From IMG/VR virus record IMGVR_UViG_3300034022_000096, positions 1 to 54,537 of that record: a stretch of DNA of 54,537 nucleotides; one strand, 5' to 3'. Each line of letters begins with the position of its first letter. Within the stretch, counting starts at the first letter, position 1. This DNA comes from a virus. Taxonomy: Duplodnaviria; Caudoviricetes. The notes under the pieces were generated by a model that searched no databases, was not told where the DNA came from, and saw only the letters and a program-made list of their open reading frames with translations. Below are positions 1 through 54,537 of the stretch, one piece after another. The translations under genes were made by a program, and so were the position numbers.

Positions 1-470
1 GTGGTAACTTGGCGGGCTCCGCCAACATGACCTTTAACGGCACAACGCTTACAGCCGCAGCTTTTTCTGGCCCTCTGAATGGCACGGTTGGTGCAACAAC
101 ACCAAGCACAGTTGTAGCTACACAGGTCAACGTCACAGCCCAAGGCGATGTTCGCTTTGAAGACTCTTCTGGCGGTCAGTATGTAGCGCTGCAAGCCCCC
201 GGCACAGTGGCGACAAACGTAACATTCACACTACCCAGCGCAGATGGTTCAGCCAATCAACTGCTTTCTACCAACGGTTCGGGTGTATTGAGCTTCACAA
301 CAGTATCAAGCCCTGCGTATGCAAGTGGTGCGTTGATTGTTAACACAACCACAGTGGGAGAGAACTATACTGTACCCACAGGTTCCAACGCATTTTCGGT
401 TGGGCCAATCACAATTTCCAGCGGCTTTGCTATTACTGTTTCTTCCGGCCAGCGCTGGGTTGTTTTATAA
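1..470 (+). CDS. tail fibre / virion structural protein, 5'-truncated
   Basis: Frame is open back to the window start. Thr/Ser/Gly-rich beta-type sequence with an LPSADGSANQLLSTNGSGVLSF fibre module, at the start of the fibre cluster. Confidence 0.7.
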   Translation, partial: GNLAGSANMTFNGTTLTAAAFSGPLNGTVGATTPSTVVATQVNVTAQGDVRFEDSSGGQYVALQAPGTVATNVTFTLPSADGSANQLLSTNGSGVLSFTTVSSPAYASGALIVNTTTVGENYTVPTGSNAFSVGPITISSGFAITVSSGQRWVVL

Positions 471-479
471 GGAAATACC

Positions 480-1538
480 ATGAGTACGATTTCAGCAGGA
501 ACAACATCAGGCACGGCGCTAGTAAGCACTGGGGATACCACAGGCGCTCTGGTATTTAAAACAGGGTCTGGTGCAACAACCGCTATGACAATTGGCGCGG
601 ATCAAAGTGTCACGTTTACGGGCACTGTTACCGGTGTTCCCGGTGCAACTTTTAATGAGTTCACTTCTACAGGCACTTGGACTAAGCCATCTGGCGCAAC
701 TTTTGTAATGGTTGAATGTATTGGCGGTGGCGGTGGAGCCGGTTCTGGTCGCAGAAGCACTTCAGATAAAGGGGGCGGCGGCGGTGGTGGCGGTGGCTCG
801 TATGCGTATCGGTTATTTAAAGCGTCTGATTTAACAAGCACGGTGACTGTAACGGTTGCCGCTGGTGGCACAGGGGGCGCGGCGCAAACTGTCGATGGTA
901 ATAGTGGTAATGCTGGAACTAGCGGGGGTGATACTACATTTGGTTCGTACTTATCAGCTTTTGGTGGACAGTTTGGTAATGGTGGTGCAACTACAACTTC
1001 TTTTGGCGGTCTTGGTGCTGGTGTTATGGGTACTTCAGGCCAACCACTTTCACGAGACGGCTCAAACGCCCCAATATATGGTCAGTTTGGTGGCGGTATT
1101 GCTGGCTCTGCGGGGTTAACAGGTAACCCTTCTGGATTTGGTGGCGGCTCTGGCGGTGGCGGTATTGATACGTCTAGTCGCCCGGGCGGTTCTTCTTACC
1201 AAGGAGGCGCAGGTGGTGGTTCTGGTGGGGGCGGTGGCGGTGGAACTCCTCAAAATGGTGGCGAGGGTGGTTCAAATACTGGAAACACTGCTGGTGGTGG
1301 CGCGGCTGGTGCGGCTGCAGTATCGTCTACAAGCGCGGGAAGCGCGGGTGGTGCTGGTGCTTTCCGTCAAGGTGGCGGCGGTGGCGGTAGTGGTGGCAGT
1401 ACATCTGGTGTGGGGGGCGCTGGCGGTGCGGGTGGTACTGGTGCTGGTGGCGGCGGTGGCGGCGCGGCAAATGCTGGATCAAATTCAGGCGCTGGTGGCA
1501 ATGGTGGCGATGGCTTGTGCCGTGTCTACACTTGGTAA
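480..1538 (+). CDS. glycine-rich tail fibre-like protein
   Basis: TAAGGA RBS. FTSTGTWTKPSG...VECIGGGGG start of a Gly-rich domain, ending GGDGLCRVYTW. Confidence 0.75.
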   Translation: MSTISAGTTSGTALVSTGDTTGALVFKTGSGATTAMTIGADQSVTFTGTVTGVPGATFNEFTSTGTWTKPSGATFVMVECIGGGGGAGSGRRSTSDKGGGGGGGGGSYAYRLFKASDLTSTVTVTVAAGGTGGAAQTVDGNSGNAGTSGGDTTFGSYLSAFGGQFGNGGATTTSFGGLGAGVMGTSGQPLSRDGSNAPIYGQFGGGIAGSAGLTGNPSGFGGGSGGGGIDTSSRPGGSSYQGGAGGGSGGGGGGGTPQNGGEGGSNTGNTAGGGAAGAAAVSSTSAGSAGGAGAFRQGGGGGGSGGSTSGVGGAGGAGGTGAGGGGGGAANAGSNSGAGGNGGDGLCRVYTW

Positions 1539-1547
1539 GGAACAAAC

Positions 1548-1790
1548 ATGACGAACAGATTTGCAATTATTGAAAACGGCACAGTGGTCAATGTGGTTGT
1601 TGCCGATGCAGAAATCGCTTCTGCTAACGGTTGGATCGCATGCCCTGACGCTGGCCCCGGCTGGACTTACGCTGATGGCGTATTTACTGCACCTGTTGTG
1701 GTAGAACCCGTAGCGCCACCCGCACCAACCAAAGAAGAACTGCTTGCGCAACTTAATGCGCTGGCAGCCCAAATTCAAGCATTGGAGTAA
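1548..1790 (+). CDS. small fibre-associated protein
   Basis: TAAGGA RBS; 80 aa; directly follows the Gly-rich gene; C-terminal coiled coil. Confidence 0.6.
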   Translation: MTNRFAIIENGTVVNVVVADAEIASANGWIACPDAGPGWTYADGVFTAPVVVEPVAPPAPTKEELLAQLNALAAQIQALE

Positions 1791-1793
1791 ATC

Positions 1794-2546
1794 ATGCCAG
1801 TAGTAATCACAGGTAACAACACACCCACGGCGGGCGGCGTAGTTTACGGCGACGGCACAACCTATGCAACAACAACGGCTGGGACTTCTGGTCGGCCTAT
1901 AGTTTCTGGTGGTGCTGGAGCGCCTACATTTCGCCCCTATACATTACCAGCCGCAGACGGTTCAGCAAATCAAATACTACAAACTGACGGAGCAGGCGCG
2001 TTGAGTTTTGCTACGCCTTCTACTGGCGCAATGGCACTATTGGCTACAGTCAACGCAACATCAGGAACGTATGTAACTTTTGATGGTTATTTTACGTCTG
2101 CATATGATGTTTATTTAATAACAGGCTCTAACATTTTTGTTGATGATACTTCTGTATCGGGAAATTTAAAAACGCAAATTGCTATTGCTTCAACTTATCA
2201 AACAACTGGAAATTATAGATATTCCTTAATTGAATCTGATTCTAACTCAACGTCAATTGTTGGTTCTTTTTCAACAACTTCTTCTCAATTAAATATGAAT
2301 ATAGTCAGGGATTTGTATCGGGGCATTGCATTTTCTTTTTATATTTATAACCCATTAACCACAAATGAATCAAAATCATTAACGTGGACACTTGTTGGAC
2401 GAGATGGCTCGGCAGTGTTAAATCAAAATATTGGTGTAGGGTCATTTACAGGGTCATCAGCCGCGCTAACAGGTATTAGATTCTTTTGGGATGTTGGAAC
2501 CTTTCAATCCGGCAAATTTCAACTTTACGGCTTGAAAAACAGTTAA
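1794..2546 (+). CDS. tail fibre / receptor-binding-like protein
   Basis: GGAG RBS; LPAADGSANQILQTDGAGALSF module followed by an AT-rich C-terminal beta-domain. Confidence 0.65.
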   Translation: MPVVITGNNTPTAGGVVYGDGTTYATTTAGTSGRPIVSGGAGAPTFRPYTLPAADGSANQILQTDGAGALSFATPSTGAMALLATVNATSGTYVTFDGYFTSAYDVYLITGSNIFVDDTSVSGNLKTQIAIASTYQTTGNYRYSLIESDSNSTSIVGSFSTTSSQLNMNIVRDLYRGIAFSFYIYNPLTTNESKSLTWTLVGRDGSAVLNQNIGVGSFTGSSAALTGIRFFWDVGTFQSGKFQLYGLKNS

Positions 2547-2555
2547 GGAATAATC

Positions 2556-2807
2556 ATGGCAAGATTTCACACAACAGCAGAAGGCAACATTCCGTTTACC
2601 GCCGAAGAAGAAGCACACAGAGATGCGGAAGAAGCACAGGCTCAAGCAAATAAAGTTGAAAGAGCCCTTACCAAATATCAACGCGACCGAGCCGCAGAAT
2701 ACCCAGCCATTGGCGATCAACTTGATGCGTTGTTCCACGCAGGTGTGTTCCCTGCTGACATGGCTGCAACTCTTCAAGCAGTCAAAAACAAATATCCAAA
2801 GGGGTAA
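2556..2807 (+). CDS. small fibre-associated (assembly chaperone-like) protein
   Basis: TAAGGA RBS; YQRDRAAEYPAIGDQLDAL...VKNKYPK pattern typical of small genes next to fibre genes. Confidence 0.6.
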   Translation: MARFHTTAEGNIPFTAEEEAHRDAEEAQAQANKVERALTKYQRDRAAEYPAIGDQLDALFHAGVFPADMAATLQAVKNKYPKG

Positions 2808-2810
2808 CAC

Positions 2811-3344
2811 ATGGCAACAATACTTAACGCGGATAACGTAACTGGTGGTGCGGTTGTCACGGCTGATGCTTCTGGCGTATTAACGCTTCAAGGTGCGGGT
2901 AACACTGGGGTTAGTATTAGCACAGCAGGTGTGCCTACGCTTACCACACCGGTACTGGGAACTCCAACATCTGGAACGCTAAGTGCTTGTACAGTGGATG
3001 GAACTGACGCTGTTGGTTTTAGGAACATCCCACAGAACAGTAAAAGCGCAGATTACACACTGGTTCTTGCTGATTCAGGCAAACACATCTTTCACCCAGT
3101 TGGTGACAACAACGCAAGGACATTCACAATCCCTGCCAACAGTTCTGTGGCCTACCCCCTCGGTACAGCACTTACATTTATCAACATGGCCGTGGCAAAC
3201 GTCACGATTGCCATCACAACAGACACATTGGTTTTATCTTCCGCCGGTACAACAGGTTCACGAACTTTGGCGACAAACGGATCAGCAACCTGCATTAAGA
3301 TCACCTCAACATCTTGGCTTATTAGCGGGAGTGGTTTGACATGA
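2811..3344 (+). CDS. virion structural / fibre protein
   Basis: Thr-rich; YTLVLAD...FTIPANSSVAYPLGT...WLISGSGLT fibre-type domain. Confidence 0.6.
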   Translation: MATILNADNVTGGAVVTADASGVLTLQGAGNTGVSISTAGVPTLTTPVLGTPTSGTLSACTVDGTDAVGFRNIPQNSKSADYTLVLADSGKHIFHPVGDNNARTFTIPANSSVAYPLGTALTFINMAVANVTIAITTDTLVLSSAGTTGSRTLATNGSATCIKITSTSWLISGSGLT

Positions 3345-4201
3345 GTGGCGCACTACAGGCTGTATTCCAAAACCAAAGGTCGTTTGGCCCAGCGTTTATG
3401 GATGTGTCCACAACGGGCAGTCCTACCATTACAACTGATGGTGACTTTCAAGTAGTTAAATTTACTGGCTCTGGTGAATTTATTGTTAATTCGCTAGGTG
3501 GTGACCCAACGTATGGTGCGGCTGTTGATGTTTTAGCTGTTGCTGGCGGTGCTGGTGGTGGTAGAGAAATTGGAGGTGGTGGTGGTGCTGGTGGGTTGAT
3601 TTATACAACGGGACAGGCTGTAACGGCAACAACTTACACAATTACTGTCGGAGGCGGCGGTGCTGCTGTGACCACTTCACAAAGAGGAAATAATGGTGAT
3701 ATTTCTATTGGAATTACTGGAACTACATTAGTCGGCGGTGGTGGTGGTGGAAATTATTCAATAGCCACCGCTGGAAAAACTGGTGGTTCTGGAGGCGGTG
3801 GGGGTGGTTCTGGCGGTAGTGGTGGCACAGGCACTTCTGGGCAAGGAAGAAATGGTGGCACAGGCACATATGACCCTAAACAAGGAAAGTATGCAGCAGC
3901 CGGTGGTGGCGGTGCTGGTGCAGTAGGGGGAAGTGCATCATCAATAACATCAGCAGGAAGTGGTGGCTCTGGTTCAAGTGTTTCAATTACTGGTTCCTCA
4001 GTAACTTATGCTGGTGGTGGTGGGGGTTGTACTGTTGGTACTCAAGGTTCTGGCGGTAGTGGTGGCGGGGGTTCTGGTGGTGTGGCATCAGCCACTTCTG
4101 GAACAGCAAACACAGGTGGTGGTGGGGGTGGTATTTACAACAATAGCACTGGCTCTGCTGGCGGGTCTGGTGTCGTAATCGTTCGTTATAAGTTTCAATA
4201 A
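3341..4201 (+). CDS. glycine-rich tail fibre-like protein
   Basis: ATGA overlap with the upstream gene; VLAVAGG...ANTGGGGG...GGSGVVIVRY Gly-rich domain. Confidence 0.75.
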   Translation: MSGALQAVFQNQRSFGPAFMDVSTTGSPTITTDGDFQVVKFTGSGEFIVNSLGGDPTYGAAVDVLAVAGGAGGGREIGGGGGAGGLIYTTGQAVTATTYTITVGGGGAAVTTSQRGNNGDISIGITGTTLVGGGGGGNYSIATAGKTGGSGGGGGGSGGSGGTGTSGQGRNGGTGTYDPKQGKYAAAGGGGAGAVGGSASSITSAGSGGSGSSVSITGSSVTYAGGGGGCTVGTQGSGGSGGGGSGGVASATSGTANTGGGGGGIYNNSTGSAGGSGVVIVRYKFQ

Positions 4202-4560
4202 TGGCACACTTTGCACAACTAAACGAAGACAGCGTAGTGACGCAGGTCATTGTCGTTCACAACAACGAACTTCTTGTTGATGGTGTTGAACAAGAAGCCA
4301 AAGGCATTGCTTTTTGCCAAAGGTTGTTAGGTGGTCGCTGGATTCAAACAAGTTACAACGGCAACATTCGTAAAAACTATGCCGGAATTGATTACACCTA
4401 CGATGCTCAAAGAGATGCGTTTATTGCACCTCAACCAGAAGGCGAAGGCTGGTTACTTGATGAGGCAACTTGCATCTGGCGCAATGCCGCACTTGAGGCA
4501 GAAGAAGCCGCAAGAGAAGCCGCACGACAACAGATTGATATAGGTACAACCCGTGTCTAG
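4201..4560 (+). CDS. fibre-associated protein
   Basis: TAATG coupling; MAHFAQL...WIQTSYN..IRKNYAGI..TYD...DAFIAP pattern, typically paired with Gly-rich genes. Confidence 0.65.
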   Translation: MAHFAQLNEDSVVTQVIVVHNNELLVDGVEQEAKGIAFCQRLLGGRWIQTSYNGNIRKNYAGIDYTYDAQRDAFIAPQPEGEGWLLDEATCIWRNAALEAEEAAREAARQQIDIGTTRV

Positions 4561-4912
4561 TCCTGTAACCGACCTTAAACTTGTTGACAATGTGTTTGTC
4601 AAGATGCACCAATTCTTAAACGTGGGTGATACCCATGACGGCCACGCCCATGTGTTCGACCACATTACTTTACTGGCGGCGGGTTCCGTGATAATGAAGC
4701 ACGACAATGGTGAGCAAGACTTTACTGCCCCTCACTTAATCGTGACTCCCAAGGGTGTGGTGCATCAGTTTATTGCCAAAGAGCCAAATACAATCTTTTG
4801 TTGCATCCACGCTATTCGTGACGGCAGTACGGTAGATGACGTTGCGTCTCAAGACATTACGCCAGAACAGGCATTTGAGTTAATGACTCACTACCCTTTA
4901 ACTCAGGGCTAG
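4553..4912 (+). CDS. cupin-fold protein
   Basis: GHAHVFDHITLL and PKGVVHQF His motifs match cupin motifs 1 and 2. Confidence 0.65.
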   Translation: MSSPVTDLKLVDNVFVKMHQFLNVGDTHDGHAHVFDHITLLAAGSVIMKHDNGEQDFTAPHLIVTPKGVVHQFIAKEPNTIFCCIHAIRDGSTVDDVASQDITPEQAFELMTHYPLTQG

Positions 4913-4913
4913 T

Positions 4914-5006
4914 ATGCGAGACTGGGCTGTGGCATTTATTGCGGCGGCTCTCATAATTGCCTTTGTCATCTTTGGCACGTACATGATTGCATGGAGTTTG
5001 GTGTGA
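4914..5006 (+). CDS. 30-aa single-TM peptide (not in ORF track)
   Basis: MRDWAVAFIAAALIIAFVIFGTYMIAWSLV fills the gap between neighbouring genes almost exactly. Confidence 0.55.
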   Translation: MRDWAVAFIAAALIIAFVIFGTYMIAWSLV

Positions 5007-5009
5007 TAA

Positions 5010-5297
5010 ATGCGTTGGCTCATACTGTTACTGTTATTGGGGCTAGTTGGAGCCACAGCCAAGAACGGATGCCATGTGCGCGAGTTTTGGTCAATTGCTT
5101 GGACAATCCACAACCCGTCCGAGCGCCATCAACAGATGTCAATATGGTTAACAAACAATGTGCGGTTTTGCAGAAGCCAAGATTTAACAGTCATTTGGAA
5201 CAACCTGTCCGAGTGGGCGGGCACAGCAGATTCAGCAGAACTCAGAACTAAAGTTATTCATGGATACAAAGATGCGCTTGAACGGGAGAAGAAATGA
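5010..5297 (+). CDS. secreted/membrane-anchored hypothetical protein
   Basis: N-terminal signal-like sequence MRWLILLLLLGLVGATA; lies upstream of the lysis genes. Confidence 0.6.
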   Translation: MRWLILLLLLGLVGATAKNGCHVREFWSIAWTIHNPSERHQQMSIWLTNNVRFCRSQDLTVIWNNLSEWAGTADSAELRTKVIHGYKDALEREKK

Positions 5298-5425
5298 TTG
5301 ATGTACTAGAAATACTGCTTTGGTTAGCAGTGCCTATGAACTACATCTATTGGATCTTTATTCACAATGATTCCGCCGCTAAACAAATGGTATCCAATGG
5401 TTCAGCCGGGAGGCGAGCCGACTAA
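5294..5425 (+). CDS. possible 43-aa membrane peptide (not in ORF track)
   Basis: ATGA overlap with GGAG upstream; MIDVLEILLWLAVPMNYIYWIF; overlaps the next ORF by about 60 bp. Confidence 0.35.
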   Translation: MIDVLEILLWLAVPMNYIYWIFIHNDSAAKQMVSNGSAGRRAD

Positions 5426-5606
5426 AACATATGCGCTTGAACGCAGGGCAGAGCGCTTACAAGAAGAATATGCACAAGCGCTAAAGATGAAGAAGGCAAA
5501 GGATAAAATTAACGATCTTGAGTTTGAGTTGTATGTAAAGAAGGCAGAACGCAACCAACTGAGACTTGAGATTTTTACCAACCGTAAGCTGGATATTTAT
5601 GTATGA
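5367..5606 (+). CDS. hypothetical coiled-coil protein
   Basis: 79-aa ORF coupled (ATGA) to the next gene. Confidence 0.55.
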   Translation: MIPPLNKWYPMVQPGGEPTKTYALERRAERLQEEYAQALKMKKAKDKINDLEFELYVKKAERNQLRLEIFTNRKLDIYV

Positions 5607-5884
5607 CCAGAAAACCGATACCCAGACCCAAGAAAGTAGCGCCAGACACCAAGGACAAGCTGACGCTGTGGGTAACGCTTATGGTAAGCACCACCTTGTG
5701 CATCTCCGTATTGGCAATGGTGGTCAGCTTCATGTTAGGTTTGTGGGCCAAGGAAGTGGACAACGCCGAGATATTCAAAATGATTTCACCCGCTTTTTCT
5801 ACTCTTATCGGCGGCATGATTGGGTTCCTGTCTGGTATCAAACTCATGCAAAATGAAGATAAATCTAAATCTTGTAAGGACTAA
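5603..5884 (+). CDS. 2-TM membrane protein (holin/antiholin candidate)
   Basis: Two hydrophobic segments; lies in the lysis cassette. Confidence 0.55.
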   Translation: MTRKPIPRPKKVAPDTKDKLTLWVTLMVSTTLCISVLAMVVSFMLGLWAKEVDNAEIFKMISPAFSTLIGGMIGFLSGIKLMQNEDKSKSCKD

Positions 5885-5886
5885 AA

Positions 5887-6390
5887 ATGCTTTCACTTAT
5901 ATCCACCCTTGGCGGTCTGCTCATATCAGGCTTACCAAAGCTACTCGACTTCTTCCAGAACAAGGCAGACCAACGCCATGAGTTAGCCTTAGCGCAGATT
6001 CAAGTGCAGATGCAACTCCAGATGATGGCGCAGGGCTTTGCCGCCCAAGAGCGCATGGAAGAGATTCGCACCGACCAAATCGCTATGGAAACAGACGCAC
6101 AGATGACCGTTGCCGCCTATGACCACGACAAGAAAGTTATGGATAACGCCAGCACTTGGGTGGTGAACTTTGTGGGTACTGTGCGTCCGATGGTTACTTA
6201 CATCTTTGTGTTGGAGTTATGCGCTATCAATGCTTGGATGGCTTACTACATCTACACCCGTCCCGCTTTGGTTACAAGCATGGATGACTTGGTGCGTTTG
6301 ACTGATATTCTGTTCAGCACTGACGAGATGGCAATGCTTGGAGGCATCATTGGTTTCTGGTTTGGCTCACGTAGCTGGAGCAAGAAATGA
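5887..6390 (+). CDS. holin-like protein (3TM/GTA-type resemblance)
   Basis: VRP..TY motif and C-terminal IIGFWFGSR; directly upstream of the endolysin. Confidence 0.65.
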   Translation: MLSLISTLGGLLISGLPKLLDFFQNKADQRHELALAQIQVQMQLQMMAQGFAAQERMEEIRTDQIAMETDAQMTVAAYDHDKKVMDNASTWVVNFVGTVRPMVTYIFVLELCAINAWMAYYIYTRPALVTSMDDLVRLTDILFSTDEMAMLGGIIGFWFGSRSWSKK

Positions 6391-6893
6391 AACTGAGCGA
6401 AGCTAGCGCTAAGTTAATGCACCAGTGGGAGGGGTATCGCACTAAGCCATACCTCTGCCCGGCCCACATTTGGACGATTGGGTATGGTCATGTTTTGTAT
6501 CTAGATCAAATCCGTCTGCCTGTCGTCAGGGTGGAGGGTAAAGACACCCCAATGATTCGCAAAGAGATGCCACTGAAACCGGAGGACAACCGTGTCTGGA
6601 CTAAAGAAGAAATCGATAAACTATTCGAGAATGACGTCGTCCCTACTGAACGTGGTGTTCTACGACTTGCTCCCGCTTTATCTGGTCGTCAAGGCGCTTT
6701 TGACGCGTGTGTCAGCTTTGCCTTCAACGCCGGAGTGGGGGCTTTTCAGCGTTCTTCTATTCGGATGAAAATCAATCGTGGTGATTGGGAGGGCGCAGCC
6801 GATGCCCTCTTGCTGTATTGCATGGGTGGTGGCAAAATACTAGCAGGGCTAAAAAAGCGCAGGGACGCTGAAAAAGCAATGTTTTTATCCTAG
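6387..6893 (+). CDS. endolysin, GH24 phage lysozyme
   Basis: WEG.RTKPYLCPAHIWTIGYGH (E-x8-C-x5-T triad), FDA.VSFAFN.G and GLKKRR..E motifs. Confidence 0.9.
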   Translation: MKLSEASAKLMHQWEGYRTKPYLCPAHIWTIGYGHVLYLDQIRLPVVRVEGKDTPMIRKEMPLKPEDNRVWTKEEIDKLFENDVVPTERGVLRLAPALSGRQGAFDACVSFAFNAGVGAFQRSSIRMKINRGDWEGAADALLLYCMGGGKILAGLKKRRDAEKAMFLS

Positions 6894-6901
6894 GACTGCT
6901 G

Positions 6902-9031
6902 ATGCCACTACAAAAAATCCTGTTTAAGCCGGGCGTCAATAAAGAGAACACTCGCTACACCACAGAGGGTGGTTGGTATGAGGCCGACAAGATACGCTTT
7001 CGTCAGGGTAATCCCGAAGTCATCGGTGGCTGGCAACGTATCTCTGCTAACACGTACAACGGCGTATGCAGATCACTTTGGAATTGGGTCACGCTTGGGT
7101 TTCTTAATTTGGTTGGTGTTGGAACTAATACCAAGTTCTACATTCAAAACGGTGGTGCGTACTATGACATCACCCCCATCAGAACCACTACAGCGCTTGG
7201 CGCAAACCCTTTTACCGGCAACGGCACATTTACAGTCACGGTAACCGCCACCTCACACGGAGCAACTACCGGCTCGTTTGTTACGTTCTCAGGGGTTACA
7301 GGTACATACGAGCCAGCGCTCGAAGCAGAGTTTCAAATCACAGTAGTCAACGTCAATTCCTACACAATTACAACAACCACTGTGGTTGCGGCGGGTGCTA
7401 CGGGCGGTTCGGGTGTTTCTGCGGCTTATCAAGTTAACGCTGGCCCTGCCTTTGCTGTACCGCTAACCGGTTGGGGCGCTGATACTTGGGGTAGTCCTCC
7501 TGCGGATGCGCCCCCCTCAACGGTTGGTACATGGGGCTATGGCAGAACTTCCACATCAGCGTTGCGTTTATGGAATCAAATTAACTATGGCGAAGATTTA
7601 ATCTTTGGCGTTCGTGGCGGCGCGCTTTGCTATTGGGATGCAACAAGTGGGCTTACATCTCGGGGTGTTTTGCTTAGTTCTCTTGGCGGCACAGTTTCTT
7701 TTACCAGCGCTTCGCCGACTGTGGTGACCTCCACCATACTTTATACCGAGGGCGCTGCGCTTCAGTTTGCCGCTACTACTTCTTTACCTACAGGCATTGC
7801 TGCATCTACTAATTATTACGTGTTTGAAGTTGATGGTTTGACGTTTAAGCTTTTAGACAACGCAGGTAATGCGGTCAACGCGGCTTCTACAGGTACGGGT
7901 GTGTACGTCTCCAACATTGTTGACTGCCCTGTTGTTCAGAACAACTTAACCGTGTCTGACATATCACGCTTCATCATTGTGTTTGGCACAAACAACTACC
8001 CACGACCTGAAAATTCTTACAACACGGCGATTGACCCAATGTTAATTCGCTGGTCAGCGCAAGACGATCCATACAACTGGACACCCGATCCTACAAACCA
8101 AGCAGGGTTTACGCGCCTTTCTCACGGCTCTGAGATTGTCACAACCGTTCAAACTCGGCAAGAGATTGTGGTGTTTACTGACTCAAGCGTGTACTCCTTG
8201 CAGTATCTTGGCCCCCCTTATGTGTGGGCAGCGCAGTTGCTTGGCGATAACATTTCTGTCATTAGCTCCAATGCGGCTGTAATTGCTTCCGGTATTGTGT
8301 ACTGGATGGGCGTAGATAAGTTCTACATGTACGATGGCCGTGTGCAAACACTTAACTGTGACCTGCGCCGTTTTATATTCCAAGACCTTAATTTAGAGCA
8401 AACTGCGCAGGTGTTCTCTGGCACAAACGAAGGCTTCAACGAAGTGTGGTGGTTCTACCCGTCTAGTGGAAGCAATCTAGTTGACCGGTACGTTATTTTC
8501 AATTACACGGAAAAAATCTGGTACTACGGCACGATGGCACGCTCTGCTTGGTTGGACTCGGGACTGCGTGACTTTCCTCTGGCGGCTGTGTATACATCAG
8601 CTACAAATACCGGCAACCTTGTAAACCACGAACAAGGGTTGGACAACAACGAAACCGGCACAACCGTTGCAATTGATGCTTACATTAGCTCGTCTGAGTT
8701 TGATATTGGTGACGGCCATAACTTTGGTTTTGTGTGGCGTGTCCTTCCTGACCTGACTTTTGAAGATTCTGTAAACTCTCCTACGGGGGCCGTGCCTTCG
8801 GTAGCTATGACCTTGTACGGTTTGTCTAACTCAGGCTCTGGCGTAACAAGCTCGGCTTCACAACCCGTGGCTAAAAGCAGTACGTACGTTATTACGGAGC
8901 AGTTTACTGGCACGATTTTCACCCGCATGCGCGGTCGCCAGATGATCTTTAAGATTAGCTCTAATCAGATTGGTACGGCTTGGCAACTGGGCGCTCCCCG
9001 TATTGACATCAGAGCTGATGGTAGACGCTAA
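6902..9031 (+). CDS. tail tubular / stabilisation protein (P22 gp10-like)
   Basis: 709-aa beta-rich protein with IRWS..D, YWMG.DKFY.YDG and EVWWFYPS motifs; position in a podovirus tail module. Confidence 0.7.
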   Translation: MPLQKILFKPGVNKENTRYTTEGGWYEADKIRFRQGNPEVIGGWQRISANTYNGVCRSLWNWVTLGFLNLVGVGTNTKFYIQNGGAYYDITPIRTTTALGANPFTGNGTFTVTVTATSHGATTGSFVTFSGVTGTYEPALEAEFQITVVNVNSYTITTTTVVAAGATGGSGVSAAYQVNAGPAFAVPLTGWGADTWGSPPADAPPSTVGTWGYGRTSTSALRLWNQINYGEDLIFGVRGGALCYWDATSGLTSRGVLLSSLGGTVSFTSASPTVVTSTILYTEGAALQFAATTSLPTGIAASTNYYVFEVDGLTFKLLDNAGNAVNAASTGTGVYVSNIVDCPVVQNNLTVSDISRFIIVFGTNNYPRPENSYNTAIDPMLIRWSAQDDPYNWTPDPTNQAGFTRLSHGSEIVTTVQTRQEIVVFTDSSVYSLQYLGPPYVWAAQLLGDNISVISSNAAVIASGIVYWMGVDKFYMYDGRVQTLNCDLRRFIFQDLNLEQTAQVFSGTNEGFNEVWWFYPSSGSNLVDRYVIFNYTEKIWYYGTMARSAWLDSGLRDFPLAAVYTSATNTGNLVNHEQGLDNNETGTTVAIDAYISSSEFDIGDGHNFGFVWRVLPDLTFEDSVNSPTGAVPSVAMTLYGLSNSGSGVTSSASQPVAKSSTYVITEQFTGTIFTRMRGRQMIFKISSNQIGTAWQLGAPRIDIRADGRR

Positions 9032-9303
9032 TGGCTGAACTAAACGCAATCCCCCCAAGCTTGCCGCTGGCTCCAGCGGAGTACGAGAGCCGCTACTTCA
9101 GCCAACTGAACAACGTCTTGCGCCTGTACTTTAATCAGTTAAACAACCCCGGTGATATGGGCGGGGCAACGTTGAATTTAAACCTTGAAACCCTGCCAAC
9201 CGAAGCAGACCTGCCTAATCTAAGGCTTGGTGATGTTTACAGAGATACACAAGATGGTGTACAAGCAACTAGCCAAATGCTTCGCATAAAGACGTCAACA
9301 TGA
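9031..9303 (+). CDS. small virion protein
   Basis: TAATG coupling; P.LP.AP.EY...LRLYFNQL motif. Confidence 0.6.
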   Translation: MAELNAIPPSLPLAPAEYESRYFSQLNNVLRLYFNQLNNPGDMGGATLNLNLETLPTEADLPNLRLGDVYRDTQDGVQATSQMLRIKTST

Positions 9304-9309
9304 TATTAT
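9281..9309 (+). promoter_or_regulatory. putative sigma70-type promoter for internal virion genes
   Basis: TTCGCA-N17-TATTAT with an extended TG, 28 bp upstream of the 9338 ATG. Confidence 0.45.
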
Positions 9310-9337
9310 CGACCAACCCCCATTTTGAGAGGCAAAA

Positions 9338-12196
9338 ATGAGCCTGCATAAGTTTGCCGAACAAGTAGCATCGCAAGGCCGCGGTGACGACTCGTTACTT
9401 GTACACATGACTCCGGACGAAGTTCGGAATCTACAACAGTTTGCCCAAGCTAACGGCACAACACTGACCATCAATCCTACTACGGGTTTACCCGAAGCTG
9501 GTCTTTTGTCTGACCTGTTTAAGGCTGTTGCTCCTATTGCGCTTGGCGCGTTCCTTGGCCCTGCTGGTGCAGCTATTGGCGGCGGTTTTATGTCTGCGGG
9601 TATGGCAGGTTTGTCTGTTGGCGGCATTACTACTTTAGCTACCGGCAGTTTGTCTCGCGGCCTCATGGCCGGATTGGGTGCTTACGGCGGCGCAGGTATT
9701 GGCGAGAGTTTGATGACTGCGGGTACTGGGGCGTTGTCGCAATCCGTTGGTACGGGTTTAAGCGAAGAAGCGGCGCAACAAGCAGTTGCTTCAAAGCTAG
9801 CTGCAGCAACGCCTATGGAAACGTTAACTGCTGGATTTAATTCCGCTACGGCAAACCCCGCAGCCATGGGGACTTTTGCCAAGCAGAACTTAGGCAACAT
9901 TGGTATGGCCGCCGCCCCCTTGTTGGCAATGCAGCCAACAACCAAAATGCCAGATGCAAAAGACACTGGTTACATTCGGCAGTTTGATTACAACATCAAC
10001 CCAGAGACAGGCAAGCCTGACCCCCTGTACGGCATGCGAGCCATGACGCCTGTCAAAGCCAGCGAGTTTGGAAACAAAACATTCCAAGGCCAGCGCGATC
10101 TGTTCAGGCAACAGAACCCTAATCCGTATGAACTTGGGGTAGGGTCTTTAAACCAGCCCCCGCAACAACAGCAACAAACAACTCCTATGGCAACGGGCGG
10201 TATTGTGGCTTTGGCTGACGGCGGGGATGTTAAACATTTTGCTATTGGCGACCTTGTTAAAGCAGACATTGATGCTGCTTACGCCAAAGGAGATTACGGC
10301 AGAGTTAACGAGCTTGCTCAAGAAAACAAAATTACTGCCGCCGACGTAGCAGACACGTACAAAGGTTTTGACACCTCTGGTTTAGCGGGGCTAGGCGTTA
10401 ACTTATATACGCCCCCAGCAGCCCCTGCGTACACGCAGTACACGCCAGAGCAAATTGGTAGCTATTTAACTACAAATCCAACCGCAGATATTGCCGCAGC
10501 AACTAAGACTACAAACGCTGACCCTGCCGCAGTTAATGCATATCTTGCTAGCATAGCTGACCCGTTTAGAGGGTCTACCGATACGACCGGTGGTTCGGGC
10601 GTGCTGGGTATTTATAACCAAATGACGGCGCAGGGCATTGATCCTACAGAGTTGTATAAGGCCGAGCTCGCAAACGACCCCAAGTACGCGGGTTACACAC
10701 AGCCAATGATTCAAAAAGCGTACGACTTAAGTAAAGGCGCGTATGCGTTATCTGCCGCACAAAAAGGTGTTGTGGCAGACAAAGACTGGGTCAAGTTCAT
10801 GGATGACAATAAATACTCCATAGACGACGCCGCGCAAGCATTTGGACTGTCCAGAAACGAAGTTAAGAGTCGGTATGACGCAGTTAAAGCTGCTGGAACA
10901 AAAATAGACGGTAAGACCACAGTCACAGGCGGCACAGGCAACGACGTTATTACTGGCACAGGTATTAACACAGGCGTAAATCCCGGCGGCACTTATGGTT
11001 CTGGCCCTGCTACGGGCGTTGATTATCGTGGTAACACAGTTTCTATTGCCACTCCCGGTGACATCATTACAAACCCTGACGGCTCGCGCACAGTTGTGCC
11101 TAACATCCCCGGTCGTGACAGCGGGTTTACAGGTGTGGAGCAGGTCAAAAGCAAATACACCGCCGGTGGCGGTAGTCTAGGTTACACAGCTCCCGTAGTT
11201 AAAACTGCGGCTGAACACAACGCTATGTACAACAAGCTGACGGATGACTCGTTGGACGCGTATAACTTCCTGATGGGCAAGGGTAAAAATCTAACGCAAC
11301 GTAAAGCAGAAACAAGAAATAGACCCGTATCGCAGCGGTACGACGAAGCCATTTTGGGTAGAAAAATTCCAAAATTAACGAAACCCGGCACAACAACCGA
11401 CGGATCAACCGTTAAAGGCACGCCCGGCCAGCCACAGACTTACTTTGACGAAGCGGCATATCTTGCGGCCAATCCTGATGTTGCAGAAGAGATAAGAACC
11501 GGCAAGTCCGTGTCTGGCGAGCCCACACGCTTTACGTCTGGTTATGAACACTACTTAATGTACGGCAAAGCAGGCGGACGTAAGTTTACTGGCGACTACG
11601 CAGGCTACCTAACTGCTGCGGCTTTGGCTAACGCGGCTGGTGCAGGCGGTGGCGGTGGCGGTGATGGTGGTGGGGGCGGAGGTGGTGGGGGGGGAGGTGG
11701 AGGTGGAGGTGGAGGTGGAAATGCTGCTGGCGCTGCTGCTGCGGCTGCGGGCGGAAATGCCGCTCCCGGTACAGGTAATGCTGGTGATGCTGCCGCCGCT
11801 GCTTCTGCTGCTTCTGCTGCTGCTGGTGTTGGTGTAGGTGATTCTGCTGCTTCTGGCAATAGGCGTGGTGGGCGCGTTGTAGGCTACGCTATGGGCGGCG
11901 GTCTTGGCTCACTCGGCTCTTACTCAGATGGGGGCCGCCTGCTCAGAGGCCCCGGTGATGGCGTGTCTGACAGCATCCCTGCAACCATTGGCACTAAGCA
12001 ACAGCCTGCACGCCTTGCCGATGGTGAGTTTGTAGTGCCTGCACGCATTGTGTCTGAACTAGGCAACGGCTCAACAGAGGCAGGGGCTAAAAAGCTTTAC
12101 GCCATGATGGATCGTGTGCAACGTGCACGCGGCAAGACCACAGGCAAAAACAAAGTGGCGGCCAATAGCCGCTCTGATAAATATCTTCCCGCTTAA
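9338..12196 (+). CDS. putative internal virion (ejection) protein
   Basis: N-terminal GRGDDSLLVHM...INP.TGLPEA, hydrophobic Gly/Ala segment, poly-Gly linker, C-terminal GPGDGVSDSIPA..LADGEFVVPA; follows the tail genes. Confidence 0.65.
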   Translation: MSLHKFAEQVASQGRGDDSLLVHMTPDEVRNLQQFAQANGTTLTINPTTGLPEAGLLSDLFKAVAPIALGAFLGPAGAAIGGGFMSAGMAGLSVGGITTLATGSLSRGLMAGLGAYGGAGIGESLMTAGTGALSQSVGTGLSEEAAQQAVASKLAAATPMETLTAGFNSATANPAAMGTFAKQNLGNIGMAAAPLLAMQPTTKMPDAKDTGYIRQFDYNINPETGKPDPLYGMRAMTPVKASEFGNKTFQGQRDLFRQQNPNPYELGVGSLNQPPQQQQQTTPMATGGIVALADGGDVKHFAIGDLVKADIDAAYAKGDYGRVNELAQENKITAADVADTYKGFDTSGLAGLGVNLYTPPAAPAYTQYTPEQIGSYLTTNPTADIAAATKTTNADPAAVNAYLASIADPFRGSTDTTGGSGVLGIYNQMTAQGIDPTELYKAELANDPKYAGYTQPMIQKAYDLSKGAYALSAAQKGVVADKDWVKFMDDNKYSIDDAAQAFGLSRNEVKSRYDAVKAAGTKIDGKTTVTGGTGNDVITGTGINTGVNPGGTYGSGPATGVDYRGNTVSIATPGDIITNPDGSRTVVPNIPGRDSGFTGVEQVKSKYTAGGGSLGYTAPVVKTAAEHNAMYNKLTDDSLDAYNFLMGKGKNLTQRKAETRNRPVSQRYDEAILGRKIPKLTKPGTTTDGSTVKGTPGQPQTYFDEAAYLAANPDVAEEIRTGKSVSGEPTRFTSGYEHYLMYGKAGGRKFTGDYAGYLTAAALANAAGAGGGGGGDGGGGGGGGGGGGGGGGGGNAAGAAAAAAGGNAAPGTGNAGDAAAAASAASAAAGVGVGDSAASGNRRGGRVVGYAMGGGLGSLGSYSDGGRLLRGPGDGVSDSIPATIGTKQQPARLADGEFVVPARIVSELGNGSTEAGAKKLYAMMDRVQRARGKTTGKNKVAANSRSDKYLPA

Positions 12197-12206
12197 GGAA
12201 TAGATC

Positions 12207-13253
12207 ATGGCTGTAACACCAACCTCAGTACAAGAATATCAAACAGGTTTTGCGCCTGTAATAGCGCCTTATGCAGAAACTTTGCTAGGCCAAGCACAGC
12301 TTGCCACCGATACGGAATTAAATCCGTACCAGCAATACATGCGGGATCGCCAAGCGGGTTTCATGCCTCTGCAACAGCAGTCCTTTGAGAACGCGGGGCT
12401 CATGCAGACCGCCCCTCAGTTGGGCGATGCTACCGCTATGGCGGGTATGGCAGGTCTTGGTGCGCTCAATACGCAGTACACGTTTAACCCAGCAGACTTT
12501 AACAAAGCATTTAGTGGCGCTACTACCAGAGACGCAAAGGGTAATGTAACCGGCAACACCATGATGAATCCTTACATGGATAACATCGTGGCTCGTCAGC
12601 AAGCGGATGCGCGGCGTCAATCAGAAATTGCAGGGCAATCACAGCAAGCACAAGCAGCGCGTAGCGGAGCGTTTGGCGGCAGTGGCGACTTTCTTATGCG
12701 CGGTCAAGCCAGAGGTAACTTAGCCCGTCAAATGGGCGACATTCAAGCGCAGGGTTTAAATACCGCTTACAACCAAGCAATGCAGCAGTACAACGCCCAG
12801 AATCAATTAAACGCCCAACAGCAACAGTTCGGTGCCGGGCTGGGACTTCAAGGTCTACAGACAGCCATGACAGGCGCTAAGAGCTTGGCGGATATTGGTC
12901 AAACACAGTACGGCCAGAACCTTGGTCTCTTAGATGTTCAAAATCGTTTCGGTGCTCAGCAACAACAGCAAGTTCAAAATCAACTGAACACAGAGTACCA
13001 AGACTTCCTGAACTTCCAGAACTACCCATACAAGCAGATGGGCTTCATGTCTGACATGATCCGTGGTTTACCTTTGACTCAGCAATCGCAGACTATGTAT
13101 CAGCAACCCCCATCAATGATTTCCCAAGTAGCGGGTCTTGGCGGTGCCGCATTGACTGGCGCTAAGTTGTTTGGTGCGGCTGGTGGAGCTACCGGCGACT
13201 TAGAACGCCGCCCTGCTGGTCTGGCAGAATTAGCTATTCATAACATGGGTTGA
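12207..13253 (+). CDS. putative internal virion (DNA transfer) protein
   Basis: Gln/Ala-rich, GAFGGS motif, TAAGGA RBS. Confidence 0.65.
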   Translation: MAVTPTSVQEYQTGFAPVIAPYAETLLGQAQLATDTELNPYQQYMRDRQAGFMPLQQQSFENAGLMQTAPQLGDATAMAGMAGLGALNTQYTFNPADFNKAFSGATTRDAKGNVTGNTMMNPYMDNIVARQQADARRQSEIAGQSQQAQAARSGAFGGSGDFLMRGQARGNLARQMGDIQAQGLNTAYNQAMQQYNAQNQLNAQQQQFGAGLGLQGLQTAMTGAKSLADIGQTQYGQNLGLLDVQNRFGAQQQQQVQNQLNTEYQDFLNFQNYPYKQMGFMSDMIRGLPLTQQSQTMYQQPPSMISQVAGLGGAALTGAKLFGAAGGATGDLERRPAGLAELAIHNMG

Positions 13254-13258
13254 AGAAC

Positions 13259-15232
13259 ATGGCTTTTACACAACTACCCACTGGCGGCGGCGTTCCAAAC
13301 GTTGATTTGATTACGCAGACATTGGCAAAACTGCAACCTGACTCTGCGTTGCAAAACTATGCGCGGATGCACAAAAATGACCCTTACATTCTGTCTCTTG
13401 CCACCGCAGAATCAAATCGACGCAAAGCGTTGCGTACGGCAGCACAGGGACAAGTAGGCCAACAGCCTACAGTAGCAGATCAAAGCATTGCTGGCATGGC
13501 TCCTGCGCCTGTTATGACTGGCTCGGGCGGTACTTTGCAAACTGGTTATGGCGGCCCTGTGATGACGGGTATGGCCTCTGGTGGTTTACCAGAAGATCAA
13601 GGTATTGCTCAACTCTCCACGCCCAACATGCAGTATATGGCTGACGGCGGCATTGCAGGCTACGAAGACGACGAAGAAGGTATGGCCACCGGCGGTATGG
13701 GCGGCATGTTTAACTTTGCTCAGCAGAGCGAGCCTGTTGTGCGTATGTCTGGTGGCGGCCACGTGCCCCGTTATCAAGGCAATACAACAGACGGCAGCGT
13801 TGTTACTTCAGGCGATATGTATACGCAACAGCTTGCACTAAAAGCCAAGTACGAAAAAGAAGCTTCAGAAATGGGTGAGGGCATTAGACGAGAGTTTAGT
13901 CCCGATGTTAAGGTTTTTGCCCAACAACTTTCTAAATCTGAAAATGCCGCACAAGCAAGTTATTTAGCACAAGAACAAAAGCGGTTGATAGAAGGGAGCC
14001 CATTACGTAACAGAGCGCAAACTTCAACGTCAACGGTTGCACCCACTGCACCTACGGCTTCTGCGGCGTACGACCCAACAGAAAATCTTAAGAAGCTCGC
14101 ACAGACAAACGCTAAGTACACAACTCCTTCTGCACCAAAAAATGCGGAAGAAGCCGCAATGCTTAATCGGTATCCGGCCACAAAGCCAGCGGCAGATAAA
14201 GTACCCCCAGCTGCTGCGACTGCTGCTGGAGGCGTTACAGACCTTCTCCCGGCTACTCAACAACTTGACACAAGCTACAAATCCGTAGCTGCGCCCACGG
14301 CTGCTGATGCAAAAGCAAAAGCTAGCACGCTTTACGATTCAAAGGGACAAAAACTCAGCCTAGAACAAAAACGGCTTCAAGCGCGGGAAGATATTTTTGG
14401 CGAGAAAAGGGAACGTTCTGCACAACTTGAGGCATTCAACAAAGAACAAGGCCCGGCTTTTGCAAGCTACGAAAAACTGCTGCAGAAAGAAGAACTGCAA
14501 GACACCACAGACAAAGAGAAGTCGGGCCTCATGTCCTTGATGAAAGGCTTCTTGGCTATGGCTGCTGGAGAATCTCCAAACGCGGCTACAAACATTGCCA
14601 AAGGCGCTATGGTTGGTTTGGGCGACTACGGCGATGCACTTAAAGAGTTTAAGAAAGCTGCCAAAGAACGTAATAAAGCTATGGCTGACATTGAAAATGC
14701 TCGCCGCGCTGAAGCTAAAGGTGACTTTAAAGATCAGCGGACATTTGAAGATCGGGCTGCAGAACGTATAGCGGCGTCTGATGATCGATTTACAGGACTG
14801 ATTTCGCAAATCACGGGTAAAGAAGCCGACGTTGCTGCTAGCCTTCTCAATAACATGGAGTCAATTGCGGCAAATAAAGATTTGGCGGGAATGAAAGAAG
14901 CTGGGTTAAACAAACGGTTTAATGCCGAGCAAGCCGGTTTAAATGCACGCGCACTCATGCCAACGGGCGATGCTCGCACAGCCATAATGCTGGGGTCAGG
15001 AAACACGCAAGCTGAGCGTCTAGAGTCAGGTATGAAGAAGCTGCAAGAAATTACAGCAGACAAGTCAGGTATGGCGGCGGTTAAATTGTTAGCCGAAACA
15101 AACGTTAAGCTGCAGGCTGCTGGGCAACTTCCTATCACAATGGCAGACTTGCTTGGTGGTGCTAGAGAATTCAGCGCACTCATGTATCCAAAAGTGGCAG
15201 ATACAGCACCAACGCGCGAAAGACCGCGTTAA
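13259..15232 (+). CDS. putative internal virion protein
   Basis: Ala-rich and coiled-coil; repeated MAxGG motifs. The ATG at 13259 is preferred over the TTG at 13250. Confidence 0.6.
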   Translation: MAFTQLPTGGGVPNVDLITQTLAKLQPDSALQNYARMHKNDPYILSLATAESNRRKALRTAAQGQVGQQPTVADQSIAGMAPAPVMTGSGGTLQTGYGGPVMTGMASGGLPEDQGIAQLSTPNMQYMADGGIAGYEDDEEGMATGGMGGMFNFAQQSEPVVRMSGGGHVPRYQGNTTDGSVVTSGDMYTQQLALKAKYEKEASEMGEGIRREFSPDVKVFAQQLSKSENAAQASYLAQEQKRLIEGSPLRNRAQTSTSTVAPTAPTASAAYDPTENLKKLAQTNAKYTTPSAPKNAEEAAMLNRYPATKPAADKVPPAAATAAGGVTDLLPATQQLDTSYKSVAAPTAADAKAKASTLYDSKGQKLSLEQKRLQAREDIFGEKRERSAQLEAFNKEQGPAFASYEKLLQKEELQDTTDKEKSGLMSLMKGFLAMAAGESPNAATNIAKGAMVGLGDYGDALKEFKKAAKERNKAMADIENARRAEAKGDFKDQRTFEDRAAERIAASDDRFTGLISQITGKEADVAASLLNNMESIAANKDLAGMKEAGLNKRFNAEQAGLNARALMPTGDARTAIMLGSGNTQAERLESGMKKLQEITADKSGMAAVKLLAETNVKLQAAGQLPITMADLLGGAREFSALMYPKVADTAPTRERPR

Positions 15233-15295
15233 AATACAAACCTAGCGCTAAAACATCCGGGGTTGCGCTCCCCGGACACAATTTGAAAGTTTTTT

Positions 15296-18200
15296 ATGGC
15301 ACAGTCAGTTCAACTTCCAGACGGTTCATGGTTCCCACTTAAAGAAGGTGAAGACCCCCGGGAGGCAATGGCTGTAGCGTCTAAACTATACCCCGAAGCG
15401 TTTGGGCGTAAAAAAGGTGAAGACAAACCCAAGGAAGACACCAAGGGTTTCAAAGCTGCCGCCGCCGCAGGCTTTGAGCGTTTAAAAGGTGAAACCGCAC
15501 TGACTGCGGCCAAGCTCGGGCTAAAAGACATAGGCGAAGCTGAAGCATATCAAAAGGAAAAACAAGCGTCGGCGGCCAGACGTTTCACGCCCACTGAAGA
15601 CAGCTTCATAGAATCCCCTCTTCAAAACGTTAAAGAGCTTCTGGGCGGATCTGTTCCTTACATGTTGGCCCCCGCCGCCGCGGGTCTTGCGGCTTTGGCC
15701 GCTCCAGTATCAGCACCAGTTGCGGCTGGTTTAGGTTTGTTGGGTGCTGGCGCTGTGTCTACGGGGCAGTTCACAGGTTCCAACCTTGCGCGTCAAATGG
15801 ACACCGGCAAGTCTTTAGAAGAGGCCAGCCTTGGCAAAGCTGTAGCCGCAGCCGTTCCGCAAGCTCTAATTGACACCGCTGCCATGGCGTTGTTACCCGG
15901 TGTGGGCAAGCTGTTCGGCTCTGTGGGCTCTAAGCTTACAACGGAACAAGCCAAGGCTATTGCTTCCCAAACACTGACCCGCACTATTGCAGACTACACC
16001 GCCAAGACGGGCGTAGCGATGAGCCGAGAAGGTGTAACAGAAGCCACTCAACAATTGCTTGAGCGTTTGCAAGCAGGTTTAGAAATTACAAACCCAGAGG
16101 CTCGCAAAGAGTACATCGACAGTTTTATTGGCGGCGCTGTGTTAGCCGGAACCTTAGCCCCTGCGGGTCGTGCGTTAGAGCGTGGGGGAGCCAAGCGGCA
16201 AGCAACAGCCGCCGACCGAGCCGAAGCTTTGCAACTTAGTTCTGAACAGTTACAGCAACAAAAAGCCCAAGAAGAAGCTGCGGCACAAGCACTGGAAACA
16301 GAAAGACAGTCACCTGAATATGCAATAAAGCTAGGCGCAGAGTACGAAGCAATACTTAAAGATTTTCAAACTAAACAAAAAGTACTCAAAGACCCCGGCA
16401 AGAATGCCACGCCCGAAGAAAAAGCGGTATATGCCGAACGTAAAGCCGAAGTCTCAGGACTGAACAAACAGTTAGAAGAACTGACGCCTGAGTACCGCCG
16501 CACTAAACCTATACGCGAGCAGGAGGCAGAAAAACAACGTGTGGCTGGAATATCTCCAGAAGACTACATGCTGGAGCAAATGGGACAACCAGACCAAGGC
16601 ATCCAAGCTTCCGGAAGAAAAACAAACAAAGGACAGCTGTTCCCGTCTGAAGCACTCGCTCCTGCACCGGTAGACACAACGCTACAAGACTACGCCACCG
16701 AACAACTGACAGCGGCACAAAATGTTGGGGCATTGACCACAAAAGACCGTCTTGACTATTTAATGCAGAACCCGGAGATGGCAAGGCAGTTGCTTGCAAA
16801 CCGTACACCGTTGCCCGGAGTAAGCGCACAAGAACAAAAGCTTATTTACAGCGCGTTAGTTGGGCAACTTAAAGCGTTTGATAAGCAAAAAACAACACAA
16901 GAAAAACTTCAAGCCGAGCAAGCTGAGCGTGTACGTGGCCAGATGGCTGGCACAACTCCCGGCGCAGACATCATGGGGGCTGCAACACAAATGCCTGCTG
17001 TGCAGACTGCGGAGCAAAAGCGTGCTGAAGACGAAGCGCGTCTGCGCGTAGTCACGCCCGAAGTAGAGGGCATACAAAAACTCGGTCAAACTCCAGAGTA
17101 CAGCCCAGCCCAAGCACTGCGGCAGTCTTACGACACAAGGAAAGCTAGCGAAAAGCAAGACGAAGACCTTGTAAACGGACTGATTGACACGCTTCCTAAG
17201 GGCGGCATGGTTACCCCCGGTCAAGTGTTTCAAGGTTTGGGTGGCGGTACGTCGCGTGAACGTAGCGATTTGTTAACTCAACTGGCTGTTGCCCGAGAGT
17301 CAAGCGGCAAATCAAAACAAGGCGGGGTTAAAGACAACGACATATCACGCGGCATTATTGAGAAGCTTCGCGCTTTAAAGCAGACCGAAACAACAGGGAC
17401 GGGCACAGAAACTGCCCCTATGCAAACGATACTGGCCGGTATTTCTGTGCCAGAAGCGCGTGCTAAAGAAGCCGCAGCAAACAAGTTTGCCGATCAGCAG
17501 AACCAGCAGTTGTTGGCATTCACGCGCATGTTGGGTAAAGTAAATCGAGGCACGCTAGTGCTGCCGGACACATTTAAACAACGCTCCGATGCCGCTAAAC
17601 AAGCGTATCTTCAACTACATCTAGACGAGATTAACGCTAGGCGTGATGCGTTTGGCTTGCCGCCTATGGCCGACTGGGAACGCGGCGAAGCCCGTGCCCG
17701 TGTTATGGAGGCACTCAACGAGTTGGGTGATCGTTGGGGCAGCGCGGCTAACGCAGGGCCTGCTGGTCAGCGTCAGTTTGGCTCACAAATACAAGCCGTT
17801 GCCGCTCTGCAAGAGCAGATGCGTAGCAACATTCAGAAAACTGTGGCAGGAGCCGCACAGCGTGCCAACTTAAATGCAACAAACGAAGTAGCTGAGAAAA
17901 CTACTGCGCCAACAGGTGCAGGCCCACGTATTGCCGCCCCCGCCGAATTAACCCTGCGCGGCGAAGCACGTACTGAGCCGTCCACAGAGGACATGATTGA
18001 AGCGCTGTTGTCTCAAACAGAAACACGCGAACGCGCAGTGCCTACGGCTGCGGTCAAACCAACTAAAAAAGTTACAGACCTCGGAGATATAAAGCAACTA
18101 CTAGAAAAAGAGCGTTCTGGCGGCAAGCTAGAGCCCATGGGCGCGGGCTCTGTTCAGTTACTTAAACAGCTTCAGGACATGTTGCCGCAGACAACAGACG

Positions 18201-21200
18201 CGGACTTTAAAGAACTAGCTCGCAAAATTGTCCGTCAGATTTACACAGGCAACGAACCCAATTTGTTTGACGTTCGCGATCTAGACGAAATGGCCAGAGG
18301 CATGGAAGCCGCAGGCCAAAGTGCAACACGCCCCGGCGTTACGCCAGAAGAACTGCAACGTACCAGCGCTCAGCCACAACTTGACTTGTTCTCTGACAAA
18401 GATACGCAGACCCAGCGTGCCACACCGCGCAATTTCCAGAAGATGTTGGACTCTGGCAACGTGCAAAGGCTTCGTCAAATTATTGCGCAGCAAAACAAAG
18501 AAGCCGATAACGAAGTGTCAGCGGTGGAGGAAACTCTTACAGATGCGCAAGCCAAGCTTGCCAAAGCAGAAAAGGTTACACAGAAAGCCCTTGGTAAAGT
18601 CATAGCCCTTGAAGAAGGCGCTGATGTTGGCAGTTCGCCATTAGCAGACCAATCGTCTGAAGCGCTTGCAACCGTTAAAGTATCGGACGAAAAATTAAAA
18701 ACACGTTCTAGAGTTGCGCCAGAGTCTTCAAAGTTTGTAGCCGAGTACGGTTTGAAACCAACAAACAAAGAAGATGACCAAATTAAACTTGCGTGGGCGG
18801 AAGCAACTCGAGACGTTGTGGCCGCGGAGTCTGCGCTACAAGCGTTGCCCTTGCGGATTGCTTTCTTAACTGAGATTCGTGACAGCGTTTCCGAGTTGTC
18901 TAAAAAAGGTAAACAGGATTTAATTGCTTTAATTGACGAAGCGTTGCGTTTTGGCAGAGACCCAAGCAACCCCGCATCAATGCGCGACAGTTTAGAGCAA
19001 AAAGAGTTTGCAGAGCTTAAACAATGGTTGGATCCGGATACCGCAAACACAGAAATTAAACGTCTTAAGACTCTATACAACTTAGCCAAGAAGTCGTTAG
19101 ATCCTGCGCGTGAGCGTTTGGATGCCGCCGTTGCCAAGTACGAAGAAGGTAGCGTTGTCCGTGCAGCATTAGAACGGGAACAGAAAAAAGCACAGGACGC
19201 GTTAGACAAAGCGCAAAGAGATGAACAAGCAGCGCGCGCGGCTGTAAAGGCAGAACAAAAACAAGAGACAACTACGGAAGAAGTTGGCACACCGAACGCA
19301 GAGTACCGAGCCACCCTACAACGCGCTCGTGAAGGTCTGAATTTGCCCGGTGTTCGCAACTTGGTTGACACCACGCAAGTAAAAAAGACCATCTTCAATA
19401 TGCGTAGCGCCATGGGCTCGCTCGACGGCCAGTTAGAAAACAAAAATTTAACTGAAGAAAAGCGGGCCGAGCTTCAAGCTAAACGCGACGACGCGGAGCG
19501 AAAACTGTCAACTGTGTATGAAGACGCACCACGCATTACGTCTGAAATCAAAGAGAACGGTCAGCTTGAACTAGAACGGGCGTTTGATGATGCCCAAGTT
19601 AAAGCCTACGACAAACAGGTTGCCAAGCGCCGTAAACGGAAGGGTGAGTCTGCACCAGTGTTGCCTTCCAGCAAGACTGGCCCCGTTGCCAAAGGTGTAC
19701 GAAACCAACGCATAACGCAGTTGGGAGAAACATCAGAAACAACCGCAACAAAAGAAGCTGCCACAGCGCTTGAGACGCTTGCAGAAGAACGAGCTAAGCT
19801 GGCTGATTTGGAGCGCCGCGAGAAGTTCATGCGCGACAACGGTAAAGCTAAGTCAGGCGGGCGTTTAACACCGACGTTCAAAGCACTGCAAGCGCAGATT
19901 ACAAATCAAAAGAACGTTGTAGCAGACGCCACCGAAGAACAGGGCAAGATTGTTGCAGAAGTCCGTGAAACAAAACAAGCGCTTGGCAAGAAGAGAATTC
20001 AGAACGTTGCGTCCGAGACTGAAGTTGGGCTGAAGGGTGAAGAAGCTAAGATTCCCAAGGCGGCTAAACCGTTGTTCTCGCGTGGGCCTACAACTGACCC
20101 TAGTACGATTAACACAGTCAACACAGAACTGAAAAAATATTTCAAAGATTTATCACGTATAAAAATTTACAATTCCGTTGACGAATTAATAAAGGCTAAC
20201 CCGCAATACAAGGGGCGTATTCCAACAGACGCTAGGGGTTTTGTAGACACCGCAGGTAACAAAGCGTTTTTAATTGCCGAGAACATTGACCAAGGACAGG
20301 CACTGGGCGTATTGCTTCACGAGGTAGGGGCGCACGTAGGGCTTAAAAACATTTTGGGTGAGAGTCAATACACCGGAATGGTCAATGCAATTAAAGGTTG
20401 GGCTAAAAAGAACGACGGTTCTGTAGAGTCTGTTGTTGCCAAAGCAGCAATAGCACGGGTAGAGGCAGCAAAAACAGATGCCAAACACAGAGACGATGAA
20501 ACTCTTGCGTACGCCATTGAAGAAGCGGTCAAAGCTGGCGTTATTCCAAACCAAACTAAAGGAGTTTTAGGCACATGGTTGAGCAGGATTGCAGACGGGT
20601 TCCGTAAACTACTAACAAAATTTGGCATGGATTTGAAATCCTTTGACGCGCAAGGATTAGTTGATATTGCGTATGGGGCAGCGCAAATGGAAATGCGTGC
20701 AATGCCTGAAGGTATGAGTCGCCGTACTTTTTTACGCGGCGCGGTTTCCGCTGTTGGGCAAATGTATCTGCCCGCAGTTAACAAAGGTTTGTCCATTAAC
20801 GCTAAAGCAAAATTGTTTGATGCAACACTGGATGCCGCCGACGCATGGTATAGCACTGTAATAGGTATGGCTAAAACACCGGCGTTACGAAACATGCTAA
20901 AAGATTATTCTTTTGACATAGATAACGAGCTATTTGCTGAAGCTCTGTACAACGTAGATTCTGACGTAGAAGGCGTGGACAGTGTGTACTCAAATATATT
21001 TATGAGAAGCTATGGTAACGGCGGCGATCCAACGGAATCTGTAATAGATTTGTTAAAAAGCAAACCTGACGCGGTTGAAAAACTACAGATGGCTGTTTTA
21101 GACATGCGTTCCCAGCTTGTTGCCGCAATAGAAAAACTACCTAAAAAAGAAAATGGAGAAATTGCAGAAGATAAGTTGCCAGCAGTTGGGGACTTATTAT

Positions 21201-23863
21201 TTTCCCGCAAAGCCGCCGCTGAACCAGACAACGCGTTGATTGCGTTGTCAAGACAGATTACTGCACAGCCTAAGACGCTCAAAGAAAAGTTAAGCAACAA
21301 CCTTGCTTTGCAAGCTGAAATGCAAGCGGTGGATATGCGTGCAGGGTTGCGCGACACCCTTAAGTTTGGTGACGACAGTCTGTTTACCCAAGCCATGTAT
21401 CACGTACGCAAGGCTGAACAGAAGATGGCGCAGATGTTTACCGTCATGAACAGCGGCCCGTTGGTTGCGTACAAAGACTCCAAAGGTTTTGTGGGTTATC
21501 GCAGTTCCAATGAGAACAGTGCTCGTGATGTGTTTGACGCAATTGCTGACGTTCCCGTAGCCGATCCGCAGTTAAAAACCAACATTACGCAGGCGTACAT
21601 GGTTGCTCAGCGCACCGCCAACAAAGGGTTACCAAAGCTAGACCTTGGCGCGTTAGGCATCACGGAAGAACAACTGACTGCTGCTCTGGCTGCGGCGGAT
21701 GCCGACCCTGCTTTAAAGCGGGCACTAGAGAATGTACGTACCAAGTACAACGCGTACAACAGAGGCATGATTGAGTTCCTTGCTAGCACCGGACGTATCA
21801 CCAAAAAGGTGGCGGCGGACTTGCTTAAAGAAGGCGACTACGTGCCTTTCTATCGTGTGGACAAGAACGGCAACGCTAGTTTGGTATTCAACAACAATGT
21901 TACGTTTAACGTGGGCGACATCCGCCGTCAGCCATACCTTGCAGAACTCAAGGGCGGCGACACAAAGTTACTGCCACTGAACGAAGCTCTTCAGCGCAAC
22001 ACGTTGTTGCTGACAGACATGGCGCTGACCAACAATGCCGCCAAGAGTGTGGCTTATGGCTTGCAAGCACTGGGCAAAGGCAAAGGCCCTGTTAATCCCA
22101 AGACAGGCAAACCTACGGACTTGATGGCCATCAAAATAGGTCTTGGCGATGCCAATGCTAAGGTCATTCGGTTCTACCAAGAACCTGACCCAAACAAACC
22201 CGACGATAAAGGCGAGCGCCACATTGAGGTGGATACTAGAGGCACTGCCGCTGAAGGCATTCCTGCCGAGCTAGTGGTGCAGAGTTTAGAAGGCGCAAGT
22301 CTTGCGCTTCCCGGGTTCTTTAAACTGGGTGGTGCTGCCGCCGATTTGCTACGCGCCGGTGTGACCCGTACGCCTTTGTATATTGCTCGTAAATTACTGC
22401 GCGAACCTATGGCTGCAGCCTTTACTGGTGGCTTAGACAGCAACGTGTTCTCCTCTGTCTTCAAGGCAGGCGCTGAGTTCGTACGTATGAGCACTGGCAA
22501 CAGTGCCATGCAAGCTAAGTTAATTGAGAAAGGGCTGATCCAGTCTAATATCTTTGCAGGCGACATGTCTGACATGAAGAAGATGGCGCTTCAGCTTGCC
22601 AGTGGTAAAGACCAAGGCGCTCTTGACAAAGTGCTGGCCGCCGCCGACCGGTACGCAATGCGTGCTGACGCCGCCACACTAGCGTTGGTGCTTAAAAACG
22701 CTGAAGCTAACGGGTTGTCAGAGGTCGAGGCTGACATGGCCACGATGGAGTCAATGAACTTCTACAAGCGCGGGTTGTCTCCCACGTTGCAGTACGCTAG
22801 CCGTTTGATCCCGTTCTTCAACGCCCAGATTCAGGGTTTGAATGTTCTGGTTAAAGCCGCACGAGGCAACATGCCTTTTGAAGAACAACAGCAAATTAAA
22901 CGCAAGTTCTTTAACAACGCCATGTTGCTGATGGGCACCGGTATTGTGTACGCCATGGCCATGGATGACGACGAGACTTTCCGTAACGCTCGCCCACGGG
23001 ACAAGTATGCCAACTTTTTCTTGCCTATTCCGGGCGTGGATGAGCCGCTCAAACTACCTATTCCGTTTGAGGCCGGTTACTTCTTCTCTCTAGCTGTGGC
23101 CGCAGTCGACGGCATGCGTGCTGAGACTGACGGTAAGGCGCAGTTCCAAGCTCTTAAAGACTTGTTCTTAGGCTCTATTCCCGGCTACTCGTCCATGGGA
23201 GTGCCTGCACTTGTCAAGCCTGCGTTTGAGGTATGGAGTGATAAGAACTTCTTGACTGGAGGCCCGATCGAGCCACGCCGCATGCAAGGGTACGACACTG
23301 AAGAGCGCTACCTTGCGACCACCACAGAGTTGGCCAAGCAGATGAGTAAGCTGTTGCCGATCCTATCCCCAATCCAGATCGAGCACCTTGTGCGCGGGTA
23401 TCTGGGCGTACTACCTCTAGTAGCGGCGGCGGGGGCCAACGGTTTGTTTGAACGCGAAGGCAAGGGGGAAAAGCCCGCAGGTCGTGCATCTGACTTGCCT
23501 TTGATTGGCACAGCGTTTCAAAAGAAATACGGCGGCGGCGATGCCGACGTGGTGTACCGCGAAGCACAAGAAGCTGTTAACGCTAATGCCACATTTAAGA
23601 AAATGCTTAGCGAAGGTCGTCGCGAGGAGGCCGTGACCTACCGTGACAAAAACAAAGTGGAGATGGCCATGGCTCCTGCCGCCGGGCAGTATCGCCAAAT
23701 TATTGGACGCATCAACACCGACATCCGCCGCGTGCAAGAGCGTGACGACTTGACGGCAGAAGAAAAAAGATTACGCCTTGATGCGCTAGAAAAAGCCAAG
23801 CAAGATCGGGCTGACGCTTTTATCAGGCAGACGCGTGCTGTGGAAGAGCGGCTAGGGGGCTAA
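15296..23863 (+). CDS. giant polyvalent virion protein (metallopeptidase-like motif, C-terminal LPD38-like domain)
   Basis: 2855 aa; HEVGAH motif; C-terminal IPFFNAQIQG...LPIPFEAG...SPIQIEHLVRGYLG resembles LPD38; last gene of the virion operon. Confidence 0.75.
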   Translation: MAQSVQLPDGSWFPLKEGEDPREAMAVASKLYPEAFGRKKGEDKPKEDTKGFKAAAAAGFERLKGETALTAAKLGLKDIGEAEAYQKEKQASAARRFTPTEDSFIESPLQNVKELLGGSVPYMLAPAAAGLAALAAPVSAPVAAGLGLLGAGAVSTGQFTGSNLARQMDTGKSLEEASLGKAVAAAVPQALIDTAAMALLPGVGKLFGSVGSKLTTEQAKAIASQTLTRTIADYTAKTGVAMSREGVTEATQQLLERLQAGLEITNPEARKEYIDSFIGGAVLAGTLAPAGRALERGGAKRQATAADRAEALQLSSEQLQQQKAQEEAAAQALETERQSPEYAIKLGAEYEAILKDFQTKQKVLKDPGKNATPEEKAVYAERKAEVSGLNKQLEELTPEYRRTKPIREQEAEKQRVAGISPEDYMLEQMGQPDQGIQASGRKTNKGQLFPSEALAPAPVDTTLQDYATEQLTAAQNVGALTTKDRLDYLMQNPEMARQLLANRTPLPGVSAQEQKLIYSALVGQLKAFDKQKTTQEKLQAEQAERVRGQMAGTTPGADIMGAATQMPAVQTAEQKRAEDEARLRVVTPEVEGIQKLGQTPEYSPAQALRQSYDTRKASEKQDEDLVNGLIDTLPKGGMVTPGQVFQGLGGGTSRERSDLLTQLAVARESSGKSKQGGVKDNDISRGIIEKLRALKQTETTGTGTETAPMQTILAGISVPEARAKEAAANKFADQQNQQLLAFTRMLGKVNRGTLVLPDTFKQRSDAAKQAYLQLHLDEINARRDAFGLPPMADWERGEARARVMEALNELGDRWGSAANAGPAGQRQFGSQIQAVAALQEQMRSNIQKTVAGAAQRANLNATNEVAEKTTAPTGAGPRIAAPAELTLRGEARTEPSTEDMIEALLSQTETRERAVPTAAVKPTKKVTDLGDIKQLLEKERSGGKLEPMGAGSVQLLKQLQDMLPQTTDADFKELARKIVRQIYTGNEPNLFDVRDLDEMARGMEAAGQSATRPGVTPEELQRTSAQPQLDLFSDKDTQTQRATPRNFQKMLDSGNVQRLRQIIAQQNKEADNEVSAVEETLTDAQAKLAKAEKVTQKALGKVIALEEGADVGSSPLADQSSEALATVKVSDEKLKTRSRVAPESSKFVAEYGLKPTNKEDDQIKLAWAEATRDVVAAESALQALPLRIAFLTEIRDSVSELSKKGKQDLIALIDEALRFGRDPSNPASMRDSLEQKEFAELKQWLDPDTANTEIKRLKTLYNLAKKSLDPARERLDAAVAKYEEGSVVRAALEREQKKAQDALDKAQRDEQAARAAVKAEQKQETTTEEVGTPNAEYRATLQRAREGLNLPGVRNLVDTTQVKKTIFNMRSAMGSLDGQLENKNLTEEKRAELQAKRDDAERKLSTVYEDAPRITSEIKENGQLELERAFDDAQVKAYDKQVAKRRKRKGESAPVLPSSKTGPVAKGVRNQRITQLGETSETTATKEAATALETLAEERAKLADLERREKFMRDNGKAKSGGRLTPTFKALQAQITNQKNVVADATEEQGKIVAEVRETKQALGKKRIQNVASETEVGLKGEEAKIPKAAKPLFSRGPTTDPSTINTVNTELKKYFKDLSRIKIYNSVDELIKANPQYKGRIPTDARGFVDTAGNKAFLIAENIDQGQALGVLLHEVGAHVGLKNILGESQYTGMVNAIKGWAKKNDGSVESVVAKAAIARVEAAKTDAKHRDDETLAYAIEEAVKAGVIPNQTKGVLGTWLSRIADGFRKLLTKFGMDLKSFDAQGLVDIAYGAAQMEMRAMPEGMSRRTFLRGAVSAVGQMYLPAVNKGLSINAKAKLFDATLDAADAWYSTVIGMAKTPALRNMLKDYSFDIDNELFAEALYNVDSDVEGVDSVYSNIFMRSYGNGGDPTESVIDLLKSKPDAVEKLQMAVLDMRSQLVAAIEKLPKKENGEIAEDKLPAVGDLLFSRKAAAEPDNALIALSRQITAQPKTLKEKLSNNLALQAEMQAVDMRAGLRDTLKFGDDSLFTQAMYHVRKAEQKMAQMFTVMNSGPLVAYKDSKGFVGYRSSNENSARDVFDAIADVPVADPQLKTNITQAYMVAQRTANKGLPKLDLGALGITEEQLTAALAAADADPALKRALENVRTKYNAYNRGMIEFLASTGRITKKVAADLLKEGDYVPFYRVDKNGNASLVFNNNVTFNVGDIRRQPYLAELKGGDTKLLPLNEALQRNTLLLTDMALTNNAAKSVAYGLQALGKGKGPVNPKTGKPTDLMAIKIGLGDANAKVIRFYQEPDPNKPDDKGERHIEVDTRGTAAEGIPAELVVQSLEGASLALPGFFKLGGAAADLLRAGVTRTPLYIARKLLREPMAAAFTGGLDSNVFSSVFKAGAEFVRMSTGNSAMQAKLIEKGLIQSNIFAGDMSDMKKMALQLASGKDQGALDKVLAAADRYAMRADAATLALVLKNAEANGLSEVEADMATMESMNFYKRGLSPTLQYASRLIPFFNAQIQGLNVLVKAARGNMPFEEQQQIKRKFFNNAMLLMGTGIVYAMAMDDDETFRNARPRDKYANFFLPIPGVDEPLKLPIPFEAGYFFSLAVAAVDGMRAETDGKAQFQALKDLFLGSIPGYSSMGVPALVKPAFEVWSDKNFLTGGPIEPRRMQGYDTEERYLATTTELAKQMSKLLPILSPIQIEHLVRGYLGVLPLVAAAGANGLFEREGKGEKPAGRASDLPLIGTAFQKKYGGGDADVVYREAQEAVNANATFKKMLSEGRREEAVTYRDKNKVEMAMAPAAGQYRQIIGRINTDIRRVQERDDLTAEEKRLRLDALEKAKQDRADAFIRQTRAVEERLGG

Positions 23864-24058
23864 GTATGACGCGGGAAATTTCCGATAAAACCATACGCCT
23901 AGTTGGTGGTTCTTAATACCCACGACAGCACGCGCTTGGATGCGGTGAGGGAGAGCGGCACGTAAGCCCAACTCCCTCACCCTCTCCACGTCTAGCCCCG
24001 GTACGAAGAAGCCCTCACCCGGCCTTAGCTTCGCCCAAGGATATATTATTACCATCAA
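23852..24058 (-). CDS. hypothetical protein
   Basis: YPWAKL.PGEGFFVP small protein at the end of the replication operon. Confidence 0.6.
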   Translation of the reverse strand: MMVIIYPWAKLRPGEGFFVPGLDVERVRELGLRAALPHRIQARAVVGIKNHQLGVWFYRKFPASYLAP

Positions 24059-26942
24059 AGACTTCGTCCCTAAAAGTTATGTGCATAGTGTTCACACGCA
24101 TGGCAGGGCCGTTGGTACGGGACAGCATATCTTTCTTGACGTACTTACAGGTAAACAACTCCTCCATCTGCGCCTTGAACTCATCATAGCCAAAGCTCAT
24201 GCTCACGCAGTGCTTCTTGAGTAACTGCTCTTCAATGTAGAACTCTCTGTAACCCGGTGTCAAAAGCCCATGCTCCACCCTGCCGAGCACCTTGCTCTTG
24301 GTAGTCGAGCGGTCAACGATGTCGCCGTTGTCGCCCCACGCTGCTAGGATTCTGCCCTCGACTTTCTTCAGAACAATAAAGCTTCCGTAGTTGTCACCGA
24401 TGTAGGCGTTAAGCACATCTTCAGCAGAGCGCACACTGTTCTTAATAATGCCACGGCCTTTCTCCACAAGTCCTTTTAGAGCATTGATGACCTTGTTAAT
24501 CTCCACGTCTAGGATGCCAGAGTACTCCTTACGCAACAGAATTGCCGCCGCTACAGTTGTAGTACAGCCCGCGTGCCAGTAGCGCTCATCGTCGTTGAAG
24601 TTAAAGACCTTCTTCAGATGGATGTGTACCTTGCGCACAATCTCCTCGGCAGTCTTCTGATTGACAGCTAGCCACCGAACCCAAGCCTCGCCTGCTACGC
24701 CGTAGTTGCGCTTGATCTCAAGCAGAGTCTTGCGCTCTTCTGCATTCCAGATAAGTTTCTTGTGTGGGCACCACTCAAGCATCCGCAACAACTCGCCGTT
24801 TGAACTGTGCTTGCGTGCCCCCGCCATGTAGTCGGTCAGCTTCTCGTTACCCGTCATCGTGCAAGTAGCAGTCCACGTACTGTTATTGATACGTTCCTTG
24901 TTGGAGCCCGACTCCATACGCTCCTTGCCCTGACCTTCTGCGTAGTCAAAGATAAAGGCGGGTGCCCACTCCATGTCCTTGCGTTGGGTGTTGGTGATCT
25001 CGTCGATCAGAAGCGGCATACTGTTAAGCAGACCCGCCCTTTGTTGCATTGCAACAGGAGAAGTACTCTTGCCTGTGCGGTAGCGCAGAGGGTGACCCCA
25101 CACACCAGCCTTGGCACTTAGAACTAAAGACTTACCTGTGCCTGACCACTGAGAGCCGATGTGCCAGACAAAGCCTTCGTACTCTGTGAAGCGCATAAGC
25201 GGTGATCCAAAGGAATCCAGAGATACAGCCAAGGCTGTCTCCATACCCTCTTTCTCCACAAAGATCGTCTTCCACAGATGCCGCCACGTATCAAGGTCGC
25301 CCTTGCCGTTGGTGTTGCGGTTGATGTTCTCAAGCCCGGGCATGGGTATCCGAGTCTCGCGCCCATCTTTACTGAACACGCGGTTGTTGTAAACAAACGA
25401 CTGGTCTGCCTGCCATCCACACTGAAACGGCACCTCAACCGGCTTGCGGTTCTGAGAAGCATCGCCTACACATGAGCGCACGTACTCAAACAACGTCTTG
25501 TCGTGACCCGCAAAGGTGCTGACAATGTTCTGACTGGCTAGCCACTTGAGCGTCTCGTCCCTGCTGACAATAGATTTCTGTGGGAAGTTAAGCGTCTGCA
25601 CGCCTTCGGGCCGCACAGCGGCCATGTGAACCAAGTGGTCGTTCTCCATCTTCAATAGGTCAACCACAAACAAGTCGTAGGGAACAAGCTGAATGTTTTT
25701 CTTGACCTTCTTGCCCTCTTCATCTTCTTCGGAACGGGTGCAGTACACGCCACCATGCTCGCCATAGCTGTAGCCACGAGGGGGCACAGGACGTACCACG
25801 CTAGGTGCTAGGGGTAAACCCGTATCTTCTGGCTCGTAGGATTCCTCAGAGTCAAGCTCAGCTTCGTCAAAGTCTTCCTCGGCAGGCGCAGACAACATGA
25901 TTTCCTTGGCTGTGTTGTCCACCTTGATCTCGCGCCCCAGTATCAGTGGGTTGGTGATCTTGCCCCAGTGCTTACATTTTGTGCAGATTCCGGGGTTCTC
26001 GCTGTCCATCTTCATGCATGCGTACGGCCCTTTGATCTCAGCAATCTTCTGGTGCATCCGATCGTGCGGGTATGGGTGCATGTCCGACAACCAGATAGCC
26101 TTCTCTGCGCCATCCTCACAGACCTTTGCCCAAGACAGGAGTCCACGCCAAATGGGTTCCTTGCCGTCCTCTGTGGCTGTGGCAATGTAGTCCTGCACCT
26201 GACCGCACTGGCTCTCAAAGTTTCCAAACAGCGTGAAGCTGTCTTGAATCAGCTTGACCTGACCGCGTGTCTGCGCAGTTGGGCGTTGGCCGGGAAGGTC
26301 AAACTTGGGCGTAGGAATGTGGACAACCGGCACCTCTTCCAACTTCTCATAAACGAGTGGTGAAAAAGTCGAGAAGTCAAAAATGTCGCCTTCTTGGACT
26401 ACTCGGACAGGGCGTGGCGTTGTGTACTTCTTCTTGTTGTTGGCAGTTCCGGGCACGCGCAAGATACGCGCAGTGTCCGCAGTCACCGTCATGTCGATGT
26501 TGAAGCCTTCCTGTTTGCACAGACGCTTCAGGTTCTCGGCAACAGGTTTCCATATAGTTGCAGGAATCTCATCCTTGAGCGGCCAGTAGCAATGCAAGCC
26601 CCCGCCTGAGTCAACCACCCATGGCGTACCTAGCGCATCAAGCCCAGACCTTGTCAGGAACTCAATTAGCGCGTCAGCCGCCGCCTTCTTGGTAGCGTAT
26701 CCATCCAAGTCAACAAAGAACGATTTGAGGTACTGAGCTTCTTCAGCGCCGCGCTTCTTGTCAAAGGTAGCTACGCCATAGAAGACGTCATAGTTGTTGG
26801 CGTGCCACTGCTCGATCGTCGGGATGAGTTCCTCAATCTTTGCCGCATATACATGCTCTTTCTTTTTTGTGAGTTCTACCGCGCAATACAGGCCAAAACC
26901 TTCGGACGGCAAAACCACCGCTAAAAAATCAGCGGATGTCAT
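24015..26942 (-). CDS. DNA primase-helicase-like replication protein (primase N-terminus, Zn finger, DUF927-like P-loop domain)
   Basis: FFVDLD, DSGGGLHCYW and ARILRVPGT primase motifs; C..C.C..C cluster; SGTGKS Walker A; LLIDE Walker B. Confidence 0.85.
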   Translation of the reverse strand: MTSADFLAVVLPSEGFGLYCAVELTKKKEHVYAAKIEELIPTIEQWHANNYDVFYGVATFDKKRGAEEAQYLKSFFVDLDGYATKKAAADALIEFLTRSGLDALGTPWVVDSGGGLHCYWPLKDEIPATIWKPVAENLKRLCKQEGFNIDMTVTADTARILRVPGTANNKKKYTTPRPVRVVQEGDIFDFSTFSPLVYEKLEEVPVVHIPTPKFDLPGQRPTAQTRGQVKLIQDSFTLFGNFESQCGQVQDYIATATEDGKEPIWRGLLSWAKVCEDGAEKAIWLSDMHPYPHDRMHQKIAEIKGPYACMKMDSENPGICTKCKHWGKITNPLILGREIKVDNTAKEIMLSAPAEEDFDEAELDSEESYEPEDTGLPLAPSVVRPVPPRGYSYGEHGGVYCTRSEEDEEGKKVKKNIQLVPYDLFVVDLLKMENDHLVHMAAVRPEGVQTLNFPQKSIVSRDETLKWLASQNIVSTFAGHDKTLFEYVRSCVGDASQNRKPVEVPFQCGWQADQSFVYNNRVFSKDGRETRIPMPGLENINRNTNGKGDLDTWRHLWKTIFVEKEGMETALAVSLDSFGSPLMRFTEYEGFVWHIGSQWSGTGKSLVLSAKAGVWGHPLRYRTGKSTSPVAMQQRAGLLNSMPLLIDEITNTQRKDMEWAPAFIFDYAEGQGKERMESGSNKERINNSTWTATCTMTGNEKLTDYMAGARKHSSNGELLRMLEWCPHKKLIWNAEERKTLLEIKRNYGVAGEAWVRWLAVNQKTAEEIVRKVHIHLKKVFNFNDDERYWHAGCTTTVAAAILLRKEYSGILDVEINKVINALKGLVEKGRGIIKNSVRSAEDVLNAYIGDNYGSFIVLKKVEGRILAAWGDNGDIVDRSTTKSKVLGRVEHGLLTPGYREFYIEEQLLKKHCVSMSFGYDEFKAQMEELFTCKYVKKDMLSRTNGPAMRVNTMHITFRDEVFDGNNISLGEAKAG

Positions 26943-26955
26943 GTGTATCCTTTGG

Positions 26956-27216
26956 TTATTTTAGTTCGGGGTCGTTTGCGTGATCTACGCCTGCGGCAAA
27001 ACCTTCTTCAAATCCGCGCTTGTATCCGTGTTCTAAGCCGTTGCCACTGCCATCAGCAAAGCCTTCGTCGTAGCGGTCTTGATACCAGTCGAGGGCTTTA
27101 GCAAAGCGCTCACACAGAACCTCTACCCATTCTTTCGGCATGTTCTCGTTGCCCATCAGGTACACCTGACGCAGTATCTCTTCGTCGCTCAAGTTTTTAG
27201 GTTGAATGCTTTGCAT
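26956..27216 (-). CDS. hypothetical protein
   Basis: GGAG RBS before MQSIQP; C-terminal Y/F-x-x-G repeats. Confidence 0.6.
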   Translation of the reverse strand: MQSIQPKNLSDEEILRQVYLMGNENMPKEWVEVLCERFAKALDWYQDRYDEGFADGSGNGLEHGYKRGFEEGFAAGVDHANDPELK

Positions 27217-27467
27217 GTTCGTCTCCAAGCTTCGTCGCCCGTACTGGACGCTTGTAAAATTTTAAGGATAGCTTCGACCGAGGGTCGGTAAGCCACGAAT
27301 ACTTCACCGCCATTGAACCAGTTGTAAACAGATTGCCGAGAGGCTCCTGTCACTTTGGCTATCTTGATGGCAGAGAAGTCATGATGCACAGCCCACCGCC
27401 CGAGTTGGTTGCCCAACGTCTTAGGCGCTTTCTTGACTGCGCTGATTACTTGTTGTGAATATGGCAT
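27189..27467 (-). CDS. HTH DNA-binding protein (Cro/XRE-like)
   Basis: AIKIAKVTGASRQSVYNWFNG helix-turn-helix; likely start MPYSQQ at 27467. Confidence 0.75.
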   Translation of the reverse strand: MPYSQQVISAVKKAPKTLGNQLGRWAVHHDFSAIKIAKVTGASRQSVYNWFNGGEVFVAYRPSVEAILKILQASSTGDEAWRRTCKAFNLKT

Positions 27468-27547
27468 GGTGTAGGTGGGGGTACCGGAATGACAAGTCGT
27501 CTGCAAGCTTTCGAAAAGCATACCTTGTCAAACTTTCCCCCCGATAT

Positions 27548-27784
27548 TTATGGGTTGCGGTCGTCAACGATACCGTACTTACCCCTTGTCCACAGAGGCA
27601 TGCTTTCTTGCACAGCGCCTCCTCTAACGAGTTCAAACTCGTTGTAGAGTTGTTTTGTGAAGCGGGGGTATCCGGGGCCTACAAACACATCGCTACTGCG
27701 GAAGTGTGGAACGTAAACAACATCACCAAGGCGGTAAACCTTTTGAAACTCTCTTGGAGTGGAATCGCGTGTCATAAGTCTCAT
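27548..27784 (-). CDS. hypothetical protein
   Basis: AAGGAG RBS; 78 aa. Confidence 0.6.
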   Translation of the reverse strand: MRLMTRDSTPREFQKVYRLGDVVYVPHFRSSDVFVGPGYPRFTKQLYNEFELVRGGAVQESMPLWTRGKYGIVDDRNP

Positions 27785-27794
27785 GATCTGCTCC

Positions 27795-28745
27795 TTATTC
27801 CGCTTCGTCCCAATCGTCCACCATGGCAGACAAGTCAGCCTTCGCCTTGGGCACAGCGTTGGGTTTCTTCTCTTCCTTACGGACTACGGGCTCCTCTTCT
27901 TCCTCGGCAGGCAGAGGGGCAGGCTTGGCTTTGGTCTTAGCCTTGGGTGCGGGTGCTTCCTCTTCCTCGACCACAGGCGCAGGGCGCTTGCCTTCAAGCT
28001 TCAAGGGTGCAGGGGCGGCAACGCTGTCCATCTTAGAGAAAGACATTGTGATCGCCTTAACAGCGGTGTCTGTCTTGCCTTGTTCCTGAATGGTTGGGAA
28101 CTCGTCGTCAGTCAACCAACGCATAGCCTTAAAGAACAGCTTGGGCGCTTCAGACTTGGTGTCGAACTTCATGCGCGTGATGACCTCAGATGGGTCAATG
28201 TTCTGTGCGCCCAAGTGACGAGCGTATGCTTGCAAGGCGCGGTTGTCGCCTTCTTCCTTGCCGAACACAGACTTGGCAGGCACAGTCAACTTCAACACAG
28301 AGCCTTCCATATCGTTAGCCAACACTACAGCAATGTGTTGTTGGAAGCGGCAAGCGCGGCTATTGTTCTGACCAGAACCGGCAATGTTCTGTTGGCATCC
28401 ATCGCACTTGTTGTGCTGTGGGTTGCTTGCCTCAGGGCTCGGTGTCTTGCCGTCTTGTGACCAGCAGTCAGGCGCAGAGACTTCGCCATCGTATGCCTTG
28501 GCATAGAACACGCGTGAAACATCAGGCGCGGCATTGACAATGACTACGTCGAGGTAGCGCTCTTCGATAGCGGCAATCTCTTTGCCGCCTTCGTTCAAAC
28601 GAAACACACCGCCTTTGATGGAGATGCTCTTGGTGCGGTTACCTACTGCGCCACCGGCTAGGGCTCGGGCCATAGGTGACAACGATGTGCGGTTCTTTGC
28701 GAACGCGGGGGCTTGGGATGGGTTGAATAGAGCTACATTGCTCAT
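27795..28745 (-). CDS. ssDNA-binding / annealing-like protein
   Basis: PDCWS.DG..P and C.GC..N..GS...RACR motifs, Pro/Glu-rich linker, acidic tail DDWDEAE; replication context. Confidence 0.6.
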   Translation of the reverse strand: MSNVALFNPSQAPAFAKNRTSLSPMARALAGGAVGNRTKSISIKGGVFRLNEGGKEIAAIEERYLDVVIVNAAPDVSRVFYAKAYDGEVSAPDCWSQDGKTPSPEASNPQHNKCDGCQQNIAGSGQNNSRACRFQQHIAVVLANDMEGSVLKLTVPAKSVFGKEEGDNRALQAYARHLGAQNIDPSEVITRMKFDTKSEAPKLFFKAMRWLTDDEFPTIQEQGKTDTAVKAITMSFSKMDSVAAPAPLKLEGKRPAPVVEEEEAPAPKAKTKAKPAPLPAEEEEEPVVRKEEKKPNAVPKAKADLSAMVDDWDEAE

Positions 28746-28759
28746 AATGATTCTCCTGA

Positions 28760-29206
28760 TTACTTAGTTGGTTTACGAACTGAAATGGCGTACTCTGTCA
28801 TAGAGTTAAGCCCTGCGGGAACTAGACTGGGATTCTCAGACAAGAACGTAGCCATGTTGGTCTGCGCAATACGCTTCTCCAACAAGTCCAACGCATCGTG
28901 TTCCTTGATGAACTCTTTAAAGGAGTCCCAGTCTTGTGTGTTGTAGCGTGTCTTGGTAGACAGCACTACGGTGCCTTGGTCTGTGCGTACACTTGATACG
29001 CCAAGCTTGAGCATCTGGTCTTTGAGCGCGATCTTCACAACGTCTTGCTGACGCTTGATGTCCTCGATCTCAGACTCGTACTGAGCGGTTAACTCTTGTA
29101 CGCGTGACTGCATCCTGCGGTACACCTTCGCCAACTTGTCCATGGGGACAGTGACGTCTGTCGGTGCTTCCTGAGGAGCAGGTTCCTCATCATCTATGTT
29201 TAACAT
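28760..29206 (-). CDS. conserved phage coiled-coil protein
   Basis: Strong RBS; coiled coil followed by SVRT..GT and DW..F..FI.EH..DLLEKRI.Q motifs. Confidence 0.7.
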   Translation of the reverse strand: MLNIDDEEPAPQEAPTDVTVPMDKLAKVYRRMQSRVQELTAQYESEIEDIKRQQDVVKIALKDQMLKLGVSSVRTDQGTVVLSTKTRYNTQDWDSFKEFIKEHDALDLLEKRIAQTNMATFLSENPSLVPAGLNSMTEYAISVRKPTK

Positions 29207-29230
29207 CTACTTCTCCTTGAATTATTTTAT

Positions 29231-29273
29231 TGTCAATGGTTGGACAGCATAGCACGACTGAATTGATTTGCAA
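29231..29273 (-). promoter_or_regulatory. putative promoter plus operator-like inverted repeat
   Basis: Minus strand TTGCAA-N16-TATGCT with TG extension; TGTCAA-N4-TGGACA lies over the predicted start site. Confidence 0.55.
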
Positions 29274-29281
29274 CTCCTTTC

Positions 29282-30844
29282 TTAAATATTTTTTACTTCG
29301 CTGTCGAACATGCCGACAAGCATTGCGTGATCGGAAACTTTTGTATTCATTGCCTTGAATAATTTCTTTTCAATCGGGCTTGACTCAATGTGTACCACAG
29401 TAACTTTGTCCGAGTCTTGACCTTTGCGGTCGGCTCGTGCTATGCACTGCGTATACATCTCAACTGACATGAGTGGGCCAAAGAACACAACTGTGTCAGC
29501 GGCAGTTAGGGTAATCCCGTGTGCTGTCGCTTGTGGTTGCAACACCAGTACGCGGATGTTGTCGGTAGTCTGAAAGTCGTTAATGATCTGACCGCGCTTG
29601 GTTGCTGACACGTCGCCATGAATCTGGTCAACGGCGTAGCCATGCTTAGTAAGATAGTTGACGATGGTGTCAATGCTAGAGCGGAACAAAGCAAAGATGA
29701 TTACCTTACGGCTTGTCTCTTCTAATACCTCCTCCAGTACACCAAGGCGAGGCGCAGAGTCGAACTCCACAACTTCTTTCTCGTCTGTGTACGCGGCACC
29801 ACAACTGATTTGCAGTAGCTTGTTTACAGCAACGCCTGCGTTGACTGCGCTGATTGTTTCACCGGCAGCTTGGAAAAGCATCTGCTCTTTGAGTAGCTTG
29901 TAGTACTTAGCCTGCTGTGGTGTCATTGGTACTTCGCGTGTGACTGTGATGACTGGCGGTAAGTCAAGGCACTGGTCTTTGGTGAAACGTATTGCGGGTT
30001 GAAGCGCTTCGTACACAAGCTCTTTTGCGTTAACCTTTGGAGCCCACTTGAACATACTGATCTTGTTCATCACCTTGTCGCGCCACGATGTCTGGAACTT
30101 AGGCACACCACTTGGGTTAACAAACTTAGCCAAGCCATACGCATCCACAGGCGACTGTGATGCAGGCGTACCAGTCATCATCCACAAGTATGTCTCAGGC
30201 TTAATGATTGATGCAAGTGTTTTCCATCTGCGTGTCGATGGGTTTTTGTATGCGTTGGCTTCATCGACAATCACTAAGTCAAACCTACCATCAGCGTTGA
30301 TCTCAGATGCAATCAAGTTGAGGCCGTCATAGTTGGCAATCACAATCTCGTAGTCCTGCTGAATCATTTCAATACGTCGGCTAGCTTGAGCATGGTGCGC
30401 GACGATGGCAGAGCGGTGGATAACACTGCGATTGATGTCACCCATCCACGCGCTGTGCATGATGGACAGAGGGCAGAGAATAAGTATGCGACGAACCTCA
30501 CCACGCTTCATTAAGAAGTCAGCCGCCCATAGCGCAGATAAAGTCTTGCCAGTTCCGGGGTCGTTAAAACAGAATGATCTGCGATGTAATGTGAGGAAAG
30601 CAGACGTCTCTATTTGGTGAGCCATTGGTATAAACTTTCCCGGCCAGTCGTAGCGCCTAGTGATAGGTGACGGCACATCTTTCACACCAAGATTGCGTAG
30701 CACCCTTGCTTCATCAAGACCCCAGTAGACAGCTATCTCAAAGATTCCGTTGTCCTCGGAAAGAATTTTGTGCTTTGGAATGATCGCGTACTTGTGCGGG
30801 TTGCGCGTGCGCAGTACGAGCGCTTTGTCGTCAACGATCTGCAT
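29282..30844 (-). CDS. SNF2-family (SF2) helicase
   Basis: DPGTGKT, IVDEA, TGTP and Q...RADRKGQ motifs; likely start MQIVDD. Confidence 0.9.
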   Translation of the reverse strand: MQIVDDKALVLRTRNPHKYAIIPKHKILSEDNGIFEIAVYWGLDEARVLRNLGVKDVPSPITRRYDWPGKFIPMAHQIETSAFLTLHRRSFCFNDPGTGKTLSALWAADFLMKRGEVRRILILCPLSIMHSAWMGDINRSVIHRSAIVAHHAQASRRIEMIQQDYEIVIANYDGLNLIASEINADGRFDLVIVDEANAYKNPSTRRWKTLASIIKPETYLWMMTGTPASQSPVDAYGLAKFVNPSGVPKFQTSWRDKVMNKISMFKWAPKVNAKELVYEALQPAIRFTKDQCLDLPPVITVTREVPMTPQQAKYYKLLKEQMLFQAAGETISAVNAGVAVNKLLQISCGAAYTDEKEVVEFDSAPRLGVLEEVLEETSRKVIIFALFRSSIDTIVNYLTKHGYAVDQIHGDVSATKRGQIINDFQTTDNIRVLVLQPQATAHGITLTAADTVVFFGPLMSVEMYTQCIARADRKGQDSDKVTVVHIESSPIEKKLFKAMNTKVSDHAMLVGMFDSEVKNI

Positions 30845-31076
30845 CTTCTTCCAGTACGTAATGGAACTCTCTAATTTTTTTAGTTGTAGCAACGTTTACA
30901 GACCTCGCCTGCTGTCTGCGGCACACCTCTAAGCCAATCATGCCTAGTTCAGTTTTTTGTCTTATTAAAGACTCAAGCTCGTTGCACAAAACTTTATTGT
31001 CATTAAATCCTACTTGCCACAAGTCGCGCAGTGTCTGCGTGTCCACATTTTCAAACCCTGTTGTTTCCGTTACCAT
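30831..31076 (-). CDS. hypothetical protein (distant paralogue of the two neighbours)
   Basis: GGAGG RBS; TLRDLW motif. Confidence 0.6.
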   Translation of the reverse strand: MVTETTGFENVDTQTLRDLWQVGFNDNKVLCNELESLIRQKTELGMIGLEVCRRQQARSVNVATTKKIREFHYVLEEDADR

Positions 31077-31414
31077 TACGCATCCTCCTTCAGCCTAGCC
31101 CAAGGCGAGTTGTCTGAGTGATGGTTTAGTTCTTCCATCTTTTTATTTTTATGCAGTCGCGCTGAAGCATCAGACCAAAAGTCGTCGTCTAACTCTGATA
31201 CATCTATCCACGTATCTCCATACTTTGCACGCCATAAGTTGACAAGTTGCGATAGTGGTATCGAATACACAGGGTCATTGTTAGGATTGAACGTAGTCAT
31301 AGTGACGGGCTGTTGCTTTCTAGCCTGTGCGTACACTTGGGCGCTTATTCCTAGTTTTCTAGCAAGCGCGGCCTCAGTTGCGGTAAGCGTTACCGTATTC
31401 TTTACTTTTCCCAT
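31076..31414 (-). CDS. hypothetical protein with scaffold-like N-terminal motif
   Basis: AAGGAG RBS; LTATEAALARKLGISAQVYA followed by IPLSQLVNLW..KYG..W.D. Confidence 0.7.
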   Translation of the reverse strand: MGKVKNTVTLTATEAALARKLGISAQVYAQARKQQPVTMTTFNPNNDPVYSIPLSQLVNLWRAKYGDTWIDVSELDDDFWSDASARLHKNKKMEELNHHSDNSPWARLKEDA

Positions 31415-31429
31415 TTTCTTCTCCTTGAT

Positions 31430-31645
31430 TTATTTTGGATTACGACACACATACTTAGAGCGGTCGGTTAAGAAGTGAACCTCAAGTTCACCTTCTCTTC
31501 TCATTCTGTTGTACGCGTCTTTGTAAAATGGGTCTTCTGTTACTTCCACCAGATCAACCCAGTCATGTCCCCAACGCGCTACCCAGAGATCGATAAGTCT
31601 TGCGGTAGGTATGTCACTTAATAGAGTGGTCTGACTTTCTTGCAT
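31430..31645 (-). CDS. hypothetical protein (paralogue of the 31076-31414 C-domain)
   Basis: IPTARLIDLWVARWGHDWVD; start uncertain, MQESQ assumed. Confidence 0.6.
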   Translation of the reverse strand: MQESQTTLLSDIPTARLIDLWVARWGHDWVDLVEVTEDPFYKDAYNRMRREGELEVHFLTDRSKYVCRNPK

Positions 31646-31880
31646 ACGAACGGTTTGCGCTCGCGTCTTTGACACGGAGATTCGAGCGTACTGTCTTTCC
31701 CCCTTTTGATAGCGCTCTTTTGTGGTCGACATCTTTTCCATCTCCTTTATGTACTAGTCCTTCCTTCTCCATAATTGCTCGTGCTTTGTTTCGTGCGGCA
31801 CGTTTCTTCTTGACCATCGGTGTGCCGTCATACTGTTCGTACTCTTTTGCGTACGGGCGGGGTTTGTTTACGTAAGGCAT
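31614..31880 (-). CDS. HNH endonuclease
   Basis: DVDHKRALSKGG...SNLRV....NR motif. Confidence 0.8.
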   Translation of the reverse strand: MPYVNKPRPYAKEYEQYDGTPMVKKKRAARNKARAIMEKEGLVHKGDGKDVDHKRALSKGGKTVRSNLRVKDASANRSYARKSDHSIK

Positions 31881-31890
31881 GATTTTCCTT

Positions 31891-32556
31891 TCAGTGTTTC
31901 TTGTTGAACTCGCAAGTCTTTACTGGGCACCAACCGCACAGTGGCGTTTGATTTGGGTTCCACACGTCGTTGGCAAAGCTTGCTTCAAGCCGCGCTGTAC
32001 GCTCACGATAGTCCCACCAGTGTTTATCGGCGTCATCTCGTGCCATCGACATCTTGACCATATCATTTTTCACAATGAACAGCAATGCTGAGTTGACCTT
32101 GCGTATGTGTGGGAAGTGGGCAAACACCATGAGCGACATGAGAACTAACTGATCTCTATCGGGATACTTGTTGTTGCCAGTCTTCCAGTCACCCACCCAT
32201 GCCGTGAGGTTGTCGTCATCAACGACTAGGATGTCAGCAATGCCGCGCACCCACACGTCTTTGTCTTTCCAACCAGTAGGCTTGAGGTCGACAGTCAGCG
32301 CCATCTCATACTCAGCGAGCTTGCGCCCATTCTTCTTCAGCATGGCGTCCACCACAGGTTGAAACTGTGAGTACTCAGCGGGTATTGGTTTGCCCTCTGC
32401 GATGTAGTCCTCAATAGCTTTGTGTACCTGATTGCCGTAACGTGTTGCCTCAGTCTCAGTGAACGGGTAGTTCTTCAAGACCTTGACCTCTTGGTAGCGG
32501 CGTTGGCATCCCTCAAAATCTTTGAGGGCTGAGTGTGACCATGCGGGTTGTTTCAT
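31891..32556 (-). CDS. PD-(D/E)XK exonuclease (RecB/Cas4-like)
   Basis: WSHS.L..F..C, G..VH, RGIAD, DWKTG, QL and C-terminal LCGWCP...C motifs. Confidence 0.88.
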   Translation of the reverse strand: MKQPAWSHSALKDFEGCQRRYQEVKVLKNYPFTETEATRYGNQVHKAIEDYIAEGKPIPAEYSQFQPVVDAMLKKNGRKLAEYEMALTVDLKPTGWKDKDVWVRGIADILVVDDDNLTAWVGDWKTGNNKYPDRDQLVLMSLMVFAHFPHIRKVNSALLFIVKNDMVKMSMARDDADKHWWDYRERTARLEASFANDVWNPNQTPLCGWCPVKTCEFNKKH

Positions 32557-32849
32557 AGTTGGGCTGAGTTGATTGCGCTTGATAAGCGGTTGGCAAAAGC
32601 ACTGACAAACTTCTCGTCACTACATAGCTCGTGCTTCATGTCGTGTAGTACAGCGTGAGTCATCTCATGCCAGAACGAGTCGGCCAGTTCTGCTTTGTCT
32701 AACTTGTTGCCGTAAGCATCTTTCTTGGCAAGCCAGATGATGCCGTGTGTGTAGTCGATTGTGCCTAGCGTGTGTTGTCGCTTGGCTTTGTCAACCATGA
32801 TTGTGGCGTATTCAACGTTGCCCACTCTGATGCGTTTTGGTATCTTCAT
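32553..32849 (-). CDS. small zincin-like (HExxH) protein
   Basis: FWHEMTHAVL plus a downstream E (DEKFV). Confidence 0.65.
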   Translation of the reverse strand: MKIPKRIRVGNVEYATIMVDKAKRQHTLGTIDYTHGIIWLAKKDAYGNKLDKAELADSFWHEMTHAVLHDMKHELCSDEKFVSAFANRLSSAINSAQL

Positions 32850-32857
32850 TACTTCTC

Positions 32858-34825
32858 CTAGCTTTTTGCTAACCCATATCTCCGGTGAGCGCCACCGTCA
32901 GCGGACAATGGTATGCCTTGCATATAGCTTGGCTCCATAGTCATTTGCGCCAAGACCCAAGTCTTAGCGTCAACTACTTCATCGTCAGGTACAACAGCAA
33001 TCAGTTCGTCATGCACTGTGCCTGCGATCGGGTATTTCTTTGCTACCCTCAACATACCATCCGTCATAACAATACGTGCTAATGCCTGCGTAATGTTGTT
33101 CGTTATCTTTCCTGCATACAACTTGGTAGCGTGTGGCCCGTAGACTGCTTGGCTCCTACCTTTGTCGTCCTTCACATAGCGAAGATCAGGGTACAACAAC
33201 TTCATTCCGTTTGGTAATTCTATCTCACCTTTGCGGAACGTAATACATTTATACACCAGTTCTTCACCCTTTACAAGCGCCCTGTGTAAAGCTGTTTCAC
33301 AGAGACTCCAGAACGCTACAACAGGGTACGCAGTGCTCCTATACGTGTCTATGATAGCTTTGGCCGCAAGTACGTGGTTTAAAAGATCTTCAGTTGAGCA
33401 GGTGTGCGGTATCTCCAACAGCTTGGTATCGATGTCAGTCAACTTCACAAAAGCTTGCGCATACTCCGAGCCAACACCTAACTGCTTTGCGAAGTCTCGC
33501 GAATACCTGACTGGCGGTGCACCGAGGAATCCGACAAGTAGTTGCGAAGCAAAGGACGCCCAACCAAGGCCATAGCCGCACCCGAGTAGCGCTGATTTAG
33601 CAGATTGGCGAAGGTCTGGATGCGAGTCTTTGGTAAGCCCATGTATGTTGAACATCTGAGCCCCGAACGCGGCATAAGGGTCACCCCCTGCGCGGAAGAT
33701 GTCAAGCATATCTTCGTAATCCGAAAGCCACGCGAGGACTCGCGGCTCAATCTGCGAGAGATCACCGACGACGAGTTGATACCCCTCTGGAGCCATAATT
33801 GCTTTACGTAGGAACGAACCTCGCTTGAGGTTTTGCATGTTGATGGCCGAGCCTTTGGCCGCTGTCCACCTACCCGTCTGCGCCCCGTAGTACGAGAGCG
33901 GAACTGGGAGCGTGCCGCGTTTGCCGATGTCAAGGAATCTTTGGGCACGGGTTCGCTCAGTGGTTGATTTAACCTTAAGACGCGCTTGACAAAGTAGGGC
34001 AACGTCTTCACGTTCACTGTTGAGTAGCGTTTGAAAAAGGGCGTCGTTCTTTGCAAGCGCGAGGGTCGTCTTGCCTGTGGTTTTACTCGTCTTGGTAGGC
34101 GGAACAACTCCGAGTTTCGTAAGTAGTTCAGCAAACTTTGGGTTCGATGCCAACTCAGCATCCTCCACGCCGAGCCTCTGTAATAGTTGTTCACGAGCAG
34201 TTCCTTCCTCGGCTAGTGCCTTGATTAACATTTGTTGGTCTAATTGCAACAGCGGACGCGTGTACATCTTGAGCGTCATGTCGATGAGCCGTAGCTCTTT
34301 CGCAGGGTAGCCTTTAACAAGTCGTTTGAATATCTCCTCGCACAGAAATACATCATGGGCGCAGTAGTCGGCAAGCTCTTTTTCAATTTCCGGCGTGAGT
34401 ACTGATAGTCCGTTAGTGGAGTAAACAGCATTGCCTTTTGGGGGGAGGGAATAATCGGAGGCCAATTTTGCAAGGGAGTTGCCGACTTCAACTCCTCGAA
34501 GCGCTCGTCCCATTGATAACGTATCAAAGATGAAACATGGTCGGGCGTTATATCTCCACTCCATAATTGATACATCGAACTGTGCGTTGTGGGCAAGCAC
34601 TGCGGTTCGTCCCCAATCAACCCCATCAAGGTACGCACGTAACTCTGTATCTCCAAACCATCTAATTGGTTCATCGCTTCCGTATACATGGACGCAAGCT
34701 CCGAACGCTCTGAATTTATCATGGCGTATGTACTCCTCTGTTGTCATCTTACTGAGCGTGTACTCTTTGCTATCCCAGTACGTCTCAAAGTCGATGGTTA
34801 TTATTTTGTCGTATGGTTTGGTCAT
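32858..34825 (-). CDS. polA: DNA polymerase, family A (3'-5' exonuclease plus polymerase)
   Basis: DFET, HNAQFD and YCAHD exonuclease motifs; TGRW, DLSQIEPR (motif A), RQSAKSALLGCGYG (motif B), VHDE (motif C). Confidence 0.95.
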   Translation of the reverse strand: MTKPYDKIITIDFETYWDSKEYTLSKMTTEEYIRHDKFRAFGACVHVYGSDEPIRWFGDTELRAYLDGVDWGRTAVLAHNAQFDVSIMEWRYNARPCFIFDTLSMGRALRGVEVGNSLAKLASDYSLPPKGNAVYSTNGLSVLTPEIEKELADYCAHDVFLCEEIFKRLVKGYPAKELRLIDMTLKMYTRPLLQLDQQMLIKALAEEGTAREQLLQRLGVEDAELASNPKFAELLTKLGVVPPTKTSKTTGKTTLALAKNDALFQTLLNSEREDVALLCQARLKVKSTTERTRAQRFLDIGKRGTLPVPLSYYGAQTGRWTAAKGSAINMQNLKRGSFLRKAIMAPEGYQLVVGDLSQIEPRVLAWLSDYEDMLDIFRAGGDPYAAFGAQMFNIHGLTKDSHPDLRQSAKSALLGCGYGLGWASFASQLLVGFLGAPPVRYSRDFAKQLGVGSEYAQAFVKLTDIDTKLLEIPHTCSTEDLLNHVLAAKAIIDTYRSTAYPVVAFWSLCETALHRALVKGEELVYKCITFRKGEIELPNGMKLLYPDLRYVKDDKGRSQAVYGPHATKLYAGKITNNITQALARIVMTDGMLRVAKKYPIAGTVHDELIAVVPDDEVVDAKTWVLAQMTMEPSYMQGIPLSADGGAHRRYGLAKS

Positions 34826-35025
34826 GACTGACCCCTTGCTCGGATAAGATCAGCACACGTGTACGGCTCTGCTATCTCTGCAATCTTTGCGCACTCCTCA
34901 CGCTCCTGCTCAATGGCTAAGTTAACCAAAGCCACTAAGTGTGGCGTTGATACAGTCCACGTTGTGTAGTGCTTGTTCTCTTGCACCACTCTGTGTAGCG
35001 TTGCTAGGATTTCATCTTGTGTCAA
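34822..35025 (-). CDS. hypothetical protein
   Basis: TTG start with AAGGAG; EREECAKIAE...ADLIRARG motif. Confidence 0.65.
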   Translation of the reverse strand: MTQDEILATLHRVVQENKHYTTWTVSTPHLVALVNLAIEQEREECAKIAEIAEPYTCADLIRARGQS

Positions 35026-35303
35026 TTAAAGTTCTCCTTGGGTGGTGCGTCGAGGACGTTGAGAAAGCCGAAAAAATCGTTTGCCGCCAACATGAGTTGC
35101 GACGCCTCCATCTCGTTACAGTTTAGGGTAACGACTCCTGCAAACGCATCCTCTGCGCGTCCAATGATGACAACGCCTTGCGCGTTGCCTTCTCCATAAC
35201 ACATCACCAACTTGTATATCAACAACTTGAAGTGCGCCTGCTCTTCGTCTGACATCTTGTTAATACGGTGCTCTAACTCTTCTTGTGACATTGCTTCGCT
35301 CAT
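35022..35303 (-). CDS. hypothetical protein
   Basis: Coupled by 4-bp overlaps on both sides. Confidence 0.65.
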   Translation of the reverse strand: MSEAMSQEELEHRINKMSDEEQAHFKLLIYKLVMCYGEGNAQGVVIIGRAEDAFAGVVTLNCNEMEASQLMLAANDFFGFLNVLDAPPKENFN

Positions 35304-35527
35304 GATTTTTTCTTCTCATGCATTTCGTAGAGCGTGGTGATGTACGCGATTAACTTATCGCGGGGGTAGCCCGTCTTGTATGCAAGCGTACACAGGTAGC
35401 TTAAAAGTGCAGAGATGCCTATGTTCACCTCTTTATCACCCATCAGTTCCATCAATTCGTCTACTGCGGCTTCCACTTTCTGCTGTTGAGCCCGACGTTC
35501 GCGTGTTTCCTCTATGTCTTTGGTCAT
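35300..35527 (-). CDS. hypothetical protein
   Basis: GGAGG RBS; coupled overlaps. Confidence 0.6.
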   Translation of the reverse strand: MTKDIEETRERRAQQQKVEAAVDELMELMGDKEVNIGISALLSYLCTLAYKTGYPRDKLIAYITTLYEMHEKKKS

Positions 35528-35805
35528 GATAAGACCTCCTTTAAAGTTTGTATGTTGTCCTCATTGATGACAACGGCTATCCCCCCTGCGCCACGTATGC
35601 GGCTCAGATGGGCTTCTTGTAGAGCGGTGGTTTTACCCTTACCCGCTTTTGCTTCAATGCCAACGAACTTGCCGTTAGCACATACAAGGAAGTCAGGCAC
35701 CCCTGAGTTCCCGTATCCTGTCCCGATGGGCATGGCGTAGTACACACCCAACTCATCTAGTATCTTACGTATTTGCTTCTTGACTTTTACTTCTGGTGTT
35801 GACAT
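35524..35805 (-). CDS. VRR-NUC domain nuclease (resolvase candidate)
   Basis: PE..VK, GVPDFL, GIEAKA and T.LQ motifs. Confidence 0.85.
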   Translation of the reverse strand: MSTPEVKVKKQIRKILDELGVYYAMPIGTGYGNSGVPDFLVCANGKFVGIEAKAGKGKTTALQEAHLSRIRGAGGIAVVINEDNIQTLKEVLS

Positions 35806-35819
35806 GTCAACCTCCTGTT

Positions 35820-35982
35820 AATTAGGCGAGGGGGTAAAGTAGATTACGCGCCCCCTCGTATCGCGTTGCGGAATGGCAACAAGAGGTAATTCTTCAAAGG
35901 ACTGACGCCCCTTGTTGCCGACAAAGTGTGGTCGCATCTACTAGGCTTGCACAAATCGCCTTATCAACACACGTCAGTCCTT
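35820..35982 (-). ncRNA. predicted structured RNA with two pseudoknots (family unknown)
   Basis: 12-bp and 8-bp stems whose loops are perfectly complementary (11 bp and 7 bp) to upstream segments; G-U pairs favour the minus strand. Confidence 0.6.
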
Positions 35983-36240
35983 GGATTCTTTTACACTTCT
36001 TCTGCCTGTGTAGTTAGGCTTTGGGCAGTTCTCAGGCACGTCAACGACGACCCAGATTGCGGCTAGTGTATTGCGGTGAGTTGACTTCTCCCACCGATCG
36101 ACGTACACCCCAAACACACTCTCCAATGCTTTGTTGACAACACGCTTGTCTATGCCCGTGAGCCTAGATATATCGCTTGACTTCAAACCATCGGGGTGTT
36201 GTTTGAGTGTATCTCGAATGATATTGTGATTACTCTTCAC
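35974..36240 (-). CDS. winged-HTH-like DNA-binding protein
   Basis: HPDGLKSSDISRLTGIDKRVVNKAL; GTG start. Confidence 0.6.
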   Translation of the reverse strand: MKSNHNIIRDTLKQHPDGLKSSDISRLTGIDKRVVNKALESVFGVYVDRWEKSTHRNTLAAIWVVVDVPENCPKPNYTGRRSVKESKD

Positions 36241-36382
36241 TCTTCATCTCTCGGACATACTGCGCAAAACTTGCGGCAGTATCCCCAAAGTTTTTCATAG
36301 CATCAAACGCAAGCGCAACTTCTTCTAGCGTGTGATTGCGCACAGCTTGACGTAGCGTTTCAAGTACTTCATCTTGTGTCAT
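36230..36382 (-). CDS. 50-aa hypothetical protein (not in ORF track)
   Basis: MTQDEVLETLRQAVRNHTLEEVA...FGDTAASFAQYVREMK; GAGGG RBS; fills the gap. Confidence 0.6.
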   Translation of the reverse strand: MTQDEVLETLRQAVRNHTLEEVALAFDAMKNFGDTAASFAQYVREMKSEE

Positions 36383-36575
36383 GTTCCCTCGCTCTCAACA
36401 TGGCGTCTGCCATTCTGTAAGATAACTCCGCAAACTGGTCGTGTGAATTTACTACTGTTGTCAGTTCAGAATTGCTGAACATACCTTGCATAGCTCGCGC
36501 CGCAAAGTAGTCACGAATACTGATGCCAAAATGCCCATCGTCTGGAAACGCTTGTTGCTTTTGATCTTCTCTCAT
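36369..36575 (-). CDS. conserved small phage protein
   Basis: AFP...G.SIRDYFAARAMQG...SY.MADAML.AR motif. Confidence 0.75.
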   Translation of the reverse strand: MREDQKQQAFPDDGHFGISIRDYFAARAMQGMFSNSELTTVVNSHDQFAELSYRMADAMLRAREHDTR

Positions 36576-36576
36576 G

Positions 36577-36735
36577 CTAGTCCTCCATAATTTCTAAAAG
36601 AATACTGTGCTTAACTATTTCCAACACGCCTAGCACAGTAGTGGCGCGTATCGTGCCTTCGTAACGCTCAATAACTTTACACAGTTCTTGAGTCAAGCCG
36701 TCAACCAATTCATTTTGCAGTTGTATCGAGTCCAT
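36577..36735 (-). CDS. hypothetical protein
   Basis: GGAGG RBS before MDSIQ; VLGVLEIVK motif. Confidence 0.6.
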   Translation of the reverse strand: MDSIQLQNELVDGLTQELCKVIERYEGTIRATTVLGVLEIVKHSILLEIMED

Positions 36736-36736
36736 A

Positions 36737-37300
36737 TCAACCTCCAAACATTTTCTTGAGGTAGTCATACAACTCGCGTGCTTGTATCACGTTCATGTGT
36801 TTGATAACTTCTTCTGGAGGCTTACCGAACACAATAGTATTCACAACGCGCTTGCTCGTAGCTTCGGGATGTAGCGCGGCAATGCCATCGCCTGCGGTCG
36901 CTAGTGGTCGCTTGTGGTCGTTAGTGGTCGCTGGCTTGACTTTCGTAGGCGCTTTGACCTTCTTGGCATACTTAGCGCTTGCCTTCATAGGTGTGTACTC
37001 GTCCACAGTAACGCGATAGCCGTGGTTGTTATCTCGCACAGCAAGACCCGCACGAACGAACTGCGCCATGAGTGCCGTGACTGATGACTCTTTGAACCCG
37101 TGTTTGGCTAGATCACGGCTCGCGGCTGTGGATGTTGTGCCGGGGTGCAATTTAATATAGTCAAAGGTGACTCGGGTCACGTTGTTCTGAACTTCGAATA
37201 CTGGTCTATTTTGCATAAGTTTCTCCTTGAGTTGTTGTCCTGTGGGGGTGGGTTCCCACGCATTGATTGCACTTCTAAGTGCGGATTGAATATCAGGCAT
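36737..37300 (-). CDS. hypothetical protein (possible wHTH)
   Basis: AAGGA RBS before MPDIQ; a second strong RBS plus in-frame ATG (MQNRP) at 37216. Confidence 0.65.
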   Translation of the reverse strand: MPDIQSALRSAINAWEPTPTGQQLKEKLMQNRPVFEVQNNVTRVTFDYIKLHPGTTSTAASRDLAKHGFKESSVTALMAQFVRAGLAVRDNNHGYRVTVDEYTPMKASAKYAKKVKAPTKVKPATTNDHKRPLATAGDGIAALHPEATSKRVVNTIVFGKPPEEVIKHMNVIQARELYDYLKKMFGG

Positions 37301-37317
37301 GACCGTTTCCTTTCTGT

Positions 37318-37476
37318 TTATATGTCCAAGCGTTGTACCTGACGTGCAACCAACCACTTGTCTCCAAGCCTACGGATAGAGCGTACCCATTGGCGTTGAT
37401 AACTGCGGATGGTTTCGGGAGGTGCATCGTATGTAGAAAAGATGCGACGAACGTGTGTTAAGTATTTAGTTTTCAT
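37318..37476 (-). CDS. 52-aa basic hypothetical protein (not in ORF track)
   Basis: MKTKYLTHVRRIF...YQRQWVRSIRRLGDKWLVA; AAGG RBS. Confidence 0.65.
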   Translation of the reverse strand: MKTKYLTHVRRIFSTYDAPPETIRSYQRQWVRSIRRLGDKWLVARQVQRLDI

Positions 37477-37485
37477 GATTACCTT

Positions 37486-38367
37486 TCAGAAGTTGAACTT
37501 GTCGAGGATGGCGTCTACGTTTCTCTTGACGTCTTGACGGATAGCCTCATTCTTTCGCAGATCCGTAGGAGTAACCCCCACAAGTAACTGCTCTAACTGA
37601 CTACGTGCAGTCTCAAGGGTAACGTCATTGGTTACGTTCAATGCCTTAGTGAGATCACACAACTCTAGCGCACCATCGACAAGCGTGTCGTGGAAGCGCC
37701 TTTGCTTAGCCTCACCGCCTACATAGTCAGTCGTCAGTCTATCTGACATACGTTTGAGGTGGGTGCTAAGTCTCTCACGCACATCTGCCATAGCAGAGTC
37801 GATGCGTTCCTGTGTCAGAGATTCAAGGCGAGCCTTGAGTTCTGCCTGTGCTTGGTTGCCCACATCTACGCGGAAGTCACCCGATGATGGGACTGGCATG
37901 TAGTTAACGCGGAACGAGAACTTAGTCATCATCTCATTAGCGGATGGGTAGTCATCTCTCTTGAACATGTCACCGAGAGCTAATGCCTGCGCTGTGATAA
38001 GCGTAGGGTAGATAACAACGAAAGCCTTGACCAGTGCCTCCATCTCTTCCTCGAAGTCATTCATGCGCTCAGTGAACTTCATGAAGTTGACAGTAGGTAA
38101 GAGACGCAGACCTGAGTCAGACCAAGGTGCTGTGTTGTCGTACACGAATTGACGTGCGCGACCGACCGCCTGTTGGATGATGTCCAACTCGGTGCGACCT
38201 GCGAGCAGGTGCTTGTTGACACGGGCGGCATCTTTAGCCCCCGCGTTCTTGCTTGCCACCACTTCACTGGTGGTAGTCTTGTCTAGCTTGCGTGCTGTCC
38301 ACACAGAAGCGTTGAACTCCACAAGCATTGCGCATGTGTCGATGTTGAGGCGAGGTGTAGTTGTCAT
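37486..38367 (-). CDS. conserved phage protein (DUF3150-like)
   Basis: W.ARKLD, T.PW.DSG.RLLP and F...DYPS motifs; follows the AAA gene. Confidence 0.65.
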   Translation of the reverse strand: MTTTPRLNIDTCAMLVEFNASVWTARKLDKTTTSEVVASKNAGAKDAARVNKHLLAGRTELDIIQQAVGRARQFVYDNTAPWSDSGLRLLPTVNFMKFTERMNDFEEEMEALVKAFVVIYPTLITAQALALGDMFKRDDYPSANEMMTKFSFRVNYMPVPSSGDFRVDVGNQAQAELKARLESLTQERIDSAMADVRERLSTHLKRMSDRLTTDYVGGEAKQRRFHDTLVDGALELCDLTKALNVTNDVTLETARSQLEQLLVGVTPTDLRKNEAIRQDVKRNVDAILDKFNF

Positions 38368-38385
38368 GATAAGAACTCCTTGTGA

Positions 38386-39510
38386 TTACTTGGTTGAGAA
38401 AAAGATTTTGTGTTCAGCCAACATGCGACCGAACTCATTGATCGTAGCGAACATAGCCACACGCTGACTTGTTGCCACTGTGTTGCAGAAGATCGACTGC
38501 ATCTCTGCACGCATACGCCACACGTACTTGACGATGGCTTCTGCTTCTGTCCTGTCCGCTACGCGAGTAACGAACTGGAATACCTGAATCAACTGCGCCG
38601 TAGGGTTGTCGGACAGCGGTGCTGTGTCAGGTGATTTGATAACGCGAGAGTACTCGCAGATCTCACGACCGAAGCGAATGAACGATGACAATGCCTGTGC
38701 AGTAGTAGCACCGACAGTACCAACGAGAGCCGCCTCAAGTGTGTCGTCATCGAGAACACCAAGACCCGCATCGAGGATGTCACTAGCGGCAACCAACGAG
38801 CGAGGTGTAGCGTATGCAAGTTGCATAGACTTGGGGTTGAAGATGAAGCCGTTGTCTTTGGACAAGTCCTTGCCCTCGAACATACCGCCCTTCTCGTAGT
38901 CAAGGAACGATTGCATAACGCGTGGCTCGTTGCTGACGAAAGCAATAATCATTGGGTTGACACGATTGTCAGTAGCCCACTTGACCCACTCGTCAGCGCT
39001 AGGCTTACGCATCTTGACGAACACCAGACGATTACGCAAGTGTGCTTGAATGGAATCACCAAGACCCTCGATGGATAGATTGGTGAAGCACACGACCACA
39101 CTACCCTCAGGCATGCTTAGATTGCCGACCCTGCGCTCATAGATGATCGGAGCCAATACATTCTTGATGAACTGCGGTGCCTTGGCGATCTCATCAAGAC
39201 CTACGAGGATAGGCTTGGAGTTGTTGACACCGAGTTGATTGGATGCGCTGACACCGAAGCGCTCGTTGGGTAACTCACGAGACACGCCATTCTCACGATC
39301 GAGGTCAGGCATCCACACAGAGCCGTCAGACAACTGAGTGCAGTCAATAGGTTGCACAGCGATGTGGTCAGCAAACTTGGGTAGCTTGCGTAGCATGTGG
39401 AAGAGGGCAGTTTTGCCGATGCCGTTCTCGCCCTCCACAATGACTGTGCGCTTGTCACCGACAGCGGCAATGAGGGAAACAACTTGTGATGCGGATAAGA
39501 ATTGATTCAT
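38386..39510 (-). CDS. MoxR/CbbQ-like AAA+ ATPase
   Basis: GENGIGKT Walker A, VGLDE Walker B, LRNR arginine finger, ATPRS sensor. Confidence 0.85.
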   Translation of the reverse strand: MNQFLSASQVVSLIAAVGDKRTVIVEGENGIGKTALFHMLRKLPKFADHIAVQPIDCTQLSDGSVWMPDLDRENGVSRELPNERFGVSASNQLGVNNSKPILVGLDEIAKAPQFIKNVLAPIIYERRVGNLSMPEGSVVVCFTNLSIEGLGDSIQAHLRNRLVFVKMRKPSADEWVKWATDNRVNPMIIAFVSNEPRVMQSFLDYEKGGMFEGKDLSKDNGFIFNPKSMQLAYATPRSLVAASDILDAGLGVLDDDTLEAALVGTVGATTAQALSSFIRFGREICEYSRVIKSPDTAPLSDNPTAQLIQVFQFVTRVADRTEAEAIVKYVWRMRAEMQSIFCNTVATSQRVAMFATINEFGRMLAEHKIFFSTK

Positions 39511-39533
39511 GATAAAGATCTCCAAAGATTAAG

Positions 39534-40736
39534 TTAAACAGAAATGTGCAAGACTTTGCCATAGGTAGGAACGAATGACTCGTTCTCTACCACACCCCAC
39601 AGAGATGGCATTGGGGTATTCGGGGTATCGCAACCAAGGTAACCATCTGTCAACCAGACGATTGCCCGAGCGTCGATCTTGTGTTCCTTGATGTAGTCGA
39701 CAACAACATCAGGAGTAGTACCGCCACCGCCCTTGGGGTTCATGAGCGAAGCGATCTGTTCATAGTCAGCAGGCTTGAAGGCTTGGTCACCACATACAGT
39801 AGTGTCCCACCACAACACACGCACACCCGCAGGCTTGGTGATGTTGCAGATGCGAGCGATCTCACCGAACAGCAGACGATAGTAAGGATACATAGAGCCC
39901 GATGTGTCGACAGCAAGTATCAACTCACCGACTGACTCTGTGAAGTGCGATGGCATAACGAAGCCCGAAGCGAGCAAGCGTTTGTTGGGAGGACAGAAGC
40001 GTGAGTTGTCATCACCCGCAGAGATAGAACTAATCCATTCCTGCAATGCCTGCTTCCAGTCAGTCATGCGTTCCTTGGCAGTGCCTAAGATGTCACGACC
40101 ACCGCCCTCTTTACCCGCAAGCTTACGTGCAAGTATCTCGCCTTGACGATTGGCATCGTCGATCTGCTTGCCAAGCTTGTCTTGCTCGACTGGGTTGTCA
40201 TCGAACTCACCATCCTCATGTGCATCGAGGGGCTCATCGAAGTCACCACCGCCCTCGTTGTCACCCTTACCACCCGAGGGTTCCTTACGCCCACTCTTGA
40301 TGAGATCGTTGAGCACCTGCGGGAATGACCAACCGAAGTACTTGCGATCAATGCACAACGACTCAGTAGGACGCTCGACAAACTTGAAGTCAGGGTCGAG
40401 TTCCTCGATGAGTGCATTGACCACATAGTCGTGTGCTATGTTGGTAAGCTTGGGCATCTTGCGTGTGTACTCTTTGAACAAGATGCAGTGCTTGAGTGCA
40501 ACGTGAAAGTTCTCGTGCAGTACAAGGTAGCGCATCTGCTTGCGGTTGAGTGGCGTAATGAAGTCAGCGCCATACTTCTTGTCACGACCATTGGTAGCGG
40601 CAGTACGTACCTTGGTAGACACCTCGCTCTTACCTAGCATGATGACGCCTGACAGCAAGGCGAACTTAGGGTGACGCATACAGTCAATGTTTGCGGCTTG
40701 GACTCTCTGATTGAGAGTCATCTTCTCATAGCTCAT
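39534..40736 (-). CDS. metallopeptidase-VWA protein (DUF2201-like)
   Basis: TAATNG, LHENFH (HExxH), DTSGS MIDAS, GGGGT and LTDG motifs. Confidence 0.85.
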   Translation of the reverse strand: MSYEKMTLNQRVQAANIDCMRHPKFALLSGVIMLGKSEVSTKVRTAATNGRDKKYGADFITPLNRKQMRYLVLHENFHVALKHCILFKEYTRKMPKLTNIAHDYVVNALIEELDPDFKFVERPTESLCIDRKYFGWSFPQVLNDLIKSGRKEPSGGKGDNEGGGDFDEPLDAHEDGEFDDNPVEQDKLGKQIDDANRQGEILARKLAGKEGGGRDILGTAKERMTDWKQALQEWISSISAGDDNSRFCPPNKRLLASGFVMPSHFTESVGELILAVDTSGSMYPYYRLLFGEIARICNITKPAGVRVLWWDTTVCGDQAFKPADYEQIASLMNPKGGGGTTPDVVVDYIKEHKIDARAIVWLTDGYLGCDTPNTPMPSLWGVVENESFVPTYGKVLHISV

Positions 40737-40763
40737 AGTGCTTCTCCTGTTTTGTTTAAAGAA

Positions 40764-40799
40764 ATTATAGCATAGGTTGTCAAAGACTTGACAACCTAT
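40764..40799 (-). promoter_or_regulatory. extended -10 promoter overlapped by a perfect 12-bp-arm inverted repeat
   Basis: TGCTATAAT on the minus strand; ATAGGTTGTCAA-AGAC-TTGACAACCTAT at 40772-40799. Confidence 0.65.
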
Positions 40800-40817
40800 C
40801 GGAAACCCTGATGTTAC

Positions 40818-41798
40818 TCAGGTGTGGATATTACTACGTGGGTATTCAGAATTTCTAGGGAATTGTTTCACCTCCTCTGGTTTCTTAAGTGAGTTACTGC
40901 CAACGTATTTCTGTATCCTGTCAAGGATGGCACGCCTGAACTCGACCATCTCAATAGGCTTCTTCAAGTCATCGATTGAACTTGTGGTCTGACTGCGAGA
41001 GTACCAGTTGCCTTGGATGTGGAAGTCCTCTTGGTCAGCACCACGCTTGGATGCGATGATGTTGTATGCACTCTGACACATCTCAAAGAACACATCGATG
41101 TCCTGTTGCCGTGGCTCGGGGTCATTCCACATCTCTTGTATCGCCATGTAGTACTCGCGGTTGTATCCCTCACCACCGAACGCTTGACCATACTTGTAGT
41201 CAAGCTTGCACTCAGCTTTGAACTCTGGCATACGCATCTGCGCAAGCATGATGTAGGGCTCGAAGTGTGCGGCAACCTTAGCCTTGAACTGGCGGACATC
41301 TTTGTCCGCGACTAGTCGGTAGTGCTTGGTGTGCTCAGACTGCGTAGGGTCTAGCAAGCCATCGACAAACACAGCGTCTAAGCTGAACGGCGTATCTCTG
41401 TCGCCGTCAACCATAAACGCCTTGGTGTAGATGGGCATGATGATTAGCTCGTCTGCGTGTGTTGTGTGGTCACGCCAGTCGACGTTCACACCAAGGTCAA
41501 CACGTAGTGTGTGACGCATGAACTGCTGACTAGTCTGCGATGAGTGACCCATGTACAGCCTACGCTCAACACGTTTGCCATCCACTACCTTGGGCTCGTA
41601 GAACCGCGCCATCACAGTCTGATACAGCTTGACGTCGAAGTACTTGCCATACTCATTACTGCCCTCGATGAGTCGGTGTTCTGAGCGTGGCTTGGGGTCA
41701 AGTGGTCGCTCGTTGGGTTGCCACGCACTACTGCGTACTGCACCTCGCATTGCAAATGTGCCTACTGCCTCGTCATAGTTTTTACATACGTATGCCAT
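40818..41798 (-). CDS. hypothetical early protein
   Basis: 326-aa ORF with AGGAG RBS. Confidence 0.75.
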   Translation of the reverse strand: MAYVCKNYDEAVGTFAMRGAVRSSAWQPNERPLDPKPRSEHRLIEGSNEYGKYFDVKLYQTVMARFYEPKVVDGKRVERRLYMGHSSQTSQQFMRHTLRVDLGVNVDWRDHTTHADELIIMPIYTKAFMVDGDRDTPFSLDAVFVDGLLDPTQSEHTKHYRLVADKDVRQFKAKVAAHFEPYIMLAQMRMPEFKAECKLDYKYGQAFGGEGYNREYYMAIQEMWNDPEPRQQDIDVFFEMCQSAYNIIASKRGADQEDFHIQGNWYSRSQTTSSIDDLKKPIEMVEFRRAILDRIQKYVGSNSLKKPEEVKQFPRNSEYPRSNIHT

Positions 41799-41803
41799 GA
41801 TAA

Positions 41804-42223
41804 TTACTCCTGTTCTAAAGTTGATGTTGATTCCCCTGTGGGGATTGTTGGAAACGATGTGTTAACTGCATGTGTTGTGGTGATGTAATCCCACAAGTCA
41901 CCATCATCGTCGTCTTCATTGCACACTTGAGCGCCGTCTTCTCCAACGCTGATAAACCTATACTTACCTCCCTTCTTTCCATAAATTAATACTGCATCTT
42001 TCATCAGTTGATGATGCGCTTGCACATCCTCGAACGAGTCGTACCACTTAACGCTCTCTTGCTTAAAGGTAATGATCGGGTCGTGCTTGTACCCATACTC
42101 ACACTCATTGATTGCTTGCGTAATCGGCGGTTCATTCTTCGCAAGCATTAGCGTTACGAAGTTGTCGCGTGTCTCGATGTCATCGAACTTAATGACATAC
42201 GCTACGTCTGATCTATATCCCAT
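41804..42223 (-). CDS. hypothetical early protein
   Basis: MGYRSDV...KWY....V...GEDG motif; GGAG RBS. Confidence 0.75.
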   Translation of the reverse strand: MGYRSDVAYVIKFDDIETRDNFVTLMLAKNEPPITQAINECEYGYKHDPIITFKQESVKWYDSFEDVQAHHQLMKDAVLIYGKKGGKYRFISVGEDGAQVCNEDDDDGDLWDYITTTHAVNTSFPTIPTGESTSTLEQE

Positions 42224-42887
42224 GGTGATCTCCCTCTATTAGTGTTCCGTGGTTATCGAAGCGCCATCCATTGATGTCGCACAGGTCTATGAAGTACTCT
42301 TCACTTGTGTAAGCTTCGTACTCTTCTTTGAGTTGTTTGTATATGCCATCGGCATAAGCTCGCGCTCTGCTCAGCACCCACCCATCGAGGTCATTGAACA
42401 GATGGTCGGTATCAATAGAGTTGGCTAGCTCTTTCACATTAGCGCCCTCCAAGATACCTCTGTCCATGACTGAGTCGTCATCTGCGTAGTCGATGCGATC
42501 GTCTAAGCCCTCGGTAACCATAGTCCCGCTGTGGCTGTAGTAGAACGCATGCCTGTTGACGTTGACCTTCTCTTCGCACCACCCATCGCGTATCAACTCT
42601 CTCAGTACAACGTACTGTGCAAAGTCTTTCGCATCTGGGTCGTTGTGGTACTCAATGAAGTCAGCGAGATCAACATGCCCAGTCCATGATGCGCCATCAC
42701 CTTGCGATGAGAAGCCATTGAACTGAATCTCGTTGATTGAAAACCCCCTTGCGGGGGCATCCTCTTTAGCTCGTGCGTAGATCTCTTCGTACCAATCATC
42801 GGGCGGTTGCCCGTACTCAGAGATAGCGTTCTGCTTGGCTCGGTATGCGAGTTGTTGAAACGCAAGTGATTGCGTGGTTGTGTCCAT
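42213..42887 (-). CDS. acidic hypothetical early protein
   Basis: GFSSQGDGASW, YSHSGT and IYKQL.EEYE motifs; GGAGG RBS. Confidence 0.75.
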   Translation of the reverse strand: MDTTTQSLAFQQLAYRAKQNAISEYGQPPDDWYEEIYARAKEDAPARGFSINEIQFNGFSSQGDGASWTGHVDLADFIEYHNDPDAKDFAQYVVLRELIRDGWCEEKVNVNRHAFYYSHSGTMVTEGLDDRIDYADDDSVMDRGILEGANVKELANSIDTDHLFNDLDGWVLSRARAYADGIYKQLKEEYEAYTSEEYFIDLCDINGWRFDNHGTLIEGDHHGI

Positions 42888-42897
42888 GATTCCTCCA

Positions 42898-43320
42898 TTA
42901 GTCTACTGATACAGAGAACGTGATGTTGTCCTTGATCTCGGTGCGAATCATCTCAGTCAAGTCAAGCTGATCTATTGCCGAGGTAACCGCATCATTGACC
43001 TTGTCATCGAAGTCGAAGTCATTGACCTCAGTATTCGCAATGTCGCGGATGTCATCTTCCGATACGTGGTACTCGCCATCGGTGTGATCGCTGACCACAC
43101 TCTCTGCAACATCTTGGGCTATCTCGCGTATCTTGTTCTCGAAGCCATCGTCGATAGTTCGCAGGGTGCTGTGGTTGAGCATGATCTCGTTGACCTGTGC
43201 TGACACAATGTCTTTGATGTAGTTCTCAACGAGCGCCATGAGCGTGGTCATCAGCGCCGAAGTAGGCATTGATGGTTGAGTGACTTCGGGTTGTGTTGTT
43301 TGAACTGTGTTTTGTTCCAT
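42898..43320 (-). CDS. very acidic hypothetical early protein
   Basis: GGAG RBS before MEQNT; Asp/Glu-rich C-terminal half. Confidence 0.7.
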   Translation of the reverse strand: MEQNTVQTTQPEVTQPSMPTSALMTTLMALVENYIKDIVSAQVNEIMLNHSTLRTIDDGFENKIREIAQDVAESVVSDHTDGEYHVSEDDIRDIANTEVNDFDFDDKVNDAVTSAIDQLDLTEMIRTEIKDNITFSVSVD

Positions 43321-43336
43321 GATAAATCTCCAAAAA

Positions 43337-43361
43337 GTTGCGGACAAATTGTCCGTGAGTT
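43337..43361. repeat. quasi-palindromic repeat, copy 1
   Basis: GTT-GCGGACAAATTGTCCGT-GAGTT. Confidence 0.8.
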
Positions 43362-43407
43362 AAAAGCGTGGCGGGATGCCACAAAGATAGGATGACCGAT
43401 CCTTCTA

Positions 43408-43500
43408 TTACCCTCCTCTCCAATAGAACAGGTCAAGGATTAAAACAATGATGGCTAGTAAGACCACCGCCCTTTCTAGAATTTCCCATTTAGTGTGCAT
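43408..43500 (-). CDS. 30-aa membrane peptide (not in ORF track)
   Basis: MHTKWEILERAVVLLAIIVLILDLFYWRGG; GGAG RBS. Confidence 0.6.
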   Translation of the reverse strand: MHTKWEILERAVVLLAIIVLILDLFYWRGG

Positions 43501-43789
43501 TGCGTATCTCCGTTAAGTGGTACTTGTAGATGTTGTGTCCCATTAGCGTGAAGCTCTCGCCATAGGTGCGTAGTAAGTGGCTAAGACTCCCCGCTGTGAA
43601 CTCGGACGAAGCGAACCCCTTCAAGTCGTATGCGGCAAAGCACATCAGGAAGTCGAGCAGTTGGTAGTCGTCCTCTTTGATAGGCTTGATGCGTGGGGGT
43701 ACGAACTTGATGTACTTGGGTTTGAATATGAACGGGTTGTCCATACCCGCCTTCACCCATTCTTTCTTTGTTGGCTTAGTTATCACCAT
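43490..43789 (-). CDS. hypothetical protein
   Basis: AAGGAG RBS. Confidence 0.65.
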   Translation of the reverse strand: MVITKPTKKEWVKAGMDNPFIFKPKYIKFVPPRIKPIKEDDYQLLDFLMCFAAYDLKGFASSEFTAGSLSHLLRTYGESFTLMGHNIYKYHLTEIRNAH

Positions 43790-44438
43790 TTTTCTCTCCT
43801 TCAGTTATGCCCATCTCTGGGCGGTACGTTATGAGCAAGGGTATCTTGCTCTCCTTGAATATCGGCGGTAGTCCCGCCCACATCTCGCGCACTATGGCGA
43901 ACACGTTGGGGTGTAGGTAGTCAGCCCACCTTGCGCTCTGTGGTCGGCGTGGGTTGGTCATGTAGCTGTATTCGGTATGTGCCTTCTCGTGTTTGAGAAT
44001 CGCGTGGTATCTAAAGTAGAACTCTGCCTTGTCGACATAGCCCTTGTCTTTGGCATATTCCCATGCCTTCCTTGCGCTTGCTATCTCGCGGGTAATGGGC
44101 GCTAGTGCTGTCCTTAATTCCACCCGCCACACTTTGAGCCACCGCTTACGGGCGGCCATTGCCTGCTTGTTGTGCTCATCTTGCGCTTGCTTTTCTCTGA
44201 GGTGTTTGGCTACAAGCACGTTCATGTCGCCTGTCTGAACCCTGTTGTGTATCTCTTTGGCGCTGAGCTTGGTCGGTGGTTTGCGCTTGGGTCGGCAAGC
44301 TTTGCAGTTCTTGGATTCGAGCGTCATGCGTACATTGCCTGCTCTGCCCCACGCTTTTGACTGTGCGTACGTTGCGAGGTACGTGAACTCGTTGAGGGGG
44401 CGCGACTCCCCACACTTAGCGCATATTTTGATTTGCAT
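43776..44438 (-). CDS. Zn-finger basic protein
   Basis: CAKC...CKAC N-terminus; Lys/Arg-rich. Confidence 0.65.
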   Translation of the reverse strand: MQIKICAKCGESRPLNEFTYLATYAQSKAWGRAGNVRMTLESKNCKACRPKRKPPTKLSAKEIHNRVQTGDMNVLVAKHLREKQAQDEHNKQAMAARKRWLKVWRVELRTALAPITREIASARKAWEYAKDKGYVDKAEFYFRYHAILKHEKAHTEYSYMTNPRRPQSARWADYLHPNVFAIVREMWAGLPPIFKESKIPLLITYRPEMGITEGEKNGDN

Positions 44439-44451
44439 ACTAATGCCTTAT

Positions 44452-44830
44452 AGATTGGGGCTAACTGGCCCACTTGGTTTTGGAACTGGCCCACCATTCG
44501 CCACGCTTACCCACTTGCGGATGACGAGGTCAAACGTAGTATACACGCGGGGTTGCGCTCGATGTGACCAAAATACCCACCATTTTTCAAGAACACTAAG
44601 GCTAACTTGAAAACATGAACGACAAGACACACCCAGCAATACACAAATATATATATCTAAATGAAAATTGTATTTATATATATAGGTATTCTGGACGTGT
44701 ACATCGCAATCGCTAGCATCCATGCGGGTTACGCGATACCCTCGTGTGTGTCCACTCGTGTCAAGTGGTGGGTATGGGCAAAAAAACAACACTTTTACCT
44801 CACTTCTCCACAATACGTTGTGGAGAGATA
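44452..44830. other. putative replication origin
   Basis: About 380 bp with no plausible gene; (AT)n core flanked by nested imperfect inverted repeats and CCCAC-containing direct repeats. Confidence 0.5.
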
Positions 44831-44855
44831 GTTGCGGACAGATTGTCCGCGAGTT
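44831..44855. repeat. quasi-palindromic repeat, copy 2
   Basis: GTT-GCGGACAGATTGTCCGC-GAGTT. Confidence 0.8.
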
Positions 44856-45060
44856 AGAGGAGGCGCAGTTGCTTGGACTCACGCTTGATTTGTTCCCACT
44901 CATTGATGGACTCCTTCGCCTTCTGCTCACGCAGTTGCGCTTTGTATTGCATGACTGCTCGTGGGTCTTTCTCCCACTTGTCACGCATGGCTACGAACTC
45001 TGCTCGTAGTTCTTTCATCTGAGAGAGGGCGTAGTGTTTGTTCTTAGATGACTTGCTCAT
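44854..45060 (-). CDS. small early coiled-coil protein
   Basis: TAAGGA RBS; 68 aa. Confidence 0.65.
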   Translation of the reverse strand: MSKSSKNKHYALSQMKELRAEFVAMRDKWEKDPRAVMQYKAQLREQKAKESINEWEQIKRESKQLRLL

Positions 45061-45064
45061 GATG

Positions 45065-45223
45065 TTATTCCTTAGAGATAAAGATTAAGAATAGACCGCC
45101 TGTGGCGTAGCCTGCAAGCATGAGTAGTGCTTGGCGTATGAAGTTGCCGTCTGTGTCCCAGCCTACGTAGACCGAGCCGAGCAACATGGTTGTGAATACG
45201 AGGGTGCAGAATCTATCTGACAT
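45065..45223 (-). CDS. small 2-TM early membrane protein
   Basis: TAAGGA RBS before MSDRFC; two hydrophobic segments. Confidence 0.6.
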   Translation of the reverse strand: MSDRFCTLVFTTMLLGSVYVGWDTDGNFIRQALLMLAGYATGGLFLIFISKE

Positions 45224-45233
45224 GATGTGTTCC

Positions 45234-45392
45234 TTAGCAGTTCTTGTATTCTTGAACGAGGTTTCCGCCTTGCCACATCTCAACGTGGAGATAGGTTTTG
45301 GTGAGGATGTCGAACAGTACGAGCGCATCGACTGCGTTGTCTGTGCCGTATTCACGGGTGTAGTTTTGATCTCTGAGGATGATTTTGAACAT
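45234..45392 (-). CDS. 52-aa early protein (not in ORF track)
   Basis: TAAGGA RBS; MFKIILRDQNYTREYGT...QEYKNC. Confidence 0.6.
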   Translation of the reverse strand: MFKIILRDQNYTREYGTDNAVDALVLFDILTKTYLHVEMWQGGNLVQEYKNC

Positions 45393-45414
45393 GATGATTC
45401 CTTAGTTGGACATT

Positions 45415-45445
45415 AAAAGAAACAGCGGGCAAACCTCGCCCGCTG
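45415..45445 (-). terminator. intrinsic terminator
   Basis: CAGCGGGC-N7-GCCCGCTG followed by TTTCTTTT on the minus strand. Confidence 0.7.
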
Positions 45446-45458
45446 AACTGGTTGAAAA

Positions 45459-45483
45459 AACTCACGGACAAGTTGTCCGCATC
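45459..45483. repeat. quasi-palindromic repeat, copy 3 (opposite orientation)
   Basis: AACTC-ACGGACAAGTTGTCCGC-ATC. Confidence 0.8.
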
Positions 45484-45874
45484 AGGCTTTCAGTTGCATG
45501 GTTGTGAAACGACGCTTCTCACCGGCGCTGAGCGCTTGCCACTTCTTGAACAATGCGCTGACTGGGTCAACCTTGTTAGCAGTAGCTTTGCCAGTCTTAG
45601 GCTTGGGTGCGTCAGCCTTGGGGTAGCACACTTCCAAAACCCGATTCATTGCTCGCTCTGCGTTAGTGTCACGCTTCACGAACGTCATGCCACGTTGTCC
45701 CATCTTGATAGGTTCGTTGTTGTGGTTCTTAGAAGCCCAGTCCATAGCGAAGGGCTTTGCCTCTGCACGAGATGCGATGCCCAACTCCATTAGCCTGACG
45801 GCAAAACTCGCGGACGATTTGTCCGCATCATTGAACACAGCGTACACAGCAACACGATTGAATGACTTAGTCAT
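45482..45874 (-). CDS. first early gene, basic hypothetical protein
   Basis: GGGAG RBS before MTKSFN; 130 aa. Confidence 0.7.
   Translation of the reverse strand: MTKSFNRVAVYAVFNDADKSSASFAVRLMELGIASRAEAKPFAMDWASKNHNNEPIKMGQRGMTFVKRDTNAERAMNRVLEVCYPKADAPKPKTGKATANKVDPVSALFKKWQALSAGEKRRFTTMQLKA
45805..45829. repeat. quasi-palindromic repeat, copy 4 (intragenic)
   Basis: AACTC-GCGGACGATTTGTCCGC-ATC. Confidence 0.75.
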
Positions 45875-45885
45875 AGATAACTCCC

Positions 45886-45913
45886 AAAAGAAAAACCTCG
45901 CAGACGGGCGAGG
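45886..45913 (-). terminator. intrinsic terminator in the early leader
   Basis: CCTCGC-N6-GCGAGG-TTTTTCTTTT directly before the RBS of the first early gene. Confidence 0.6.
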
Positions 45914-45952
45914 CAAACCGAATCGGCTAGGACGTTCCCAACCGATGCATCT

Positions 45953-45961
45953 AGTATACCA
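45953..45961 (-). promoter_or_regulatory. putative early promoter (extended -10)
   Basis: TGGTATACT on the minus strand; the predicted start near 45946 coincides with the base of the leader hairpin. Confidence 0.55.
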
Positions 45962-46136
45962 CGAGGGGTTGCCAAATACCCTTGACATCGTATTCCATGT
46001 GGGCTGAACCCCACCCTACCCCCACCAAGCCATATAGAGGGCGGCCATGGCGACTTCGTGTAAACACTGTTTCGTAACCACGATTCAATTTTTAAAAAAT
46101 CCGAAGTACCCCCACTGTACAAAAACACAGTACCCC

Positions 46137-46169
46137 TAAAAAATTTTATAAAAAATTTTATAAAAAATT
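46137..46169. repeat. 12-bp A-tract tandem repeat
   Basis: (TAAAAAATTTTA) x 2.75. Confidence 0.8.
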
Positions 46170-46185
46170 GGAAAAACCTCGTGGC

Positions 46186-46218
46186 AAAAAAAAAGCCCCG
46201 GGTGTTTAGTCCGGGGCT
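46186..46218 (-). terminator. strong intrinsic terminator
   Basis: AGCCCCGG-N9-CCGGGGC followed by T9 on the minus strand. Confidence 0.8.
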
Positions 46219-46271
46219 AAAGATGGCAACTGGAAACCATCAAGGAGAAGCAAATGCTTGCACACTTGCCG
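46186..46271 (-). ncRNA. predicted ~85-nt small RNA with anti-RBS seed
   Basis: Bounded by a TTGCTT-N17-TACACT promoter and a strong terminator; contains CAUUUGCUUCUCCUUGAU. Confidence 0.55.
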
Positions 46272-46306
46272 AAAAGGAGTGTACACTCTCGCCAACGAGG
46301 AAGCAA
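46258..46306. promoter_or_regulatory. bidirectional promoter pair sharing the AGTGTACACT palindrome
   Basis: (+) TTGCAC(46258)-N18-TACACT(46282) towards terS; (-) TTGCTT(46306-46301)-N17-TACACT(46283-46278). Confidence 0.55.
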
Positions 46307-46325
46307 CTGAAAAGGATTCCTACGC

Positions 46326-46928
46326 ATGTTAGATCACTTGGTGCATTTTGAACCTGAGGTCACCACTCGGGGAAGCTTTGAAAAACTGGACGACGCGACG
46401 CCCAGTGATGTTCTGTCGGCGCAAGTTGCTACAGAGCAATGGTTAGCAGAGATGGGCGTGGATGACGACGAAGTGGTTGCTAACCAACAACAGACACAGG
46501 CTGCGCGAAAAGCGTTTAATGCCGTGACCACCGACGCCACCACCACGGAACAAAAAGCTAACCTCGCAGAACTTAAATCCCCAGCGGCAGTAAGACATCT
46601 AACAGGTATGTTGGCTGCGTACGACTGGCAGTTTATAGACATGGCGCAGGAAATCAGGGGCTACACGGTAGCTAAACTGGTTGAAGAGACGAAGTCCCCC
46701 AACGCCAACATCCGCTTGAAAGCTTTGATTGCGCTAGGCAAGGTCACGGAAGTCGGGCTCTTTACTGAGCAGATTGAGGTCAAGAAGATTGAGATGTCGG
46801 ATGCTGAAGTTGAGCAGCGCATCAAAGATAAGTTGGCCAAGTTCATGGGAGTGATAGACGTGGTGGACGTTTCCGAGCGCCCAGACGATAGTCCACAAGA
46901 GAAGAATGATGGGCCAGATGGACTTTGA
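46326..46928 (+). CDS. terminase small subunit (putative)
   Basis: Directly upstream of and overlapping terL; RLKAL..LGK..EVGLFTE motif. Confidence 0.7.
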   Translation: MLDHLVHFEPEVTTRGSFEKLDDATPSDVLSAQVATEQWLAEMGVDDDEVVANQQQTQAARKAFNAVTTDATTTEQKANLAELKSPAAVRHLTGMLAAYDWQFIDMAQEIRGYTVAKLVEETKSPNANIRLKALIALGKVTEVGLFTEQIEVKKIEMSDAEVEQRIKDKLAKFMGVIDVVDVSERPDDSPQEKNDGPDGL

Positions 46929-48459
46929 ACAGTTCACTTCTATCAGCAGAGTGGAGCTTGAGGCCATCCAGAAGGCGCTGCCTTACATGTCGCTGAGTGA
47001 CAAGATTGAATTGCTGGGCGATATAGAAGTCCGCGAACGACGCGCCAGTCTTACAGTGGCTAAAACAAACATGCTTGGGTTTGCCACTGCGGTGTATCCC
47101 GGCTTTAAGATTGGCCCACACCACAGGAAGCTGGCTAAGATATTTACAGATGTGGTTGAGGGCAAGAAGAAGAGGGTGATTATCAACATCGCGCCGCGTA
47201 TGGGTAAGTCTGAGTTCTCCTCTTACTTGTTTCCCGCGTACTTCCTTGGCAAGTATCCCAACAAGAAAATCATCATGGGCACGCACACTGCGGGTCTGTC
47301 GGAAGACTTCGGTCGGCGCGTACGTAACTTGATTGATTCGGAGGAGTACCGTGATGTATTTCCGCAAACCTTGGTGGCAGACGATCAGAAAGCTGCCGGT
47401 AAATGGTCTACAAGCGCTGGCGGTCAGTATTATGCTGCTGGTGTCGGGGGCGCTCTTGCTGGTCGTGGTGCTGATCTGTTTGTTATTGACGATCCTCATT
47501 CCGAGCAGGACGTTAAAATCAATTCAAGGCTGGCTTTTGATACCGCATGGTCGTGGTTTCAGACGGGGCCGCTCCAACGTCTGATGCCGGGTGGTGCAAT
47601 CATCATTGTGATGACGCGTTGGTCGCTGTTAGACCTGACTGGGCGCTTAATTGACTATCAATCAAAGAATCCTGAGTCAATTCCGTGGGAGATTGTGGAG
47701 CTTCCAGCTATTTTGAACGAGGACGAGGACAACGAGAAGTCACTTTGGCCCGAGCAGTGGCCACTTGATAGCTTAAAAGCTACAAAAGCGTCGATTGATC
47801 CGCGTTATTGGAACGCGCAGTACATGCAGCAGCCCACATCTGAGAACTCTGCCATCGTTTCACGCAAAATGTGGCGTATTTGGGAGCCTGATGACCCACC
47901 AAGGTGTGAATACATCATTCAGTCGTGGGACACGGCGTTTGAGACCAAGAATACATCCGACTACTCTGCGTGTACAACGTGGGGCATTTTCTACAACGAG
48001 GAAGAAAATGACTCCCCCCAGCTTATCCTACTGGATGCGTTTAAAGATCGTATGGCTTTTCCTGAACTTAAGGTGGTGGCGCTTAAGCAATACAAAGAGT
48101 GGGAACCGGATGCGTTCATTGTGGAGAAAAAGGCATCTGGGGGGCCGTTGATTCAGGAACTGCGGGCGTTGGGCATACCTGTGCAGGAGTTCAGCCCATC
48201 AAGGGGCAATGACAAGATGGTGCGTGTCAACGCTGTTGCGGATTTATTCAGCAGTGGTAAAGTCTGGGCACCTGACACACGCTGGGCACGGGAAGTGATT
48301 GAAGAGTTGGCCGCGTTCCCAGTTGGGGAGCACGACGACTACGTGGACACGACAACACAGGCGCTGCTACGCTTCAGGCAAGGCGGCTTTATTGCTTTAG
48401 ACACGGACGAGAAAGATGACCTTGCGCTCTTTCACCGCAGGAAACACGAATACTACTGA
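46906..48459 (+). CDS. terL: terminase large subunit
   Basis: APRMGKS Walker A, VIDDP Walker B, MTRW coupling motif, SWDTA and HDDYVD nuclease motifs; the start may be 46918. Confidence 0.95.
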   Translation: MMGQMDFEQFTSISRVELEAIQKALPYMSLSDKIELLGDIEVRERRASLTVAKTNMLGFATAVYPGFKIGPHHRKLAKIFTDVVEGKKKRVIINIAPRMGKSEFSSYLFPAYFLGKYPNKKIIMGTHTAGLSEDFGRRVRNLIDSEEYRDVFPQTLVADDQKAAGKWSTSAGGQYYAAGVGGALAGRGADLFVIDDPHSEQDVKINSRLAFDTAWSWFQTGPLQRLMPGGAIIIVMTRWSLLDLTGRLIDYQSKNPESIPWEIVELPAILNEDEDNEKSLWPEQWPLDSLKATKASIDPRYWNAQYMQQPTSENSAIVSRKMWRIWEPDDPPRCEYIIQSWDTAFETKNTSDYSACTTWGIFYNEEENDSPQLILLDAFKDRMAFPELKVVALKQYKEWEPDAFIVEKKASGGPLIQELRALGIPVQEFSPSRGNDKMVRVNAVADLFSSGKVWAPDTRWAREVIEELAAFPVGEHDDYVDTTTQALLRFRQGGFIALDTDEKDDLALFHRRKHEYY

Positions 48460-48725
48460 TGGCTACACAGAAGTTCATGGGCAAGAATCAACTGATCGAC
48501 CGATTGGCCGCGCAGATGGGATCGCGTGACGGAGCTTTGGATGTACTGCGCCAGCGTGGGCATGTGGACGCACAAGGTAATTTGACAGAAGCCGGTAAAA
48601 AGCGCGATGCTATGACGGCTGAAGAACGCGCTCTTGACAGAGCAAGCCTACGCACAGGTAAGAAACCGTCGGCCTTTAAATACGACCCCAGCACAAACCG
48701 TGCAACTTTGAGAAAGAAATTCTGA
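48459..48725 (+). CDS. basic hypothetical protein between terL and portal
   Basis: TGATG coupling; 88 aa. Confidence 0.65.
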   Translation: MATQKFMGKNQLIDRLAAQMGSRDGALDVLRQRGHVDAQGNLTEAGKKRDAMTAEERALDRASLRTGKKPSAFKYDPSTNRATLRKKF

Positions 48726-48726
48726 C

Positions 48727-51222
48727 ATGGCTACCAATATCGACAAAGCGCTGTACCAACAACCAATGGGCATTGACGCGCTGGGCGAGCAGGAATCCCC
48801 ACTTGAGATTGAGATTGTTGATCCCGAAGAAGTCACTATTGGCATGGACGGCATCGAGATCACGCTTACGCCCGGAGAAGATGACGGCGAAGAAGGCTTT
48901 GACGACAACTTGGCCGAGTATATAAAAAGTGGTGCCTTGCAGTCGCTGGCTGGGGACTTGGTGTCTGACATTGATAACGATAAGAATGGCCGCAAGGATT
49001 GGGAGAAGACGTACGTTGATGGTCTGAAGCTCTTGGGCTTGCAGATCGAAGAACGCACAGAACCATGGAACGGCGCGTGTGGTGTGTTCCACCCCATGAT
49101 TACAGAAGCAGTTGTGCGCTTCCAAGCTGAGACAATCACTGAGACGTTCCCAGCCCAAGGGCCTGTGCGCAGCAAACTCATCGGCAAAGAAACGCCAGAG
49201 ATGAAAGAAGTTGCGTCTAACGTTGAAGATGACATGAACTACGAGTTGACGGAGGTCATGACAGAGTACCGCGCTGAACACGAGCGCATGCTTTGGTCAC
49301 TGCCAGCCACAGGCTCAGCGTTTAAGAAGGTGTACTACGATCCCAATTTGGGACGTCAAGTATCTATGTTTATTCCTGCGGAAGATATGTATCTGCCATA
49401 CGGTACAACGGACTTGGATACTTGTTACCGCATCACGCACGTCATGCGCAAGACCAAGAATGAGATTATCAAGCTTCAGCAAGTTGGCTTCTACCTTGAC
49501 ATTGACTTGGCTGACGCCCCCAAAGAGTTAACCGACATTCAGAAAGCCAAAGATAAAGAGACTGGCTTTAGTGACTTAAACGACGACCGCTACACGCTGT
49601 ATGAGTGCCACGTTGATTTAAACCTTGAAGGTTACGAAGATAAAGACGACGCGGGTGACGAGACCGGCATCATGTTGCCGTACGTTGTCACGTTGATTAA
49701 AGGCTCTAACGACATCCTGTCAATCCGCCGCAACTGGAAGGAAGAAGATGACCTCAGACTCAAGCGCCAGCACTTCGTTCACTACCAATATATTCCGGGT
49801 TTTGGAGCTTACGGCTTCGGGCTTTTCCACCTTATCGGAGGCTTTGCTAAATCCGCTACATCCCTCATGCGCCAGCTTGTCGATGCAGGAACTCTTGCCA
49901 ACTTACCCGGCGGACTCAAGACACGCGGATTGCGAATCAAAGGCGACGACACACCAATCGCACCCGGAGAGTTCCGTGACGTAGACGTTGGCTCGGGTAC
50001 GATCCGTGACAACATCTTGCCGCTTCCGTACAAGGAGCCAAGCGCTACGCTGTTTAACTTGATGCAGACCATCGTTGATGAAGGTCGCCGTTTTGCCGCG
50101 ACTGCTGACATGAAGGTGTCGGATATGTCTGCGCAGGCTCCCGTTGGCACAACGCTGGCGCTACTAGAGCGCCAGTTAAAGGTAATGACTGCGGTGCAGG
50201 CTCGTGTGCACTTTGCCCTGAAGCAAGAGTTCAAACTCTTGAAGAACATCATCCGCGACTACACCGACGCTGATTACACATACACACCTGAGTACGGCAC
50301 TCGCAAAGCTAAGAAAGCCGACTATGACTTGGTGGATGTTATCCCCGTGTCAGACCCCAACGCTGCGACCATGTCTCAGCGCGTTATCCAGTATCAAGCC
50401 GTTATTCAAATGGCGCAGATGGCTCCGGACATCTACAACTTGCCCGAACTTCACCGCGGTATGTTGAACGTTTTAGGTATCAAGAACGCAGAGAAGCTTG
50501 TGCCAATTGAGGACGATCAGAAGCCAATTGACCCAGTGCAAGAGAACCAGAATGCGCTTAAGGGTAAGCCACTTAAAGCGTTCTTACACCAAGATCATGC
50601 CTCGCATATCCAAGTGCACATGATGTTGCTCCAAGACCCGATGATGCAGCAGTTCATTGGTCAGAACCCACAGGCCCCCAAGATCATGGGTGCAATCACT
50701 GCGCACATTGCAGAGCACGTTGGTTACCAGATGCGCCAGCAGATCGAGCAGCAGTTGGGTATGCCCCTGCCTCCCGAAGACGAGAAGTTGCCACCACAGG
50801 TGGAGATCGCGTTGTCCGGCATGATGGCTCAAGCCGCGCAACAGGTGTTGATGCAGAACCAAGCCAAGGCTGCACAGATGCAGGCACAGCAACAGATGCA
50901 AGACCCAGTCATGCAGTTGCAGATGCAGGAACTCCAACTCAAAGGCCAAGAGCTCGAGTTGAAGAAACAAAAGATCATGATGGACGCTGCTGCCAAGGCC
51001 GACGCACAGGCTCTGAAAGAGCAAGAAGTCAGCGGCAAACTGGAGTTGGAAGCTCTTCGCACAGGTGCGCAAATCAAAGAAAGCGAATTCAAGCAGCAGT
51101 TTGAACAAGAACGTGCCGGTATCCAGATGGGTTCCGACATCGCAAAGAGTAAAGCCCAGATGGAGTTACAAGCGCGTACTGCTGCGCTCTCAAATAGCAA
51201 ACAACGTGAGCCCAAATCATGA
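48727..51222 (+). CDS. portal protein (P22-like, long Gln-rich C-terminal barrel)
   Basis: Follows terL; GSAFKKVY, FYG/AYGFGL and VGTTLALLE motifs; Q/M-rich coiled-coil tail. Confidence 0.88.
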   Translation: MATNIDKALYQQPMGIDALGEQESPLEIEIVDPEEVTIGMDGIEITLTPGEDDGEEGFDDNLAEYIKSGALQSLAGDLVSDIDNDKNGRKDWEKTYVDGLKLLGLQIEERTEPWNGACGVFHPMITEAVVRFQAETITETFPAQGPVRSKLIGKETPEMKEVASNVEDDMNYELTEVMTEYRAEHERMLWSLPATGSAFKKVYYDPNLGRQVSMFIPAEDMYLPYGTTDLDTCYRITHVMRKTKNEIIKLQQVGFYLDIDLADAPKELTDIQKAKDKETGFSDLNDDRYTLYECHVDLNLEGYEDKDDAGDETGIMLPYVVTLIKGSNDILSIRRNWKEEDDLRLKRQHFVHYQYIPGFGAYGFGLFHLIGGFAKSATSLMRQLVDAGTLANLPGGLKTRGLRIKGDDTPIAPGEFRDVDVGSGTIRDNILPLPYKEPSATLFNLMQTIVDEGRRFAATADMKVSDMSAQAPVGTTLALLERQLKVMTAVQARVHFALKQEFKLLKNIIRDYTDADYTYTPEYGTRKAKKADYDLVDVIPVSDPNAATMSQRVIQYQAVIQMAQMAPDIYNLPELHRGMLNVLGIKNAEKLVPIEDDQKPIDPVQENQNALKGKPLKAFLHQDHASHIQVHMMLLQDPMMQQFIGQNPQAPKIMGAITAHIAEHVGYQMRQQIEQQLGMPLPPEDEKLPPQVEIALSGMMAQAAQQVLMQNQAKAAQMQAQQQMQDPVMQLQMQELQLKGQELELKKQKIMMDAAAKADAQALKEQEVSGKLELEALRTGAQIKESEFKQQFEQERAGIQMGSDIAKSKAQMELQARTAALSNSKQREPKS

Positions 51223-51413
51223 TTCAAGACTTCGTACGCGTATTACGTGAAAAAATACGCACTGACATGAACAACTACGCTGATGACTTGGCTGGCGGTT
51301 CGTGCCGTACTTTTGAAGAGTATCAAAAACTTTGCGGGATTATTCAGGGTCTAGCCCTCGCAGAGCGTTATCTACTTGACCTTGCGCAGAAAGTTGAAGA
51401 ATCAGATGAGTGA
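51219..51413 (+). CDS. small conserved head-module protein
   Basis: FEEYQ..CG.I.GL motif; between portal and groES. Confidence 0.7.
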   Translation: MIQDFVRVLREKIRTDMNNYADDLAGGSCRTFEEYQKLCGIIQGLALAERYLLDLAQKVEESDE

Positions 51414-51843
51414 TATTGATTTAACCCCCGGTGCTTTTGCACTGCCTGAACCCATCCAACCTCTGGATGCACCTGAAGCCGAAGCTAACGATGAGCAGAA
51501 AGCCACGCAACTCCCAATCCCAACAGGTTGGAAGATTCTTTGCGCTGTGCCCGACATCTCTGAACGAGTGGATGGTACAAGTCTGGACTTAGTCCGGCCT
51601 ATTGAGAGCATGCGCCAAGAAGAAACAGCAACCACTGTGTTGTTTGTTTTGAAAGTTGGCCCCGATGCGTACAATGACACCGCCAAGTTTCCCAACGGAG
51701 CATGGTGTAAAGAGGGCGACTTCGTGTTAGTACGTACTTACTCCGGCACAAGATTCAAGATCTTTGGCAAGGAGTTCCGTCTCATCAACGACGACCAAGT
51801 TGATGCTGTTGTGCAAGACCCTCGCGGACTGACCCGCGCTTGA
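51406..51843 (+). CDS. groES: co-chaperonin GroES-like protein
   Basis: PTGWKIL, VLKVGP, KEGDFVL..YSGT...GKEFRLINDDQV.AVV match Cpn10. Confidence 0.85.
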   Translation: MSDIDLTPGAFALPEPIQPLDAPEAEANDEQKATQLPIPTGWKILCAVPDISERVDGTSLDLVRPIESMRQEETATTVLFVLKVGPDAYNDTAKFPNGAWCKEGDFVLVRTYSGTRFKIFGKEFRLINDDQVDAVVQDPRGLTRA

Positions 51844-51853
51844 AAGGAAGAAT

Positions 51854-52804
51854 ATGGCTGAACCGTACAAGTTCCCCGACGAAGTTGAAGACAAGAAGAC
51901 CAATGAGGTTGAGTTTGAGATTGAGGGGGTGGATGATGTAGAGATTGAAATCGAAGACGACACGCCCGAGCGCGACAGAGGCCGCAAGCCCCTAGACCGT
52001 GAAGTGCTTGATCCGACCGATGAAGAAATCGAGTCCTATTCTGACAAAGTCAAGGGGCGAATTAAAGAGTTGACCCACGCCCGTCACGACGAGCGCCGTG
52101 TCAAAGAAGCCACGATGCGTGAGAAGCAAGAGCTTGAGCGTCTTGCACAGCAGTTGATTGAGGAGAACAAACGCCTCAAACAAAATGTATACACAGGACA
52201 AGAAGCTATCATTGAGGGCGCTAAGTCAAAAGCCGATTCTGAGTTGGTTATGGCAAGGCGTAAACTCAAGGAAGCCCAAGAGTCCTTCGACACGGATGCC
52301 ATCATTGAAGCCCAAGAAGCTGTGATGGACGCAAAGATTCGTGCAGAACAAGTAAAAAATTATCGTCCAACCCCTTTACAGGAAGATAATTTTGAGGTAC
52401 AAACGCAACAAGCCCAACCTTCAAGGGCTGAACCGGACGAAAAAACTCTGCGCTGGCAGGCAAAAAACCAGTGGTTCGGACAGCAAGGGTTTGAAGAATA
52501 CACCAGCTACGCACTAGGGCTGCATCAGAAACTAGTCACAAACGGAGTGGATCCCCGCTCTGCTGAATATTTCGACCAAATTGATGGTCGCATGAAGTCA
52601 ACTTTTCCGGATTTATTCGGTCAAGCAAATGACAAGCCAAGGTCTGGTGAGGTTCAAAAACGACCTACGACAGTGGTTGCCTCTGTATCTCGTTCTACGA
52701 GTGCAGGAAAAATTAAGCTAACTCAAACGCAAGTAGCGTTAGCGAAAAAATTTGGTTTAACCCCGCAGCAATATGCTGCACAAGTAGCGAAACTGGAGAA
52801 CTGA
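51854..52804 (+). CDS. capsid scaffolding protein (putative)
   Basis: Acidic N-terminus, coiled coil, W...N.WF, C-terminal LT.TQVALAKKFGLTPQQYA. Confidence 0.75.
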   Translation: MAEPYKFPDEVEDKKTNEVEFEIEGVDDVEIEIEDDTPERDRGRKPLDREVLDPTDEEIESYSDKVKGRIKELTHARHDERRVKEATMREKQELERLAQQLIEENKRLKQNVYTGQEAIIEGAKSKADSELVMARRKLKEAQESFDTDAIIEAQEAVMDAKIRAEQVKNYRPTPLQEDNFEVQTQQAQPSRAEPDEKTLRWQAKNQWFGQQGFEEYTSYALGLHQKLVTNGVDPRSAEYFDQIDGRMKSTFPDLFGQANDKPRSGEVQKRPTTVVASVSRSTSAGKIKLTQTQVALAKKFGLTPQQYAAQVAKLEN

Positions 52805-52805
52805 A

Positions 52806-53264
52806 ATGGCTGAAACAATTGACCGCTCAAATCGTGACACTAAGTCACGCGATAAATCTGTTCGTGCAGTATACGTACCGCCGAGCAACTTGCCCGATCC
52901 GACACCTGATCCAGATTACACGTTTCGCTGGGTAGCGACTCATGTGCTAGGTCAGCCATTAGCCAACAACGTGTCCTTACAGATGCGCGATGGTTATGAG
53001 CCGGTGAAAGCAGTGGATCATCCAGAATTGGCCTTGTTTGGTAACAACGCAAACGGCAATGTGGAAATTGGTGGGCTGATGCTTTGCAAGGCTCCCAAGG
53101 AACGCGTTGAAGCCCGCGCTGAGTATTACAACAAGCAGGCTCAAAACCAGATGGATTCAGTTGACAATCATTTCATGCGAAATAGTGATCCTCGGATGCC
53201 CTTGTTTGCTGACCGCAAGTCAACAACAAGTCGCGGAACAGGATTTGGTTCTGGTTCTAAATAA
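52806..53264 (+). CDS. conserved head-module protein
   Basis: FRWV and GYEPV...IGGLMLCK motifs; between scaffold and capsid genes. Confidence 0.7.
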   Translation: MAETIDRSNRDTKSRDKSVRAVYVPPSNLPDPTPDPDYTFRWVATHVLGQPLANNVSLQMRDGYEPVKAVDHPELALFGNNANGNVEIGGLMLCKAPKERVEARAEYYNKQAQNQMDSVDNHFMRNSDPRMPLFADRKSTTSRGTGFGSGSK

Positions 53265-53279
53265 TTTATAGGAGTCTTT

Positions 53280-53885
53280 ATGGCTTATCCTACAGTCTCG
53301 GCCCCTTACGGTCTAAAGCCTGTAAACCTAATAGGTGGACAGGTATTCGCGGGTTCAACCCGTTTGATGCAAATTGCTAGTGGCTATGCCACGAACATTT
53401 TCTACGGTGACTTGGTAAAACGTATCTCTGATGGAACTATCGAAAAGGACGCGGGTACAACAACTGCCACGCCTTGCGGTATTTTCTTAGGTGTTCAGTT
53501 TACCAATGGTTCAACTGGTCAAGTCCAGCAACAACAGTACTATCCAGCAAGTCAGGCTATCAAGTCTGGCACGCAGATTTTTGCTGTGGTCGCTGATGAT
53601 CCTGACACATTGTTCCAAGTAGCTGTTGTGTCTGGTACAACTGTTATCTCTGGTGTTGGCATTTCCGCCATCGGCAATAACGCCACGTTGGTACAGAACG
53701 CCGGTAGCACCACGTCAGGTAACTCTGCCGTAGCTATTTTGGACAGTACCGCCACAACCAACACTCTGCCTATTCGTATCATTGACGTAGTTCGGGACAC
53801 CGCCACTGCTGCTGATAACTTCCCTGAAGTTATTGTCAAGATCAATGCGACTATGCATCAGTACAACAACGCAACTGGCGTATAA
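53280..53885 (+). CDS. capsid decoration/cement-like protein
   Basis: APYGLKPV, IFYGDLV and V.DDP..LF motifs; directly upstream of the major capsid gene. Confidence 0.65.
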   Translation: MAYPTVSAPYGLKPVNLIGGQVFAGSTRLMQIASGYATNIFYGDLVKRISDGTIEKDAGTTTATPCGIFLGVQFTNGSTGQVQQQQYYPASQAIKSGTQIFAVVADDPDTLFQVAVVSGTTVISGVGISAIGNNATLVQNAGSTTSGNSAVAILDSTATTNTLPIRIIDVVRDTATAADNFPEVIVKINATMHQYNNATGV

Positions 53886-53897
53886 GGAGCATAAACC

Positions 53898-54537
53898 ATG
53901 GCTATTTCACGCGCACAACTACTTAAAGAACTGCTCCCCGGCCTGAACGCTTTGTTCGGCTTGCAGTACGCTACTTACGGCGAAGAGCACAAAGAAATCT
54001 ACGAAACAGAGAAATCTGAGCGTAGCTTTGAAGAAGAGACAAAACTGTCTGGCTTCTCTGCGGCTCCTGTCAAGAACGAGGGTTCAGCCATTGCTTATGA
54101 CAATGCGCAAGAAGCGTTCACGGCTCGCTACAACCACGAAACCATCGCCTTGGGTTTCTCAATCACTGAAGAAGCGGTTGAAGATAACTTGTACGACAGC
54201 TTGTCTGCTCGCTACACCAAGGGTCTGGCTCGTGCTATGGCTTACACCAAGCAGGTTAAAGCTGCATCCGTCTTAAACAACGGCTTCACAGGTGGTGTTT
54301 ATGCTGGTGGTGATGGTGTTGCTCTGTTCTCTACAGCGCACCCATTAGTCTCTGGTGGTACCAACAGTAACCGTCCTTCAACCAACTCTGACTTGAATGA
54401 AACATCGTTGGAAAACGCTGTGATTCAGATCGCTGCTTGGACTGATGAGCGTGGTCTGTTGATCGCTGCTAAACCTAGAAAACTCGTTGTGCCTCCAGCA
54501 CTTCAGTTCGTTGCTACTCGTTTGCTCGAAACCAACC
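53898..54537 (+). CDS. major capsid protein, 3'-truncated (not in ORF track)
   Basis: AAGGAG RBS; MAISRAQLLKELLPGLNALFG...ETIALGFSITEEAVEDNLY...LFSTAHPL; open to the window end. Confidence 0.88.
   Translation, partial: MAISRAQLLKELLPGLNALFGLQYATYGEEHKEIYETEKSERSFEEETKLSGFSAAPVKNEGSAIAYDNAQEAFTARYNHETIALGFSITEEAVEDNLYDSLSARYTKGLARAMAYTKQVKAASVLNNGFTGGVYAGGDGVALFSTAHPLVSGGTNSNRPSTNSDLNETSLENAVIQIAAWTDERGLLIAAKPRKLVVPPALQFVATRLLETN

What the first reader, a model, noticed from the sequence alone, without database searches (positions are those of the whole stretch)
35820..35982. Candidate novel structured RNA with two long-range pseudoknots
Seen (plus-strand coordinates): a 12-bp stem 35875-86/35908-19 whose loop segment 35897-35907 is a perfect 11-bp complement of 35972-35982, which covers the stop codon of the upstream gene. 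An 8-bp stem 35827-34/35851-58 has loop segment 35838-44 perfectly complementary to 35936-42. That segment lies inside a third domain (35926-30/35968-72 enclosing hairpin 35943-61). Non-Watson-Crick positions read as G-U only on the minus (sense) strand. Almost the whole 168-bp intergenic gap is paired, and there is no U-tract. Inference: a compact cis-acting RNA (translational switch, processing site or ribozyme) controlling the VRR-NUC/polA genes. A ribosome terminating upstream would disrupt the 11-bp pairing. I do not recognise the topology as HDV, twister, hammerhead or a known riboswitch.
Basis: partly seen in the sequence, partly recalled or inferred. Interest (0 to 1): 0.82.

Follow-up and report, generated by a model that had tools for sequence, protein, structure and literature searches.

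The report
Conserved triple-pseudoknot RNA in phage mRNAs
The gap between two phage genes encodes a roughly 160-base RNA whose intricate knotted fold is kept intact by matching mutations across many uncultured phages, matches no catalogued RNA family, and has an unknown function.

Summary
On the minus (sense) strand, 35825-35982 encodes one member of a family of about 150-170-nt RNAs. I recovered about 150 sequence variants from uncultured-phage and metagenome contigs.

Six helices carry compensatory changes:
- A: 35972-82 / 35897-907
- F: 35950-60 / 35920-30
- B: 35908-19 / 35875-86
- C: 35851-57 / 35828-34
- D, the long-range loop-loop helix: 35936-42 / 35838-44

Nothing in Rfam 15 matches, and no tRNA or tmRNA is found.

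The element usually starts at the stop codon of varied upstream genes. It ends about 20 nt before the start codon of a nuclease gene, mostly VRR-NUC-like, at the head of the replication module. Related phages that lack it have the two genes abutting or overlapping.

No conserved fold hides the ribosome-binding site.

Function is untested. Most likely it is a constitutively folded cis-acting leader that binds a protein or ligand. A ribozyme or processing site, a trans-acting RNA and ribosome-coupled models remain open.

The parts
35825..35982 (-). Whole RNA element, from the first base of helix A to the conserved R-C-Y tail
   Evidence: Covariance models R1 and R2 match 35822-35985 at 196 bits, and match 91 of 93 representative homologous loci.
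35972..35982 (-). Helix A, 5' strand. It overlaps the last two codons and the stop of the upstream gene.
   Evidence: Pairs with 35897-35907. 89.7% of cells pair, and 11 of 11 pairs show changes on both sides, in 91 sequences aligned with R2.
35974..35976 (-). Stop codon (TGA) of the upstream 88-aa gene, inside helix A
   Evidence: ORF 35974..36240. In the family, a stop lies within -9 to +8 nt of the start of helix A in 74 of 91 members.
35950..35960 (-). Stem F, 5' strand
   Evidence: Pairs with 35920-35930 (5 + 4 pairs around a 2x2 internal loop). 95-96% of cells pair, and all 9 pairs show changes on both sides. It is among the top pairs of the mutual-information scan.
35931..35949 (-). Loop of stem F (19 nt, nearly invariant). 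It carries segment D.
   Evidence: Invariant columns in alignments A1 and A2. Loop variants are tabulated.
35936..35942 (-). D: 5' half of the long-range loop-loop helix
   Evidence: Pairs with 35838-35844. 99.1% of cells pair, and 4 of 7 pairs show changes on both sides. These pairs were never part of either model.
35920..35930 (-). Stem F, 3' strand
   Evidence: See stem F, 5' strand.
35908..35919 (-). Helix B, 5' strand. It follows F directly and runs directly into A'.
   Evidence: Pairs with 35875-35886. 93.5% of cells pair, and 11 of 11 pairs show changes on both sides. 8 of 12 already do so in the 20 close relatives aligned by MAFFT.
35897..35907 (-). A': 3' strand of helix A, lying in the loop closed by helix B (first pseudoknot)
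35875..35886 (-). B': 3' strand of helix B
35867..35874 (-). Junction between the two domains, with a conserved U-Y-C core
   Evidence: Invariant T and C columns in A1. Variants are tabulated. It is also kept in the L186 group, which lacks helices A and B.
35862..35866 (-).
   Evidence: Pairs with 35846-35850. 98.9% of cells pair, and 2 of 5 pairs show changes on both sides (19 and 28 cells). These pairs were not in model R1.
35851..35858 (-). Helix C, 5' strand. The 7 conserved pairs are 35851-57; the eighth, closing pair forms in few members.
   Evidence: Pairs with 35827-35834. The 7 inner pairs form in 87-91 of 91 sequences. The closing pair forms in only 17 of 88.
35846..35850 (-). E': 3' strand of helix E, directly after C
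35838..35844 (-). D': 3' half of the loop-loop helix, in loop 3 of the second pseudoknot
35827..35834 (-). C': 3' strand of helix C
35825..35827 (-). Conserved single-stranded tail R-C-Y after helix C (35827 doubles as the closing pair in this window)
   Evidence: Position 1 is A in 82 of 91 and G in 8. Position 2 is C in 89 of 91. Position 3 is C in 68 and U in 22 of 91.
35811..35815 (-). Shine-Dalgarno sequence (GGAGG) of the downstream gene. It lies outside the conserved fold.
   Evidence: Read from the sequence. No conserved pairing partner was found in 83 members.
35524..35805 (-). Downstream gene: 93-aa VRR-NUC-like endonuclease, start codon at 35803-35805
   Evidence: phrog_93 endonuclease, E = 4.2e-15. 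Cultured-phage relatives are annotated as VRR-NUC or Holliday junction resolvase.
35974..36240 (-). Upstream gene: 88-aa protein of no known family
   Evidence: It has 118 relatives in viral contigs.

Best explanation
WHAT IT IS (shown). 35825-35982 on the minus strand is one member of a widespread family of about 150-170-nt RNAs. The family is found only in uncultured phages and has no Rfam entry.

Reading 5' to 3':
- Helix A closes over hairpin F.
- Helix B starts right after F and pairs across A'. A and B together form the first H-type pseudoknot.
- A short pyrimidine-rich junction follows.
- Helices E (5 bp) and C (7 bp) form a second H-type pseudoknot.
- The 7-bp helix D ties the loop of F to loop 3 of the second pseudoknot.

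The core is F + D + E/C. The A/B domain is peripheral, because one subgroup lacks it.

The RNA is part of the polycistronic message of the replication module. It usually begins at the stop codon of whatever gene precedes it. It ends about 20 nt before the start codon of a nuclease gene.

HOW IT MOST LIKELY WORKS (inferred, about 0.4). It is a constitutively folded cis-acting leader. It replaces the direct stop/start coupling seen in phages that lack it. It sets translation, and perhaps the stability, of the downstream nuclease and replication genes by binding a trans factor: a phage or host protein, or a small ligand. It does not work by hiding the Shine-Dalgarno sequence.

Helix A can form only when no ribosome sits on the upstream stop codon. 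Upstream translation would therefore modulate the peripheral domain, not the core.
For: Structure:
- 91 of 93 representative loci match each of two covariance models, with one hit per locus.
- Share of cells paired: D 99.1%, E 98.9%, B 93.5%, F 95-96%, C 90.2%, A 89.7%.
- 42 of 52 pairs show changes on both sides. 0 of 500 shuffles reach the observed values. Versions with the 3' partner slid by 1-3 columns pair in 40-52% of cells.
- D was in neither model. E and A were not in R1.
- A structure-blind mutual-information scan ranks exactly these helices on top.
- D covaries through eight or more different 7-mers.

Strand: 269 G-U cells against 115 A-C cells.

Not a known family.

Placement:
- The start codon lies 13-26 nt after helix C in 72 of 89 members.
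- 58 of 89 downstream proteins are VRR-NUC-like. Others are PD-(D/E)XK exonuclease, PolA or small ORFs that precede the nuclease.
- The upstream stop lies at or in helix A in 74 of 91 members, although the upstream proteins are unrelated to one another.
- In the window it heads the VRR-NUC / PolA / exonuclease / helicase / primase block.
- There is a single copy per contig.
- Phages with the same gene pair but no element have the genes overlapping or abutting.
Against: - No experiment and no strand-specific RNA data exist. The only RNA-library evidence is assembled contigs, which cannot exclude DNA.
- No trans factor or ligand is identified.
- No alternative fold or expression platform is conserved. 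RBS duplex energy is -10.3 kcal/mol against -10.8 for shuffled RBS, and the partner sites are scattered.
- The genes directly downstream are not always the same. This argues against simple autoregulation by the next gene's product.
- In the weakest member (L346, 27-30 bits) a convergent gene follows, with no same-strand gene to regulate.
- In the L355 group the upstream ORF ends about 220 nt before the element.
- A 160-nt fold with three tertiary pairings is more elaborate than known phage translational operators (recalled, not tested).
Confidence: 0.45

Rival explanations
1. RNA-processing element. It is a self-cleaving ribozyme, or a built-in substrate for a host RNase. The A+B stack makes about 23 bp of quasi-continuous duplex, which suits RNase III. 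The 7+5-bp E/C stack with an R-C-Y tail suits RNase P. Cleavage would cut the polycistronic message between the early genes and the nuclease/replication genes, and would leave a protective folded end.
For: - It has the size, multiple pseudoknots and near-invariant unpaired bases typical of catalytic cores.
- It is intergenic within an operon and has no terminator.
- B runs directly into A', and C directly into E', which allows coaxial stacks.
- The R-C-Y tail follows a 7-bp stem in 80 or more of 91 members.
Against: - There is no similarity to any ribozyme family in Rfam 15.
- It occurs as a single copy in a fixed gene context. Known small ribozymes occur in scattered contexts (recalled).
- One metatranscriptome contig (run X1, 840 nt) runs uninterrupted from the element into the downstream genes. 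This is weak evidence, because DNA carry-over is not excluded.
- No cleavage site can be named.
Confidence: 0.2
2. Ribosome-coupled device. The ribosome terminating on the stop codon inside helix A melts the first pseudoknot. This toggles the fold, or lets the ribosome pass across the compact fold, so that translation of the nuclease gene depends on translation of the upstream gene.
For: - The stop codon lies within -9 to +8 nt of the first base of helix A in 74 of 91 members, although the upstream proteins are unrelated. All three stop codons occur, with matching changes in A'.
- Phages without the element have stop and start overlapping, which is classic coupling.
- In the window lineage, B' can alternatively pair with the Shine-Dalgarno region.
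Against: - The L186 group has no A/B domain but keeps the core.
- In the L355 group the upstream ORF ends about 220 nt away.
- The register of the stop relative to helix A varies, with offsets from -9 to +8.
- No conserved partner for the RBS, and no conserved second fold, is found.
- The B'-to-SD pairing is lost in L037 and other lineages.
- Tight gene packing in phages could by itself place the element flush with the stop codon.
Confidence: 0.12
3. Trans-acting stable RNA. It would be excised from the message like a phage tRNA gene and act elsewhere, for example as a tRNA-like mimic or as a decoy for a host enzyme or defence protein. The 7-bp + 5-bp stacked second pseudoknot followed by R-C-C resembles the acceptor/T arm of tRNA, and resembles the pseudoknotted tRNA-like ends of some plant viruses.
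For: - Helix lengths of 7 and 5 bp are almost invariant, and the tail is A/G-C-C/U.
- Presence among VRR-NUC lineages is patchy. At least 6 gains or losses are forced by well-supported branches, and 15 is the most parsimonious count. This fits an accessory function.
- One member sits at the end of a transcription unit.
Against: - ARAGORN finds no tRNA or tmRNA.
- No tRNA-clan hit appears in Rfam even at E = 10.
- The fourth tail base is not conserved: U in 40, A in 36 and C in 15 of 91.
- The continuous strand of the stack is internal, not 3'-terminal as in tRNA.
- The fixed distance to the next start codon fits a cis role better.
- The tree labels are noisy, and the set is biased because most loci were fetched through the element itself.
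- The tRNA and plant-virus resemblances are recalled, not tested.
Confidence: 0.12
4. Transcription-level element. The RNA would bind RNA polymerase or block Rho (put-like or anti-Rho), so that transcription reads on into the replication genes.
For: - It sits at the boundary between small early-type genes and the replication block.
- It folds almost all of an untranslated gap of about 170 nt, which would deny Rho a loading site.
Against: - No terminator-like site lies downstream within the next genes, beyond the number expected by chance.
- There is no similarity to the put or EAR families in Rfam.
- The conserved spacing to the start codon is not needed for such a role.
Confidence: 0.07
5. 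Not an RNA. It would be a DNA-level feature (an origin, or protein-binding inverted repeats), or chance complementarity.
For: It lies in the replication module. Inverted repeats are also DNA features.
Against: - G-U pairs exceed A-C pairs 269 to 115, and 71 of the A-C cells are at one position. This points to the transcribed sense strand.
- The pairings cross one another (pseudoknots) and covary. DNA cruciforms do not require that.
- 0 of 300 shuffles reach an 11-bp stem.
Confidence: 0.02

Closest known systems
Translational operators in phage replication-gene messages (for example the T4 gene 32 leader pseudoknot). The gene 32 case is described in passages of PMC10690425 that I read; further details are recalled.
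   Same: A phage RNA inside a polycistronic message, an H-type pseudoknot just upstream of the start of a DNA-metabolism gene, with no terminator.
   Different: - About 160 nt with two pseudoknots and a bridging loop-loop helix, instead of one small pseudoknot.
- The downstream gene is a VRR-NUC-like nuclease, not an ssDNA-binding protein.
- No binding protein is known.
- There is no sequence relation.
Large multi-pseudoknot cis-acting RNAs: the glmS ribozyme, twister and HDV-like ribozymes
   Same: Compact folds built from nested or crossing helices with near-invariant unpaired bases. They act in cis on their own message.
   Different: No Rfam model of these families matches the window or 15 diverse members, even at lenient E-values. 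The helix order (A, F, F', B, A', B', E, C, E', C', plus D between the F loop and loop 3) fits none of them as I recall their topologies. Cleavage is untested.
Pseudoknot-type riboswitch aptamers (SAM-II/V, preQ1-II/III and the like; recalled)
   Same: An H-type pseudoknot immediately upstream of a start codon, and strong conservation of loop bases.
   Different: In those classes the Shine-Dalgarno sequence is part of the pseudoknot. Here it lies 8-12 nt outside and has no conserved partner. The neighbouring genes are nucleases and a polymerase, not metabolic genes. No ligand is suggested.
Type III antitoxin RNAs (ToxI and relatives). I saw only the listing and abstracts of PMC5772629 and PMC4627078.
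   Same: A pseudoknotted RNA encoded directly upstream of a nuclease gene.
   Different: Those are tandem repeats of 36-45 nt, cut by their partner endoribonuclease and separated from it by a terminator. This is a single 160-nt unit with no repeat and no terminator, placed before a DNA-type (PD-(D/E)XK-fold) nuclease, and sometimes before other genes.
Catalogue of 8,495 candidate structured RNAs from IMG/VR intergenic regions (PMC10690425; I read passages of the main text, the supplements are closed)
   Same: The same data source and the same kind of object. That catalogue lists 879 candidates within 25 nt upstream of genes.
   Different: The main text names no motif before VRR-NUC genes. Its candidates are 29-151 nt long (mean 67). 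Whether part of this element is among the unnamed DNAVirus_x models could not be checked. The passages I read do not describe this architecture.

Membership tests
Any Rfam 15 family | A covariance-model score at or above the family's gathering threshold | tested here: not met
   There are 0 matches in the whole window. In E-value mode on 35760-36030, the four matches have E of 2.3 or more and scores far below gathering. In 15 diverse members there are 2 weak matches. Only one of them overlaps an element (CcsR1, 18.9 bits against 65.3), and it does not recur.
tRNA / tmRNA | Cloverleaf or tRNA-like domain recognised by ARAGORN | tested here: not met
   0 genes in the window.
H-type pseudoknot (a structural class, not a homology family) | Two helices in the order S1-5', S2-5', S1-3', S2-3', each supported on its own | tested here: met
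   A/B and E/C both have this order. All four helices covary. The loop between A' and B' is 10 nt in the window, long enough in principle to cross an 11-bp helix. That last point is inference.
Riboswitch that sequesters the Shine-Dalgarno sequence | A conserved alternative pairing that occludes the RBS | tested here: not met
   In 83 members the best RBS partner falls in 13 different parts of the element. The mean energy is -10.3 kcal/mol against -10.8 for shuffled RBS.
Riboswitch (any) | Specific binding of a small ligand | not testable with these tools
   Needs in-line probing or ITC.
Self-cleaving ribozyme (any class) | Site-specific self-scission of the transcript | not testable with these tools
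   Needs an in-vitro transcription and cleavage assay. No known class matches by Rfam.
Intrinsic terminator | G+C-rich hairpin followed by a U-tract | tested here: not met
   No terminator-like site was called in 35806-35990. Helix C is followed by R-C-Y and then A/U-mixed sequence.
Group I intron core (a topological resemblance: A=P3, F=P4-P6, B=P7) | A match to the Intron_gpI model; splice sites with a guide sequence and a terminal G | tested here: not met
   No Rfam match. The element lies between two complete ORFs. Splice-site features were not examined further.
Type III antitoxin RNA | Tandem direct repeats upstream of an endoribonuclease toxin, with a terminator between them | tested here: not met
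   There is a single copy per contig and no terminator. The downstream protein matches phage endonuclease / VRR-NUC families.

The most novel reading that the evidence does not exclude
The F-loop / second-pseudoknot core is the ligand-binding or catalytic centre of a new riboswitch or ribozyme class, of glmS-like size. Uncultured phages would use it to gate their nuclease and replication genes in response to a cellular or infection signal such as a nucleotide-derived molecule. In the same spirit, the 7+5-bp stack with its R-C-C tail could be a tRNA-like handle that recruits a host tRNA enzyme.
Probability: 0.22. Interest if true: 0.9.

Novelty: new variant of a known kind. Interest (0 to 1): 0.72.

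Why it matters
RNAs of this size with three crossing, covariation-proven pairings and many invariant unpaired bases are rare. In the past most have turned out to be riboswitches, ribozymes or ribonucleoprotein scaffolds.

This one is widespread in uncultured freshwater and other environmental phages, and it has no entry in Rfam 15. It sits at the entry to the replication and nuclease genes, so it is a well-defined target that is ready for experiment. The helices, the compensatory mutants to make, a natural minimal version (the L186 type) and natural element-free controls are all in hand.

If it binds a ligand or cleaves itself, it would be a new class. If it is a protein operator, it would show how these phages uncouple nuclease synthesis from early genes.

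Tried and rejected
- Rfam at gathering and at lenient thresholds, on the window and on 15 diverse members: nothing meaningful.
- ARAGORN: nothing.
- blastn of the region and of a consensus-like member against 50,697 phage records: no match, or noise only at E = 6. Cultured phages hold only distant VRR-NUC relatives, below 45% identity. No cultured host or published transcriptome could therefore be used.
- Pattern scan of 185,579 species genomes: 0 matches. This holds only for that exact pattern.
- B' pairing with the Shine-Dalgarno sequence, as in the window's lowest-energy fold: rejected as a family feature.
- A search for further covarying column pairs (tail, junction, loop flanks): none beyond the six helices.
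- Loci of relatives without the element, searched with R1 at E up to 1. Only a diverged copy in L063 and a partial match in L349 were found. 34 of 36 loci had no match.
- RNA-library runs. Only assembled contigs were available. Relatives of the element are present in two studies (X1, X3), but strand, ends and true RNA origin cannot be told. X2 and X4 did not cover the element.
- Earlier findings of this scan: three look-ups, nothing.
- Literature: two full-text searches found no description of this motif. The supplements of PMC10690425, which may list it, are closed.
- The VRR-NUC tree with presence/absence labels is only indicative. The labels are noisy and the sampling is biased.

Full report
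THE LOCUS

The window is a 54.5-kb record of an uncultured virus. All genes around the finding lie on the minus strand.
- An 88-aa ORF (35974..36240) ends with TGA at 35974-76.
- A 93-aa ORF (35524..35805) starts at 35805, with GGAGG at 35811-15. The gap between the two ORFs is 168 nt.
- The 93-aa protein matches a phage endonuclease family (phrog_93, E = 4e-15). Its distant cultured-phage relatives are annotated as VRR-NUC or Holliday junction resolvase.
- Downstream follow small ORFs, a family-A DNA polymerase, an exonuclease, a helicase and a primase/helicase.

The gap therefore stands at the entry to the replication block.

THE OBSERVATION

In 300 shuffles of the 180-nt stretch, none reached an 11-bp perfect stem. 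The real sequence has four perfect stems of 7 bp or more, against a mean of 0.68 in shuffles. A lone 7-bp match would not be significant.

The minus strand folds better than its shuffles (z = -3.1) and better than the plus strand (z = -2.3).

RELATIVES

- Protein-anchored searches with the two flanking genes gave 158 loci from viral contigs.
- 13 close variants of the gap already showed compensatory changes by eye.
- A profile search found diverged copies upstream of more distant nuclease genes.
- A pattern from the most conserved block found 86 stretches in viral contigs, 102 in metagenome contigs and none in 185,579 species genomes.
- A looser pattern that left one loop free found many more, including members with changed loop sequences.

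In all I had 114 distinct variants from the strict pattern, one of them a chance hit, plus 45 from the loose one.

THE FOLD

From a MAFFT alignment of 20 close members I wrote the structure by hand and built two covariance models. R1 holds helices F, B and C. R2 holds A, F and E. Each model matched 91 of 93 representative loci, once per locus.

Pair counts on the resulting alignments:

| Helix | Window coordinates | Cells paired | Pairs changed on both sides |
|---|---|---|---|
| A | 35972-82 / 35897-907 | 89.7% | 11 of 11 |
| F | 35950-60 / 35920-30 | 95-96% | 9 of 9 |
| B | 35908-19 / 35875-86 | 93.5% | 11 of 11 |
| E | 35862-66 / 35846-50 | 98.9% | 2 of 5 |
| C | 35851-57 / 35828-34 | 87-91 of 91 sequences per pair | few; nearly invariant |
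| D | 35936-42 / 35838-44 | 99.1% | 4 of 7 |

- Over the whole structure, 0 of 500 shuffles reached the observed values. Versions with the partner slid by 1-3 columns paired in only 40-52% of cells.
- D was in neither model, and E and A were not in R1. Those counts are therefore not fitted to the structure.
- The loose-pattern members show D as at least eight different complementary 7-mer pairs. One clade has a single central mismatch.
- A mutual-information scan that knows nothing of my structure ranks exactly these helices first and finds no others.
- G-U cells outnumber A-C cells 269 to 115. 71 of the A-C cells come from one closing pair. The folded strand is therefore the sense (minus) strand.

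The order along the RNA is A, F, F', B, A', B', junction, E, C, E', D', C'. This makes two H-type pseudoknots (A/B and E/C). Helix D bridges the F loop to loop 3 of the second pseudoknot.

- The proposed third domain pairs in only 58.5% of cells on an alignment that no model fitted. Stem F reaches 87.2% on the same alignment.
- Helix E was not noticed.

CONTEXT ACROSS THE FAMILY

Upstream side:
- The stop codon of the upstream ORF lies within -9 to +8 nt of the first base of helix A in 74 of 91 members.
- This holds although the upstream proteins have unrelated C-termini.
- All three stop codons occur there, with matching changes in A'.
- The other 17 include wrong ORF picks by my heuristic. 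They also include real exceptions such as the L355 group, where the upstream ORF ends about 220 nt away.

Downstream side:
- A start codon lies 13-26 nt after helix C in 72 of 89 members.
- 58 of 89 downstream proteins are VRR-NUC-like.
- The rest are a PD-(D/E)XK exonuclease (six loci), a family-A polymerase (one locus), or small ORFs of no known family, several of which are followed by the nuclease gene.
- In the weakest member (L346) a convergent gene follows.
- After helix C comes a conserved R-C-Y tail.

Variants and relatives without the element:
- The L186 group (four variants) has no A/B domain but keeps F, D, the junction and E/C. That part is therefore the core.
- Relatives with the same gene pair but no element have the two genes overlapping by about 13 nt, or the stop abutting the Shine-Dalgarno sequence.
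- On a tree of the nuclease, presence is patchy. At least 6 changes are forced by well-supported branches. The labels are noisy and the sampling is biased towards carriers.

WHAT IT IS NOT

- No Rfam 15 family matches the window or 15 diverse members.
- There is no tRNA or tmRNA and no terminator.
- No conserved pairing hides the ribosome-binding site. In 83 members the best partner of the RBS is scattered over 13 parts of the element, and it is no stronger than for shuffled RBS.
- The B'-to-SD pairing in the window's lowest-energy fold is lost in other lineages.

EXPRESSION

Only assembled contigs of RNA libraries could be laid. Relatives of the element occur in two studies. One 840-nt contig runs from the element into the downstream genes. 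DNA carry-over, strand and ends cannot be judged.

MECHANISM

Shown: a conserved, compact, sense-strand RNA fold placed between a stop codon and the next ribosome-binding site, at the head of the nuclease and replication genes.

Inferred: it acts in cis as a constitutively folded leader that binds a protein or ligand, and it replaces direct stop/start coupling (about 0.4). Rivals are a ribozyme or RNase site (0.2), a ribosome-coupled device (0.12), an excised trans-acting RNA, perhaps tRNA-like (0.12), and a transcription-level element (0.07).

The fixed gene context, the single copy and the constant spacing to the start codon favour a cis role. The lack of any expression platform, the variable downstream gene and the L346 case weigh against it.

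NOVELTY

The family is absent from Rfam 15 and from cultured phage genomes. Two full-text searches found no description.

A 2023 catalogue of 8,495 candidate structured RNAs from IMG/VR intergenic regions may contain part of it. I read only passages of its main text. They do not mention it, and the supplements are closed.

I therefore rate it a new family of a known broad kind, namely pseudoknotted cis-acting RNAs in phage messages. There is a real chance that it is a new functional class.

Noticed in passing
window 35875-35886 with 35812-35820: In the window and its closest relatives, the 3' strand of helix B can instead pair with the Shine-Dalgarno region (9 bp, one of them G-U). This is what the lowest-energy fold shows. 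Other lineages (L037, L039, L040) lose the pairing, so it may be a lineage-specific extra layer or chance.
   Followed up: partly
window 35798-35811: A 14-nt palindrome surrounds the start codon of the nuclease gene. It could form a small hairpin holding the AUG. It is conserved only among close relatives.
   Followed up: no
L025, L031, L032, L035, L036, L040 and others (between the element and the nuclease gene): In several relatives one extra small gene (67-100 aa, no known family) sits between the RNA element and the VRR-NUC-like gene. The element stays attached to the upstream stop codon, and the inserted gene has its own ribosome-binding site about 20 nt after helix C.
   Followed up: partly
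L186, L217 and two further variants: A natural minimal form of the RNA. It has no A/B pseudoknot; an unrelated hairpin lies upstream instead. Stem F, the loop-loop helix, the junction and the second pseudoknot are intact.
   Followed up: partly
L134, L136, L128, L153 (gene overlap); L073, L075, L078 (stop abuts the SD): Phages with homologous flanking genes but no RNA element have the two genes overlapping by about 13 nt, or the stop codon fused to the Shine-Dalgarno sequence. The element is therefore an optional insert at a translational-coupling junction.
   Followed up: partly
L228, L360, L348, L396 (between A' and B'): Some members carry an extra insertion of about 20-40 nt in the loop that crosses helix A. 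It may be a hairpin. I did not test it for covariation.
   Followed up: no
L271:4732-4889 (77-kb G+C-rich metagenome contig): A diverged copy (48 bits) lies in G+C-rich DNA, where long ORFs are called on both strands across it and no nearby downstream start was found. Whether it is intergenic there is unclear.
   Followed up: partly
window 39534-40736 (minus strand): A 400-aa protein matching a phage family annotated as HNH endonuclease (phrog_1314, E = 9e-60) and an ATPase (38386-39525) lie upstream in the same minus-strand gene array.
   Followed up: no

Follow-up and report, generated by a model that had tools for sequence, protein, structure and literature searches.

We analysed a 54,537-nt stretch of DNA from an uncultured water phage (Caudoviricetes; IMG/VR record IMGVR_UViG_3300034022_000096), hereafter the window, and comparative evidence supports the presence of a real small RNA gene on its minus strand, beside terS, the small terminase gene. 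The RNA belongs to a widespread, well-defined family, and its apparent pairing partner is a dedicated motif at the start sites of several replication-side genes of the same phage. We consider it rather probable that it is a trans-acting small RNA, with its own promoter and terminator, that pairs with and represses a subset of the leftward phage genes.

The small-RNA locus

The locus (46186-46306) lies between two gene blocks and adjoins terS. Its parts are:

46301-46306 (-): -35-like hexamer TTGCTT of the putative small-RNA promoter, read from the sequence
46278-46283 (-): -10-like hexamer TACACT, left half of the palindrome AGTGTACACT, read from the sequence
46186-46271 (-): predicted small RNA of about 85-87 nt; 5' end placed from the -10, 3' end at the end of the U-run
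46249-46270 (-): 5' hairpin, 9 pairs including 3 G-U, GCAA loop, from the fold and compensatory changes in helices 1-2
46243-46253 (-): seed, the invariant UUGCUUCUCCU, exact complement of AGGAGAAGCAA; exact 11-mer in 49 of 53 variants
46222-46241 (-): hairpin 2 (GAUGGU / GCCAUC), from the fold; 6 of 6 pairs changed on both sides in the second variant set
46186-46218 (-): intrinsic terminator, 8-bp G+C stem and 9-nt loop, from sequence and fold
46258-46287 (+): candidate rightward (terS) promoter TTGCAC-N18-TACACT, a consensus match

The minus-strand hexamers TTGCTT (46306-46301) and TACACT (46283-46278) are separated by 17 nucleotides, and the palindrome around the latter covers 10 bp (46278-46287). 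They match the E. coli consensus TTGACA/TATAAT at 7 of 12 positions, so that a consensus scan with a cut-off of 9 did not list the promoter; the same scan, which allowed loops of up to 8 nt, did not list the terminator. The terminator hairpin, formed by AGCCCCGG and CCGGGGCT (46218-46194) around a 9-nt loop, is followed by U8-9 (46193-46186). On the minus strand, 46186-46271 contains no complete ORF of at least 20 aa, and the two listed minus-strand ORFs in this region begin upstream of the predicted RNA start. An initial annotation of the window had described the promoter hexamers, the terminator, an 18-nt segment pairing with gene starts and the lack of an ORF in about 85 nt, and we found all of these where it had placed them. 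The -10 of the candidate terS promoter overlaps that of the small RNA by 2 bp. TTGCnn at N18 is present in 46 of 53 variants; variants L071 and L074 lack it, yet they keep a GAAA loop in the RNA. A promoter-like site, TTGCCA-N19-TATAAA, directly adjoins the small-RNA terminator, and the RNA is co-directional with the leftward operon, ending 60-200 nt before the operon's first ORFs.

The 87-nt RNA has a predicted minimum free energy of -34.7 kcal/mol (z = -4.4). The same layout of 5' hairpin, unpaired UCUCCU, hairpin 2 and terminator is common to 53 distinct variants collected upstream of terS homologues, except that three variants of the G004 type have, as judged by eye, no clear hairpin 2; the 5' hairpin carries a 30-nt insertion in four relatives. 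Per-sequence folds gave three hairpins in all 63 further distinct variants from a pattern scan, with the CUCC core unpaired in 61 of them; since the pattern already demanded the motif, this second set is uninformative on motif conservation. Of the two possible transcripts, that of the minus strand folds more stably in 51 of the 53 variants (mean -9.0 kcal/mol) and in 63 of the 63. In every relative inspected an A-run on the plus-strand 5' side provides a U-tail for the minus-strand RNA, and the terminator stems vary in sequence while keeping their complementarity, with 8-11 G+C-rich pairs and 7-9 U across all variants.

The initial annotation had suggested looking for conservation of promoter, seed and terminator upstream of terS, and all three are kept beside that gene: TTGnnn-N17-TAYACT in 52 of 53 variants, the seed in 49 of 53 and the terminator in all variants inspected. 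The last three bases of the -35 hexamer are variable (CTT, CAA, CAT, AAA, AAC, CAG, TGT), and the -10 reads TACACT in 42 of 53 and TATACT in 11 of 53. In alignments fitted to a covariance model, which favours the structure, 87.1% of cells were paired in the first set against 78.4% in shuffles (0/500), falling to 34-56% when the partners were slid; the second set gave 90.1% against 75.5%, with 192 cells changed on both sides against 62.8 (0/500 shuffles) and compensatory change in 15 of 22 pairs. The observed paired share, double-change cells and covariation score were not reached in any of 500 shuffles. Differences in loop length among the variants limited MAFFT plus RNAalifold, applied to the raw alignment, to 10 recovered pairs, and therefore per-sequence folds and the covariance model were used.

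Covariance model R1 matches 46187-46271 at 87.4 bits, its sole match in the window, and has one strong match in each of five whole relatives. It matches 77 of the 80 examined among at least 120 pattern matches in viral contigs, and 1 of the 80 examined among at least 120 in cellular genome contigs of unrelated taxa; that single cellular match (L257) lies on a 4.9-kb contig binned with a lake MAG. The family counts at least 116 distinct variants, the viral-contig pattern matches alone amounting to at least 120 stretches. A megablast of the locus against named phages gave no match, and Rfam over the whole window gave no family at gathering score.

Conservation, structure and strand are results of computation; that the RNA is produced is our inference. 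Of the public RNA runs, 22, available as contigs only, contain small shares of the window. In the four runs examined, no contig covers 46215-46256. The divergent promoters are crossed by one 239-nt contig (46257-46495) from a freshwater RNA library, one 78-nt contig begins at 46307 behind adapter letters, and one 34-nt contig piece, with 4 mismatches, falls on the terminator.

The seed and its predicted targets

Only UCUCCUU (46248-46242) of the seed region is unpaired in the predicted fold, in which five of the eleven seed bases are paired; pairings of 17-18 nt would therefore need the 5' hairpin to open. The complement of the seed, AGGAGAAGCAA, consists of the Shine-Dalgarno core and six bases that 16S rRNA cannot pair. 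The longer segment CAUUUGCUUCUCCUUGAU (46256-46239) forms 17 contiguous pairs, including two G-U, with UCAAGGAGAAGUAGAUG at gene 28760-29206. It also pairs at 17 of 18 positions with AUCAAGGAGAAGAAAAUG of gene 31076-31414, and it forms shorter pairings of 9-11 nt at the starts at 40736, 32849, 35025 and 37216. The predicted target sites are:

29204-29220 (-): start of gene 28760-29206 (148 aa, DUF7307-like below cut-off); 17 contiguous pairs
31412-31429 (-): start of gene 31076-31414 (112 aa, no family); 17 of 18 positions, duplex -23.5 kcal/mol
32849-32859 (-): start of gene 32553-32849 (98 aa); AGGAGAAGUAA, 11 pairs, one G-U
40739-40748 (-): start of gene 39534-40736 (400 aa, DUF2201 metallopeptidase/VWA-like, Pfam); AGGAGAAGCA, 10 pairs

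The start of gene 28760-29206 gives the best duplex in the window (-27.6 kcal/mol), with a net cofold gain of -15.5 kcal/mol, and its orthologues carry AGGAGAAGCAA in four relatives. In the relatives G001, G002 and G005, orthologues of gene 31076-31414 carry AGGAGAAGCAAATG and those of gene 32553-32849 carry GGAGAAGCAA, while AGGAGAAGCA at the start of gene 39534-40736 is kept in G001, G002, G003 and G005. Within the window only 40739-40748 keeps GGAGAAGCA; the other sites read GGAGAAGTAG, GGAGAAGAAA and GGAGAAGTAA. Four copies of AGGAGAAGCAA with at most one mismatch occur in the window, whereas shuffled sequences had 1.0 on average and never more than 3, a weak excess, and the 11-mer within one mismatch is found at only 2 of its 40 called leftward starts. 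The target sites of the window are more degenerate than those of the relatives, in which AGGAGAAGCAA is clearer. The terS leader (GAGGAAGCAA), which forms 8 pairs with the seed in the window, was rejected as a candidate partner; distant relatives do not keep this pairing.

In G001, G002, G004 and G005, 4-7 copies of GGAGAAGCA are present on the leftward strand, nearly all directly before start codons, and in the relatives AGGAGAAGCAA is an extended ribosome-site motif that stands at the starts of 4-7 replication-side genes and of no late gene. Using crude gene calls from our own script, we found the 11-mer with at most one mismatch at 21 of 262 called leftward starts versus 0 of 247 rightward starts, counts that are not independent because the genomes are related. 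A further 80 loci (of at least 120 matches) contained 25 motif copies on the strand of the small RNA, of which 21 stood at starts, and 2 on the other strand. In the relatives' genomes the motif occurs once in reverse orientation, at the small-RNA locus itself. Three TerL relatives without an R1 match contain 0, 0 and 1 copies of the 9-mer; motif and RNA are present together in 6 genomes and absent together in 3.

Part of every seed match is the Shine-Dalgarno core, and a shuffled background had been suggested in the initial annotation. Keeping the CUCC core constant, we shuffled its flanks 200 times and compared the top-5 duplex energies with start regions. The observed value was matched by 1 of 200 flank-shuffled seeds in the window (G000), by 0 in G001, 0 in G002, 5 in G005 and 7 in G003; in G004 the statistic was not significant (39 of 200). 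Net cofold gains of -8 kcal/mol or better occurred at 8/40, 12/42, 18/57 and 12/38 leftward starts in four genomes, versus 2/33, 1/32, 1/55 and 3/44 rightward starts in the same genomes. These comparisons support a complementarity between the seed and replication-side start regions that exceeds the Shine-Dalgarno core. The evidence for the predicted targets is strong from the relatives and weak from the window alone.

Covariation between seed and targets, another suggested check, is not clean. The G004 seed differs (UUUUCUCCGAGG), the genes of G004 nonetheless keep GGAGAAGCAA, and its duplex statistic is the non-significant one. One G004 gene start (49849-50079) matches the lineage-specific seed flank over 11 nt, a single case; the bases preceding AGGAG are variable and show no clear correspondence to the 3' flank of the seed, and covariation of the base upstream of the motif is unconvincing. 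The division of ribosome sites into early and late types, as read in the initial annotation, is a tendency and not a rule: GGAGAA stands at 7 early-side and 2 late-side starts in the window, and TAAGGAA is used by some early genes too.

Proposed function and alternatives

We propose that a minus-strand RNA of about 85 nt would start at its own sigma-70-type promoter and stop at the intrinsic terminator just upstream of the leftward (replication-side) operon. It would consist of the 5' hairpin, a short unpaired UCUCCU(U) linker, a second hairpin and then the terminator hairpin with its U-tail. The invariant 11-nt seed would comprise the linker and the UUGCU next to it, which belongs to the weak base of the 5' hairpin, and would pair with AGGAGAAGCAA, a motif that some leftward genes of the phage carry 1-4 nt ahead of their start codon. 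Such pairing would cover the ribosome site and often the AUG as well, and would thereby repress translation of the gene set. Since the exposed stretch mirrors the ribosome motif of the replication-side genes, a fit that was itself computed, the RNA probably lowers their translation; repression by pairing, and any timing of it, belong to the proposal. The comparative data support the small RNA gene and the seed complementarity of the trans-acting, anti-ribosome-site RNA in the initial annotation. Its other part, that the RNA is switched on with late transcription, is not supported, and the plus-strand promoter is a consensus match only. Because the two -10 hexamers overlap, the promoters would more likely compete than fire together.

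The RNA may be real and serve a role other than repressing phage genes, which we regard as unlikely, but less so than the readings that follow. It could act on host mRNAs through a generic CU-rich anti-Shine-Dalgarno stretch, as betaproteobacterial double-hairpin small RNAs are thought to do, or titrate a host factor such as Hfq; its 3' two-thirds (CU-rich 5' stretch, hairpin, terminator) aligns over the whole model of the Rfam family RF02278 at 27.6 bits, and members of that family are described as acting on cellular ribosome sites and slowing growth (PMC5688073). Alternatively, the promoter-terminator pair could merely insulate a strong leftward promoter from divergent transcription, for which the adjoining TTGCCA-N19-TATAAA site would speak. 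However, the invariant part runs six bases past the Shine-Dalgarno complement and the same extension recurs at phage starts, motif and RNA come and go together across the genomes (6 versus 3), and an insulator would not need an invariant unpaired seed. Action in cis appears improbable. The RNA could interfere, as antisense or by its transcription, with the terS/packaging promoter, or be a terminated leader that feeds the leftward operon by read-through, as in the lambda PR'/6S RNA arrangement. The 2-bp overlap of the -10 hexamers, with each -35 in the other's transcribed side, and the orientation of the RNA towards the nearby leftward operon fit this reading, but it leaves unexplained why the seed is the complement of a motif at starts 5-17 kb away; moreover, the terminator is strong in all variants and a separate, better promoter follows it.

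We give very little credence to the idea that the plus-strand AAGGAGAAGCAAATG is an ordinary ribosome site for an 18-aa leader peptide (46254-46310) upstream of terS, with the minus-strand complementarity as a by-product. The plus-strand sequence is identical in form to real phage start regions, and an ATG follows GGAG by 3-10 nt in 49 of 83 distinct variants, but 25 of the 83 have no start codon there and 9 have GTG or TTG only. The ORFs measure between 5 and at least 49 aa, and they read the same conserved DNA in three frames; therefore no peptide is conserved, and the objection raised in the initial annotation, that translation of this ORF would explain the motif, fails. The candidate plus-strand promoter also lies downstream of the motif, the G-U pairs of the stems would be A-C mismatches in a plus-strand RNA, and the terminator is oriented for the minus strand only. 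Least probable of all is an element acting as DNA, for example a site of packaging or protein binding, or an origin. The position directly upstream of the small terminase gene, beside A/T-rich repeated DNA (46080-46180), and the 10-bp palindrome inside the locus would suit such an element, whereas the strand asymmetry of folding energy (51/53, 63/63) and the compensatory changes that preserve pairing, G-U included, are properties of RNA and not of duplex DNA, and a hairpin followed by a U-run is the geometry of an intrinsic terminator.

Known RNA systems and start-associated sequences

Most known phage-encoded regulatory RNAs come from temperate coliphages and prophages. In phage T4, the RegB endoribonuclease and the translational repressor RegA shut down a set of early messages at Shine-Dalgarno/start regions; these are proteins, whereas specificity in the proposed trans-acting system would come from RNA-RNA pairing.

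RF02278, the Betaproteobacteria toxic small RNA, includes the Burkholderia double-hairpin small RNAs ncS03, ncS05, ncS27 and ncS62, which are likewise short and expose, unpaired, a CU-rich stretch reverse-complementary to ribosome sites. In both RNAs this stretch is followed by a hairpin and then a terminator hairpin with a U-tail, and the window RNA aligns to all 64 positions of the model, UCUCCU on UCUCCU. The score (E = 9.4e-4 in a 301-nt search) does not reach the gathering score of 50 bits, and the loci of 14 relatives (59,144 bases) gave no match at E <=0.05. For the Burkholderia RNAs, 55-80% of predicted interactions are described as falling on start regions, with slower growth upon overexpression, and betaproteobacterial genomes are described as carrying three to five copies of such RNAs, dispersed over the chromosome (PMC5688073). 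In contrast, the phage RNA is single-copy and phage-borne, all R1 matches in the window and five whole relatives being in virus records; it has an extra 5' hairpin, and its seed extends six bases past the Shine-Dalgarno complement and matches the phage's own genes.

The c4 antisense RNA of P1/P7, likewise encoded by a phage, is described as pairing around a ribosome site and blocking translation, its secondary structure presenting the complementary bases (PMC12197685). In its temperate phages the c4 RNA (RF01695) targets a single message (ant/icd), located downstream in the same operon, whereas the window RNA has its own promoter and terminator and several dispersed predicted targets, 5-17 kb away and behind a terminator. 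We noticed no lysogeny genes in the window phage among the genes searched, and RF01695 gave no match at gathering score and was absent from the 21 sub-threshold matches.

The motif also resembles the start-associated sequences (SAS) of cluster K mycobacteriophages, described as a conserved asymmetric motif that contains AGGAG, reaches past the pairing with 16S rRNA and sits a few bases before the start codons of non-structural genes only, in one orientation apart from a single reverse copy (PMC3203893). The partner of SAS was called 'either RNA or protein' in that description (PMC3203893) and is still unexplained in PMC11373665 and PMC12699233 (2024-2025). The relatives of the window phage show the same features, with a motif that passes the Shine-Dalgarno core, stands before starts, belongs to non-structural genes and keeps one orientation; as for SAS there is a single reverse copy, which here is the small-RNA locus. 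The two systems differ in the motif itself (GGGATAGGAGCCC for SAS, AGGAGAAGCAA here), in host phylum and phage type, and in copies per genome (2-8 here, 11-19 for SAS), and we noticed no extended inverted repeats here.

We speculate, as a possibility that falls well short of probable, that some phages mark a non-structural gene set with a start-associated motif and run the set by one small RNA made from the reverse copy of the motif; the window RNA would be the first candidate for such a trans-factor, and the same logic would apply to the SAS of cluster K. If confirmed, the RNA would be a counterpart of the protein devices that shut off early translation, and it would provide a simple, testable model in which an extended Shine-Dalgarno sequence lets a phage address a gene set. 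A further gain would be an indication of where to look for the partner of SAS, described in mycobacteriophages in 2011.

As a side observation, the cluster K phage Anaya has one reverse SAS copy, located in a conserved 385-nt intergenic region. On the gene-sense strand, a 6-bp G+C stem presents CCUCCUAUCC in its loop, and this stem is the tip of a longer hairpin that is kept, with changes, in 6 phages.

Organization of the predicted small-RNA locus

We consider it very probable that the window carries a genuine phage small-RNA gene, conserved and hitherto undescribed, which is predicted to yield an RNA of about 85 nt from the minus strand. The locus lies in the single divergent intergenic region of the window (45988-46326), between the two gene blocks. 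The features are as follows.

46326 onward, then 1-23863, plus strand: rightward gene block (small-terminase candidate, TerL, portal, virion proteins, 2855-aa protein)
About 45988 down to 24015, minus strand: leftward gene block (helicase, DNA polymerase, primase/helicase, many unknowns)
46306-46301, minus strand: -35-like TTGCTT, 17 nt before the -10
46283-46278, minus strand: -10-like TACACT, read in the sequence
46278-46287: palindrome AGTGTACACT
46256-46239, minus strand: CU-rich segment CAUUUGCUUCUCCUUGAU, which pairs with gene start regions
46218-46186, minus strand: terminator (8-bp G+C hairpin, 9-nt loop, then nine U)
46157-46187, minus strand: promoter-like site TTGCCA-N19-TATAAA, directly after the U-run of the small RNA
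Plus strand, overlapping the small-RNA -10 by 2 bp: candidate rightward promoter TTGCAC-N18-TACACT

The promoter hexamers, palindrome, terminator and CU-rich segment of the initial annotation were each found in place, and so were its pairings of CAUUUGCUUCUCCUUGAU with the start regions at 29206, 31414, 40736, 32849, 35025 and 37216. A consensus scan of the window listed neither the small-RNA promoter, which has 7/12 matches, nor the terminator, the loop of which exceeds the scanner's rule. The RNA from about 46272 to 46186 has a folding energy of -34.7 kcal/mol (z = -4.4), and its predicted fold leads, from 5' to 3', from a hairpin with a GCAA loop through the unpaired heptamer UCUCCUU to a second hairpin and then the terminator. 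Among assembled contigs of four public RNA runs, none covered 46215-46256, and no transcript of the small RNA was seen.

The record is classed as linear and about 84% complete; ORFs overrun both ends (1-470 and 53898-54537), so it is cut within genes. TerL is 45-54% identical to that of phage 023Pt_psg01, pelagiphages HTVC023P and HTVC027P, phage DSL-LC04 and Synechococcus phage MinM2. In Pfam the 2855-aa protein (15296-23863, plus strand) matches LPD38 alone, near the C-terminus; large polyvalent proteins are where this domain typically occurs.

Conservation of structure and strand

A search of viral contigs with the small-terminase candidate gave 154 related stretches, of which 80 (98-59% identity) were kept; the 73 loci with enough upstream sequence represent 52 distinct versions, or 53 counting the window. 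Per-sequence folding, judged by eye, gave the same layout in 50 of the 53, the second hairpin being unclear in the three versions of the type found in the relative G004. In 51/53 versions the minus-strand RNA folds more stably than its plus-strand counterpart from the same segment (mean difference 9.0 kcal/mol), as expected if the many G-U pairs matter. Among 63 further distinct versions, which come from the locus-pattern hits in viral contigs described below, all have the three hairpins and all have the more stable minus strand. Insertions of about 30 nt in four loci (L008, L014, L025 and L039) lie inside the 5' hairpin and form their own GGCC...GGCC stem, with the remaining fold intact.

A covariance model of the small RNA (R1), built from 23 versions, has one match in 76 of 81 sources, the other five being cut off upstream, and a single strong match in each of five whole relatives. 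It accepts 77 of 80 stretches with the locus pattern among the matches listed in viral contigs, where there are at least 120 such stretches, and one of 80 found by the same pattern in cellular genome contigs. That one (L257 2287-2373, 51.3 bits) is on a 4.9-kb contig assigned to a Phycisphaerales-labelled lake MAG; the contig is probably phage sequence picked up by binning and hence gives no clue to the host. In one relative (L136), five tRNA genes and one sub-threshold tRNA-Sec-like match (2431-3039) adjoin the small-RNA locus (2351-2426).

In two model-fitted alignments, where the fitting favours structure and relatedness inflates the shuffle tests, 87.1% and 90.1% of cells were paired, versus 78.4% and 75.5% after shuffling and 34-56% and 39-53% with slid partners; cells changed on both sides numbered 86 and 192 versus 32 and 63 in shuffles, counts reached by 0/500 shuffles in either alignment, and compensatory change occurred in 11/22 and 15/22 pairs. 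The slid-partner controls and the strand asymmetry are free of both weaknesses.

The plus strand offers a different reading of the conserved segment, as a short ORF. An ATG stands 3-10 nt after GGAG in 49 of 83 distinct versions, with only GTG or TTG in nine and no start in 25. The ORFs range from 5 to 49 aa, with three more continuing beyond the segment analysed; between them they use three frames of the conserved DNA, and no conserved peptide was found among the 83 versions. Where present, the ATG carries the complementarity of the RNA on to the AUG of target genes.

The seed and its complement at gene starts

The best-supported mechanism, which we regard as rather probable, is that the predicted RNA would repress a set of leftward phage genes marked by a shared motif, covering their ribosome sites. 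The seed, the CU-rich 11-mer UUGCUUCUCCU, is exact in 49/53 versions, and in the relatives its complement AGGAGAAGCAA appears where genes begin. The orthologues of 28760-29206, 31076-31414, 32553-32849 and 39534-40736 have AGGAGAAGCAA(A)ATG or a close variant at their starts in G001, G002 and G005; in G003 and G004 this holds in part. On the leftward strand, the 9-mer GGAGAAGCA has 4, 6, 4 and 7 copies in G001, G002, G004 and G005, almost every one immediately ahead of a start codon, besides one copy at the small-RNA locus; simple arithmetic from size alone predicts about 0.5 per genome. Allowing one mismatch, the 11-mer is present at 21/262 called leftward starts versus 0/247 rightward starts (Fisher 7e-7, which overstates independence because the genomes are related). 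In the 80 additional loci the small-RNA strand has 25 further motif copies, each of them on the leftward side, and a start codon follows within 6 nt in 21 cases; the other strand has two copies. Three TerL relatives without the RNA have 0, 0 and 1 copies. In the window itself the target sites have diverged from the consensus, and the number of motif copies only just exceeds that in shuffles.

The six bases AAGCAA of the motif are located 3' of the Shine-Dalgarno core, and pairing with them would need bases 5' of CCUCC, which the canonical 16S tail does not offer; ribosome binding therefore fails to explain the extension. The five 5' bases of the seed are fixed and pair, with G-U pairs, to a varying partner (GGCAA, GGUGA, AGUGA), which points to a second constraint on those bases. 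Promoter, seed and terminator are kept in relatives, a check that the initial annotation proposed together with one for seed-target covariation; G004, with a changed seed and unchanged targets, weakens the case.

With CUCC fixed, the flanks shuffled and the five best duplex energies summed over all called start regions, the observed energy was reached by 1 of 200 shuffles in the window, 0 in G001 and G002, 5 in G005, 7 in G003 and 39 in G004. With the unfolding of both RNAs charged, 8/40, 12/42, 18/57 and 12/38 leftward starts and 2/33, 1/32, 1/55 and 3/44 rightward starts of four genomes have a net pairing energy of -8 kcal/mol or lower. The gene calls used were crude; one of the two rightward starts in the window belongs to a spurious ORF over the small-RNA gene itself. 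Within the window, 28760-29206 (-27.6 duplex, -15.5 net) and 31076-31414 (-23.5 duplex, -9.5 net) score best as predicted targets. The DNA polymerase gene (32858-34825) ends in a TAG that falls within the following gene's motif, CTAGGAGAAG (32847-32861, minus strand), so that RNA pairing there would also cover the end of the polymerase frame.

Candidate flanking promoters and known systems

The small-RNA promoter keeps TTGnnn exactly 17 nt from TAYACT in 52/53 versions; the final three bases of the -35 are free to vary, 11 versions have the better -10 TATACT, and the 5' hairpin starts 1-2 bases past the inferred RNA start in nearly every version. The -35 of the candidate rightward promoter coincides with the 5'-hairpin loop; two versions in which a GAAA loop is retained have lost this -35. 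The initial annotation had late transcription switch the small RNA on. This timing finds no support; the overlapping -10 elements argue rather that, if anything, the two promoters compete.

The site at 46157-46187 reads TTGACA-N18-TATAAA in 10 of 48 distinct versions from relatives and has TTGnnn at 18-19 nt in 33 of them, with the block TTTTTATAAAATTT nearly universal. It shows putative sigma-70-type signals conserved in this phage group and is plausibly the main promoter of the leftward operon. The leader between this site and the first leftward ORFs (45990-46150) is strongly conserved in relatives, with blocks GAAACAGTGTTCAC, G-rich GGTGGGGGTAGGGTGGGG and repeats GGGGTACT and no obvious ORF; it may represent another non-coding element or a region bound by protein.

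No Rfam family matched at gathering score. The best sub-threshold match, RF02278 (27.6 bits versus 50), aligned over the whole model with UCUCCU on UCUCCU. In this betaproteobacterial toxic or 'double-hairpin' small RNA, the unpaired CU-rich stretches are described as reverse complements of ribosome sites, and overexpression of ncS27 as slowing growth (PMC5688073; PMC4603805). The window RNA may work in the same way, although it is below the membership score, phage-borne and single-copy, with a longer, self-directed seed. The c4 RNA of P1/P7 is reviewed as blocking a ribosome site within its own operon (PMC12197685).

The motif side resembles the start-associated sequences (SAS) of cluster K mycobacteriophages, for which a 2011 account (PMC3203893) envisaged a partner that is 'either RNA or protein', a question still open in passages from 2024 and 2025 (PMC11373665; PMC12699233); our literature search found no link between SAS and an RNA. 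Mycobacteriophage Anaya has 16 copies of the SAS consensus (up to two mismatches) on the gene strand and a single one in reverse, an arrangement that mirrors that of the window. The reversed copy is in a 385-nt gap between gp96 and gp97 (L231 39683-40067; record about 59682-60066), where the gene-sense strand reads GCGCGG-CCTCCTATCC-CCGCGC, a G+C stem whose loop holds the anti-SAS CCUCCUAUCC, with an invariant TAGACT some 95 nt upstream. The gp96-gp97 region is conserved in 182 cluster K records. Of eight aligned phages, four retain the anti-SAS hairpin, two have variants of it, one lacks it and one differs, and in the consensus fold of six cluster K phages the hairpin forms the tip of a longer conserved hairpin.
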